DNA of 64,000 bases from Yuukianura sp. NJ FZ-2021 (taxonomy: Eukaryota): assembly GCA_046563655.1 (NCBI GenBank), contig CM102286.1, positions 1,054,001-1,118,000 of the forward strand. Direction: 5' to 3'. The notes under the pieces were generated by a model. It was not told the DNA's origin and searched no databases. It saw only the letters and a list, made by a program, of their open reading frames with translations. This document shows, piece by piece, positions 1 through 64,000 of the stretch; position 1 is the first letter of the stretch; each line of letters starts with the position of its first letter. A program made the translations under genes and the position numbers.

Positions 1-200
1 CTAGCAACGAGGTTTTAGAGTTCGACAGCATGATTTGTAGGTTGTTGTATACAAAATTTCCAAGAATTTAAATTTTTTTTATTAAAATCTTGCACCGCAA
101 GGACATCGACTTGTAGAAACTGCGAACAAAAGGAACGTTGAAAATGGATGTCTCACACTATACTCAAAACATGCAATTTTATATTATAACGCTAAAACTG
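1..200. repeat. Diverged copy of the non-coding region upstream of the BVMO gene
   Basis: 1-150 (ctagcaacgaggttttagagttcgacagcatgatttgta...gcaaggacatcgactt) aligns with 5419-5655 (ctagcagcgagattttaaagttcgacaacatgatttgta...gcaaggacatcgactt). 163-200 (tcaaaacatgcaattt) resembles 6934-6970. Confidence 0.7.
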
Positions 201-399
201 CGCATGAGCTGAGAATTAAGACTCAACAAAACTGTTTAGACTCGCAATTGCAACTCAACCTGTGACTATGAATGGCTCGATTTTTTAATTTTTGTTGTAA
301 AAAAATCACAATTTGTTGTTCAGTTTCAACTTTAATGGTTTTAATTTTGTTGGAAAAAAAGTTGCTCAAGTGCAGCTATAAATTTCCAAAAAAAAAAAA

Positions 400-856
400 T
401 CCTTACGTATGTCTATGAAAATTCACGTGTTTGAATTTTGGTACAACTTTTGAAAACCTAAATTCAGCAAAACTCCAGTGGTTCTGGAGTTATAGACGCG
501 AATATCATGACCGATGCCATTAATTCAACTTCTAAGGTGTATATCTCCAGAACCCCAGGTCAAAGGTCAAGGTAACTTATACAAAAGTTGTTCGTCTTGA
601 TAAGATGAACAATTTTTGTAGGAGTCATTTTTTCGATTTCCGTCAAAATGTATATGACCTTGACCTTTGACCCTTAAGGGGTCTACTTCCGGTCAAAGCC
701 GTCACTGTTTGTACACCCCCAGACCACGTCAAGGTCATCTGTGAAGACGGACTGAAAATCTGTCCAGCGGTTCCAGAGCTAGCTTGACCAGCAGACGGAC
801 AGACAGACAGACTGGAGGAAAAACATAAAGTAGCTCCTACTTTCGCTACTTAATAA
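400..856 (-). mobile_element. DINE-1/HINE-like (Helentron-associated) non-autonomous element
   Basis: On the minus strand a terminal hairpin AAAGTAGC-n10-GCTACTTT (~827-852) is followed by a GTCY microsatellite (plus strand cagacggacagacagacagac, ~792-812) and a ctctggaaccgctggacagatttt core. This is the usual HINE layout. Left boundary is approximate. Confidence 0.55.
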
Positions 857-1440
857 TCAAATATGCTATGCTATGGAGTCAACCCTATAAATGTTGTGTA
901 TTGCAATCGTTTTCTCGGGAATATACAAGTATTAGATATTGACATTACAAAAATTTTGCCAAACAAACCTTTCGTTGCCTACAAAAAAGAAAAGAAACAG
1001 GTACCAACTAATTAAATTACTGAATGAGTTTAATTTCCTCCACTGAATTTAACAACAAAATTACTTGGCACTTCAATGTTTAATTTTCCAGAGGTCATCT
1101 GCAAAAGAATGTTTGTTCATCCGCTCAGAAAACATTTCGTCGGCTCGTATTCCTCGACAAGTAATTCTTTTTAAAATTCAACTCTGGCTTGTTTAGTAAT
1201 GTAAATGTTCTGTAAGTGTGAATGAAAACGAAAAAGTAGTTCGCCAGAGGCTGCTCAAAAGCATTTCTAGTGAAAGTTCAGCACGTTGAAATTCATCAGG
1301 CTTTTCCTGCGACTTCCCATTTCCAATGTTGGAAATCTTAAGAAGTAGCTGAATTCCCGCATAAGGTGACGTTGTAGGAATTCTATTTTGCTGGCTGTAG
1401 TGTGATATTGTCTTAATTAAATTGACAACATATAACATAT

Positions 1441-4023
1441 TTATTTAAAATCAAACAAAGTTGGATCCACTTTTCTGAGGGCTTTCCACATGTCGTAGCC
1501 ACTTCCGTGGAAAAGGAGAGGCTCCATTCCCTTGTTGTCGGAGAAAGTAGATGTACAAACTTCGTCTGTCCAAACTGTTTTTGAGAGACCACGCTCTCTT
1601 TCGGCGCTAAATTTTGATTCAGCTTCTGGTTTCAAATGAAATTCCTTTGAACCAGTTTCCATCATGTGCTTTAAAAGTTTAACGATGAAGTTAACTTGAG
1701 ACTCAAGAGGAAAGAGGGCTGAATTGTGCAGAACATGCTAAAAAGAAAAATTAAAATAAACAATTTAGCAAGAACCACCAGTGTGCCACCTTGCTGATTT
1801 CGCGCTTTATTCTTTTTGTCACAATGACATGTGACGGATTCCGTAAGAAATTATTTCAAATTAATTAATGAAATTTCAAATTATTTCAAATTAATGAAAC
1901 TTACGGATTGTGGTGCCAAAGTAAAAAATAAATTTTTGGCACTAGTGGTACAAACACCGTAGTAGTTTCGTGGATGGTCAGTTGTCCAAGCCTTCCAAAT
2001 GTCAATTCCATCTTGTCCGAGTACTGTAATAGGTCCGAAGTATTCTTGATATTTGAATCCAGTTGCCAAAACTAAAACCTATTATAACATAATAATAAAA
2101 TAGTAATATAATTAGTCAATTATATATTAATTTAATATGTTGAGTAATTTAGATTTACATCGAGTTGGACTTTTGTACCGTCACCAAGAATTAGACTGTC
2201 TTCAGTTACATGAGAAACTTCATCTCTGTAAATGTGGACATTTTTTGAGCAAAGCGATTTGAAATAATTATTGGAAGTTCCGAAGTTTCTGCAAAGCAGG
2301 GGGTTGTTTTTTGCCGGTTTTGTCAGTTTCATAACTTCCCGGTTTCCTCTGGTTGCGATTCGCGCGTACACGTTCCTTACAGATTTAACTGAGGTACAAA
2401 ACATTTAAGTTTTAACTTTCGTAGGTCAAGGTCAAAGGTCAAGTGAATTACTTGACTTGACTTACCTATTGCAGCTCTAACTCCAGTAGCTGGAGGAATT
2501 CCTACTAATGTGAACGCCGCGTCACAACCTACGAGTCCAACTTTTCTTTCCATTTTAGAAAAAATCGGAACTCTTCTTATAAGCCCGCGCATGCAACTGT
2601 TGTATTTGATGTCTCCAACCTTTGGACCCACCCAAATCGGTGTCCTTTGAACACAGTGTAGTTCACCAACATCTTTTACAATTGCCGGGATAACTTGAAT
2701 TGCACTTAGTCCGGATCCGATCACTCCGACGCGTTGACCTTTGAGGTCAACCGTGTCGTCCCACTGAGCGGTGTGCATCGTAAGACCTTTGAAAGCTTCA
2801 AACATCTTAGGAATGCTGGGATTCCACAAAATACCAACGCTGATGATTCTACGCATATGAATTTGAAAATCAATATTTCCATTTTTCCAAGATTTTGCGA
2901 TTCTATATAACGGTCTAATTTGGTCGGAAGTAAAATAAATCGAAAAGCCAATTGATTGATAATAAAAAGGTGGAAACATCAAATGGTCGACATGAAAAGG
3001 TCAAAAAATAAGAGAGTCATTCAAAAAAGTCAAAAGATAATTCTTGAAAATTCTATTTCCTCTTATATTTAAGTAACCTTATGCGCGCCTTAGGCGTGTA
3101 CAATTCTTATTATCTATTGATTACATGAAAAAGAAATATTCATGTAACATGTGAAATTCACATTGTTAATTATAATCTTAATTAACTAATCTTACAAAGA
3201 AGGTAGGTGTGGCCGCCATCTATGGATTTCGGAATCAGAATCTTCGCCAAGGAATTGATAGAAAAAATAACAATTAATACTAAAACATGTCAGCCCTCTT
3301 TTTCGACTTTTTCATGCTTCGACCATTGTGTGTTGCGAATATTTTACTTATGATCTATTAACTTTTAGACCGTTTTATATTTCTAACTTTTTACATTGCG
3401 ACCAATTCACTTCCAATCAGTTCACTTTTCGACCTTTTTACTTCCCACGTTATCACTGCGACCTTGTTACTTCCGACAAAATTGTTTCGACCTGATACCT
3501 GCTATAATTTTACTTACACAAAGTCAAAGTCAGTAGAGATGGTTTGTTGCGTTTCCAAGTCTGTGTATGTAACTTTCCAATTTTGAAGTTTTTCGTTCCA
3601 AATGGCAGAAGTGACTTGCGTCTTTGCTTTCAAGTGGCTGTACAAGTCATACTTTCTTGCAGTACTGCGCATGTACTCAAGTATTTCATGCTGTTTGGCA
3701 TAGACATGTGACCATTCTGTTGTGGACAATTTTCAATTTGTGGATTTTGCTATTGCTCAATTTTCAAAAGAAATTTTTTTTTAAATTTTACCTAAATTTA
3801 CTTCAAATGACCAACTGTACATACAGGATGGGATGTCACATGCTGCTCCGGGATAAGTATTTACCAACCAAGCTCCGCCCACATCACAATTTTTTTCAAA
3901 AATTGTGAACTTTTCCAATCCCAATTTCCGTTTAAGTTGAATTGCAGTCGTGAGACCTCCAAATCCAGCGCCGATTATACAAATCGTTGGTGTACTTCCG
4001 TCACTAAACGTAGTTGGAGGCAT
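1441..4023 (-). CDS. Type I Baeyer-Villiger / flavin-containing monooxygenase, 6 exons, ~504 aa
   Basis: Exons 4023-3792, 3716-3518, 2848-2466, 2388-2159, 2078-1905, 1737-1441 are all GT-AG, total 1515 nt in frame. Motifs: GAGFGG (FAD), GGAWLVNTYPGAACDIPS, BVMO fingerprint FKGLTMHTAQWD (FxGxxxHxxxWD), GVIGSGLSAIQ (NADPH), QRTP, LATGF. Confidence 0.92.
2900..3495. mobile_element. Decayed foldback-type MITE in BVMO intron 2
   Basis: The left arm carries ggtcg-type units and the right arm their complements: tataacggtctaa (~2906) vs ttagaccgttttata (~3365), and atggtcgacatgaaaaggtcaaaaa vs ttttcgactttttcatgcttcgaccat. Central hairpin gcgcgccttaggcgtg at ~3083. Explains why this intron is 669 nt while the others are 75-167 nt. 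Confidence 0.55.
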
Positions 4024-7000
4024 AGTGACTGCGCAGAAATTTTATGATTTTCCTTAAACACAATTTAACTTTTTTGAAATTTCACTTTTTCAAAATTTAA
4101 TACAGCTCACTTTGCCTTCAGTACTTTAAATGTAAAAAATTGAGTAGATCACACTTTTATAAGAAGTCGCACACAAAGGCGATTTCCGTTCGACTGATTT
4201 TTTGAATATTCCGTGACTGAGCTTTACCCGTTGCATATAATCTCATTAAAAATAACTTACATATAAGAAGTAAGGAAGCTTTCATGTTTTTGCACATTTT
4301 CAAAACAAAAGTTCTGGCAAAAATAGTGGAATTTTTGGTTCGCAAGGGATTTCCAGGCTTGATTCAAAACTGATAATTTTCTGGTTGCGAGAAATAAACT
4401 TGATACTTAAATTGGAGCGCATTAGATTTCAGTATTGCAAAAAAAAAAAAAGAATAAGACACATTAAACTGCTAATTAAGCTCAGATTAACATTTGAGAC
4501 TATGACAACAACTATTTTCACACACATAATTGTTTACCTTAGAAGGAAAAGATAGAAAAAAGAGCCTAAGCGTTGCCAACTTCTCATTTGTTTTCCCAAA
4601 GAAAGACACAACTTAGAAAAAAAAAATTGAAATATGAGTATTTCCAGTTTAAAAAAAATTGTTTTGATTTTAGACCAATTTGAAAAAGGTGCTTCAAAGA
4701 AAACCACCAACATCTAACTTAATGTCCTTCTTCAAAAATTATCATAGTATATTTTCAGCTTTCTCCAAATATTGTCCAACTTATGCAGCTTCTAATTAGC
4801 ATTAACTGTAACGTTAATAACAAAAATGACACGCAAAGTATCGGTTTTGATGATTAAAACCATTTTCAAAAAGTATTGACTTTCTAACAGAGCTTCAGCA
4901 AACTCTTTTGAAAGAAAAACATTCACAAAAATGAAAAATATACAATGCTATTGTAGTAGTTTTGCAAACATTGCTGAAATAACTAGAATTTTAGAAAAAG
5001 TTGTAAGTTTTTGGATCCACGTGAGCGGAAACTTCTGCCTCCTTCAAAATTCCATTTTCTGTAAAAATACACCAAACGAAGAAAAATTTGATTTGAGTTA
5101 ATTAATGAGAAAATAAAATTTAATTACGCTGATTTAAAATCTTAGTTCGATCTTTTTGATCTTAGTTAAGACGTAATTGTTGTATTTTCCATAAATTTCC
5201 AAAGCTATTTAGTATACCGCTGATTTTAAACAAAAGAATGTACCAGTTTATACGTTTGAAGTTCTGAGAATAATTATCTGAAAAAATAACAATTTTTGGG
5301 AAAAATGTCTTACGTAGCAACAAAGGAGTAATTAACATGCAATGCAACTGGAAAATCCATTAAATTCATTCAAGAGATACACAACTGCCTTCTCAAGCTC
5401 TCCAATTTAGAATAAATACTAGCAGCGAGATTTTAAAGTTCGACAACATGATTTGTATTGTTGTCTACAAAATTTCCAAAAATTTATACTTTTTAGTAGA
5501 ATTTTGAACCGCAAGGACATCGACTTATATCGAAACTCAAAACTTTGTTTCGTCCGACACAACAAGTCTAAGCTCTTGTGTGGTTTTGAAGTTTTGTCTC
5601 TCGGGAGTGTGGGAAAGTGCGAACTGTGAACAAAACGAACTTTGGAAATGGATCTGTTCCTCGTTGGTTTTGCACAAGAAATGTTAGATCATGTTAGACC
5701 AAAGTAAGCTGCTTTCTCCACTTCCTTTTTGTACTGAACAAAACAAGCAATGCATAAAGTCCGCATTTTCCCACAACAATTTCCCTTGGCAATTTATTTC
5801 CATTAACTAAATTTCCAAAAGTCTCCAGAAAGTGCTGGAAAACCATTCCATCTTCCTTTGGAAAATGCTTAATCTCCATTCAAATTCTTCTGCTCCATCA
5901 TCATTTACTTCCAGCACAGAAGACAATGAAACCGCCAAAAATTAATTATGCAACATACTCAAGCATCTTCGTTTTAAAAACAAGAGAAAAGAGGCAAAAA
6001 ATATTTTTTTCCCCATACTATTTCTAAATTTCAAAAATTCAAATAGCTCCAGAAGATCCAAAATTTGCTCCGACTTCTTTAAAAGAAATTGGTCTCAGGA
6101 AAAGTAGTGTTTTATTTTTAAAATGTAGAGCTCCTAATGATCTTTATCTAAAAGTGACACACTACAAGGAATTCCACTTAAATGTAATTAGGAAACACAA
6201 AAGCTTAGTTTTTGTAAACTTTGTGTAACATTTGTAAACCTGTCTCATTCCACCACTCACAAAAACATCAATTAAGTAAACACTGCAAGGAAGAGGTGTA
6301 ATTCTCTAGAAACCTTTGCAGTTTCTAGAATTTGACCTTATTTGACCTCGAATGTCAAACTTAGGAAACTTAGGTGCTAGAAACAGACAAAGGATAGACA
6401 ATGCACGCCTTTTCGTGTTTTGTTGAAAAGAGAGAAAATTGAAGCTGTTTTGAAAGAACAGATTCTTTCAAAAATCTGAACAATAAGTTCTCTTGAAAGG
6501 AACAAAAGAAAGATAGACACGAGAAAGTGATTTGTAAGAGAAAATTAGACAACTTTTGTTAACTTTCTCTTTTCAAAAAACAAAAATAAGTTTTGCCTGT
6601 CTCGTTTATTTGAAAATGCGAAAGTTTTTTTTTTTTTTACATCAAAATTAATTTCTCACACATTTCTGCAGTAAACATCAGAATTATAGAAATTTTCAGG
6701 AAATAATAAAAAAAAATTATTGTCTGTAGGCCTTTTGTTATGGTAGGTTGGAATTTTTCAAGGTTTTAACTTTTTAATCTGATTTAACTTTTTCAGAAAC
6801 AAAACAGGAACAGAAAAAAATTTCGTTAAATTTTATAAAAAGTAATCAAGTTGCACGCAAAGTCCTTGGAAATTGCAAGTTGGAAAAGCGGAAACTGAGT
6901 GGTGTGGTAATCGACATGATCATGAGAAGCCATAATCAAAACATGCAATTTAAACTTTAAGCCTCAAACTACAGTTTCGTGACCTAAGTTTCTAGATTCT

Positions 7001-9917
7001 AGAACGAAAAAAATAGTCTAGAAAAACTAATCTAAAAAAATATTGTTTACGAAAACCTAGCCTAACATTCTTCAAAAAAGAAACCCGGGGACGTCCAATC
7101 ACAGAAATGCTCTAGGCAATATCAAATCATGTTCTTACTCAAATCATACCATGTTCAATTTCTATCAAGAAGGGAGTAACTACAACATCGATCACTTTTC
7201 CATGTCTACCTTGTCCAATTTCCTTTACGTTTCAAACGAGAGCAAAAAAAGTTGAGTTGAAATAAAAAAAGGAAAACCAGATTTCAATTTGAGTTGGAAA
7301 CTGTATCTTGCTTTTTCTTAGAAGAAATAATGGAGAAAGTGTGGAAAATAAGAATAGGATTTCCAAGTATTTGCTCATCCTCCTTGCATCCAATCGAAAC
7401 TAACAAGTTTAAGCGGGAAATTTGAAAAGAGAAAGTTTCAAATGAAATCCAAAGTGAGTTTGACTCTAGGCGACAACGAGACAACCAATTCTCGCAAATT
7501 GAAAGAAAAGTTTTCCAAAAAAGAAGCTGAAAAGTGAAATTCAACTGGAAACGGATTCTAGCTTCTCATTTGAGTCAATTTAAACCTTTGTTAAATTTAT
7601 TACATAGAAACTTTTTTTTCCTTAAAATGAATATTTCTGTGAACATGAAGTTCTGCTCATCTGCAGGTCGCCGAGATTGACATTTTGGGATCGAAGTTTC
7701 AAATTTTGTGTGCTTTTCAACAAGTTTCATAAAATTTTGAAAAAGCGGCAAGTTTAATACACTATGTTGTCACGTTTTGTTTATTCAAACCACACGTACG
7801 TGACTCCATTTTTAAAATTGCAAAACAAAGACAGGTCAAGGTCACGTCGCAGGAAGTCCGGTTAGCTCGTGCAGAATTGAAACGGAATTAATTAAAAACC
7901 AAACCGAAAAAGTGACAACTAAGGTTGAATCCAATTTGCCAATTCCACGAAAACACGAAATGTAGCTCTGCTTGTAGTCAGTTTTGAAAGGAATTTTAAA
8001 ACGGACTTGATGGCGGCAGTGCTAATGTTAGAGAAAGGAGATGACAGGATACAAGGTTTCTGGATCGTGAAGTGGACAGGTCATGTTTAATTCAAATGCT
8101 TTAGTTTCCATGCCAAATCCAATTTAAATGGAGAAAGTTCGCGGAAATGAAACGGAATTAAAAGAGAAAGTCACTCCCTGCTTCTGTTCCGTTCGGTGTA
8201 ACTTATTTTCAAAATTTCCCAGACTTTTGGATATAGTCATTTCCTTTTCAAATTAATTGGAATCCTTCCAAAAACTGGTTCAAATATCCATTTATACCAC
8301 CTGATGAGATGTGCGGAATTGGATCATGTTAACCTAGTTGAAACTTTCTTGTTAAAAAGCGATTAAGATTTCTGAATGTGCAAGTTTTCAAAATAAAACA
8401 TAAATTTTTCTCATGCGAAAAATGAATGAACACTGAAGTTTTACTAAAAATGGAACAAGAATCAACTTTCGTTTCTGCCTTTCCTTTTTAGTCGACAATT
8501 ACACGTGCTGAGAAAACTAAATTCCGTCGGAACATGTTAGCGAAATTGAATTTTTCGCTTTTTCATTCATTTCTACAAAAAAAAAGTTTCTAAAAAAAAA
8601 TAAACACATGTTCGGTTTAGTTCTATTTTTTTTGTTTGAATTTGAATAACAAACGAAGAAAGGAAGAGAGAAAAGGAAATAGCTAAAAGAAACTCTATTA
8701 TTGTCAAAAAAAAACGAGAAATCCATTGGCAGGAAATTTAAAAGATCTCAATCAGTCGAACGAACACAAAACTTCATTTTTGTTCGCTTTTAAAAAAACC
8801 CCATTTCTAAAAATTTCTTGCTGACTTTCTTACAACTCTTTGAAACTTTTCAAAAATGGTGCTTTTCCAGTCCCGAACCAGGAGAAAGCATTGATTAATC
8901 CTTTCCTTTTTACTCACTTTTTCAAAAAAAGATCGAAAAGGATTTGGAAAACGAACTTTCCTTCTAAGAAATCGAAGTGATCAGGATGAATCTGTCTTAA
9001 TTAAGCTCCTCATTTGCGCCATCCAAACTATTCAGACATCCTCTTCATCTCAGTCTTTGTGATTGATTTCTTTCAAAAGAAAAATCTCAAAAAAGGCACA
9101 AGATTTAGAAAATCCTTTTAAATGGATTTTTTTTATACAGTTAATCGCATTAGGCGTTTCAGTTAAAGTTCATCCAAGCGTCTAATCTTTCACTTTCACT
9201 TCAAAAACGTCAATAATTCAACAATTTTTACCTTCAAACGACTCCACACCTAAATCTGCTTTGCAGTAGTTCCAAAATTTTGAAACTTTGACTTTTTTTA
9301 TTTTAATAAAAAAGTGAAGAAGCGAAGAAAGTTTTCGTTGTTCTTTGTGTTCATAAATATTTTACTTTTTTCATAATGGTGACATGTGGACATAAAATTG
9401 TGCTATAAATCATTGTTTGTCTTCGTTACAAATTTTTTTTTTTGGACGGGGTGTGAAAAAAGTGAAGATGTTCGGACACAGCGGAAGTATTGGAGAGAAT
9501 GTAATTGCTTTTAATATCATCGGAACTGAAAAAGATGTTGGTTGTCATTGAGAATGAACGGGCATGACACATGTCACGGATGCGAAAAAGCATCCCCTTG
9601 TGTCAGGACACAAAACATGTCACGGAAATGTGTCACTTCCTATTGTACTTTCACTTCGTCTTGACACTAACATGTAAAAGTATAATCTAAAAAAACTAAT
9701 CTAATAATAAGTTGATCAACTTTAGTCTCTTAACTGATCTCATAAAAAAAGAGAGTGAAAAAAAATTAACATTTTCGATAACCCTCAATAACAAAAATGG
9801 CGTTCGTGGTGAAAAAAAAAACATTTCTATTTTTTCTTGTAAAGTAGTTTTTTTTTTCTTCTTATTGAAGTTTTTGTATGTCAAAGGTGAAATTTTGGTT
9901 CAAATTTCTTAAATTTT

Positions 9918-11892
9918 TCAGAAGACGTGGCTAAGTCTGCGTGGTTTGGGTGGGTGCATGCTGATTATGGTGAGCCTGGTTGTTCCTTCAACTACTGGAA
10001 CAGCAGAGGGTGGAGGAGCAGGCTGCGCAAAATGAGTAATTTTTTTCTTGCTCTGCGCATTACAAACTTTCTCCAAGCCACAACATATCAAAGAAACTGT
10101 AAGCAGTAGAGCAGTAATACAAAATATGCCAGCATATTGCTGAAGTGAAAGCGACATTGGACTTTCAACTTTCCGATACTCCCTGAGCACAACACTTGAA
10201 TTTAAAATTCCCGCTGCAACAAGTTGGAGTCCAAAGGAACTCAACTTTTTAAAAAACAAAGGATCCAAGGACATCAAACTTTTGTCCAAGGTCAAAACGA
10301 CGCCTTGAATCAATGGCTTTTCGAATGGCTCCATTTTGAATTTGAGTGGATGGGATTTTTGAAAGTCAATTAGATTTTCCTTCGGGCCAAGCAAAAAAGT
10401 TTGTTCACCTGAACAGTTTGGAGAAAGTTTGAAATTTGGAGGCAAGCACGAAAAAGTTTTCGGGTTTTTCAAAATTTTATTAAAAATTGGATCGTCTTTT
10501 CTGAATCCAAAATCCTGGCTGAATTGAGTTTTTTCCAGAAACATTTCTTGGCAAACAGGGTCACCCGAGGTCACTGGGAAAGTTCGCTGAATTACTTCAG
10601 GAAGCAAGTAAATTGAAGCGTCATTTTCAAGTTCATTTGTTAGGTTAGATGTGTATGTCCAAATAGAATCGTTGCGCATGCTCTGTGCAACTTTTTGTTT
10701 ATAAGTATTTGACAAAATAAGTGCCGCGAAAAGCCACAGAATATAAAATTTTGAAAACAAATTCCAGCTGATATGGTTTCTAAACTTTTTGGAAATCCAA
10801 GCACGATGTTTCACAGAAATTGAGAAAATAAGAAGCCAAGCGGAATCAGGAGTTTTGGGAGTTTGAAATTTCCACTTAAATAGAAATACAGTCAACATTG
10901 CAAAACTTGCCACAGTGAACCATACGATCCAATCAAAGGGAGCTGAATAAATTTGAAATTGGCGCGAGTCAAAAATAGAGTTTCTACAAATCGGTGCCAA
11001 TGTTGCATAAGTTTTTACATCGTATGGAACAAAGTGCACATGATCTGAAAACTTGGAATTTGCAAAACTGTCGAGGCTCGCAGTTGAAATGGAAACTGTG
11101 ACTTCCAGGGCGGCGACTTTTGAAATTTTGTTGTAGAAAGTTGCAATCTGTTTATGAATTGCAACCTCAGTTGCTTGAATTTTGACGGAAAACGAATTTT
11201 GTAGTCGATCTTCAAGTTCCCAAAGGAACTCCTCTGGTATGCCTATTAAAAGTTCAAAGGTTTGAATTTTGGCCAAATTTTCAAAACACAAATTCAACAA
11301 ATTTTGTGGTTGCTAAAATCTCACCTCTAAATTTGTGCAGCAAGACTTTTTTTGGTTTGAAAATAGTAAAATTTCCAGCTTTCGCTACCAGAGTTGCCTC
11401 AACTTGAATGTTCGAAATTTCATTTTCTTCGTATTTAATTTCAATTGTCGGAAGAGTCAACGATAAGTGGCTAGAAAGTCCGTGGTCTTGCTTAAATTCT
11501 TTTGGCGCCAAATTCAGATTTTGATTTGGCACAACCTGAATCACTGTCGTGGGAATATTCAAATATGTCTTCGTATGCCTCAAGCCTCTAAAAAGCTGTC
11601 TATTAGAATAATTTTCTCTCGAGTGCACGAGTATTAAATATTGACATTTGGTGACCTTTCGGGCCGAGGTCACTGGCAGTTTATTTAAAAATGCCAATTC
11701 ACTATTATATATTGTTAGTGGTTTGTATTTTGGAGACTCAAAATCCATAATTTTATAAAAAATTAAATGTAGAGCACAATATGGTCTGGATTGTGGCAAA
11801 AATAAGTCCAAAATCATTTTCCCGCTGTTAAAATTAACACTGTCGCTTGAGTTTTGCAGCCCACTCAACCCTAATGCTATTAGGCTCCACAT
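9918..11892 (-). CDS. Divergent ionotropic receptor (IR/iGluR-like), 2 exons, ~630 aa
   Basis: Exons 11892-11325 and 11242-9918 (AGAG|gtgaga...aatag|GC), 1893 nt in frame. Pre-M1/M1 APFDWIVW, M3-like ALILSNTYKQKV, pre-M4/M4 MSLSLQQYAGIFCITALLL. Confidence 0.75.
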
Positions 11893-12445
11893 TTTGTATT
11901 AAAAATTGTTGACTTTGAAACTCAATGACTTCAGTTTAGACAGTTTTCAGAAAGCTCCTTGTTAGACTAAAATGAAAAATAGGCCAACCGTGAATTCAGA
12001 CATGGCAACCTTCAAACCAGAAAAAAATTGCGTGTTACACGAAATGTTCCAACAGAATTTTCAAAATTTGAATTTTATTTTGCTTTATATCTGACCGACT
12101 GTCGCTTGAAAACATGCTCCAATATTTTATAGTTAAAAAAAACTCAAAATCAGAATTATGTTGTTCTAATTTTTTTTTTGTATTTAGAGTAATAAAAGCT
12201 TTTCCGGAAAACAACAGCAGTGTGACTCACTTTTTTTACCGAGATTTTTCCAAAACTCAATAAAGCAATTCCAAAATCTATTTGAAAAATGGGGTTACAA
12301 AATTCCCGCGGGAAATCCGGGATACTGCGGTATGATCCAATTATACATTTTGCGGTAAAGATTTGTGTATTTAGATGCGCTTCCTGACAAATTCCACAAT
12401 CAAGCTGTATCATTACTTGAACTTAAACTTTTTGAGAAGAAAGAC

Positions 12446-13136
12446 ATGGCAAAATTCCGTGTAAGTAAAACTTCGAGATGGGGTGTTTAAAATTTCAAAA
12501 TTTATAAAATATTCATTTACTCCGTGAAATTCAAAGGTTGCCGTTCTGCTGCTTGCTTTGCTGGCTGTGCAAAATGTGTTTGTCAGTGCACAAGACGATG
12601 ATGAAGCGAAAGTAGATGATAGCAACGATGCTGACGCTGCACAGGAAGATGAAGCCGATTTGAGCGAAGATCAGGAGCAGGACATGGACAGTGGAGATGA
12701 CGATGACGACAGGGTTCGCCGAAATACTTATGGTAATGGCGGAAATTTTGGAAACCAAGGAGGTCAAAGTTCATACGGCGGAGGTCGTGGAGTTCAAAGT
12801 CAAGGAGGGTGGGGCCAAGGGAGCAGTCATGGAAAAAACAGTTACGGACGACCAGGGGAACACGGGGGTCAATTTGGTCGAAACAATTATGGCGGAGGAG
12901 GTCAAGGTCATATCGGTCGAAACCAATACGGAAGAGGTGGTCAAGGTCAATTTGGTCGAAATCAATATGGTGGAGGAGGTCAAGGTCAATTTGGTCGAAA
13001 TCAATACGGCAGAGAAGGTCAAGGTCAATTTGGTCGAAATCAGTATGGCGGAGGAGGCCAAGGTCAATTTGGTCGAAATCAGTATGGGAGTGGGGGTCAC
13101 CAGCATGGTGGGGCAGGAAGGGGGTACGGCGGATAA
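12446..13136 (+). CDS. Secreted prepro-protein: signal peptide, acidic pro-region, RVRR site, Gly/Gln/Tyr-rich repeats; 204 aa
   Basis: Exon 12446-12460 (MAKFR|gtaagt) joins 12537-13136 in frame. Hydrophobic leader VAVLLLALLAVQNVFVSA, D/E-rich segment, RVRR, then 13-aa repeats. Confidence 0.85.
12866..13090 (+). repeat. 39-bp coding tandem repeat (GQGQFGRNQYGGG), 5-6 units
   Basis: Unit ggtcaaggtcaatttggtcgaaatcaatatggtggagga recurs with mostly third-position changes. Confidence 0.9.
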
Positions 13137-13320
13137 AGTTCGTGGTGAGAAGGGGTTCAGGCAGGCGGAAGTTGGGGTCGCGGTGGGGGCGGAAGCGGAA
13201 GACTGGGGCTTGAAACCGGGAAAAAGTGTTAAAATAACAATCAATAAAAAAAGTAGACGAAATAGCTTACTAAATTTACAAACTTCCTGTTTAGTAAACA
13301 TTTGTGGATCAAATTCTTGT

Positions 13321-13812
13321 TTACCAAAATATTTTAGACTTTATTCGATCAAAACCAACGTTATAGTAAAAAGAATCACGGATTAATTTGTTTAATTCTG
13401 TCGTATCAGCTTCGGTTGAAGTTGTCGTTTCTGTTCGTTCCGTTTTTGCCGTTTCAGCAGGTTCCTCAGTTGTCGCAAAGGAAGTAACACTTTGAGTTGT
13501 CGTTGCTGAAGTCGTTGTGAATTCAAATTCGGTTGAAGATGGCGCCACTTCTGTCGTGACACTTCCGTGTTCAGTGGTTCTGCGTTCCGGAACGTCATCG
13601 AGTGCTTCTTTGTACATCCGATGCCACCTTGTGGCAAAATACAACGAGTAGCATGTTGTGACGAGGATGAAAATGGCAAAAACGAGAAAGAAGATGTCAT
13701 GCAAGTGAATTCTTTCCTTTTTGGTTTCTTGACCTTTTGAATACGGATGTGAGTTGTGTTGCAGTTGACCTACGTCCAACACTACACTCTGACCTTTCTC
13801 AAATCCACTCAT
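13321..13812 (-). CDS. Small single-pass membrane protein with Thr/Glu-rich (mucin-like) C-terminus, unknown family
   Basis: ATG at 13812 (MSGFEKG...), one hydrophobic segment IFFLVFAIFILVTTCYSLYFA, then TTE/TTT-rich region. 3' end is uncertain. Confidence 0.55.
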   Translation of the reverse strand: MSGFEKGQSVVLDVGQLQHNSHPYSKGQETKKERIHLHDIFFLVFAIFILVTTCYSLYFATRWHRMYKEALDDVPERRTTEHGSVTTEVAPSSTEFEFTTTSATTTQSVTSFATTEEPAETAKTERTETTTSTEADTTELNKLIRDSFYYNVGFDRIKSKIFW

Positions 13813-14283
13813 ATTTAAAAAAAAATGCAATTTTCGGCTGAATTTGTTCGTTTCTGAATTTGTGCTGAACTCTCTGCTGCTGTGAGTTTAGTTTTTGCCC
13901 GGTTTAGTTTGTGTTATGGAAAACTTTCACTTGCGATGTTGAATTTTATGAATTTGAGATCGCTCCTATCTCGAAAAAACAATGGTGGAGATAAAATTCA
14001 CAATCGGAAATGCGTCTCTGATTCAATGTCCTAGTTTGACTCATTGTTTTCAAAAAGTGCTGATTACAAACTAAACATAAACAATCAATGCTAAACAGGA
14101 GCTTTGAGACTCCAAAAATAGCCAAAAACATAGAAGAACATAGAGCCTAGGAGTAGGAAATGAGTTTGTGATTTTGATCAAGGAAAAGAAAATTTTAACT
14201 TCCGCAATTGGAAAACAAAAAAGAGATGAACTCCAAAAACTTAAATTGAACTCCGTCACTTTTATTCACATTTTGTAAAATTG

Positions 14284-14738
14284 TTAGACTGACGAAGAGG
14301 TTGTAGTGGTTTCGTTGCAAGCTCCCTCATGAGCCACCGTGATATTTGGATCTGAAATGTTTATGAACAAAAGTTATGTTAAACAATATGATAAACGTAT
14401 TAAATATTTCAAAAAAAATGTGAATATATTTGATTAAAAACTTTTATTTCGCTATTTTTACTTCTGTGTGGCCATTGTGTGAGGCAGAAGAAAGTTCCGC
14501 GGTTTCTGTAGGTCTCTCCGTTGGATCCACACACTGGTTTATTTTCACCAGTGGGTCTGCATGCCTAGCACACAAATTGTAATTTAGTAGACAACTAATT
14601 TAATTTAGTGCTAATTTACGTTAATTTAATGAAATAAGTTAATTTTAATACTTTGTTACTCACAGCAGCAAAATAAATGCAAAGAGAAATCAGCAGCACA
14701 ATGTAAACCAGCAACCGAGTTGATGGAATTGGTGCCAT
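14284..14738 (-). CDS. Secreted atypical (4-Cys) Kazal-type inhibitor A, 3 exons, 81 aa
   Basis: Exons 14738-14664, 14564-14462, 14351-14284 give MAPIPSTRLLVYIVLLISLCIYFAA-ACRPTGENKPVCGSNGETYRNRGTFFCLTQWPHRNPNITVAHEGACNETTTTSSSV. PVCGSNGxTY and HxGxC are Kazal hallmarks. Not in the ORF track. Confidence 0.88.
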
Positions 14739-15265
14739 GTTGGAAAATTTTCACTGGAAAGTGTGATTGTGGAAGTTGTTTTCAAACTAACTGAAAAACT
14801 GAACTGAAAAGGTAACTTGTTGGAAGAATTGGTGTGATGGAATTGCGTGATGGAAGTTTTGTGGATTGCAATAATTAATTCTCATTGTGGTTAAAGTCTA
14901 CTTAAAAGCTAATTGACGTTTGTATCCTGTCGTTTGGCCTTTCGTTTGTACCTAAGCTTACCTAGGTATGTATTCTAACAATGGAACAGAACTCTGCATT
15001 CCGAGAACTCATGTTTATTAAGTAAGTTTTTTCGAATTTATTTTTTATTCTGTACGTGGTGCTTTTTTCATAGCGTTTGATTTTTCAGGTTAAGGATGTA
15101 TGATTAAGCAATTTATTTTTCTAATGAAACAACGATTTTAGAACTCACCACACCTAAACTGCTTTTAAATTTATTTCCAATTGTCGTTTAAATTGATCGT
15201 TTAGCATATGTTTCATATCATTTCAAATTCAAAACAGGGCTATATGCTGTGCAGGTACGATGTGT

Positions 15266-15631
15266 TCAATTGCATGCCCCCGAGTATGCCACTCTAATGC
15301 TGGGATCTGAAATGTTTACAAATAAACAAACGCTGAAAATTGTTGATCTTACACAAAATTAAAAAGTTGAGTTTAAACCACAGTTTGATCTTACTCCTGT
15401 TTGGCCATTGAGTGGAGCAGTAAAATTGCCCCTCATTGGTGTACGTCACTCCGTTTGTTCCACAAACAGGAGCGTAAATGTCAGTGGTTTGGCATGCCTA
15501 AAACAACGACGTAACAAAATTACTCAAAAATAGATGTATGATTTTAGTTTTACATGTGAACTTACATTTGAAAAACAAGCGGAGATGCTAATGAGCAGAG
15601 TAATTGCAACAAGGACCTGAATTGACTTCAT
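15266..15631 (-). CDS. Secreted atypical (4-Cys) Kazal-type inhibitor B, 3 exons, 69 aa
   Basis: Exons 15631-15566, 15497-15395, 15306-15266 give MKSIQVLVAITLLISISACFSN-ACQTTDIYAPVCGTNGVTYTNEGQFYCSTQWPNRNPSIRVAYSGACN. Intron phases match copy A. Confidence 0.88.
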
Positions 15632-16176
15632 GTTGGGTAATAATTCGAAAAATCTGTACGTTTTTAGTGGACAGACCAAAGTTTCAAATTATGAATGATG
15701 ATTTGGTGGCTGCTTTGAATAAATTGCTATTTATAGGTCAATTCCACTTAATTAAGTTTCAACTCTTGCGTTTTCAAATTAATGCCGGGAACAAATGAAT
15801 TCCACAAACCAGTTAACTGTAATTTTTGTGCACATAACTTTAAAGAGTCCTTGGATTAGCAGAAATGTCATTTCAATGTTCGCCTTTTTCTGAAATTTTG
15901 AAAAGAATTTGCGGTGTAGCAACAAAGTTTAGAGAGAAAAACACCCACTATGAAATGGTCATAACAGTTTTTTTTTCAAAGTTAAATGCTCCTCGCCAGT
16001 TATACGATATTGGTTCAAAAAATTTTCAAAAAAATTGGAGTCGAAGCAAAGAGAAGAAAAAATTCCAAAAATATTTCACCAAAAAAATTTCTGTTTGCTC
16101 TCATTTTAGCAAAAATCAACAAAACGTTATGGGAGTTTGCGATGAGTAGGTTTATCTATGTAGTTTGTCTAAAGGT

Positions 16177-16292
16177 AGATCTATGTGACCAATCTAAAAA
16201 AAATTCATGCTAAGGCTTTTCGAAAAACACTCTTGGGGATTTCTTAAAACTTGAAACAAAAACTTGGTGTCACGCTACAAACTGTGGTAAAG
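16177..16292 (+). promoter_or_regulatory. Upstream block conserved before all five IR-array genes
   Basis: gatctatgtgaccaatct...aattcatgctaaggc...gaaaaacac...aaacaaaaacttggtgtcacgcta...tgtggta recurs at ~16177, 19097, 23516, 26598 and 29018, within ~190 nt of each ATG. Confidence 0.55.
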
Positions 16293-16355
16293 AACGTTTT
16301 TTCACTAAAACTTAACTCCATTTCTATTTTTTTTTCAAAATCTGTAAAGTTAAAA

Positions 16356-18625
16356 ATGTTTTTTTCAAAAATTCGAATTTTCACCTGTGCTGTATTCTTT
16401 ACCACAGTCCAAATTATTGGAATGTGGCAAGTCAAAGGTCAAAGTTTAAATCTTGAACCCTATCTTCAAAGTTTCAAAAACTGCTACATCAATGTCGTTC
16501 TGCACTCGCCAAATTTGGATTTCTTCGCATCTTCTTATCCCATGTCTATTTCAACGCCAAAGTACATCGAAAATTCAACCGACAAAGATTGTGACTTACT
16601 GAGAACTGAAATTGCAGAAGGCGTTGATCCCGACTATGGCATTTGTCCTCGCGTGCGTTCAAATTTTCATCTCAGAGGTGTCAATTGCTTAGCTGCTGTT
16701 CAACTGCTACCACCAATTGATAACTTGTTAGAAGACGCTTTATCGTACATCTACAAATTTTGGAACAGATATCGCTCCATCAGTGAAATTCAATACGCCA
16801 GAAAATTAAGAAACGGTACAATTGAAAAAACTAAAATCAAAACCTATGGTTTTCATGTTCAATTTCATCCTTCACGAACTTTTGTTCAAATTTTGACCAA
16901 TCAGGTTGTAGGTAAAGTGGTTATGATGCGGAAGTGGAAATATCTTTACGCATCATATGCACTTATTAGTTTTCAACCAATCGTAGTTTTCGAATTGAAC
17001 AAAAATTGGAATTTTGAATCCAGTCGTGCAAATCTGTACTACTTGAACAGAAATCTAATCAAGTGGAGAACACTACAAACAGACCAAGGCAAGTCACTAA
17101 ACATAAAAATTTTTTGTCTTTTAAACATTTGTATCCAAAGTTTTGATTTTTAGTATTGACAATTGAGCAACGGGAACGGTGGCACATGGACAGCTTTTGT
17201 CATACCTTGGAAAACTTCAATAGTAACAAACTAGGAGCAGGGTTGAAAAATTTTCTGATAGGAACCGAGAAATGCTTGAATTCTGGGCAGATACATGATG
17301 GCATAGACAATCGTACCATAGCAACTGGTCCGCCGCCAATTTCAATCATCTACCCAACACCACTGAGCATGCGCTTTAACGCCGGAACTAACACTTACTA
17401 CCAACCTACGACACATTCAACAATGCTGGTAGTGACATCTTCTGGACTGGAATTTGCATATTTGCACACTCTACGGGACTACTTGTGTCCATTTCAAACA
17501 TTTGCTTGGGTCACACTCATCCTAGTCACACTTTTACTTACAGCTGCTCTCCACAAAGTATTTCAGTTTAAGAAATTTCAAGATTCCGCACCGACTTTAG
17601 TTTTGGAAATCTTTATGGAACAGAGTTGTTCACATTCAAACAAATTTTCAAAAGATAGATTACGTTACTGCCTCTTGGCAACATTTTTGGCGGGAATTGT
17701 TTTGACGAATAGTTACAAAGGCCTTGCCGTTATGTCTCTAATGAAACCTTTGGCGCCAATTGGAATTTCAAATTTAGAAGAAGCGTTGGACAAAAACTAC
17801 AAGCTGTACTACTACGACCGCAGTAGAGAGGGACTTCACAAAAAATTTTGCACGGGAGCGGAAACTTTTCACCAAATGTTTCAACGTACGCATGCGCAGA
17901 AGGAGAGCGGTTATTACACTCACTTGAGAGGGTTTCCATGGCAACGGACATTAAGCGATTTTCAATTTACCCAGCTATATTTTGGTCAGCAATTGATTGG
18001 CCTAATGTCATATAAATTCATAACTTTTTTGTCCATGATGACTGAGGCACAAGGTCGCAAACATTTGGCATCTTCTTTCCCGCCAAATTCCAAAAGTGAG
18101 AAACTAAATTTTCAAATGATTTCGGCAGCAGAACCTTTACCATGTCACTGCAAGGGGATAGTGACCTCAAAAATTTTAAAAGGTAATGCAATGTACGTTG
18201 GACCAGCAGCAGAAGTGACGTCTTTGCTCATGCGAGGTCAATTTTCAGTTGATGATGCTGATTTGTATGAGATTCAAGATGTCACGAGGGTTTTGGCCAA
18301 AGAAATGACAGGATTTCAGATACTTGGCGTAGCAAGCGTGAGAGCACCACTTGTACGAAAAGTGATGGCCTACGCAGAATCTGGTTCATTCACAAAGTTT
18401 AGTCAAAATGAAACGTTTTCAAACTTTTTGAAAGATATTTCCTGGATTAGAAAAACATCAAATTTCCAAAGTTGGCGGGATCCGAAACCTCTAACTTTGA
18501 AATCAAAAGTAACCGTTTCATTTGTAGTATACTTTTTTTGTATCACAATTTCAATTCTACAATTTCTGTTCAAAAAATGTGCTGTCGAATGTTTTCAGCA
18601 AAAATCTAAAGTCGTCGTTTTTTAG
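16356..18625 (+). CDS. Divergent ionotropic receptor, array copy 1, ~734 aa
   Basis: Exons 16356-17088 and 17154-18625 (GC-AG intron), 2205 nt. Signal-like leader, YLCPFQTFAW (pre-M1/M1), IFMEQ (M2), GIVLTNSYKGLAVMSL (M3), PLTLKSKVTVSFVVYFFC (M4). Confidence 0.82.
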
Positions 18626-19271
18626 TAACGTCTGATCTTCAGTTGCAAATTGTTTCATAACATAATTAACACACTCTGAAGTAAATGTGCTTGAGTTCAC
18701 AACACTAAAACGCTTTTGAACTGATTTATTTGCCATTTTCGTTTAAGTTGATCCTTTCTGGAAACGTCTCATGTTATTGAACATATCTATATATAAGCCA
18801 AATTTTCGCAGTTTTAAGCAATTTTGAAACGAATTTGAGTGTAGCAACAAAAATTCAGAAAAAAACGCTTAATATGCAAAGATGATAAGGTTTTTTGAAA
18901 TTTAAACGGTCCCGTTACACAAAATTGGCGCGATGCAAAGTAAAGACAACCAAAAATTCCTAAAATATTTCACAAAAGGACTTTGGTTTGCAGTCTTGTG
19001 AGACATAAATCATAAAAACGTTATGGAAGGTTGCCGTGAGACTTTTGAGCAAGTCCACAGCATGGCGTGACGTGCTTCTGGGCAATCCCTGCAGTGGATC
19101 TATGTGACCAATCTGCAAACAATACATGGTAAGGCGTTTCGAAAAACACTTTTGGGGTTTTTTCAAAACTGTATTTAAGAAACAAAAACTTGGAGTCACG
19201 CTAAAAATTGTGGTAAAGGTTTTACATAAAAACTTTTAAAATTTTCATTCCCAAGTTGTACAGCTTCAAAA

Positions 19272-22124
19272 ATGCTGCATTCAAAAATTCAAATTGTTGC
19301 AACTGGTATATTGTATGCCGCTATCCAAATTATTGGAACATGGCAGGTCAAAGGTCAAAGTTTAAACTTTGACCCTTATTTTCAAAGTTTCAGAAACTGT
19401 TACATTAACGGTATTCTGCACCAGCCAAATTTAAATTTCTTTGTTTCCACTTTTCCCTTGTCAATTTCAACACCAGAGTACATTCAAAATTACAGAGACA
19501 GAGATTGCGAGTTATTGAGAACCAACATTACAGAGGGCACTGATCCTGACTATGGCATTTGCCCACGCGTGCGTTCAAATTTTCATCTCCGAGGTGTGAA
19601 TTGCTTAGCTGTTGTTCAACTGATGCCACAAATTGACAACTTACTAGAAGACGCTTTTTCGTACATCTACAAATTTTGGAATCAGTATCGTCCCACTAGT
19701 CGATTGAAATATTCTAGAAAACTACGAAACGGAACAATTGAAAAAACACAAATCACCTACTACGGTTTCCAGGTTGTATTTTTTCCTTCACGCATCGTTG
19801 TTCAAATTTTGACCAACCAGGTTGTAGGTGAAGAGACAAGTATGCGAAAGTATAAAAATGCTGAGGCAGTGTATTCTGTCGCACGTTTTCAGCCAATCGT
19901 CGTGGTCGAATTGAACAAAAATTTGAGTTTTGAGTCCAGGCGAACAAGCTTGTACTACAGGAGCAGAAATTTTTTTATATGGGGTACACTGCAAACAGAA
20001 AAACGTAAGTTACTAAACTAAAACCATTTTTGATTTTTCTTAATCTTAATTGATTTTCAGTGTTGACAATTGAGCAACGTGACCGGTGGTATATGAACAG
20101 CTTTTGCTATAATTTAACTTTGGGAACTTCACATAACAGCAAATTCGGAGCAGATTTGAAAAATTTTCTGGTTGGAAGCGAGAAATGCTTGAATTCTGTA
20201 CATGCGTATGGCAGAGTAGGCCGTAGCAGGTCATAAGGGCTAAACCAAAAAGGGCTACTCCAATAAGGGCTACTCAATAAGGGCTAAAAAAAATAAGGGC
20301 TACTCCAATAAAGGCTACTCCAATAAGGGCTACTGTCAATAAGGGCTACTTTTAATAAGGGCTACTTAATTAAAGCGTATTTACTTATTTTCCCGCGCCG
20401 AAGGCGCGGCGTTAGGTTATTTAATTTACAGTAGTGATTAGTTTTTAATATGAAAGCCTAACCTAACCCCGGGCATCAACGAGGCCTGATGCAAATTACG
20501 AAGAAGTCTTGATTTTTAATTTGATATATTTTCTACAGCGATTAGGTATAAAATGCGGGAAGATAACACTGGAAGTTAATTCAGCAGGTAATTGAATTAG
20601 CGGTTATTTAAACTAGCCCTTATTAAAAGTAGCCCTTATTAAAAGTAGCCTTTATTGACAGTAGCCCTTATTGACAGTAGCCCTTATTGGAGTAGCCTTT
20701 ATTGGAGTAGCCCTTATTTTTTTAGCCCTTATTGAGTAGCCCTTATTGGAGTAGCCCTTTTTGGTTTAGCCCTTATGACCTGGAACCGAGTAGGCAGCAA
20801 CACAAGGGCAAACCTTCCGTTTAAAATTTCAATCTTGTACCCAATACCATTGACCATGCGCCATAATGCCGGGAGTAATATTTACTTCCAACCTACGACA
20901 CATTCAACTATGCTGGTGGTGACATCTTCTGGATTGGAATTTGCATATTTGCATACTCTACGGGACTACTTGTGTCCATTTCAAACATTTGCTTGGGTCA
21001 CACTCATCCTAGTCACACTTTTACTTATTGCTGCTCTACACAAAGTATTTCAGTTTAAAAAATTACAAGATTCTGCAGGGATTTTACTTTTTGCGATTTT
21101 CATGGAACAATGCTGTTCTTTTTCAATCAAATTTTCAAAAAATAGACTTCGTTACTTCCTCTGTGTACTATTTTTGGCGGGAATTGTTTTGACCAATAGT
21201 TACAAAGGTCTTGCAGTTATGTCTCTAATGAAACCTTTGGCGCCAATTGGAATTTCAAATTTAGAAGAAGCGTTGGACAAAAACTACACGCTGTACTACT
21301 ACGACAGAGATAGTAAAGACAACACATTTTGCTCAGGAGCTAAAACCTTTGACCAAATGTTTCACCGTGCGCATAACATGTCTGGGAGTAGTTATGGGGG
21401 TAAAGTTTACATGAAAGGATTTCCATGGCAACGGACGTTAAGCGATTTTGAATTTACCCAGTTTTATTTTGGTAAGTACTTGTTGGGCGAAATGTCGTAT
21501 AAATTTATTACTTTTTTGTCTATGATGACTGAGGCACGAGGTCGGAAAAATTTGGCCACTTTTTTCACGCCAAATTCCAAAAGTGAGAAGCTAAATTTTC
21601 AAATGATTTCGGCAGCAGAACCGTTACCATGTCACTGTAAGGGGTTAGTGACTTCAAAAATTTTAAAAGACAATGCAATGTACGTTGGGCCAGCAGAAGA
21701 AGTGAGGTCACTGCTCGTACGAAGTCAGTTTTCAGCTGATGATGCTGATTTGTATGAGGTTGATGACGTCACTGGGGTGCTGGCCAATGAAATGACAGGA
21801 TTTCAGATAGATGGCGGCGTAGCAGGTATTAGAGCACCAGTTGCACAAAAAGTAAAGACCTATATAGAATCTGGTTCATTCACAAAATTTGTAAAAAATG
21901 AGACTTTTTCAAACTTTTTGAAAGATATGTCCTGGATTAGAAAGACATCAAATTTTCGAACCTGGCATCACCCAAAACCGTTCAGTTTAAAATCGAAAAT
22001 GGCTGTTTCATTCGTTGTGTACTTGTTTTGTATCACTATTTCCATTCTACACTTTTTGTTTACACAAAAAAGCTACAGCAGATGTCAAATATTTTCAGAA
22101 AAAACTAAAGTCGTAGTTGTCTAG
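19272..22124 (+). CDS. Divergent ionotropic receptor, array copy 2; exon 2 interrupted by a MITE
   Basis: Exon 19272-20004, exon 2 from 20061. Insertion 20221-20788. Removing it plus one agtagg restores ...HAYGRVGSNTRANLPFK... with no other lesion. Confidence 0.78.
20221..20788. mobile_element. 568-bp foldback-type MITE with 6-bp TSD
   Basis: Arms of ~145 and ~175 bp are near-perfect inverted repeats built from ~15-bp units (aataagggctactcc). TSD agtagg at 20215-20220 and 20789-20794. Internal hairpin cgcgccgaaggcgcg and cctaacctaacc. Confidence 0.92.
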
Positions 22125-22409
22125 CAGCCTTTGCACTTCAATTGAAAATTGTTGCACAACAGTACTAACAAATTCTGAAATAATCTGACGGTAAACCAAA
22201 CGTAAACAATGAATGTTAGGTATGCGTAGGATTTTCCTAAAATATCTAAAGTCTTAAACATAATTCACAGTCAGCAATCTATAAAGTTTATAATTGCTAA
22301 AAAAAAAGAAAATTTTAACGTCTGGAATTTGCAAAACAAAGCCAGAGATGAATTCGAATTCACAAAACTTAAATTGAACGCCACCATTTTTATTCATATC
22401 TTGATCAAG

Positions 22410-22839
22410 TTAGACTGATGAAGGTGTAGTACTCGTCTTGTTGCAAGCTCCCTCATGAGCTACTGTGATGTTCGGATCTGAAATGTTTATAAACAATAAA
22501 CTACATTAAATAATAAGTATGTATTCAAAATATATTAAATATAATTTCATTTGTTATTCTTTACTTTTGTCTGGCCATTGTGTGACACAGAAGAAAGTTC
22601 CAGGGTTTCGGTATGTGACTCCGTTGGATCCACACACTGGTTTGTTTTCACCAGTGGGTTTGCATGCCTAGCACACAACAAATTGTAATCGAAGAGCTAG
22701 CTAATTTGACTTAATGAAGTAAGTTTATGTTAAGTTTGATTGTTTTTAATACTTTGTCACTCACAACAGCTAAATAAATGCAAATAGAAATCAGGATGAC
22801 GATGTACACAAGCAGCCGAGTTGATGGAATTGGTGACAT
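22410..22839 (-). CDS. Secreted atypical (4-Cys) Kazal-type inhibitor C (recent duplicate of A), 81 aa
   Basis: Exons 22839-22765, 22667-22565, 22477-22410. Mature ACKPTGENKPVCGSNGVTYRNPGTFFCVTQWPDKNPNITVAHEGACNKTSTTPSSV. Flanks ~22190-23150 align with ~14070-15050. Confidence 0.88.
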
Positions 22840-23703
22840 TATTCAAAACTTTCTCTGGAAAGTGTTATTCTGGAAGTCGTTTTCAAACTAACTGAAAAAC
22901 TGGACTGAAAAGCCAATTTTTTCCCAACAATTTTGGAGCAAAGAAGTTGCGTGATGGAAGTTTTGTAGATTACAATGATTGCCTGCCATTGTGGGTAAAC
23001 GTTAAAGCCTACTTAAAAACTAATTGATGTCTGTTTGTTATTGTTTGCTCTTTTTGTACCTGAACTTATGCATTCTAACTACGAAACAGTTCTGAAATTC
23101 TGCAATTCGAGAACTCATGCTTATTACGGAAACATTTTTGAATTCGTTCTTTTTTCGGCGCATTTTCATCGTAACTTCTTTTCAGTCTGCTTTTTTTTTT
23201 CAATTTAAAGAAAAACCGTCTCAATTCATTTGCAATATGCCTCTTTGTCGACAACTTTTAAATTTGCATCTGAAATGTTGCCAAATTGCATAGCAAAAAT
23301 TTCCCTATTTTAAACCGGACTTAAATTTATGCTTAATAGAACGCCCTTGAAATTGAGTAAGGTCGCTTTTCTTAACTTATTAAACTAATTTTCTGTTTTT
23401 GCAAAACAGTTTTTTTTTATGTTAAGACAAAGATCAGCAAAAGGTTAAGGAAGTTGGCCTAGAGATGGTTTATGCATGATACGGCGACAAGCTTCCGGGC
23501 CGTTCCTGAAGTGACATCTCTCTGACCAATCTCACACAAAATCATGATAAGGCGATTCGAAAAAAAATTGGAAATTTGTAGAAACTGTATTCAAGACACA
23601 AAAACTTGGTGTCACGCTACAAACTGTGGGAAGGAAGGATAAGGTTTTCCATAAAAAGTAAACTTCACTAAAATTTTATTTTCCAAATTGTGGAACTACA
23701 AAC

Positions 23704-25984
23704 ATGTTCTACTCAAAAATCCAAATTTTCAACTGTGGTATATTGTTTGTAGCTATCCAAATTATTACAACGTGTCATGTGACAAATGTGAAAGGTCAAA
23801 GTTTAAATTTTGACCCCTATCTTCGAAGCTTCCGAAATTGTTACATCAATGTCATTCTGCACCAGCCGAATTTAAATTTCTTCGTTTCTACTTTTCCCGT
23901 GTCAATTTCATCACCAGAGTACATCCAAAATTACACCGACAGAGATTGTGACTTATTGAGAACGGAAGTTGCAGAAGGCGTTGACCCCGACTATGGCATC
24001 TGTCCTCGCGTGCGTTCAAATTTTCATCTCCGAGGTGTTAATTGCTTAGCTGTTGTTCAACTGATGCCACCAAGTGACAATTTCTTAGTGGACGCTCTTT
24101 TTTACATCTACAAATTTTGGAATCAGTGTCGTTCATTCAGTCAATTTCAATATTTCAGAAAATTACGAAATGGAACAATTGAAAAAACTAAAATAGCATT
24201 CTCCGGTATTCAGGTAGCATTTTATCCCTCACGCTCGTTTGTTCAAATTTTGACCAATGAGGTTGTAGGTAGAGCCTTGCTGGTACCAAGCATTAAGCAT
24301 CCTGACGTTAAGCATGTTGTATTACGTTCTCACCCAGTCGTAGTCGTCGAATTGAACAAATATTTGAACTTTGAATCCAGTCGTTCGAGTTTGTATTACC
24401 TACATATGGATCAAAATCTTCACAAATGGAGAACACTACGAAAAGACCAACGTAAGTTTACTACAAAATACTCATTCTTTGCTTTCTTTTTAAAATTTGA
24501 ATTCTAACGCTTGATTTTTAGTGTTGACTATTGAGCAACGTGAGCGGTGGCATATGAACCACTTTTGTCATACTTTTGGAAGTTCACTTAGCAACAAATT
24601 CGTAGCAGATTTGAAAAATTTTGTGGTTGGAAGCGGGAAATGCTTGAACTCTGCGCAGGCTCATGACAGAACAAACAGCACTATAGAAAATTTTCCGTCG
24701 CATATTTTAATTTCCTACCCTTCACCTTTGACCTTGCGCCGTAACGCGGGAAGTGACATTTACTACCAACCTACGACACATTCTACCATGCTGGTGGTGA
24801 CATCTTCTGGACTTGAATTTGCATATTTGAACACTCTACGGGACTACTTGTGTCCATTTCAAACATTTGCTTGGGTCACACTAATTCTAGTAACACTTTT
24901 ACTTATAACTGCTCTACACAAAGTATTTCAGTTTAAAAAATTTCAAGATTCCGCATGGATTTTACTTTTTGAAATCTTCATGGAACAGAGTTGTTCATAT
25001 TCAAAAAAATTTTCAAAAGATAGACTGCGTTACTTCCTTTGTGTAATATGTTTGGCAGGAATTGTGTTGACCAATAGTTACAAAGGCCTTGCAGTTATGT
25101 CTCTAATGAAACCTTTGGCGCCAATTGGAATTTCAAATTTGGAAGAAGGTTTAGACAAAAACTACACGCTGTACTACTACGACAGAGACAAGGAGGAATA
25201 TCATCAAAAATTTTGCATGGGAGAAAAGGAATATACTTTTGACCGAATGTTTCAAAGGGCGCATGGAAAGAAGAACGCTGGTACTGCTCACCTTAGAGGG
25301 TTTCCATGGCAACGGACGTTAAGCGATTTTGAATTTACCCAGTTTTATTTTGGTCAGCACTTGTTGGGTCAGACAATGTCGTATAAATACATTGCTTTGT
25401 TGTCCATGATGACGGAGGCACAAGGTCGCAAAAATTTGGCAACTTTTTTCACGCCAAATTCCAAAAGTGAAAAGCTAAATTTTCAAATGATTTCGGCAGC
25501 AGAACCGTTACCATGCCACTGCAAGGGATTAGTGACATCAAAAATTTTAAGGCGTAGTGTAATGTACGTTGGACCGGCTGAAGAAGTGAGGTCACAGCTC
25601 ATACGAGGTCAATTTTCAGTTGACGATGCTGATTTGTATGAGGTTAGTGACGTCACTGGTGTTTTGGCCAATGAAATGACAGGATTTCAGATAGTTGGCA
25701 TAACAAATGCTAGAACACCACTTATACAAAAAGTGAAAGCTTTTGTTGAGTCAGGTGCTTTTTCAAAATTTTGTCAAAATGAAACTTTTTCAAACTTTTT
25801 GAAAGATATGTCATGGATTAGAAAAGCTTCAAATTTTCAAAGCTGGCACCACCCAAAACCGCTAAGCTTAAAATCAAAAGTGACTGTTTCATTTGTTGTG
25901 TACCTTTTTTGTATCACAATTTCAGTCGTACATTTTTTGTTCAAAAAAGCTACAGTAAGATATGGTTGTCAAATATTTTCATAG
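23704..25984 (+). CDS. Divergent ionotropic receptor, array copy 3, ~736 aa
   Basis: Exons 23704-24451 and 24522-25984 (CAAC|gtaagt...tttag|TG), 2211 nt. Same motifs as copy 1. Confidence 0.82.
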
Positions 25985-26782
25985 AAAGACTAAAGTCTTT
26001 TAGTATTTTTTTTAAAACAAGTTTCACAATTCAAATTTAAAATTTGAATTTTAAAATTAAAAAATTTGGAAATAAAGAACCACGCTACATCACACGTGTT
26101 TGTGGTGCTGTTGGGAATTCCTTAAGCGTACTTTTGTAGCGTGGAAAAAACCTATACACGTTTCAGAATCTCGAATTTGAAACAGGACTATACTGCAAAT
26201 TAACATAGGAAAAAATCACTACTACAAACCAATTAACTTAAAATTTCCTGAAGTGCATCATTAAAAAGTCCCATGATTACAACAAGTTTTTAACGTTTGC
26301 CTTTTTAATAAATTTTGAAAGAAATTTGCAATGTAGCAGCAAAAAAAAATTCAAGAAAAACAACAGCAGTAAATTACGCAAAAAGCATAACGTTTTTTTT
26401 AAAGTTCTGCCTGCAACCCAGTTACCCAAAATTTGTTCGATTCAAAATAAAGATAACCAAAAACTCTAAAAATATTTCACAAAAAACTTTCGGATGTTTG
26501 CTTTGGTGGTAGACAAAAATCAACAAAACTTTTACGATACGGCGGTTTAACAAGCTTCTGGCATGCGGTGACATGCTTCTGGGCATTTCATGAAATCGAT
26601 CTATGTGACCAATCTAAAAAGAATTCATGCTAAGGCTTTTTGAAAAACACTTTTGGGGATTTCTTAAAAGTTTATTTAAGAAACAAAAACTTGATGTCAC
26701 GCTAACGACGGTGGTAGGGAAGGTTTACAATAAAAATAAACTCGTCGAAATTTTGATTTCCAAATTCTTTTGAACTTGAAAA

Positions 26783-28167
26783 ATGTTGTATTCAAAAATT
26801 CAAATTTTTACCTATGGTGCATTGTTTGTCGCTGTCCAAATTATTGTCAAAAGTCAAAGTTTAAATGTTGAACCCCATCTTCAAAGCTTCAGAAACTGTT
26901 ACATCAACGCCGTTCTACACGTGCAAAATTTAAATTTCTTTGTTTCTTCTTTTCCCGTCTCAATTTTAACGCCAGAGTACATCCAAAATTACACCGACAG
27001 AAATTGTGACTTATTGCGAACAGAAATTGAAGCGGGCGCTGATCCCGATTATGGCATATGCCCACGCGTGCGCTCAAATTTTCATATCCGAGGTGTGAAT
27101 TGTTTAGCTGTTGTTCAACTGCTCCCACCAAATGACAACTTTCTAGAAGATGCTTTTCTGTACATCTATAAATTTTGGAACCAGTATCGTCCTACTAATC
27201 GATTTCAATATTCTAGGAAACTACGAAACGGAACAATTGCAAAAACTAATATCTCCTTCCACAGTATTCAGGTTGCATTTTATCCTTCACGCATTTTTGT
27301 TCAAATTTTGACCAATCAGGTTATGGGTAGAGTAGCTACGATACAAAAGTGGAAAAATTCTGTGGCAGGGTATGGTTATACGTCATGATCTTCACAGGAA
27401 AAATTAATTTTGACCAAATGTTTCAACGCACGCATGGACAGAAGAAGGGGGGTAAAGCCCACCTTAGAGGGTTTCCATGGCAACGTACGTTAAGTGATTT
27501 TCAATTTACTGAGTTGAGCTTTGGTCAGTACTTGATGGGCCAAATGTCATATAAATACATTACTTTTTTGTCTATGATGACTGAGGCCCAAGGTCGCAAA
27601 AATTTGGCCACTTTTTTCCCGCCGAATTCCAAAAGTGAGAAACTAGATTTTCAAATGATTTCGGCAGCAGAACCGTTGCCATGCCACTGTAAGGGAATAG
27701 TGACCTCGAGATGTTTAAAACCTAATGTAATGTACGTTGGGCCAGCAGAAGAAGTGAGGTCACTGCTCGTACGAGGTCAATTTTCAATTGATGATGCTGA
27801 TTTGTATGAGGTTGATGACGTCACTGGGATTTTAGCCAATGAAATGACAGGATTTGACATAAGTCATTCTGTAACGAGTATTAGATCGCCACTTGTACAA
27901 AAAGTGAAAGCGTTTATAGAGTCTGGTTCATTTACAAAATTTAGTCAAAATGAAACGTTTTCAAATTTTTTGAAAGATATGTCCTTTATTAGAAAAACTT
28001 CAAATTTCCATAGTTGGCAGGATCCCAAGCCGCTGACTCTAAAATCAAAAGTAACCGTTTCGTTTGTGGTCTACGTTTTTTGCATCACAATTTCAATTTT
28101 GTACTTTTTGTTGAAAAAAGCTGCAGTAGATAATTTCCACACAAAAACTAAAGTCTTTGTGTTTTAG
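26783..28167 (+). pseudogene. IR array copy 4 with ~0.9-kb internal deletion and frameshift
   Basis: Exon-1 homology stops near 27380 and jumps to the S2-region sequence (acaggaaaaattaattttgaccaaatg). The intron and M1-M3 are absent, and the frame stops at 27388. Confidence 0.82.
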
Positions 28168-28601
28168 TACCTTTGCCCTGCGAATTCGAAATTGTTAATA
28201 GCAGGACTAAACAATTCGGAAATAAATTGGCTGAGACAAGCGGATGACATGTTTCGTTTTGTCAAAAAGCTTCACATTTCTAATACACGGCGGCGGTTTC
28301 TCTCAAAAAATCATTTAAGACATTCAGTAAACGCTGAAAAGTGTTGTCCTTAAACGTACGAATTAAATTTTGATTTCTGTTTTCAAATTAATATAGGTAC
28401 AAAATCAATACAAACCAATTCACTGAAACATTCCTTGTCTAAGCTAGAATGTGATTTAAATGTTTGAGAAATTTTTACAAGTAATTGCTATAGTATAGAA
28501 AAAAAATTAAAAGAAAACATCAAGTTAAATAGAATACTATGAGGTAAGGTCCCTTAAAAATGTTTTTTCAAAGCGCGGTTGTCATGGGAAAAATCTGAAA
28601 G

Positions 28602-28703
28602 TGACGTCATCCCGAGAGTAGTCGATGGGTGTAGCTTACCACGTTCACAATACAATCAAAGTTGATTAGCCACGCCCCCTCGTCTACTATCGCGATGACG
28701 TCA
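28602..28703. repeat. Imperfect ~35-bp inverted repeat (probable MITE relic)
   Basis: tgacgtcatcccgagagtagtcgatgggtgtagct pairs with agccacgccccctcgtctactatcgcgatgacgtca. The segment is not seen in other array spacers. Confidence 0.55.
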
Positions 28704-29186
28704 CGTTATTTTTCATTGTTTACTTTTCAAAAATCGGTTTTTGGTCGCTTGGGGCTTTTTCGCTGCTAGCTGAGAAAACATATTAAAATTTAAAATTTAT
28801 AAAATTTAAAACATAAAATTTTTTAAATGTAAAATGATCATGGAATGGAAAGGGGTTACACGAAATTGGTTCGTTTCAAAAACAACAAAAAACTCTTAAA
28901 TGATTTGACCAAAAAATTTCATGTTAGACAAAAATCAACAAAACGTTGTGGAAGTTTGCGATAAGATTATTTAAAGTCTCTGACATGGTCACATGCTTCT
29001 GAGCCTTGTCTGAAATAGATCTGTGATCAATCTACAAACAATTCATGATGATAAGGCTCTACGAAAAACACTTTTGGGAATATTTTAAAACTGTATTTAA
29101 GAAACGAAACCTTGGTGTCTCGCTACAAACTGTGCTAAAATTTAGTTTTCATAAGAATTAAAATTCCAAATTGTGGTAGTACAAAG

Positions 29187-31468
29187 ATGTTTTACTCAAA
29201 AATCCAAATTTTTACAATAGTTTTATTGTTTATAGCTATTCAAGTTATTGGAAGATGGCAAGTGAAAAGTCAAAGTTTAAATTTCGAACCCTACGTCCAT
29301 AGCTTCAGAAACTGTTACATCAATGTCATTCTGCACCAACCAAATTTAAATTTCATCGTTTCTACTTTTCCCGTGTCAATTTCATCGCCAGAGTATATCC
29401 AAAATTACACCGACAGAGATTGCGACTTCTTGAGAAACGAAATTGCAGAGGGCGCTGACCCCGATTATGGCATTTGCCCACGCGTGCGTTCAAATTTTCA
29501 TTTGCGAGGTATTAATTGCTTAGCTGTTGTTCAACTGCTACCACCAATTGATAACTTGCTAGAAGACGCTTTTTTGTACATCTACAAATTTTGGAACCAG
29601 TATCGCCCTATCCGTCAAGTTCAATACTCCAGAAAATTACAAAACGGAACAGTTGAAAAAACACAAATATCACCCAACGGGTTTAACGTAGCATTTCGTG
29701 CTTCACGCACGTTTGTTCAAATTCTGATCAATGAGGTTGTAGATAGCGTGGTTGAGATCCGACGGTTTAAAGATCATGACGTAGAGCAGTATGCTGTATT
29801 AAGTTTTCAACCAATCGAAGTCGTCGAATTGAACAAAAATTTCAGTCTTGAATCCAGTCGTACCAGTTTGTACTACGTGAAGAAATATTATGGAATAGTT
29901 ACAGGAATGGCAATGTGGAAAACACTACCAACAGAGCAACGTAAGTTAAGTGAGAATATACATTTTTAGGTTCCTTTTTAAATCAGAATTCAAATGTTTG
30001 ATTTTTAGTGTTCACAATTGAGCAAGTTGAGTGGTGGCATTTGGACAGCTTTTGCCGTACCTTGGGAACAAACAAATTCGGAATACATTTGAAAAATTTT
30101 CTGTTAGGAAGCGGAAAATGCTTGCATTCTGCGTATAACAGAATAAACAATCATACTAGCGCAAATAATCCGTCACATATGCCAATCTTCTACCCCACAC
30201 CACTTACCATGCCCCATAACGCCGGAACTAACACTTACTTCCAACCTACGACACATTCAACTATGCTGGTGGTGACATCTTCTGGACTGGAATTTGCATA
30301 TTTGCACACTCTACGGGACTACTTGTGTCCATTTCAAACATTTGCTTGGGTCACACTCATCCTAGTAACACTTTTACTTACAACTGCTCTACACACAGTA
30401 TTTCAGTTTAAAAAATTTCAAGATTCTCCATGGGTTTTACTTTTTGCGGTTTTCATGGAACAATGTTGTTCCATTTCAATCAAATTTTCAAAAGATAGAC
30501 TTCGTTACTTCCTTTTGGCAATATTTTTGGCGGGAATTGTGTTGACGAATAGTTACAAAGGCCTTGCAGTTATGTCGCTAATGAAACCTTTCGCTCAAAT
30601 TGGAATTTCAAATTTGGAAGAAGCTTTAGACAAAAATTACACACTGTACTACTACGACAGAGATCTGGATTGGCTTCACAAACAACTTTGTACAGGAGAA
30701 AAACCATTTGATTATGTATTTCAAAGTGTCCATGTACACCACAGCGAAAATCAGTACCTTAGAGGGTTTCCATGGCAACGGACGTTAAGCGATTTTGAAT
30801 TTACCGAGTTTTATTTTGGTCAGCACTTGTTAGGCCATCAAATGTCATATAAATACTTTGCTTTTTTGTCCATGATGACTGAGGCACAAGGTCGCAAAAA
30901 TTTGGCATCTTTTTTCCAGCCAAATTCCAAAAGTGAGAAACTAAATTTTCAAATGATTTCGTTAGCAGAACCGTTACCATGTCACTGCAAAGGAATAGTA
31001 ACTCCAAAAATTTTAAAGGACAACGCGATGTACGTTGGGCCAGCAGAAGAAGTAAGGTCACTGTTCATACGAAGTCAATTTTCAGCTGATGATGCTGATT
31101 TGTATGAGGTTAATGACGTCACTGGGGTTTTGGCCAACGGAATGACAGGATTTCAGATAGATGGTTTAGCAAGTATTAGAACACCACTTGTTCAAAAAGT
31201 GAAAGCTTTTGTTGAGTATGGTGCTTTTTCAAAATTTAGTCAAAATGAAACTTTTTCAAACTTTGTAAAAGATATGTCCTGGATTAGAAAAACATCAAAT
31301 TTCCAAAGTTGGCAATATCCGAAACCTCTGACCATGAAATCAAAGGTAACCGTCTCATTTGTTGTGTACGTTGTTTGTAGCACAATTTCCATTGTACACT
31401 TTTTGTTCAAAAAAGTTGCATTAGATGTCAACTATTTTCAAATAAAAACTAAAGTGGTAGTTTTTTAG
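29187..31468 (+). CDS. Divergent ionotropic receptor, array copy 5, ~737 aa
   Basis: Exons 29187-29940 and 30009-31468, 2214 nt in frame. Same motifs as copy 1. Confidence 0.82.
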
Positions 31469-31680
31469 CAACCTTCGACTCGCGACTTCAAATTGTTGCA
31501 TATAATAATTAAATAATTTAAAAATTCTGAAATAAATTGACTAAAGGAATCAGATATGCTTTGCTCTGTGCAAAAGCTTCACATTTTTATTATACTGCGA
31601 TGATTTTTTCAAAAAAGCATTTAACAGATTTAGTAACGCCGAGGTCATTGCCCTATGAACCGAATACATTTGAAACCGGT

Positions 31681-32822
31681 TTATGCTTGAACCGAAATGG
31701 GTTGAGGCAGAGTCTCCGGTTTGCGTTGTACTGTGACGTTGTATGTGACGTCAAGGTAAGGTTCCTTGCAGCAGTCGTATGTTTTGGAGTTCCGGTCTCC
31801 CGGAGCCGACAGAACTTTCCATTCCGTAATGTCGTCAAAGTCACTCATGTCCATTTCCTTTTGCTAATAATTTTTCAAAATTTTGAAATTTAATATACAA
31901 TACTAAAAAAATTCACAAAAATAATACTGGACTTACATCATTGTACATGCCCATATCTAGAATGAGTCCATCGTATGTCCAGGATCCAAACTTCATCATA
32001 CAAGTCTGTGGTGCAGTTGGGAATTCCTTGAGCGTATTTTTGCAGCGTGAAAAGAATCGACATGGAGGAACCCACAGGACTTCGCCATTTGGATAAATCA
32101 AAGCGTTAGTTTTGTCACAAGAGGAATCAAAGTCTCCGTGTCTCGTATCAGCTGCGTTGTACAATCTGCAAGAAAACGCAAAAATCTAAAATTTTGAAAT
32201 TTGAAAATCCAAATTTTTAGCGTATTCCATTCCAAACATACCGAATGTCAGGAATCCAAACATTTTCAACTGGTACGCGTAAAACCCCGATTTTGCTGAA
32301 CTCATCTTCGTCCCATCGGAGTCTGGGATCATTCCATACCTAGAGACAAGATGAAAAAAATTTTGAAAAAAGCACCGAAAAGAAATTGGATTTTTGATTT
32401 TTTTTGTTTTGCAAATTTTTTTCAGTACCATTCGAATCCAAATGTTGGAGTCTAGATATGAGGCGTACTCGTTCTGGAAAGTTAAAAATTATTTTTAATT
32501 TGAAAATTCAAAGTTTCTGAGAAAATTTTAATTTTGGATTACCATTTGAGCAGTTATGAGTGCGACACCAAATTTCACGCTTGCAGAATCTGGAATAATG
32601 TGCTTGTTGTAGTTTTCAAAAAGTGCTTTGTACAGCCTGTCTCTTGCATCAGCAAGTTTTCCCGTCGACCCGCCACTGATGTCTTGTGCTCTGCATTGGC
32701 TAGCTATGTTAAAAAAAAATACATTTAAAAAAATATATCTAAAAAATGAAATTTTTAAGTGAAGTTTTGTTTTAGTTTTTACCTAGAGCGATAACAACTA
32801 AAAGAAGTGCAGGTCGAAACAT
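31681..32822 (-). CDS. Soluble acetylcholine-binding-protein-like (nAChR alpha-type ligand-binding domain only), 6 exons, 251 aa
   Basis: Exons 32822-32783, 32703-32543, 32473-32429, 32339-32242, 32165-31937, 31863-31681 (756 nt). Signal peptide, WNDPRLRW, WIPDIRLYN (loop A), C-x13-C Cys-loop, FGSWTYDG (loop B), YDCCKEPY (loop C), then VQRKPETLPQPISVQA-stop. Minus-strand TATAAAA at 32900-32894 and AATAAA at 31591-31586. Confidence 0.9.
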
Positions 32823-34425
32823 TTTTGTAGTTTGAGAATTGTGTTAGTGCTGTTTATGAATTGAAGTGATGGTGGTGCAATTCAGTACAGTCGTTTTATA
32901 CCAAAATTTAAATTTTGACTGACGTAGATTTTGCAAGATTTCACAGATTTTTTTGTAGAAATAGAACTAAAGTACGTCAGGATCGCAATATCGCTGAAGG
33001 CCTTGTCGACAAGTTAATATTTAGTGATAACCGCAATTTAAGAAAAAACTTAACTAACTTCGGAAGAAGCCTATTTAACTTCAATTGAGAGTGAGCGGCA
33101 GGTCACTAGATTACAAGGTCAAACTGATAAAGTGAAGTACATTGACGCAGGACTGAAACTTCGGCATGAACTACATTTTCATACAAACAATGTTCCAAAA
33201 CAAAATTTTCCAAAGCCACTCTTATGTGTAAATTTCAAAATTTTTAAAATTGCGCAATAAGAATCCACTTCAGTTAAAATTGAGAAAAAATTCTTAGAAT
33301 TGAAACTAATTTTAAAAGCTGGTTTCCGGTTGAGCTAATGTTGAAATTGATTTGAATGAGTTTGACCCCTTGACTTCTGAACGCTAGTAGAGCATGATGT
33401 TGTTCAGAACAAAATCACAAATGCGAATTTTAAAAAAAATGTCCAAACACATTTTTAAAATAGAACATTTCTAAAAAAAAGTCAATCTATCACCATTTAT
33501 TTTACGATATGCTCTTAAGGAAATAAATTGCAGATGATTTTTTCATGAAATTTGCATGCAACTTATGAAGTTTATTTTCGTTTCAAATTACATCTAAACA
33601 AAAATTTGGAAAACTAAAGTTTCAAATTGACAAATTGAAATTTTGTAAGTTGATAATTAATTCAAGAGTGAAAAGCTACTTTTCAATTTTTCAAGTACAA
33701 TGGTCAGTATACGTTACAACTGTTGAGGTCAAAAGGTCAACCTAATTTTTAAGTCCATCCTCATCATCATCATTCCTCACTAAAGTTTTTCAATTGATCT
33801 TGATCAGTTTGTCCTTTACAAATAATGCAATACTCTGCGCGTGGTTAAAAATTGCAAATAAATACGTCGCTGGGTGAAGCTCAAGCTCAATGAAATTAAA
33901 AACTTATGCTTAAGTTTACGAAACTTCAAAAGAATTTCAAGTCTGCAAATGTCTGAGTCTGCTAAATGTTTTGATGTCATTTGTAACAACATTTGAAGTT
34001 CAAAGGTCGATGGAATCTGTATTTCTAAAACTGGATCATACCAACTAAAGATCAAATGTTTTATGCTTAACCGCCACCTTGATATGTGTCCATAATTACT
34101 TTTATATCGTCATGTTCAACTACAACAAGAAGGCCATATTTAACTATAGTTTACTAACTTTAACTATCATTTCATAACTTACGCTTTCCTAAGAATTAAG
34201 TCATTAGTATGTAACTTCCACATTCCCAAATGCACTAACTACAATAGATAATTGTGAAACCTCCAGGAATTAATAATGGGCTAGTGTAAAACCACATATA
34301 AGAAGAGCAATTTCGTGGTTTTAGTGTACATCCAGATCTCATTCGCATAGAATTTTAGTCATTTCCACCACAAAAGTTCAAAATTTTTTAGAAGTTCTCT
34401 TGTTTTGAGAAAGCCATAGTTTAGG

Positions 34426-36116
34426 ATGACTAAGCTTTTGGAAGTGAGTTTGGCGCTGCTCATCATCGCAACTACAACTGTGTCTGTGAATTCAAAAAGT
34501 TTGGCGTTAAGAACAGATTTTGTTAAAAGAGAAGTTCCTGCAGAGGATCCACCATACTTGTATGATGAAGCAGCCAACACATCTACGTTGCTCCAACTCG
34601 AAATTGTAAAAAAAAATTCTAAATTTTACTAAATAAACCATAAAAAAAAGTTTAGTGTACTCAAATTTTGAGAATTGATTTTTTTTAGATTTTTAGACAC
34701 GGAGCTAGGACGCCTCTTATGACTTTTCCGACGGATCCGAACAAAGACTTTGATTATGGAGTTAAAGGATTAGGGCAGTTGACACCCGTAAGTTTTAAAA
34801 TTTGGAAAGCATCAAACCAAAATTTTCAAAATTTTGAACTTTATGATTTTTTTTTAAAGAGGGGAATCCGTATGGGATATGAACTGGGAGGATATTTGCG
34901 TAAGCGCTACGATAAATTTTTTGCTACTGACTATTCGTCGGACCAAGCGGATTTGCTGTCCAGTGACACTGATCGAACGATAATGACTGGACAAGCGGTT
35001 CTTGCTGGACTGTTTTCAGTAGATTGTGTTGGACAAAGCACTGTTTCAGATGAATGTCCAGTTAAAAACCTCAATTGGAAACCAATTCCAGTTAGAACAA
35101 TTCCGGATAAGCTGGACAACGTGAGAAACTTTTTAAAAAAGTTTTAAAAATTTCATTTTCAAAGGTTATGAATTTGTAAAATTTCTGATTTTTAGAAACT
35201 CTTGTTTGACGCCAAGTGCAACCGTTTCGACATGCTGTTCAACCAAACTTTTAAATCTTCCAAAGTCAAAACTGTTTTGGACCAAAATAATGCAAATATA
35301 AAACTTATCAAGGAAAATACTGGATTGCCGGATGTTGACGTTGTAACGCTCCAGTATCTTTCTGATGCTTTTAAAGTCCAAGTAAAATTTCATAAACAAA
35401 AAAATTTAAAATTTTTTGAATTTTAAATTTCAAAATTCTTCCTTTTTCAAAATAATTCTAAGATCGAAAATGGACTGACTCTTCCTGATTGGACACAACA
35501 GTTAGACCAAGATGCATTGGCTAAGGTTGTGGATTGGGAATTTACTTTGAACACTTCCACGTCTGCGCTGAGTCAACTTGAGATTGGTCCCCTGATGGGC
35601 CACATTATTCAAAATTTGGAACTGGGCATGAGCAAAGACTCAAATTTAAAAAAGACTGGAGACAGTGAAGAGTTGTACAGTCTGCGCAACGCTAAAGCCC
35701 ACCTCTACTCCGCCCACGATACAACAATTTCATCGTTTCTAAATTCTTTTGGTCTCTACAACACAGGAGACCAACCTGTGTATACGTCAGCTCTTATCGT
35801 CGAACTTCACCAATCAGCAGCCACTACGAATTCGACCAATCAAAACGATCCGACTATCAAGGTAATAATATTATAATCTAAACGACGAAAATAGCTATAA
35901 AACGCCACTAGTTCATGTTAAAATTTAACTTTTTTACCCAATTTTTAGCTTTTCTACAAAAACAAACGGAATGAGCCTATCAAAGAACTGGAATTTCCAA
36001 AATGCAAGTCTCCCTGCACTCTGACTGATTTTAAAACGGCCTACCGAAACTGGATTTTGAGCGAATCTCAGTGGAAACAACTTTGTCAAAATTTAGTTCA
36101 AAAGAAAAGTATTTAA
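34426..36116 (+). CDS. Histidine acid phosphatase (lysosomal/prostatic type), secreted, 6 exons, ~430 aa
   Basis: Exons 34426-34605, 34689-34787, 34860-35120, 35196-35381, 35463-35861, 35949-36116. Catalytic RHGARTP and YSAHDTT, signal peptide, no C-terminal TM. Confidence 0.92.
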
Positions 36117-36294
36117 CTAAAGTGTTGAATTGATTTGGTAGATTTTTTTTTAATCACCAAAATAAAATTCAAGTTTGAGACAATAAACATACAAAGTTTG
36201 TGATTTTTAAGAATTCTAATCCAAAAATTATGGTTGTAAAAGAACTGTGTAAATATCATAAGGATTACTTGGTTTTGGGGTTGACATGGAGTGG

Positions 36295-37188
36295 TCAAAA
36301 TTTCAAATTCGAATGTTGGCGCTCTCTCTGAAATTTTGAAACACCAGCTTGCTTGGGTACTGAGCAGCAATAGATGTATGAAATTATGGAAGCCGAGACT
36401 ATTATAAACGCATTCAGGGTAACAAGAATGATTGCCAGTGGATCCCATCTCCATGTCCAGCCTAAATGATGTTTCTCTCCTTGCTCAGTTGTCGTACCGG
36501 TCGGTACCGTGGGCGATGGTGTCGTAGTTGTCGTAGTTGGAGCGGGTATTGATGAATCACAAATTCTGGTTGACAGGTACTCCATCAAAAACACTGATGA
36601 GTCACTTGGTATTTTTACCTTCAGTCTGGGCTGAAAATATTGGAAAACTTAAAAATTCGAGTATTATCAGAAATCGAGAAAACTTTTTTTAAAGTATAAT
36701 TTTATAGAATTTGCTATACCTACCAAATTCGGCGGTTCGAAAAATCCTCCGTCCCGATAAAATTTGATGATGCTCCACTTCTTATCCATCGAAGCATGCA
36801 GAAAGTACGGTGTTTCTGCGTACTCGCCGTCAACGATGACATCGTAAAGTGTTGCCCCCGGTTCATTGTAATATTTCAGCTCAAATTCAAAATAATGTTC
36901 TGGTAGAGTGTAGTCACTAAAAAAAGCATTTAGTTCAAACCAGTCTCCAACAGTTCCCACGTCTTTATTAATTTCAAAAATTCCCGTGCCGTCTATCCAT
37001 GGCAACGAATCACGGTAGTCCCACTCTCCATAGGCCTGATTCACAACCCAGCCATCTCCCATTTGACCTTCGTAGTCATCATTTAAATCAATTTTTACAA
37101 AGTATAACTCGTTGTCAGCATGGCAAGCACATTGAACTAACGGAGCACACAAAATTAGAATTTGAACACCACAAAAGAATTTGTCCAT
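36295..37188 (-). CDS. Type I membrane protein of unknown family, paralogue A, 266 aa
   Basis: Exons 37188-36724 and 36630-36295 (phase 0). Signal peptide, acidic/aromatic ectodomain, P/T stalk, TM ending in YCC. Confidence 0.8.
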
Positions 37189-37913
37189 TTTTAACGTAAA
37201 CTTTTAGCTAGTGAAATGTGAATTGTAACTTGTAAATCCTTTCAAAGTCTAGGTCATTTTGTTTCTGAGGGATTAATTTTTAAACCACATTTTGACACTA
37301 TGAAAATCCATCTGTGACCAACTTAAAGTTAGTTTAGCCTTTAATCCAAATGCCAAGATAATAGTGAAAAGTTTATCAAAGTTTATGACTGATCGAACAA
37401 CATCAAAAATTCCAGAAATCTTTTTTGCAGACGTTGTAGCACATTTCCTAGATTCCAACGTAAATTGGTAGTTACGTCGATGTTGGAAAGCGTTTTGAAG
37501 TGGCGGAAGTGAATTGAAACTTTGTATCTCGGTATCATTTTTTTTATTGAAAATTTCCTCAATTTTGGAGTTTGCCCACGGCCGACTTTATCCCATTTCA
37601 TACTCTTTTTTTTTTGAAAATGAGCATATTTAGACTTTGAAATAAAAACTCTGTCCGACAAAAACCTGCGAATAGGTTTTATTTGGTTGATGCTGAAAAA
37701 ATATCTAAAAACTACGTTTTCAGTCCTGTCGGAACAATTTCAGAACACGTTCAGTTTAATGTGATCAACCATACCTCAAGTTCTATCACAAATTAAAAAA
37801 CAATTAATTTGAAATTAGCCTCAAATTAAAAATCTATTAACCAAGATTCTGACAAGTTTTGCATTTATTTTATTAACACATTTATACATGTCTTTAGATA
37901 AGTTTGCTGTACT

Positions 37914-38854
37914 CTAACAGTTGTGCACCTTCACCGTTTTGGTTGCCTTGCAACAATAAATGCATGAAACAATTGACACCGAGATGATTATGAATGCGTT
38001 TTCCACAATAATAACCACGATCATCCAATCCCAATTCCAATTCCAAGGGCCAGTTGCACAGCATGGTACCGTAATTGTACAAGTAGGCGGCGGAGTCGTT
38101 TCTGGTGGAACCGTAGTCGTTTCCGGTGGAACCGTTGTTGTTTCTGGTGGGACCGTAGTTGTCTCTGGTGGAGCCGCAGTTGTTTCCGGTGGAACCGTAG
38201 TGGGTGTCGTTGGTGGAACTGGTATTGATGAATCACAAATTTTGGTTGACAGGTACTCCATCAAAAACACATTTGAGTCACTCGGTATTCTTACCTTCAG
38301 TCTGGGCTGAAATATTTGAAAATTGTGAAAATTGGAGCTTCATCAACAATTGAGTAACTTTTTATAGATTGTCTTTTAAAAGTTTCTCTACCTACCAAGT
38401 ACGGCGGTATGAAAGGTCCACCATTCCGATAAAATTTGATTATGCTCCACTCGTATGGCGTCGAAATATCCAGATATTTCGTTGTTTCGTATTCGCCGTC
38501 AACTATAACATCTTGAAGTGTTGCCGAAAATTGATTGTAATATTTTAACTCAAATTCAAAATAATGTTCAGGCTGATCGTAGTCACTGAAAAAGGCATTT
38601 AGTTCAAACCAGTCTCCATCCGTTCCCGAAGTTGAATTGATTTCAAAAATTCCCGCGCCGCCAATCCACGGCAAAGAGTCATGGTAGAACCACTGTCCAA
38701 ATGCCTGATTCACAGCCCACCCATCGCCCATTTGACTTTTGTAGTCATCTTCTAGATCAATTTTTAAAAAGTATAACTCATTGTCAGTATGGCAAACACA
38801 TTGAACTAACGGAGCAAACAAAATTAGAATTTGAACAACAAAAAAGTTGATCAT
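37914..38854 (-). CDS. Type I membrane protein of unknown family, paralogue B, 283 aa
   Basis: Exons 38854-38396 and 38306-37914. Same structure as A, with a stalk of 21-bp PPETTTV repeats (~38095-38220). Confidence 0.8.
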
Positions 38855-39334
38855 TGTTTGACTTAAATTGTACTGTTTTTAAAAAAAGTCAATAATTGCA
38901 GATCCAACTTGTAAGTCTTTTCAAAGTCTGAGCTATTTTGTCTTTTGGGTATTAATTTTTAAACAAAATTTTCACATTTTTCGAAACTCTATCCGCGAAG
39001 ACCTTAAGCATTGTTGAGCCTTTAATCCTAATCCTAACATAAAAGTTAAAAGCTAATCCGAAGTTCAACACGGATCAAACCATAAATCAAATCCAGAAAA
39101 AAATTGCGCCTTTCAGTGCATTTCCTAGAAAAAAAACTATTAATTCGAAATTTCGTTGTTCTTGAATTATTTGTTACTCCTGGTTATATGAAAGGCCTTT
39201 AAATGTCAAAATCGTTTGTAACAAAAACAAACTAAAATTTGATGCGTTTGAAGTTTGTTTTACACGGCAGAGTATTTATTTCCAAATGCTACGTACTTGT
39301 CACACGTTTTGTTTTTGACTTTCTGTGACAGTGA

Positions 39335-39463
39335 CTTTCATAGTCCTCTTCTAGATCAATTTTAAAAAGGTACAACTCTGTCACCATGCAAGCACATTGA
39401 AGTATTGGAGCACGCAAAATTAAAATTTTGACAAAAATAAAAAACACAAAATGTTTTGTTCAT
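39335..39463 (-). pseudogene. Truncated, frameshifted third copy of the type I membrane gene
   Basis: tagtcctcttctagatcaattttaaaaaggtacaactc...gcacattgaagtattggagcac matches the 5' coding end of A and B. Upstream 39490-39730 aligns with 38890-39130 and 37200-37460. Confidence 0.75.
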
Positions 39464-40280
39464 TTCGAATTTTTTTTTGAAACCTCAACTGCAATTCCAG
39501 CTTGTAATTTTTTTGAGGGTCTACGTTATTTTGTCTCTTGGCCGCTTGGGAATTTATTTTTAAACAAAATTTTTGACACTTTCTGAAAATCGGTTCGTTC
39601 GTGGCGAAATTAAAATTTGTTCAGCCTTTAATCTAAATCCTGCGATTAAACTTAAAAGCTAATGCGGAATTTAGCCGTGATTAACCATATCAATTCCACA
39701 AAAAAAAACGCGCGTTTCAATGCATTTCCGAAAAATAGTCGCAACTTAAAATTACGTTGTTGTTGCAATCTGTTTTCCTGTGACGCAGGTGACTTTCATA
39801 CGCTTTTGAATTTCAAAATCATTTGGTTTTTAAGGCTGACTAAAATTAGCTGCGTCTGAAGTTTGCTTTTCCAAATACTATGTACATATCATACTTTTTT
39901 TGAAAAGGGGTTTTGAATGTTTAAAAATAAAAAAGAATTACGAAAACAAAAGCCTTGAGACTAGGTTTTTTGGTGGATGCTTGCGGCGTTTTCTAAAAAA
40001 AATCTTTTTCAAACGACCAAACCAATTCAGAACACAACACACGTTTAGTTGTCTGCGCGGGATCAACACAACTTCAAGGCGTGTAAAAAATTAAAAAGGA
40101 ATTACAGTGAAATTAGGCACAAATTAAAAATCTATTAACCAAAGTTCTTGACAAGGTAGTGTCATTTAATTGATTAACATAATTTTTAAACATACAATAG
40201 CATATAACACACCACTTTTTCTTATTTTACAGAAACAAAACCAAACGTCCACCTCAAATACTGAACAAAAATTGTCAAAT

Positions 40281-40706
40281 ATGGCGTACAACAATCTTCT
40301 GGTCATCGTCATCACCTTGGTGTCCGGAATTTTAGTGGAGTTCGGCAAAGGTATGAAATTTAAAACTTTTTTTAAAAAGTTATGCTTTTCTCCCGTTCTA
40401 TTTGTGCTTTAAGCCTGATAAGTATATGTAATTTTTTTTTTGTTTTTAGGAGAAGGAGCTGCTTGTTACAAAGTGATTTCTGGCACTGATCTTTCTCCGA
40501 ATGCTAATGACCTTCTTCACCGTGACAATGTGTCTTTGGAGGCGTGTTGTGACCTTTGTGACAGGACACCGAATTGTCTAGGATACTCATACATTACGCT
40601 ACGTGGGCAATGCTACCTCAAATCAGCCTATGAGCCAAGGGTCTCAGGTCAAGGGGTCACTGGAGGGTTGTCAGCACGTGGATTTGCCGCCAGTATTGGT
40701 TGCTAA
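40281..40706 (+). CDS. Small secreted single PAN/apple-domain protein, 108 aa
   Basis: Exons 40281-40350 and 40450-40706. Signal peptide, then C...GTDL...SLEACCDLCDRTPNCLGYSY...GQCYLKS (apple/PAN_4 pattern). Confidence 0.85.
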
Positions 40707-40964
40707 GCTACCGCACTTATCAGGAACCTAACTTAAAGAAGCACACGGATATGTTAGTTTAAATTAAGCTTTTCTCACCAATTTGAATTTGAAAATCTCT
40801 GTAAATTCGCAATTTGAAAAAAGTACCTTTCAATTACAACAAACACTGCTAATTGGACAAAGTTTATTGGGTTTTGATTTTGAAAAAAACTAACAAAATT
40901 GCATTTTATTTCAAAATTTCATGGAAGTTCAGTAACATTTGGTTTTTGTTTGTGCTGTGAGGTG

Positions 40965-43395
40965 TTACAGACTTGGTGCACATGGTTGCTGGGTGTAAGT
41001 GAGACAAAATCCACGGTTGCCTGAGTCCCCATCGCTTTCTATTCCGTTCGTATGGTAAGTCAGACGAAAAGGTCTGACGTAACCTACAACAACATTTTTT
41101 TAATTTTCCAAAAACATCTTACGAAATCTTACGAAATTTTGGATTTTGAAAATTTAAGTTACTGAAAACTGGAGAAGCAAGGGTGTTCGTTTCACTGTTG
41201 AACACAGTTCCACAAATTCTGTCGGTGCAAACTTCGCGTCCCGTTTGAACCAACCGCCCAGAATTAGTTGCACAAGGAATTATCAACCAATCCGTCTAAA
41301 ATTAAAATTCGTATAAAAATTCTCATGCAAATTAAAAAAAATCGATTTAGCGATTCGTTTAAAGTTGTTTGACGATATTGAGAAACCGCGAAATTTCAAA
41401 AAAATAATAGCAAATGTATACTTACCGCACAAGCAATCCCAACCCTAGATCCCGCCTCTTTGCAATGAAAATTAAAAAACAAGCTATAAAATTCAAGGTG
41501 GGTAAACAAAGAAACAAATTGTTTATGCTACACCAGGTTGTCCAGTAAGTCGATGTTTTTAATTTTCTCAAATAATTTGCAAAACTTGCGTCGCCGTGCC
41601 TTTCTATGGTAATGATTTGTATGGAGTCTAATGGGAATTGGTTCAAAATTGGTTCAAAAAGTTGTTTGCATCAACATTTTTGGAAACCCTGAGGTACTGG
41701 ATAACCTGGTGTAGCAATTCAATCGGTTGCTATAGCAACCTTGTATAAAATTATTGGAGTTGTAAATGAATAAATTTATAAACTTAAAAATCGGTACCGG
41801 TCGCTGCTGTGTTGCCGGTAATTGAAAAAGCACGTGACCTCCTCGCTGGACCTTCTTCAGTACCGGTTTGAGCTTGCTGGTCTAAAAGTAAACTTTTATG
41901 AAACCTTTGATCGGTACAAACTCTATTAGTATGTTTCAGGGACTTACTGTCGGTACACCCTGTGTACCGAATTCCACAAAAGTTTCGTTCGAGCCGAATA
42001 CAAGAAGTGTAGTCTTGGTTAGCAAGTTGTTGACCTCCGACAAAGTCAAAGTTGTACGTTCGAATAGTTCCGGCAACACCAGTATAATACTGTAAACAGC
42101 CATCCGGAGCTCGGCTCTCCGACGGACAACGAATCTGCGTCACTTTGATTTTCCAAGTGCGCGAAAAAGTTGGACCGCTCGTAATTACTTGCATTCTGAT
42201 TGGTGTATTGTCTGGACCGACTTCAATGTACACTACAACGATGGTGGTTCATTTAAATATTTACAACAATTAATTTATATTAATTGTTATTAGTTTAACA
42301 TTTTTGTACTATGGTTTCCACTGTTGATGCCGCAAATGACAGGGACCACGCTTGTAGTTCCTGCGATCATGAACTGATCGTTGTTACAAACTCCGTTTAC
42401 GTTAGGTTGGGCAATGTTGAATGAATCAAAGTCCAGCCTAATTTTTAAATAGCAAGCACATTAACACTAAAATTCTAAATTTTAAATTTTCCACAGGTCA
42501 AAGGTCACCTGAATTGACAAACATCTTTTGCTGCTTTGTAAACCGTCATCTGACAGCTTCCTGTACCATCAAATGCTACTGGGTAGTTGGAATGAGTAAA
42601 GTAAGTGTTGTTCTGATAGGTTGAAGCACCGCAAGACTTGGAAACTACACAAATCAACTCAAAATTAAGTTGAACTTTTTAAAATTATGAATTTTGGAAT
42701 TTTTTGGAATTTTGTAAATTTTGAATTTTTTGAAACTACTGAACGTACAGACGCAGCACACTCCATAGCCCTGAGCACACTTCCCATTTGCAGCTCCCTG
42801 TCTACGCAGACATTCTCCTTGCGGGTAACAAGTTCCGTTGTCTCCTGATGTACTCATACACTATATGTACAACCAAGTTATGCTTTCATACTATTCTATT
42901 TAAATATTTTTATATAATATATTATAGTTCTAATATATCATTGATATATTTTTTATATAAGCAATAGCAATGTACCTGTGTATTGTCAAACCGGACGACA
43001 GTGAACAGCGACAGAACTTTGAAACAAAATTTAAAGTTTACAATTTACGTAAAGTTTAGACTGCAAAATGTAATGCGAAAGCTTAAAAATAAAATAAACA
43101 AAGATTTTGATTTTTTTTTTCAAAATTTTGAATGTGCCAAGAAATTTTGATTTTTTTTTAACTTACACCTTGGGTCTCGTCGATCCTCCTGGAAGTTACC
43201 TTCCATATCGTCTCTTCTTAGAGTTTCATTGCCTTGTGCCAGTGATATGCCAGGCGTACTGAAAAAATTGCTCAAAAATGGAACTGGCCGATTCCAAATA
43301 CTTCTTTGTTCCTGTGTAGTTTCAACCCTTGAAAAAATTACTCCAAGTAACGCTAAAGTTCCAAAAAGTTTGATTAAACTATCACACGACTTCAT
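40965..43395 (-). CDS. Secreted arthropod-type CUB-domain protein, 10 exons, ~432 aa
   Basis: Exons 43395-43167, 43016-42976, 42860-42749, 42644-42509, 42437-42310, 42232-41948, 41881-41798, 41457-41426, 41295-41163, 41083-40965 (1299 nt). GTCY...CAQGYGVCC, VCQFRLDF, ICGINSGNHMY, APDGCLQYYTG, NRGFCLTYTQQPC. Confidence 0.9.
41494..41743. mobile_element. CAAGG-MITE copy 1 (CUB gene intron 7)
   Basis: Ends caaggtgggta...tagcaaccttg, flanked by direct repeat tataaaatt (9 bp). Aligns end to end with 45114-45352 and 50442-50673. Confidence 0.85.
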
Positions 43396-44140
43396 TTTTT
43401 CAAATTCTAAACTTTTTTTAAACGTTTAAATTTTAGAACCACCAATAGTTTATGTACCCAAAACAAGTGTTTGTGGCCCACTAAAGTGAAAGTCAATCCT
43501 AACGTGAAATTTTGTCTAAAGCATAAGTGACATTCGTGTCATGTCCATTGTCACCGTTTTTCCTGCTTATGAGACACAAACAATTGAAGTGATGCTTCAA
43601 ATCCACGCATGCGTGATTCCAAACAGTAACAAATTTCTTTCTAACAATTACAAATTCATTAAATTTCCAACCCAGTAATTGGAAAATTATTGTCGAGAGG
43701 TCAGTGACCTGAGGCAGAAGAAGTCAACTTGTCATAAAATTGTAGCGGATTGGCATCAGAAATAGTTATTTTTACGGAGTACTTTTAAACGGAAACAAAA
43801 GTTAAAGTCCATCAATTTGTAATACAAAGGAACAACAGTCAACAACTGCGGTACATGATTACTTAATTTGAAATACCCTTGCGGTGACCAAACTTTCCAT
43901 GAGACGTGGTTTAAAAAGTTACTAAATTTATCAAAGGGGTTGGTAAAACGGGGTATATCTGTACGGGAGAAGCAAACAGCAAAAGTGTATAACTGGTCAG
44001 CCAAAAAATTCAACACGGTAATTGTTCAGAAAATGACAAAAACATCGAGTTTACAAAAGTGAAATTTTATAACAGGCTTTAAAAACGGACGGTGAAAATA
44101 AATTTATTTAACTTCTTTTCATAACGCAGTAGTTGCTTAA

Positions 44141-44713
44141 GGGGGGATGGGAGCCAGCGTTTACTTACGATTTGGTGTCAGCCATTGCCATTAGTAACAA
44201 AGCAAAATCACTGCTCAAACTTGCAAAAGTCGGCACTGTTTCCAATGGTTGACTAATCAAAGTTTTTCGCAGTGTAGCAATTCAAACAAACTAGGACTCA
44301 ACAATCAACTTGTATCCATGGAGACGGCTGATTTCAGTGCCGACATTTGCGAGTTGCTAAATAATGTCAGAATCACATCTACTTTTTCTTATAAGTGTCT
44401 TATTATAAAACCTAAAAATGCGTTTGAGGTGTCTAAAAATCCGGAACACCATGGTGGACAATGATCAGGGACCAATTTCCCAAATTTTGGTGTCATACAA
44501 TACTTAGACAAAATTGGACTTTGTATAGTATTTTTAGCATCGTTTAGCAGCAAAATATCAAATTCTGACCCCTGATAATTCTTCCTCATGTATCAACGAA
44601 TTTTTAGAGGTATTGTACAAATTTCTACGTCATTCCTGTGAGGACTTATAAGGCCTGCAAGTTAACCAATTTGAGCTAAAACGAGACCCCCCGTTGCTAA
44701 GGGATATGGGTCC
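44141..44713. mobile_element. Putative TTAA-flanked non-autonomous element (Kolobok/Crypton-like ends)
   Basis: Bounded by ttaa|gg...cc|ttaa and absent from the paralogous spacer at ~46990-47075. No clear long TIR. Confidence 0.45.
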
Positions 44714-45113
44714 TTAAATCGACTGATGAATTTACTTATTCGGAAGGTTTTGTGATAAATAATTTATAGTATTTATAGAAGTTGTAAAAATTTATAAAAA
44801 TTAGTAAGCCCCGCCTCTTTCCACTCATCCACCCAATTTTGTTATGACTCCTGCAATTCGCCGATTTCAAATTTGCGACGTCACTTTCCAAACTCTTCCC
44901 ATTTATGGAACTTTTATGACCCATAACGCTATCAGTCGTGTTTATAAATTTGGAAAATCCCAAACGTGAAGTCTCTACATTCCGTAAATTCTATAATTCC
45001 TATCAATAATTTATAACGCAAACTCCCTATTAAACAAAATATTTCCATAATAATTCCAATTGTGAATGTGATCCCATATATTTTTAAAATGCAAAAGAGA
45101 CGTTTGTTCAAAT

Positions 45114-45352
45114 CCAGGTTGGTAAGCAAGCAAATTGTTGATTCGTACAACAGGTTATTCAATAACTCGACGTTCTTTAATTTTGTTAAATAACTTACAA
45201 AATTTGCTTCGCCGTGCCTTTTCTATGGTGACGATTTGTATGTAATGTAACGGAATTGGCGCAAAAAATTGTCTTCACTCAAAATTTCGAGAACCCCGAT
45301 TTATTGAACAACCTGTTGTAAGAAATACAATTTGGTTGCTATAGCAACCTTA
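45114..45352. mobile_element. CAAGG-MITE copy 2 (3' flank of lectin A)
   Basis: 8-bp TSD gttcaaat at 45106-45113 and 45353-45360. The paralogous site near 47121 (tttgttcaaatcttggtgagaaatttg) is empty. Confidence 0.88.
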
Positions 45353-45397
45353 GTTCAAATCATGGTGGGAAATTTGAAGTATGACAAGCGAGATGGT

Positions 45398-46271
45398 TTA
45401 TTTCAGCACGTAAACTATCCATCGCTGATGAAGGTCATTCACATCCGCATTAATTGTCCGCAAATTGACGCCCGTCCTGCAATGAAAAATTTTTTTAGCA
45501 AGAAAAAGTTTCCTCAAGAGTAAAACTGAGGTTCTAATTTTCTTTTAAATACAAAATACCCATAATTTGACAGTGCTTTTCCAGTTTTGGCGTTGATCAG
45601 TTGGTCTTTGGTCAAATGCCAAAACTGCTCTTTTTTGCCATTGAAGCGTTCGAGAACAACGCGATGATTTTGGAAGTTATCTGCAAAGTAAAAACGAATC
45701 ACAAATATTTTGGAAAACTATGATAAATATGTTTCAAAGGAGTCGAGATCATAAAATTTTCTTACTCAAAGCAGACATCACAAAACTTTCATTGTCGGAG
45801 TCTTTGGTTTGAAGCCTGAATCCCCACGGTGGAAAGTGGTCTTCTAAAAATTTAAAGTTGCTTTCAATTTTGGGTTGTGGAACAAATATGTATTTGTCAA
45901 TCATTTCTAAAATTTTGGTAAAACTGTACCATCAAGGTAAGCTATCCATACTTGATGGTTACCATACCAGTTGTTACCCGACGTATGAATCATGTTTCCA
46001 TCTTCCAACTGAGAATATCTATTTTCAATGACCTGTGAACAATAAATCGTTAGAACATCACTTTTGGAAATTCTGGAAAGCAAGTGGAATGAAAGTATTG
46101 TTTAGAAAAGACCTGCTCATCAACTGCCCCTTTGAATTGAAACTGCACTCCTTGTCTCAATTCATCGCTGGGAAGGTGCGCATTGGCTTCTGTTTTTTCC
46201 TCAACTTCAAAGGTCGTGGTGTTCTCCAAACGGATAACGTATCGCTCACTAATGTTAGTTTTCTCAGACAT
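45398..46271 (-). CDS. Ricin-B-type beta-trefoil lectin-like protein A, 5 exons, 179 aa, no signal peptide
   Basis: Exons 46271-46113, 46032-45930, 45843-45766, 45680-45560, 45476-45398 (540 nt). Three QxW motifs (NHQVW, KEQFW, LHQRW) and LINAKTGKAL. Confidence 0.75.
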
Positions 46272-47169
46272 TCTCACGCACTGATACCTTCAAATTTGAA
46301 CTAATATACGCAACCAAAAAACAGCCATGTTTTATAGTTTTTTCGTGAAGTGAACCATTACCGAAAAAGTTCCATTACCTGCCCAAGCTCTTACGATTCT
46401 CCTTAAATATCTTCTACATAAAAGGAATTACGTTGCCACGCAAGCCAAGCATGTCACAAGCAGAAGCTGTTTACACTGACGCTTAAACTCAACTAAACTA
46501 TTAAACTAATTTTTTTTAAAGTTTACTGTAATTAAATTTCTTCTGCGATTGACCTTTTCGACAATAAAAGTTGCTGAGAGGTCATTAATACGAGGCAAAA
46601 AAATTCACTTGTCAAAAAATTGTGGAGGCTTCGTATCAGCAGTCACCCTTTTGACGAAGTGCAACAGGAACGCGAGAAAATTAAAGTCCATCAATTTGTC
46701 ATAAAATGGGTGCCACGCCATATTGAACAAATACGGTACATGTGGTCCTGGTCAGTCAATTTAAGGTGCTAATTGTACGTTTGCGGTAACTAACTTTAAT
46801 TGAGACGTAATTTAAAAAAAATGATAATATTTATAAACAAAAAACCAATGTGGGTTGCAAAACGAGATGAGATAGAGCGACTGGTCAGCCATAAAATTCA
46901 ACTTGAGAAATGTACCGTAATTGTTCAAAAAATGACACAACACGAGCTGCCATGCCAACAGAGAAACTCTAAAGCACGCTTTGAGAATGGACGTTAAAAA
47001 TACATTGGGTCATTGGCTTTTGTGCTAATTCGTGAACTTATTGAATACAATTTTTAACCAAAATATTTTCATGATAATTCCAATGGTGAGCCAATTTATT
47101 TTTCCAATTCAAACGACAAGTTTGTTCAAATCTTGGTGAGAAATTTGAGATGTGACAAACGCGTTTGGT

Positions 47170-48039
47170 TTATCTCAAATAAGTTACCCAATGTTGATGA
47201 AGGTCATTTACATCAGCATTAATTGTGCGCAAATTGACGCCACTCCTGACAAAATTAGCAAAAATAAGTTTTTAGAAAAAGAAATGGCTTTTGGATTTTT
47301 TTTTTGAAAAATGAAAAATACCCGAAGTTGGACAATGCCTTTCCAGTGCTGGCGTTGATGATTTGGTGATGGTTGGTACCCGGAACTTTGATCAAGTGCC
47401 AAAACTGATCTTTTTCGCCATTGAAGGCCTTGAGTACAACCCGATGGTTTTGGAAGTTGTCTGCAAATTAAAAACAAGTCGCATGAAATATTTTCAAAAA
47501 CTATGATTAACATTCTAGCATTAGTAGCATTTTATTTTCTTACTCAAAGCAGACATCACGAAACTTTCGTTTTTGGCGTCTGCTGTTTGAAGTTTGTATC
47601 CCCATGGTGGATTGTGGTGTTCTAAAAAATTCAAAAAAAAAATCTTTATTTAGCTAGTATGTAGTTTTCTAAAATTTTGGTAAAACTGAACCGTCCACGT
47701 AGGAAATCCATCGTTGATTGTCCCAGCCATTGCCACCCCACGTATGAATCATGTTTCCCTCTTTCACATGCGCTCCGTCATTATCAATGGCCTATGTAAT
47801 ACCAAATCATTAGAACAATACTTTTTAGAAATTTTAAAGTAGGTGGAATAAAAATTATTTTGAGAAAATACCTGGTCACCAACTGCCCCTTTGAATTCGT
47901 ACTTTTGCCCATCTTTGAATTCATCGGTGGGGAGGCTCGCATTGGCCGCTGTCTTTTCCACAACTTGAGGTGCGCCACCAGTCAGGGCGCTACTGGTAAC
48001 GATAACGTATCGCTCGCAAATATTAACTTTTTGAGACAT
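47170..48039 (-). CDS. Ricin-B-type beta-trefoil lectin-like protein B, 5 exons, 186 aa
   Basis: Exons 48039-47872, 47791-47692, 47621-47544, 47460-47322, 47245-47170 (561 nt). DNQRW, KDQFW, LHQHW. Intron phases match A. Confidence 0.78.
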
Positions 48040-48948
48040 CCTCAAACCGATGCTTTCAAATTTGAAATATTGTATAGCCAACAAAGCCTTTATTTTATAT
48101 TTTTTTCATAATCTGAACAATTACCGTAAAAGTTCCAATATCTGGCCAGGCTCCTATGATTAGGTAAGAGCATGTGCAGAAAATGCAATTCATATAAAGA
48201 GTTAACACGACCATACACAAACGCTACTGTGCCGTTATCTATCAACTGTCAAGGCATCAACTGAATTGAGTAAACTAGAATTATGCCCACATTGTCAATT
48301 GTGTCAACGTGCACAATGGTTGATGAGCGTTGGTTGAGTTAGGTTGAACTCAGCTTACATAATCGCGTGGTACGACACAAACGTGCCACTAGGCAGCAAG
48401 GTCTTTACAATAATACTTACCTACATGTTTATACTTATTTTTTATTTAAATTTGCGCTTAGCTAATGTAACATTGGACCACGTTTTTCGAAGCCGAGTAC
48501 ATAATTTGAACAACTACGGTACTTGAAGGTTTAATTGTTTCAAAAGGCTTCCGGTTAACCTTCGTGGTAAATTAAACCCGCTGCACAGTATTTGGAAATA
48601 CCACAATTAAGACGATATATTGTTTCAGCTCGATTGATAACAGGCGGGAAATTCAATTTAGCATGTCACGGGATTCCACAACAGGTGAAAATAATCTTTG
48701 TAGATGTGGTTCAGCTGGATCAAAAGCCAAATGACACGAGGCTGTACGGGTGCATGTTGGTCAAAATTATTTTAAACTTTCTCGCCTTAAACAACGGTTT
48801 CGCCAATTAAAAAAAAAGCACTTTTTGTCCAGTAACCCTTGTAAATTAAGTTTAATGCAGCAAACTTCTGTCGCATAAAACCCAATTTCAGAAAAAAGTA
48901 TTGGCTTTTTCTATAATAGAAGTTACTAAATTTTTGTAACTTTATTAA

Positions 48949-51492
48949 TTATTTTGAAATCACGAACTCGGCTGAAAAAAGTAGGGAAGCTACGGTGACC
49001 AAGGTGACGTAGATACATAGACCACAAAGGACGTAGTTACTGTCAATCGTCATGGCATTGTACTGGAACAATGACAAAGCTGGTCCAGCTCCATGTGCTT
49101 CCGATCCAGCTTCCTGTTTATCCGGTCCTGCTTGTCCATCCGGCTTTTGTCCATCCGGCCCATGTCCATCTGGCTTTTGTCCATCCGGCCCATGTCCATC
49201 TGGCTTTTGTCCATCCGTCCCATGTCCATCCGGCTCTCGCCCATCTGGCTCTTGTCCATCCGGTTCTTCCCCTCTTGAGCCTTTTCCTTTCGGCTCTTTT
49301 CTTTTCGGCCCTTTTCCTTTCGGCCCTTCTGATGGTGGCGGTTTACGCCTTGATCTCGGATCCAGCAGAACATTAAAAATTCCAGAATGGATGAGATGCT
49401 GAATTCTGGTATAAAATGTTCCAAGTCTATCCCACCCCATTCTGCCCATTTCCCAAATGTAAGTATGGTGCATGAACTTGTCTTTTCCAATATAAAATTC
49501 AGATTTTGAAGTTTTCGAAAGCCTTCCGTATAAATTTTTCAATTCTACTGAATTTCCTACAAAAATGGTTTTGTTGCATTTGCTCAATTCTTGCTCCATG
49601 GTTAAATTTGGAGAGTAAACAATACTAATACTGTTAAAAATCTTTTCGTATTTGGCTTCGTAAAAACTAACTTGATCTGGTTCAAGTGTACTTTTGTGGG
49701 CAAATTCCTCTGTGGGACCAACATACTGCCAGAGTGCTGTCAAAAATTGAGTTAAAACTCCAGCTTTACTCTGCTCCTCCATATATTCCAAAATAGTTTT
49801 CGAAATTTTAAGCGATTCTGAAATTTTAATGATTTGAAGTTGGCGGGTAGTTTTTGAAATGGGTGGAATTATGACATAGCCTTTGCTTACTGCTTCGTCT
49901 ATTGTTGTAATGTATTTAGTCGGAATTGGAGCTGTACTGTCAGTAGTGATTGTTGCTTTGTAAATATTTGCTACTAAAAGAGAAACAAAATTTACCAAGA
50001 GAATAAAAAGTTTCAAAAATTTTAACTTTTGCAATTTTGAAGAAAGTTGTGCATTCTGCTCCAAAATGATCTCGGCTTGAATGAAAAGTGGATCATCAGA
50101 AAGTTCCAATTTCCAAAAAACTAGTTTCAAAAAAATTGCTACAGCGGCAAAACTGAATCCAAAGGAAATCCAAGTTGACCAATGAAAACAGTGTTGAAAT
50201 ACACCGAAATCCATGTATTTGTGACTTCCATCACATGTTAACAAATTGTAAAAAGTTCCTCGCGTGTAGAAAAAGTAGTCGTCGCTAGTTCGGGCATCTT
50301 TAGAAGCCTGTTTTCCTGCCACATTTCGAGGATTAATGAAAACTTGCGAATTAGTTGAATATTTTGAAAACTTGAATGGAAAGGAATGAATTTTTGTAAA
50401 AATTAGTTGCGACTGAATTTGGAGAAAAAGTTGATCTGACTCAAGGTGGGTAAACAATAATTAAAGCTACATCAGGTTGTCCAGTAACTGGAACTTTTAA
50501 AATTTGTTTGAACAAAAAATTTTGACTTTCCATGGTAATTTTTTGCATGTGATGCAAATGGGATTGGTGCAGAATTGGTGCAGAAATTTGTTTGGAGTAA
50601 GATTTTTGGAAACCATGAGGTACTGGATAACCTCTTGTAGATTAATTGCAAATTGGTTGCTATAGCAACCTTGATCTGACTTGTTTTGGGGTAAAGCAAA
50701 AAGTTGGATCATTTGAAAATGAAATCCGTCTTTATCGCCTTGTAATCTACCTTTGTCACGTAAAATTTCATTAGTTGCTGCGTCTCGTACAACAATTTCA
50801 CCATTAGGTTCTCCAGTAGTGTAAATCAAGCCATGAAACATATATTCCCAAGTTATTTTACAGTAACCGGTTATTAAAATTTTGAAAAGAGTGTCCAAAA
50901 TGTGTCGCTGGATTAAAATTTCAGTTGAATTGACAACCAGTGTTGACAGAGCAGTTTCACATGGCACGTTGCTTCTAGTTACGAGGAGTGTTGCTTTTTC
51001 TGAAATCTCGTATATGAAAATTAGGTGAATTTTTGAGCTTACATAGGCGCCTGCCGTTGGTTTCAAAAATGGATGAGACTGATTTTTGAAAATCAATAAA
51101 TATGTTTGTCGCATACCGCAGTATTTCAAAGAATTGTTACAGTAAAAAAATTTGACCAAATTCATTCCAAGAGTAATTGCTGAAGTTCTTGTAGGATATA
51201 CAATTAAGATAAGTTGACAAATTTGATGGTTGAGTTGACTCTTTTGTGGTGCAGAAAAATTGGCAATTGCAATTTCGTATTTTGTAAGTTGAGGTCTCGG
51301 CATTGAATTTGGTGTTTGGTGGAACAACTGAACAACTGAAACGTCTTGACTTACAGAAAAAGTTGATTCGTCGAAGCGTATGATAGCATTTCTGCAGTCT
51401 TTGAAATCGCTGATGTCAATTTTCAAATTTTTATCAGATTTTGATGTTGTTACTACGGTAAGACAGTAAAATACAAACCCAAAATTTTTCAT
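48949..51492 (-). CDS. Divergent ionotropic receptor split by a MITE (possible new intron), ~769 aa
   Basis: Signal peptide. FQHCFHWSTW (M1), IILEQ (M2), LLVANIYKATITTD (M3), C-terminal M4. The two long ORFs join as LPQNKSDQLFLQ on removal of 50442-50673 plus one TSD. Confidence 0.78.
49120..49330 (-). repeat. 15-bp coding repeat (GxxPD / GxxPK pentapeptides)
   Basis: GPKGKGPKRKEPKGKGSRGEEPDGQEPDGREPDGHGTDGQKPDGHGPDGQKPDGHGPDGQKPDG. Confidence 0.9.
50442..50673. mobile_element. CAAGG-MITE copy 3, inside IR coding sequence
   Basis: Ends caaggtgggta...tagcaaccttg. Perfect 8-bp TSD atctgact at 50434-50441 and 50674-50681. Confidence 0.9.
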
Positions 51493-52473
51493 GTTGAAAG
51501 AAATTGTAATTTTTTTCTAAAAACAAAATTAGGCTAAGAAGTGGAAATCCGGAATGAGTTCGATCGACTTTTGTTGTCATTTATTCCGAAAAGCATTTTT
51601 TTAGCTGTGTAAACGTTGTGTGTTTATGGTTCTCTCGAGACTTCAAAAATTCAAATTTCAAAATTTCGTACGTTGTTGTAAAACAGTTTTCCTTTTGGGA
51701 TCGAAAGATATGCCCTTGACATGTGCTTGACTTTCTTTTGGAATGTTTGACTAAAGTGAAAAACTTGAATCATTAATAAGCAAATGTTTCAAAAAAACAT
51801 TTTTAGACAACAACTTTTGTTTTTGAAGAAGTATTTCATCAACGCCATTTTTTTTTTCGAATTCAACATTTTTCATTTATTTCTACTTGAAATGTCTCTC
51901 AAATGGGTTGATTATTTGTATCTTTGATGTCTCTGAACAACACGTTTGTATGTTTTTGACAATTTTGCACATCATTTTTTTTTCTGTTTGATGTGCACTT
52001 CAAGCCACCATCGATTTGAACCTAAACTAAGTGCACTGACTTCTGTGGAATTAAAACAGAGAAAGGCGTTTTCCAGCCCATTTCTTGTTTTGTTCTACTT
52101 TTCCCCGTGTCGTAAATAATTCAAATCTTCCGTTCCGCTTTCCATGAATTTGTGTCGTCTTTTGATTGGTAGTTTGCCGTTTCCACCTTAGTTGTTAGAA
52201 TTTTTCCAAAAAATATTTCAAAATTTCCTAGAAGAAATAAACAAGAATCAATAGTTGCACAAGGGAGTTCAGCAGTTTCAGCCATATTTTTATTCCACCG
52301 TAATTCAGTTGCAAGTCAACCTTGCAAGTTGCAACCTTGCAAATCAACTTGGCACTTTGTCTAAACAAAATGTAAATTTTCAGTTTTAAACATAACGGAA
52401 AACATTTTTTTGCAATCCATTAGACCTATTTTTGCTCTTTCGCAATCAATAAATCTCACATCATTCAAAACCG

Positions 52474-55400
52474 ATGAAAATGGCACGAATTCTGCCAATC
52501 GAAGAGGTTGAGCCCACCCCAGAAGCTAACAGGTAAGATTTAATTAGCCGATACTGCAACAGCCGCCTTTCTGTTTCCGTTCAAAATTTAAAATTTGAAG
52601 TTGATTATAGCGTTTCAGATCAAAATTTTGTTTTTAGACCACCTCCAAAACAATCGGCTGGAACTAAACTCAAAAAGTTCAAACTTCTGCTCTGGAAAAA
52701 TTACAAAATTCAATCGAGGCATTACATTCAGGGAATTTTGGAAATTTTGCTTCCACTTCTTTTCACAGTGGTTCTGGTAATTGTGCGTGACGTTGTGAAA
52801 GCAGACTTCATCAAAACACCAACTACATACGGTGCTTTTGACCCAGCATCTCCTCCTGTTATTGTTGAAGATGATTGGTAAAGCTAAAATTTAATTATTT
52901 AATTATTTAATTACATTCACATTTTAATTTTGTTCAGTTCTGAAGTTTATTATACGCCAACACATCCTGTGGTCACCAAGTTGATGGAAGTTGTGGAAAC
53001 TTTTTTCAATGACGAACACGACATGAAGTACAAGTGTAAGTAAAATTCAACAAAAATTTGAAGGTCAATGACCTCAGTGACCTTTGAGCTATACATCAAT
53101 GACCTCGTTGACATTTGACATGAAGGTCAATGACCTTTGCAAATTCTCTAGTTACAGGATTTCCCGCAGAAAGAGAGTTGCTGGCAGCTTATGAAAAGAA
53201 AGCGCTGGACACAAGTCTCCAAAATCACAGTTTCGTGTCTGACTCCACAGTGAGCGTCCTTGCAGGAGTAGTTTTTACAAACAAATTTGACCCCAATGAC
53301 CTCGCTTGGCCATCCAACATCCAATACAGTCTTCGCTTTCCAGCACACCAAAGACAGGAGTTTGACTTGATCAGTGAGCGGTTCGGACTCAAAGCAGCTT
53401 GGTTCACGGAAATCGCTTTCCCGCTATTTCAGTTCCTCGGACCTAGAGCTGGAAGTAGCACTGAAGGCGGACTCCCGGGTAAATAATTCAAATTTTCAAG
53501 TTTTGATGTGATGATAAAATTTTTTTCGACATATGTTAATTTTATTTTTTATTTTATTTGAAATTTTAGGTTACTACTCTGAAGGATTCCTTTTCCTTCA
53601 ACAAGCAGTGGACAGGGGAATACTAGAAATGATTTTAAACCATGGCGCCAAAAGTGAGTTGAAAAATACGACATTCTGCTTCAGCGTTTTCCGTATCCGC
53701 CGTACATTGAAGACAAGTATTTGTTTGCACTGCAAGCGTGGCTCCCTCTACTGGTTATGCTTAGCTTCGTCTATCCGGTCATCAACATCACAAAGTCAAT
53801 TGTATATGAAAAGGAAAAACGCCTCAAAGTATGTTTGTTAAATTTTGATTTTGAATTTTTTTCCTGCTAATTTTAATTTCGAATTTGATTTTTAGGAGTC
53901 AATGAAAATGATGGGACTGGACAACTACCTTCACTGGGCAGCCTGGTTTGTCAAATCCTTTGTGTTTCTTTTCATTTCAATCATACTCATGACTTTCTTA
54001 CTCAAGGTGACCTTGACCTTTCAAAAATTCTAAAACAAAATCAAAATATGTTTAATCGAGTGTTTAACTTTTTACGTCCGAAACTGTTTTTCAAAAACTA
54101 GACGCGGTATAATTCCAAACAAGGTCTGGCCGTCCTCAACTACGTCAGTCCAACCGTATTGTTCACAACTCTCGTGGCGCTAATTTTTCAAATCATTGGC
54201 TTCTCATTTTTTGTGTCAACTTTAGCATCAACCGGTAAGTCCAAACTGCCCATAAACTGATCATGCGCAGAACTGATTACCAGTATTGTCAAAAATATGT
54301 ACTAAAAACCCCCAAAATACTGACAAAAAATATTTTCTTTAATCGTCCTAATATTTACTTCTATAACATTTAGGCCATGCGCAAATAACTAAATACTTAG
54401 GAACAAAAACTCCGCAAACATTTTTTATTAACACTACGGGTATGGAGACTTTTTTTTTGTATGTCGTAGCCAATTCTGGTGCAACTGCAGCAGGCGTCTT
54501 GTGGTTCATTTTCTTCTCGCCTTACTTTTTCATCCAACCACGCTACAATCTCTTGTCCAGAGGAGTTAAAATCGCCAGTTGCTTTTTGACCAACAATGCA
54601 ATTGCACTTGCGTGTCAAGTGATGTGCGTTTTTGAAGGAACAGGAACTGGACTACAGTGGAACACGGTCTGGGAAGGATCTGGACCGGACGATGACTTTT
54701 GCATGGGGGACTGCTGGATCATGATGGTCGTCAATGCAATATCCCTGTTTCTACTGGCATTGTATGTCGAAGGAGTTTGGCCTGGGGAATACGGAGTACC
54801 ACTACCGTGGAACTTTCCATTTCAGGTTTTCAAAATAATGGAAATTTGAAATTTTGGGGAATTTTGAAATCGTAATTTGGAACATTTTAGAAATGGTACT
54901 GGACTAGCGGTGTTCGAGGAACACCGGCATCGGAGCGCCTAGGCACGGCACAAACTGCTGGTCCAAATCTACATTCAAACATGATTGAAACGGAACCAAG
55001 TGGAAGCAGGATCGGTGTGCGAATTGTCGATTTGACTAAAAAATTCAAACAGAAATTGGCGGTAAATCATTTGAATTTGAACATGTTCGAAAATCAAATC
55101 ACGGCTCTTCTTGGACACAATGGAGCTGGGAAAACTACAACCATGTCGATGCTCACAGGTACGAACGCAATCATTATTCAAAATTTCATACTCTTTTCGT
55201 GTTTCCAAATCAAAATTTTGAAATTTTTGAAATTTTAAAGGCTTACTGCCTTCTACGAGTGGAACGGCTTTCATAAATGGGTTTGACATTTCGACGGACA
55301 TTGACTCTGTCCGATCCAGTTTGGGAATTTGTCCACAACATGACGTACTTTTTGACGAAATGACTGTTGAGGAGCATTTGAAGTTCTTCTGCTTGGTGAA

Positions 55401-58400
55401 AATATAATTAATGTATTACAAATAATAAGTATTTATATAATATAATTTATTATAATGGAAATAGTTGAAAGGTCAAGAGGAAAGTCTTGTGGACGAAGAA
55501 ATTACGCGCATGATCAAATCAATTGGACTCGAAAACAAAAGAAAAGCACAGTCCCATTCTCTCAGCGGTGGAATGAAACGGAAGTTGAGCGTAGGAATTG
55601 CACTTTGCGGTGGTTCTAAAGTAAAACTAAACTAAATTTAACAAAAAGTTAGTTAACCTAATAACCTAATGTAAAAATATTAGGTTGTACTTCTGGATGA
55701 ACCTACTTCTGGAATGGATCCATCAGCTCGTCGATCTACTTGGGATTTGATTCAAACAGAGAAAAAAGGGAGGACAATAATTTTGTCAACACATTTCATG
55801 GAGGAAGCGGATTTGCTGGGTGACAGAATTGCAATCATGGCAGAAGGGGAGCTACAATGTTGTGGGTCCAGCCTTTTTCTAAAAAAGAAATATGGTAAAC
55901 TTTATTTTTTAAAACATGAAAATTTTGTTTTTGGAATTTGAAAGAACTTTTTGGCTGAAAAGGTGGTGGATATCATTTGATTATCGTCAAAGAGCCAAAT
56001 TGTATCGTTGAGAACATAACTGAACTTCTGCGTAAACGTATTCCTGATGTTGAGGTGGATGCTAACGTGGGAGCAGAACTTAGTTACTCCCTCCCGGAGT
56101 TACTTTCGTTCACTTTTCCAGAAATGTTTGAGGAACTGGAATCTAGAAAAGTGGAACTTGGAATTGCATCTTACGGAGCATCTATTACGACAATGGAAGA
56201 AGTCTTCATAAGAGTAGGGAGAGAAGCCGAGAAAAAACTTGCTGAACGTCTGGAACAAAAAATGGAGCCGCAGCCTGTACATGCTGCGATGGAAATTCCT
56301 GAAACAAAACAGGAATTTGTCAGGAATTCAGGACTGACACTGATCCTGCAGCAGGCATGGGCCATGCTCGTCAAGAAATGCATCTACTCATCTAGAAATC
56401 GTCAACTACTTTTAGGACAGGTCCTATTTAAAAATTTTGAAAACTTCCGATCCTTTTGAAATTTTTTTCGCTTACATAACTTTTCTTTTTACTGTAGATG
56501 GCAATTCCTTCTTTGTACTTGGTAATTGTACTGATATCGCTCAAGACCCTTCCTGGCCTGGAATCACCACCACCTCATACCATGCAACTTTCTGTAAGCT
56601 TGCACGAACTCATGTCACATTATACATGACTATGAATATTGTGTTCCCATTGATATTTAAAAATTACATTTAAGTCTTCTTTATTCAAATTTTAGCGCTA
56701 CGAGACAATAAGTCGAACGTGGACTACAGTTAATTGTGCAAATTTGAGCGCAGTATGCGACGGCTACAGAAACTACATGGAAAATAATGGGTACAGGACA
56801 GAGCCATCTAGCGGAGAAAACTTTATGGAACACATACTCAAAGTGGTAAACACAAATACCTTTGTACTAGACATGCGGTGTAGAGTATCTGCATATAATG
56901 TAAATATATCGATATATACCTTAGGTATAAATATGGTAATATACATGTTGCATAATTATGAAATGAACAGGGTGAAGATGATTTGACACGCTTAAATTTC
57001 AAATATATCGTTGGATTTGAGGAGCGTTTGGACAACAAAGGTAAAACTGAACTCGTGGGATTCTTCAACAACCAACCATTTCATACTCCGCCGTTGGCCT
57101 ACAATTTACTTACCAACGCAATTCTAACTACGTACTCTAACGGCCATAACGTAGAGATAACCAACTATCCATTTCCATACTCAAGTCTAGATGCCATCAA
57201 GCAGGCTGGTACACTCTATGTAAGAACAAATTTACCGTCAACTATAACATTTACAAAATTTGCCGCCAAAGCATCGAATTTGTGATTTTTGAAACTTAGA
57301 CCATTGGATTCCAAGTTGGGTATAACATAAATTTTGGAATGTCTTTCCTCGCCGCTTCGTATGTCGTATTTCTCATCACCGAGAGAGAAACAGGATCAAA
57401 ACATTTGCAATTTGTATCTGGCCTAAAATTTCCAATATACTGGATAGGAAGCTATGTCGTAGACGTCATCAGTTTCGTAATTCCATGTGTTCTGATACTC
57501 ACTTGCCTCGTGGCATTCCAAGTTGAAGATTTTCTCAATCTGGATGTATTTCTACACCTACTGCTACTTTTGACAATATTCGGAGCAAGTGTTATACCGT
57601 ACATGTACATTTGGAGTTACGGATTCACTGTTCCCGCTTCTGGATTCACTCGTATGACAATGTTCAATGTATTTACTGGTAAGCTAAAACTTTGCTACCA
57701 ACGTACAAATGTTTTAACCTTTACCTAAATATGTGCATACAATAACGTAGGCATGGCAACAATGTTAAGTTTTACTATTGTGAGCATTCCCGAACTACGC
57801 TTGGCCTCTGTCGCTGAAACTTTGAACAACATTTTCATAATTTTTCCCAACTATGCTTTGGGAATTGGCATTGTACAACTTGCAACAATTTACCAGATAC
57901 GACTTCAATGCAAACCATTTGAAGCAGTAGGTTACTGCTTGGCCTTTCCAAAAAATTTCTGCTGTTCAAAAGGTCCAAGTTTTATTTAAAAAATTTGATA
58001 AAATTTCAATTTGTTAATTTTGTTTTAATTTTGAAACCAATAGCTATACGATTCATGGACTGGAAGCTGCCTGGAATACTAAAAAATGTTACGATCATGG
58101 CCATCGTCGGATTCATCTCTTTCGTAATTATTCTACTCAAGGAAAGCAAAATATTCACAAGACTATCCGCGTTGATTTTGAAACCAAAGGAATTCGCTGA
58201 CCAATCAGAGAAGGATACTAAAGGTTAGCATCTTTGTGTTGCTGTAATTTATGTTCAGCAATGAAGTTAAGGAAAGTTGAGAACAAATTTTTGGAAATTT
58301 TCAGAAATTTTGGTGGGCGAGGACAACGATGTGAGAGAAGAAGCTGAGCGAATCCGGACAACAAATTTGACTCAGCTGTTTCAATCGGACACCTTAATTC

Positions 58401-59936
58401 TCAGGTTAAACCTCCGAAAACATATCAAAAACTAGAAATTCAAAATTTTAAAACTAAATTGTTGATTTAGGGACCTGACAAAATTGTACGGAAATTTTAC
58501 CGCTGTTGATAAACTAAATTTGGGCGTTCAGCGGGGTCAAACTTTTGGCCTGCTAGGAGTTAACGGTAAAGCTAATTATATATTTTAATCAAAAAAATGT
58601 AAACTACGACTTTACAAAATTTAGGAGCGGGAAAAACAACTTCATTTAAAATGCTTACTGGAGACATTCCAATCTCTGCTGGTGACGCCTTTGTAGCGTC
58701 GTATAGTGTCCGGAACTCTTTGGAAAATGTACATAGGAACTTGGGCTACTGTCCGCAATTCGACGGTCTTATTGGCGAAATGACTGGAACAGAAACGCTG
58801 AGACTATTTTCGCGGTTACGCGGAATTCGCGAATCCGACATTCCCGCCCTTACGACGAAGTTGTCGCATCAGCTGATTTTTTCTCAACATATTGACAAAG
58901 AAGTTCGTCACTACAGGTAGAAGCTTAAGTTCAGGAACCTCAATATTAATACTAAGTTTGTTAGGTTAAGCTTAAGTTACATGCTAACAACTTTGTGTTA
59001 GTGGCGGTAATAAGCGAAAGTTGTCAACTGCAATGGCGTTGGTGGGTAACCCTCCAATTGTATTTCTGGATGAGCCGACTACTGGTATGGATCCAGTAGC
59101 AAGACGCCATTTGTGGGACGCCATATCCATGGTGAGAGCCTCAGGCACAAGCATCATACTCACATCACATAGGTAACTACCAAGATATAAAAAAATATTT
59201 TTGAAAAAAAAATTTTTTTTTGAAACTTTTTATGAAATGTTATCTCAGTATGGAAGAGTGCGATGCTCTGTGCTCTCGTCTAGCAGTGATGGTGAACGGT
59301 AAATTTCGTTGTCTCGGATCGCCCCAGCATTTGAAAAATAAATTTGGAGATGGATACACACTCATTGCACAAACTACTCCCGGCCGTACTGATGGGGAAG
59401 TAACTAGGACAAAGCAGGTTTGTAACCGTAAATTTTTTAATTCGAATAATTTTTTTTTTGAAAAGTTACGTCTTTTGTGAAATTTAGGAATTGGGAAGAC
59501 GACGTAGTTCATTGCCAGCAGAAAAAAGGGCGAAATCAGGAATACAAGCTCAAAGATGGGAGAAGGAATTGGAACCGCTCCGAGAATTTATTGAATCGTC
59601 ATTCCCGAGTACACTTTTTGTTAAACAATTATTAGAATAATTCAATAATTTAAAATTATTTTTGAAGTTGATAAAATTATGTTTTTTTCTTCTAAAATTT
59701 CAGACTCTGTACTCAAAGACATCCATCCTGGGTTCGTGCACTACCATCTCGTTCCTTCTGAAAATGTTTCCTGGGGTCAAATATTTGAGAAAATGGAAAT
59801 TGCTAAAGTCAAATTCCGATTGGATGCTTACTCTGTTGGGCAAACAAGTTTAGAACAAGTTTTTCTAAATTTCACAAAAGCTCAGACTAACATACTCGAC
59901 GTCAAACCCAAACGCAAGTTTCTCAAATTTTGCTAA
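52474..59936 (+). CDS. Full-size ABCA-subfamily transporter (ABCA3-like), about 26 exons
   Basis: First exons 52474-52532 and 52638- give [13 protein letters not shown]1 [35 protein letters not shown]2 [32 protein letters not shown]. Also [10 protein letters not shown] and TSLEQVFL. Exact orthology not established. Confidence 0.93.
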
Positions 59937-60035
59937 AAATTGGTCGTTCCGCTACATCAATCAATCTAACTTTTTGTTTTAGTTTCACCTAAAAGTTAAA
60001 AAATTTTGTCTGTGGTATTTTTAAAACAATTCTAT

Positions 60036-63000
60036 CTAACTGTTGTCATCGACTGGAAACTCTAATCTTGTAATGTAGTAGCCAATATTGGGTCGTACAT
60101 TTTTGGAACTAAAACCAAAATTAAAACAAAGTTAACATTAATTATAATAATGTAATTTACACTAAATTGAAATTGATGAAAAAAAATTTATACTAACTAC
60201 AACTTACTTGGCAACCAAATTGATTTGATCCAAAATCCGCACAAAAAATTTCGTCGGTACAAATGGTTCCCATAAAAGTATAAATTGTTCCATCATGTAA
60301 AGTTGGTCCAACTGAAAACACAGAATCTCCCACTCTGCTTCTTTTTTCAGCGTCTAGTAAATTAAATGTAGCCAATTTAAATCAAAGTTAATTAATTAAG
60401 TCCGTGAACATAATCTAAGCAACAAACAATCTGAGCATGCCAAATTAGATAATTTTCACTAAAATTATATGCTAACCAAACCTAACGCCAATAAATGCCT
60501 AATGCAATTTACCAAGACTAATCCAAATCCACTGTTACATTATGCATAAATTTTGGCTTGCTTAGACTTTTCCATTATATAAGTTTCGTTGTATGTTTCA
60601 AATTAAATTGTTAAATTAATTAATAATTACCTGAATCCCTTCAACAGTTAAACCTATTAAGAGGTTTAGACCTACAATTGTTCCAATGAAAATGAAGAGA
60701 ACGAAAGCCAAGAGTTTTGAAATAGTCAAGAAAGAACTGTAAGACAAATCGTCCGTAGCAATTTTAAAATTTGTGTCAAATTCAAATTCTCCCAACATCA
60801 TCGCAAGGACTTTCACAATTCCGCGTAGACCATAATAGTCGTCACTCTATCTCAGAAAAATTTTCAAAATTATTTTGGTTTAGTATTCAAAATTTCGAGC
60901 ACAAGAAGTGAAATATTGATTGGAAATCGAAGTTACATGAGGTGATAGTGTTTTGAACACAACCATAAAAGCGATTACTAACAGTAAATAGTACGCCAAG
61001 AGCCAGGCTGACTTCGAAGCAACCTATATTGTATTTCAAAAAGAGAATGAGTAGTTCTGTTGAAATTTTACGAATTGTAATTTGCTTAGTTTAAAATTGT
61101 ACGTTTTAAGCTTATTACCTGGAGAAAAAGTCTTATGAAGCTCGGAGACAAGTTGAGTTTTTTCAATTGATGAAAACTGAGTGCAACTCCAAGCAAAACG
61201 ATTGTCTAAAACAAAAAAAAATGAATTAGAAACCGAAATCAGCTATAGATTTTGTTAACTATAAATCTAAAACGTTGGAAAATTCTGGATGAATATTTTG
61301 AATGTACCGCTGTAAGAATCCTTAGGAATTTGTACGGAATAACGCTCGAGTTGTCAATGAAGATAACGAGTGCGAAGATCCAGTAGACCGTTAGAACGCT
61401 AAAAAGTAACTGAAAACTGTTTGACTTCTTTTTGAAATGTTTTTTTGGATTTATGGAAAATTGGTAAACTTCTTTTCCAGCAAATAGCATCGCAAGAGTC
61501 AATGCCACAACTGCAATTGTTGACCCAAATTGCAGGTAATCTTTAGAGTCACACTTCTCCCCTACAATGATTCAAAATAAACAATATATAATTTTGAATT
61601 TTCAACTTCCTAAAAATTAATCAAAGTTTTGGAAACTTCTTCTTTTTTTTGTACAAAATAGTCGTTTTGGTGACATTTCTTCTGCTAGAGCGCTGGTATT
61701 TGTGCTGTTCTTGTTTTCAGCAGGACAATCTTTGACAGTGTAGGCCAAAAAAATGAACATGCAAATGTGCAAGATCTAATAAATTTCAAAAACTTTTCGG
61801 AAATTGAACATATTTTCGGACATACATTTTTGTCAAATTTGTGAATTGTTACTTTTGACAACTTGTCGAACTTTTCTTACGTGAAATGCAAATCCTGCTA
61901 TAATGAATCCTCTTAGACGCTTGAACTTTTCCGTAATAAATTTATGAACGAGTGGGTTTTTGAAAATTTTGCGTCTGATTTTTGAATTCAAGGAATTCGC
62001 TTGTTGCAAAAGATATGTTTCTGGAAACGGTATCGGTTGTCCATTTGCTAGTTCTCCTACAATTGGAAGAAAATCCATAACCTCCAGTTCCTTTTTTCGA
62101 CTAAAACCGTTTTCCCGTTGCACACAATTTTCAAAAACGGGAAGAAGAGCGTCCGGAATTTTTTTGTAAATTGGTTCCAAAAACTCATATTGTAGCCTTA
62201 AAACATAGACAAAAGTTATTTTCGAAAATCATCCATATGATGATCTAAACATTCTACCACTCTGCACGCGCATCCAAGCTTAGAATTTTCAAAATTTCTT
62301 GACAAAGGATGGTTTCGGATTTTGGACATGACTTTCAGCGTGGAAAAGAGCATCAACCCGATAACGCAACAGTCTGAAATTTCACAGACGTCATGTGGCC
62401 TTAGAGTAGAATCGATGTTCAAAAAATTGGCGTGATGCGTTTTCGGGTTCTAGTCCAAAAGTGACGCCAAAGTTGACCATATTCCGACGGAAAAAATCAC
62501 AACTTTTGTTTATTTCCTTCCATCTTGAGGAAAATTGTTTTTAACACTGTTGTGCATACTTTTGAACGTTTCGTGTGCAAACGTTGCACAATTGAAATTA
62601 CAAAAATTGGCGGTTTTAGTGTTGCACAATTTTAAACTCCGGATTTTTTATGCACAATTTTAAACATTTCCTGAATGCGTTTCCTTGGCAAACGCTAATT
62701 ACGTGCTTGTTTGTTACTGAAGTTTTTTTTTCAAAATTATTTTCGAATTTGAGATAAAAAACGTTCGAAAGCTTCGCAGTGTGTTTTGAGTGTTTGAACA
62801 GAACGGAAGTCAGCAATCCTTTGAAAAGTTTAAAGTTTATATACAGTTTTTATACAGTTTTTATAGTTTTTATACAATCATTATACAGTAACTTTAAACA
62901 ACCAATAAGTTTTCTGAAGAACTATATCTTGGTCAAGTGGAAAATGGGACGCTGGCAATGTGGAACATGCCTTCGGAACTTTGAGCAAAAACAAAGAAAA

Positions 63001-64000
63001 TACGTTTCTGGCCACGACTCTATCTGTGGGAAATGCCATATGACCTTGCGTCATGTCACAGGCTCTGTGATTCCTAAGTTGAAAATTGGTAAGTCTAAAT
63101 GGCAAAAGTGATTTAGTAGTATGCAATATTTGAGAAATTGATGTAATATTGATGATATTTTTTCTAGCTATTGCAGCCAGTAAAGCTGTGACTCCAGTTC
63201 CGCCAACTACTAGGAGCAAAGCCAATCGTAACAAGGAATGTGAACTTGTTGCAAGTCAATCTTCGAATATCTCATCCAATGAAGATATGGATGTTGAGTT
63301 TAGCCAAGAGTCAGTTCCACTTTCTCAAGGTAAAAATATTTTAGTTTTTATAGTGTGCAATATTTTTTCAAGTCCGCATTTGGTTTGCATAGCATTTTTT
63401 TAAGTTTTAAATGCGTGATTTTATGTTTCAGACTCTCAACTCACGGAATCATCACAAGACTTGCCACAATTATCGGAAGAAGAGCCTGTTGTTTTGTCCC
63501 AACTATCAAATGCTTCTACAATCTTCACGAATGTGAATTCAATTGAGGTTTCGCAGACTTCCAAAGGTTTCGGATCCCGCGGCAATTTGAAGCACAGTTT
63601 GTCCGCTGCTGTCTTTATGCATACAAAATTTCTCTCGGTCTCGTTCGTATATTAAGTCTGGATGGTTCAAGATCAGTTTGACACATTCCACGCTTCCGTG
63701 TGACGCATCTTCATTTTATAAACACCATTAAAAATTGTAATTTTTTTTATAATATTTTTTGAACTTACTCTCATTTGGAATTATATGGAGGCAAGTTTGT
63801 CCTTTTTCATTCAAAAGAGAGGGATGCAGAAGATGGTCTTTCCAAATTTCGTTGCTTTCCATTTTATAATGCGTCAGTGCAGAAATTCTACGTTCTCCAT
63901 TTTGAATCAACAATTCGCCACTGCCAGATTCAGTGTAAACGTTGAATAAAAATTCAAGAATTTGCCACTTTCCAAACCTGGCGGCCACATGAATCGGACT
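60036..64000 (-). CDS. TRPA-family (pyrexia/painless-like) ankyrin-repeat channel, 5' part outside window, one ankyrin exon interrupted
   Basis: Ankyrin exons (HVAARFG..., KGQTCLH, SSGQTVLQIAA). TM exons 62197-60631 with pore MMLGEFEF and S6 LNLLIGLTV. Post-S6 exon 60353-60208 (TLKKEAEWEILCFQ). Probable last exon 60108-60036. Insertion at 62321-63565. Confidence 0.8.
62321..63565 (+). mobile_element. 1245-bp insertion with 10-bp direct repeat, carrying a truncated spliced zinc-finger ORF
   Basis: ggtttcggat at 62311-62320 and 63566-63575, ends tttgga...tccaaa. Plus-strand exons 62944-63088, 63168-63329, 63432-63565 give CGTC-x18-CGKC followed by an SQ-rich acidic region. Confidence 0.72.

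Follow-up and report, generated by a model that had tools for sequence, protein, structure and literature searches.

Gene structure and transcript

The window, the whole 64-kb stretch of DNA that was analysed, carries a six-exon gene on its minus strand (32822–31681). The joined open reading frame of 756 nt encodes 251 residues followed by TAA, and introns 1–5 (79, 69, 89, 76 and 73 nt) all have GT..AG ends. Exon 1 (32783–32822, 40 nt) provides the ATG and a hydrophobic N-terminus (MFR, ALLLVVIALA, SQC) that resembles a signal peptide by eye, and ends at the donor GTAAAA. An in-frame stop lies just 5' of the ATG, the corresponding stop-to-stop frame opening at 32843, and a TATAAAA motif on the same strand (32892–32898, ~70–77 nt 5' of the ATG, read by eye) is a possible core promoter. 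Exon 2 (32543–32703, 161 nt) encodes the N-terminal helix and first strand of a nicotinic-type ligand-binding domain (LBD); it gives no Pfam match on its own and lines up with the relatives described below in the region of their N-terminal helix. Exon 3 (32429–32473, 45 nt) contributes loop D with Trp79, and exon 4 (32242–32339, 98 nt) contains a WxPD motif and reaches the start of loop A. Exon 5 (31937–32165, 229 nt) encodes the remainder of the domain core, namely loop A with Tyr117, loop E, Cys131 and Cys150, the Cys-loop and loop B with Trp177. Exon 6 (31681–31863, 183 nt) encodes loop F, loop C and the last strand to VQRK, followed by a short, polar tail of 12 residues, PETLPQPISVQA, and the stop codon (31683–31681). 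The 3'UTR observed in RNA spans 108 nt (31573–31680, minus strand), with an AATAAA signal at 31591–31586, 90 nt beyond the stop codon.

Transcription is documented by one spliced RNA contig of 644 nt, ~96% identical to the genome, that covers 31573–31863, 31937–32165, 32242–32336 and 32426–32452. These segments comprise exons 6, 5 and 4 and the 3' part of exon 3. The contig skips 73, 76 and 89 nt, exactly the introns predicted between exons 3 and 6, with CT..AC ends that correspond to GT..AG on the gene strand, and contains neither indels nor loose ends. It continues colinearly past the stop codon through the 3'UTR and ends at 31573, 13 nt beyond the AATAAA, rather than being spliced on to transmembrane exons. 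No A-tail is present at this end, and a contig end alone is no proof of a poly(A) site. The RNA support is a single contig with a depth of ~6, from one public run of a community sample whose source is ~4% divergent from this genome; this was the only public run that matched part of the stretch, with 7% of the sampled words. Since exons 1 and 2 lie outside the contig, introns 1 and 2 as well as the start codon and the signal peptide are predictions. The missing coverage of these two exons carries no meaning.

The RNA contig and the genome differ at 25 positions. Among the 20 differences listed, 16 are coding, and 11 of these are synonymous and five nonsynonymous. Among the same differences, codons 100–239 show nine synonymous and two conservative changes (A136V and V236L), and the 12-residue tail shows two synonymous and three nonsynonymous changes. 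The binding domain is under purifying selection.

Ligand-binding domain and agonist site

Three exons independently match the LBD family PF02931 (Neur_chan_LBD): exon 4 (E = 7.3e-09, 35.8 bits, profile positions 57–87), exon 5 (E = 1.3e-16, 61.1 bits, positions 92–158) and exon 6 (E = 6.4e-08, 32.7 bits, positions 168–216). All three scores exceed the gathering cut-off of 26 bits, and the last match extends to the end of the 216-position profile. Because the three separate exons match in colinear profile order, a chance match is excluded. Against a profile built from its relatives, the joined 251-residue protein reaches 302 bits.

The agonist-site residues examined are all present. Loop D (Trp79 in NIWIRM), loop A (Tyr117) and loop B (Trp177 in KFGSWTYDG) are each read within one exon, the Cys-loop has 13 residues between Cys156 and Cys170, and loop C is YDCCKEPY, with Tyr220, the vicinal Cys222 and Cys223, and Tyr227. 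The aromatic box is thus represented on both faces by Tyr117, Trp177, Tyr220, Tyr227 and Trp79. Exon 6 aligns without gaps to residues 160–206 of human alpha7, where the first Tyr, the cysteine pair and the second Tyr of loop C match and YDCCKEPY corresponds to YECCKEPY. Alignments of exon 5 to PDB entries include nAChR beta3, alpha3 and beta4, with KFGSW matched. The initial annotation had described an intact, channel-less nicotinic LBD gene with six exons joined in frame to 251 residues, these loop residues and Cys-loop length, and a mostly polar 12-residue tail followed by a stop and an AATAAA. All of these features were reproduced, and the reading of an intact gene is borne out by the PF02931 matches and by the transcript, which is spliced and continues through the stop codon.

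The tip of the Cys-loop, FPT, is of the receptor-like type, with a proline and a hydrophobic residue; the relatives have a proline followed by tyrosine or phenylalanine. In channels, this tip region contacts the membrane domain. The receptor-like tip could hint at a partner instead of a free soluble life.

Absence of a channel and the rest of the window

When 160 family and nAChR proteins were compared with the 64 kb by tblastn (E≤10), no transmembrane exon was found, in agreement with the earlier proposal that none lies nearby. Queries that carry transmembrane segments align inside the gene only as far as their own LBD/M1 border. M1–M4 (PF02932) are not found in the gene: the reading frame ends 12 residues after the domain, and a Kyte-Doolittle scan shows no hydrophobic segment there. 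The same tblastn search of the window revealed no full-length nAChR gene nearby.

Outside the gene, the sole real tblastn match is a decayed relic of a second copy (26046–26153, minus strand, 108 nt), limited to the Cys-loop part of exon 5; the next best match has an E-value of 0.003. The relic is 61% identical over 36 residues (tblastn, E = 6e-07) and 81% identical over 74 nt to positions 31983–32056 (blastn). Both of its Cys-loop cysteines are replaced, and it contains an in-frame stop.

A convergent open reading frame on the plus strand terminates at 31468; 212 nt separate it from the stop codon of the gene, whose message ends beside this neighbour. The distance matches the ~210 nt given in the initial annotation, which had also called this neighbour an ionotropic receptor (IR) gene; that assignment found no backing from Pfam, homologues, PDB profiles or fold. 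A Pfam search at E≤10 gave nothing beyond noise and no Lig_chan (PF00060), none of 7999 scored candidates was a homologue at E≤0.001, a PDB profile search gave one unrelated match (E = 1.1), and the AF2 model has a pLDDT of 32 and is unusable. By eye, the hydrophobic segments of its 488-residue exon follow an order like M1-pore-M2 ... M3. The neighbour is at most a candidate ionotropic receptor (IR/iGluR). Scans of the window for Rfam families and tRNAs gave no matches, and a search with an FMO-like exon in the window returned bacterial-type proteins only.

A family of channel-less relatives

Related proteins were found in metatranscriptome contigs (P0001, P0003, P0005, P0011, P0025 and others) and are 40–53% identical to the gene's protein; the best shares 47% identity over 242 residues (E = 9e-80). 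Seven of eight scored candidates are 175–283 residues long and contain PF02931 only. Among the relatives' mRNA-sized contigs, 11 of 12 hold complete reading frames of 240–299 residues that are preceded by a stop codon, begin with a hydrophobic N-terminus and terminate just after the domain. Their 3'UTRs measure 94–813 nt, an A-run is present at the end in 4 of 12, and no common spliced leader was found at the 5' ends of the 12 transcripts. Four genomic contigs of relatives (L013, L044, L063 and L072) contain introns, one of them at the exon 5/6 position. No transmembrane exon was found in these four contigs, but their flanks are short and this is hence weak evidence.

A FastTree phylogeny of 170 domains places the gene within a clade of 23 members, all channel-less (support 0.974). 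In an IQ-TREE analysis (LG+G4, 68 sequences), ultrafast bootstrap (UFBoot) values are 99 for 20 members, 81 for 23 and 100 for a group of 37, of which 35 are channel-less; the 20–23 clade members are cluster representatives, and the trees were built without mollusc, annelid or spider AChBPs. The nearest neighbours with transmembrane domains are receptor-type proteins, one of them from krill. Since the gene falls within an old and diverse clade of channel-less proteins, loss of the channel predates this genome. The suggestion in the initial annotation that an nAChR alpha subunit was possibly truncated independently is not supported by this placement.

The aromatic-box and vicinal-cysteine residues are present in 17–19 of the 22 other members of the core clade. 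Three or four of the 22 have lost the loop B tryptophan or the vicinal cysteines, so ligand specificity is not uniform within the family. The Cys-loop cysteine columns are invariant (22/22 core and 12/12 sister sequences), and an additional, clade-specific cysteine pair, Cys131 and Cys150 in the gene's protein, occurs in 19–20 of 22. The gene's protein and its relatives have in common their architecture, pre-M1 end point, extra cysteine pair and binding-site residues. Many relatives differ from it in having a tail cysteine or a conserved tail of the R-[IL]-P-G-E-E-L-F type, neither of which it contains.

A monomer model of P0001, the closest full-length relative (47% identical), has a pLDDT of 87.8. 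It superposes on ectodomain-only chains of nAChR alpha7, alpha1 and alpha9 with TM-scores of 0.88–0.89, and Foldseek sets it on receptor ectodomains with an rmsd of 1.5–2.7 Å.

The family profile scores the ectodomains of nAChR alpha2, alpha4, alpha6 and alpha7 at 175–194 bits and mollusc AChBPs (Aplysia and Lymnaea) at 128–136 bits (E = 1e-36 to 1e-38), 40–60 bits lower. Because the profile prefers nAChR alpha ectodomains, a common origin with mollusc AChBPs is not indicated, and these sequence scores suggest, only indirectly, that the two arose separately.

Functional interpretation

The locus is probably a functional gene for a secreted, soluble, AChBP-like protein that consists of a nicotinic alpha-type LBD only. 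By analogy with alpha7-type receptors and mollusc AChBPs, the protein would enter the secretory pathway and its (+) and (-) faces would pack into a homopentamer. Tyr117, Trp177, Tyr220, Cys222–Cys223 and Tyr227 would line the principal face and Trp79 of loop D the complementary face, and the five aromatic-box pockets at the interfaces may accommodate acetylcholine or other ligands of the quaternary-ammonium or nicotinic type. As there is no pore, binding could only sequester the ligand, which might buffer acetylcholine outside cells or remove nicotinic toxins. The channel would have been lost in the ancestor of the clade and not in this genome.

An unlikely alternative is that the channel-less subunit acts in receptor assembly, either co-assembling with full-length nicotinic subunits in the ER or at the surface, or docking on a membrane protein, in a dominant-negative or auxiliary role. 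The greater proximity of the family profile to alpha subunits than to mollusc AChBPs, the 13-residue Cys-loop with its proline and hydrophobic tip, and interface regions conserved enough for the close Foldseek superposition on receptor ectodomains would all fit such a role. However, the short, polar tail provides neither a retention signal nor a membrane anchor, the clade has preserved the whole agonist site on the two faces, a requirement for homomeric binding, and the window holds no full-length nAChR gene nearby.

It is improbable that the protein is a secreted pentameric scaffold recruited to a non-cholinergic task, be it in immunity, in the matrix or in the binding of a different small molecule or an ion. 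Some relatives of mollusc AChBPs are reported to have non-cholinergic roles, and the clade offers some encouragement for this idea in the members that lack the loop B tryptophan or the vicinal cysteines and in features unrelated to acetylcholine binding, namely the extra cysteine pair and the many tail cysteines. The gene's protein, in contrast, keeps every aromatic-box and vicinal-cysteine residue examined, and its in-domain differences from the RNA variant are almost all synonymous.

There is very little chance that the six exons form the 5' half of a normal nicotinic subunit gene, with transmembrane exons outside the window or joined by alternative splicing and the short form a minor isoform. 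A weak, donor-like GTAC site within the VQRK codons and the reliance on one RNA contig leave some room for it, but that contig is colinear through the stop and for 108 nt more, no M1–M4 exon occurs within 31.6 kb downstream or 31 kb upstream, distances to be set against local introns of 69–89 nt, 11 of 12 relatives' transcripts end alike, and the clade is uniformly channel-less. Equally hard to credit is a recently truncated, functionless and decaying remnant: the decay of a sister copy in the array and the fast evolution of the tail (3/5 changes nonsynonymous) would fit it, but the gene has an intact reading frame and five intact splice-site pairs, is spliced and expressed, accumulates mainly silent changes in its domain (9 versus 2), and is 40–53% identical to many relatives of the same architecture.

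Beyond the interpretation of this locus as a gene for a soluble, AChBP-like binding protein, a broader proposal, to which we would give somewhat less than an even chance, concerns the family as a whole. On this view, secreted binding domains of the nicotinic alpha type would make up a large and ancient family that has so far gone undescribed. It would have evolved out of a receptor subunit, separately from the AChBPs of molluscs, and would occur across many small invertebrates that are poorly sampled. Its hallmarks would be the receptor-like Cys-loop of 13 residues, a further disulfide within the hairpin of loop E, and either cysteines or a conserved motif in the tail, which possibly build higher-order assemblies; its members may be general extracellular buffers of acetylcholine, or may take up nicotinic toxins and insecticides. 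The gene belongs to a large channel-less protein family in environmental RNA that is apparently undescribed; no description was found in the literature searched, which left out most subscription journals, and an earlier one is possible.

In research on drugs, toxins and insecticides, it is chiefly the soluble AChBPs that serve as structural proxies of nicotinic receptors. A channel-less family much nearer to alpha subunits in sequence would give more receptor-like surrogates for invertebrate nicotinic pharmacology and, if the proposal is correct, would be another instance, the second and probably an independent one, in which a receptor has become a secreted ligand sponge. If these proteins bind neonicotinoids in non-target sediment and soil animals, the sensitivity of such animals to these compounds could change.

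Comparison with known systems

The best sequence and structure matches are nAChR alpha subunits of the alpha7-like type, which combine PF02931 with PF02932. Loops A–D are conserved, whereas the transmembrane domain is wholly absent from the gene's protein, which ends 12 residues after the basic pair that precedes M1. The 45-nt exon 3 is reminiscent of exon 3 in the nAChR genes of vertebrates, which also measures 45 bp.

The mollusc AChBPs of Lymnaea, Aplysia and Bulinus, named 'soluble acetylcholine receptor' in the PDB, consist of a signal peptide and an LBD only, without M1–M4; the gene's protein likewise has an LBD without M1–M4, behind a putative signal peptide. Both have the vicinal cysteines of loop C and the aromatic box, and they are of similar size (~210–230 mature residues). 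The mollusc proteins are soluble pentamers that act by sequestration, and by analogy the same would be expected of the gene's protein. In contrast to them, it has a receptor-type, 13-residue Cys-loop and the additional conserved cysteine pair, Cys131 and Cys150.

Molluscs, one annelid and spiders are the sources of the characterized AChBPs (PMC4569296, PMC10934791). The first of these papers describes a transcript with start and stop codons for CsAChBP of Cupiennius salei (PMC4569296), and the second cites AChBPs of Pardosa pseudoannulata and Capitella teleta (PMC10934791). These spider and annelid proteins of ~246 residues are likewise non-mollusc, channel-less LBD proteins. The Cys-loop of CsAChBP is reported to have 16 residues (PMC4569296), compared to 13 in the family of the gene.

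Gene structure and coding potential

The AChBP-like gene lies on the minus strand and consists of six exons (32822–32783, 32703–32543, 32473–32429, 32339–32242, 32165–31937 and 31863–31681), which join into a 756-nt frame of 251 codons followed by TAA. Introns 1–5 are short (79, 69, 89, 76 and 73 nt) and all have GT..AG ends. The stop-to-stop frame bearing the ATG starts at 32843, placing an in-frame stop just 5' of the ATG, and a TATAAAA is located ~70–77 nt 5' of it. When the exons were translated one by one and searched against Pfam, exons 4, 5 and 6 matched Neur_chan_LBD (PF02931) with E-values of 7.3e-09 (profile positions 57–87), 1.3e-16 (92–158) and 6.4e-08 (168–216 of 216), respectively; these colinear matches indicate that the ligand-binding domain (LBD) is complete to the end of the profile.

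All of the motifs named in the initial annotation were found in the translated exons: the loop D Trp (W79), the loop A Tyr (Y117), the loop B Trp (W177, in KFGSWTYDG), a Cys-loop with 13 residues between C156 and C170, and loop C (YDCCKEPY). The C-terminus consists of VQRK, 12 further residues (PETLPQPISVQA) and the stop, and a Kyte-Doolittle analysis with a 19-residue window detected no membrane segment in the protein. The gene is intact and lacks a channel, as had been proposed. Judged by eye, the N-terminus (MFR, ALLLVVIALA, SQC) resembles a signal peptide. An AATAAA is found at 31591–31586 (minus strand), 3' of the stop, and a convergent plus-strand ORF extends to 31468, leaving 212 nt between its end and the stop.

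Transmembrane (TM) exons were sought across the whole window by tblastn (E≤10) with 160 queries, the joined protein and 159 relatives, mostly full-length receptor subunits with M1–M4. The TM-bearing queries match inside the gene only as far as their own LBD/M1 border, and none of the 160 proteins revealed an M1–M4 exon in the 31.6 kb that follow the stop in the window, compared with introns of just 69–89 nt within the gene; the earlier claim that no TM exons lie nearby thus stands. Outside the gene, one genuine match was obtained (26046–26153, minus strand); the others are scattered, with E-values of 0.003 or worse.

Transcription and selection

RNA cover of part of the stretch comes from one public run, an RNA library labelled as a sediment community. 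A single 644-nt contig, 95–99% alike, aligns within 31300–33100 in four segments (31573–31863, 31937–32165, 32242–32336 and 32426–32452); this one contig has a word depth of ~6, derives from a source ~4% divergent from the window, and covers sequence downstream of exons 1–2. The gaps between the segments, 73, 76 and 89 nt long, are bounded by CT..AC on the plus strand and coincide exactly with the predicted introns 5, 4 and 3; the contig thus represents spliced RNA rather than DNA carry-over. It stays colinear with the genome across the stop codon and over the next 108 nt, ending 13 nt past the AATAAA without a loose end, an indel or an A-tail. Exon 6 is therefore terminal in that molecule, and the proposal that the message ends after the LBD is borne out by this one contig.

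The contig differs from the window at 25 positions, 20 of which are listed; 16 of those listed are coding (11 synonymous and 5 nonsynonymous). The initial annotation had named a lack of expression with neutral dN/dS as a refuting outcome; LBD codons 100–239 carry nine synonymous changes and two conservative replacements (A136V and V236L), and the 12-residue tail carries two synonymous changes and three replacements. Judged by the 20 of 25 differences listed, purifying selection acts on the LBD but not on the tail. The gene is thus real: it is transcribed, spliced and selected, and its product is an alpha-type LBD alone with secretion-type ends.

Relatives and age of the channel loss

First relatives were obtained by a word-indexed search among longer proteins with exon 5 as the query; seven of the eight scored passed E≤1e-05, and all seven are proteins of 175–283 aa with PF02931 only, from contigs of ~1 kb. 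A profile of these seven, against which the Yuukianura protein scores 302 bits, was searched against 1.84 billion cluster representatives and returned 15,408 proteins at E≤0.001. The best 150 of the 15,408 were used; they are enriched for the channel-less family because the profile was built from that family, and the trees are not a gauge of its size relative to the receptors. The Yuukianura protein itself is absent from these collections. Its best match is P0001, a channel-less database protein (47% identity, 242 aa, E 9e-80), the next best share 45%, 46% and 48% identity, and a 171-aa fragment, P0025, shares 53%. Four of the top profile matches (P0008, P0009, P0010 and P0020) are 857–1215 aa long and match the LBD 2–5 times, and in some the TM blocks are repeated; they represent either tandem genes fused in the gene model or genuine multi-LBD proteins.

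In a FastTree phylogeny of 170 LBD domains (227 columns), the Yuukianura protein belongs to a 23-member clade (support 0.974) in which every member has at most 45 residues past the LBD and no TM segment. The channel-less clade members examined are from contigs of 0.9–1.6 kb. An IQ-TREE analysis (LG+G4, 1000 UFBoot) of 68 sequences, the 40 nearest leaves and 28 drawn at random from the rest, gave a support of 95 for the pairing with P0025 and of 98, 99 and 81 for groups of 6, 20 and 23, respectively; a group of 37, all but two of them channel-less (35), has a support of 100. One branch further out (support 91) are three TM-bearing proteins, one of which its source attributes to a krill (Meganyctiphanes).

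A scan of metagenome records gave 80 loci, of which the 12 best are intron-less contigs of 1.0–1.6 kb. Eleven contain a complete ORF of 240–299 aa with an upstream in-frame stop, a hydrophobic N-terminus and a stop a few residues past the LBD, followed by a 3'UTR of 94–813 nt; in the twelfth, L004, the signal-like ATG sits in a different frame, probably because of an indel in the assembly. An A-run closes four of the 12 contigs. Genomic contigs of four relatives contain short introns, including one at the position of intron 5 of the Yuukianura gene, and no TM exon was seen in these contigs, whose flanks are short. Since the relatives' messages end at the same place, the channel loss is ancestral to the clade and not private to the Yuukianura genome. 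The truncation, initially regarded as possibly independent, is therefore old and shared.

Many members of the channel-less clade have a short C-terminal tail with a single Cys, and a subgroup has a conserved R-[IL]-P-G-E-E-L-F-type tail motif. The Yuukianura protein has neither, and carries Cys17 near the presumed signal-peptide cleavage region; this may point to disulfide-linked assemblies of higher order.

Binding site and fold

No gap interrupts the alignment of exon 6 with residues 160–206 of human alpha7, in which the loop C Tyr, Cys-Cys and Tyr are matched and the exon's QRK is placed over the pre-M1 RRR. Alignments of exon 5 with alpha3, beta3 and beta4 match the KFGSW motif. Among the 22 other core-clade members, the loop D and loop B Trp are each kept in 19, loop A is Tyr in 17 and Phe in 4, and in loop C the first Tyr is kept in 19, the two Cys in 19 and 18, and the second Tyr in 17. 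Cysteines equivalent to C131 and C150 occur in 19 and 20 of the 22 and in none of 12 sister-group proteins, and would pair in a disulfide that spans the loop E hairpin and is specific to the clade.

The fold was modeled for P0001, the closest full-length relative, from a 38-row alignment (mean pLDDT 87.8, pTM 0.80). A Foldseek search of the PDB placed the model on the nAChR alpha7, alpha1 and alpha9 ectodomains (E ~1e-21, rmsd 1.5–2.7 Å), with TM-scores of 0.88–0.89 for ectodomain-only chains. The seven-sequence profile scores 175–194 bits against nAChR alpha2, alpha4, alpha6 and alpha7 ectodomains and 128–136 bits against Aplysia-type and Lymnaea-type AChBPs.

Genomic neighborhood

The convergent neighbor had been labeled an IR gene, a label that found no support in four tests: neither Pfam (E≤10) nor a PDB profile search gave a match for its protein, none of 7999 scored candidates proved to be a homologue, and its AF2 model has a pLDDT of 32. 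It belongs to a tandem array of two-exon genes (~280 + ~490 aa) at 16248–18625, 19230–22124, 23662–25984, 27331–28167 and 29139–31468 on the plus strand and at 9918–11898 and 48949–51516 on the minus strand. Four copies are mutually 73–76% identical and two are 20–24% identical to the first; the array is an orphan membrane-protein family. The 3' end and flank of the neighbor (31400–31636) recur behind its paralogues at 28105–28330, 22053–22189, 18563–18669 and 25934–25996 with 71–76% identity, the match at 28105–28330 extending into the 3'UTR of the AChBP-like gene. The 3' ends of the two convergent messages are probably shared or directly adjacent.

The tblastn match at 26046–26153 (108 nt; 61% identity over 36 aa, and 81% over 74 nt to 31983–32056) is a relic that corresponds to the Cys-loop portion of exon 5; both cysteines are replaced and an in-frame stop is present. 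It lies 93 nt past the point (25984) where a tandem paralogue of the neighbor ends. As this is also the relative position of the intact gene, the two genes were duplicated as a pair, and the extra AChBP-like copy then decayed.

Elsewhere in the window are two exons of a histidine acid phosphatase upstream of the AChBP-like gene (34689–35876, plus strand; His_Phos_2, E 8e-15 and 6.5e-08) and a multi-exon ABCA-type transporter (54367–59936, plus strand) with ABC_tran, ABC2_membrane_3 and the ABCA1 R1 regulatory domain on separate exons. A flavin monooxygenase exon (2377–3000, minus strand; Lys_Orn_oxgnase / FMO-like) may belong to a gene that an animal genome gained by horizontal transfer; among the best matches listed, all those named are bacterial-type CzcO or Baeyer-Villiger monooxygenases (36–50% identity).

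Functional implications

In alpha7 receptors and mollusc AChBPs, a subunit carrying the principal-face residues and the loop D Trp can homopentamerize to give five agonist pockets. The Yuukianura product is very probably a secreted LBD-only protein, and the balance tips modestly toward its being a binder of cholinergic ligands. We infer its function from the residues of both faces and the missing pore; the best reading is a secreted homopentamer that binds acetylcholine or nicotinic ligands. As one subunit carries the loop D Trp of the complementary face as well as the residues of the principal face, a homopentamer with five agonist pockets could form and, there being no pore, sequestration would be the sole consequence of ligand binding.

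Co-assembly with full-length subunits or action through a membrane partner is a rival to this homopentameric binder, and the receptor-like tip of the Cys-loop is in its favor; a non-cholinergic role for the secreted protein is another. A long gene with distant TM exons is unlikely given the RNA contig through the stop, the tblastn result across the window and the common end of the relatives' messages. Spliced RNA, mostly synonymous LBD differences and the complete, identically ending ORFs of relatives likewise make a dying remnant unlikely.

Comparison with known AChBPs

A literature search that covered mostly listings and abstracts, largely from outside subscription journals, found no description of the channel-less family and no crustacean or hexapod AChBP; an earlier description may exist elsewhere. 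The family is relevant to the use of AChBPs as receptor surrogates and to the study of cholinergic signaling and insecticide sensitivity in small invertebrates. According to PMC4569296, AChBP reports before that of the spider Cupiennius concerned molluscs and one annelid; a Pardosa spider protein and Capitella are cited in PMC10934791. The Cys-loop of the Cupiennius AChBP is reported to comprise 16 residues (PMC4569296), compared with 13 in the Yuukianura protein. In architecture and putative function the latter belongs with the AChBPs; in terms of descent, a channel-less branch of the alpha-type nicotinic subunits is the better description.
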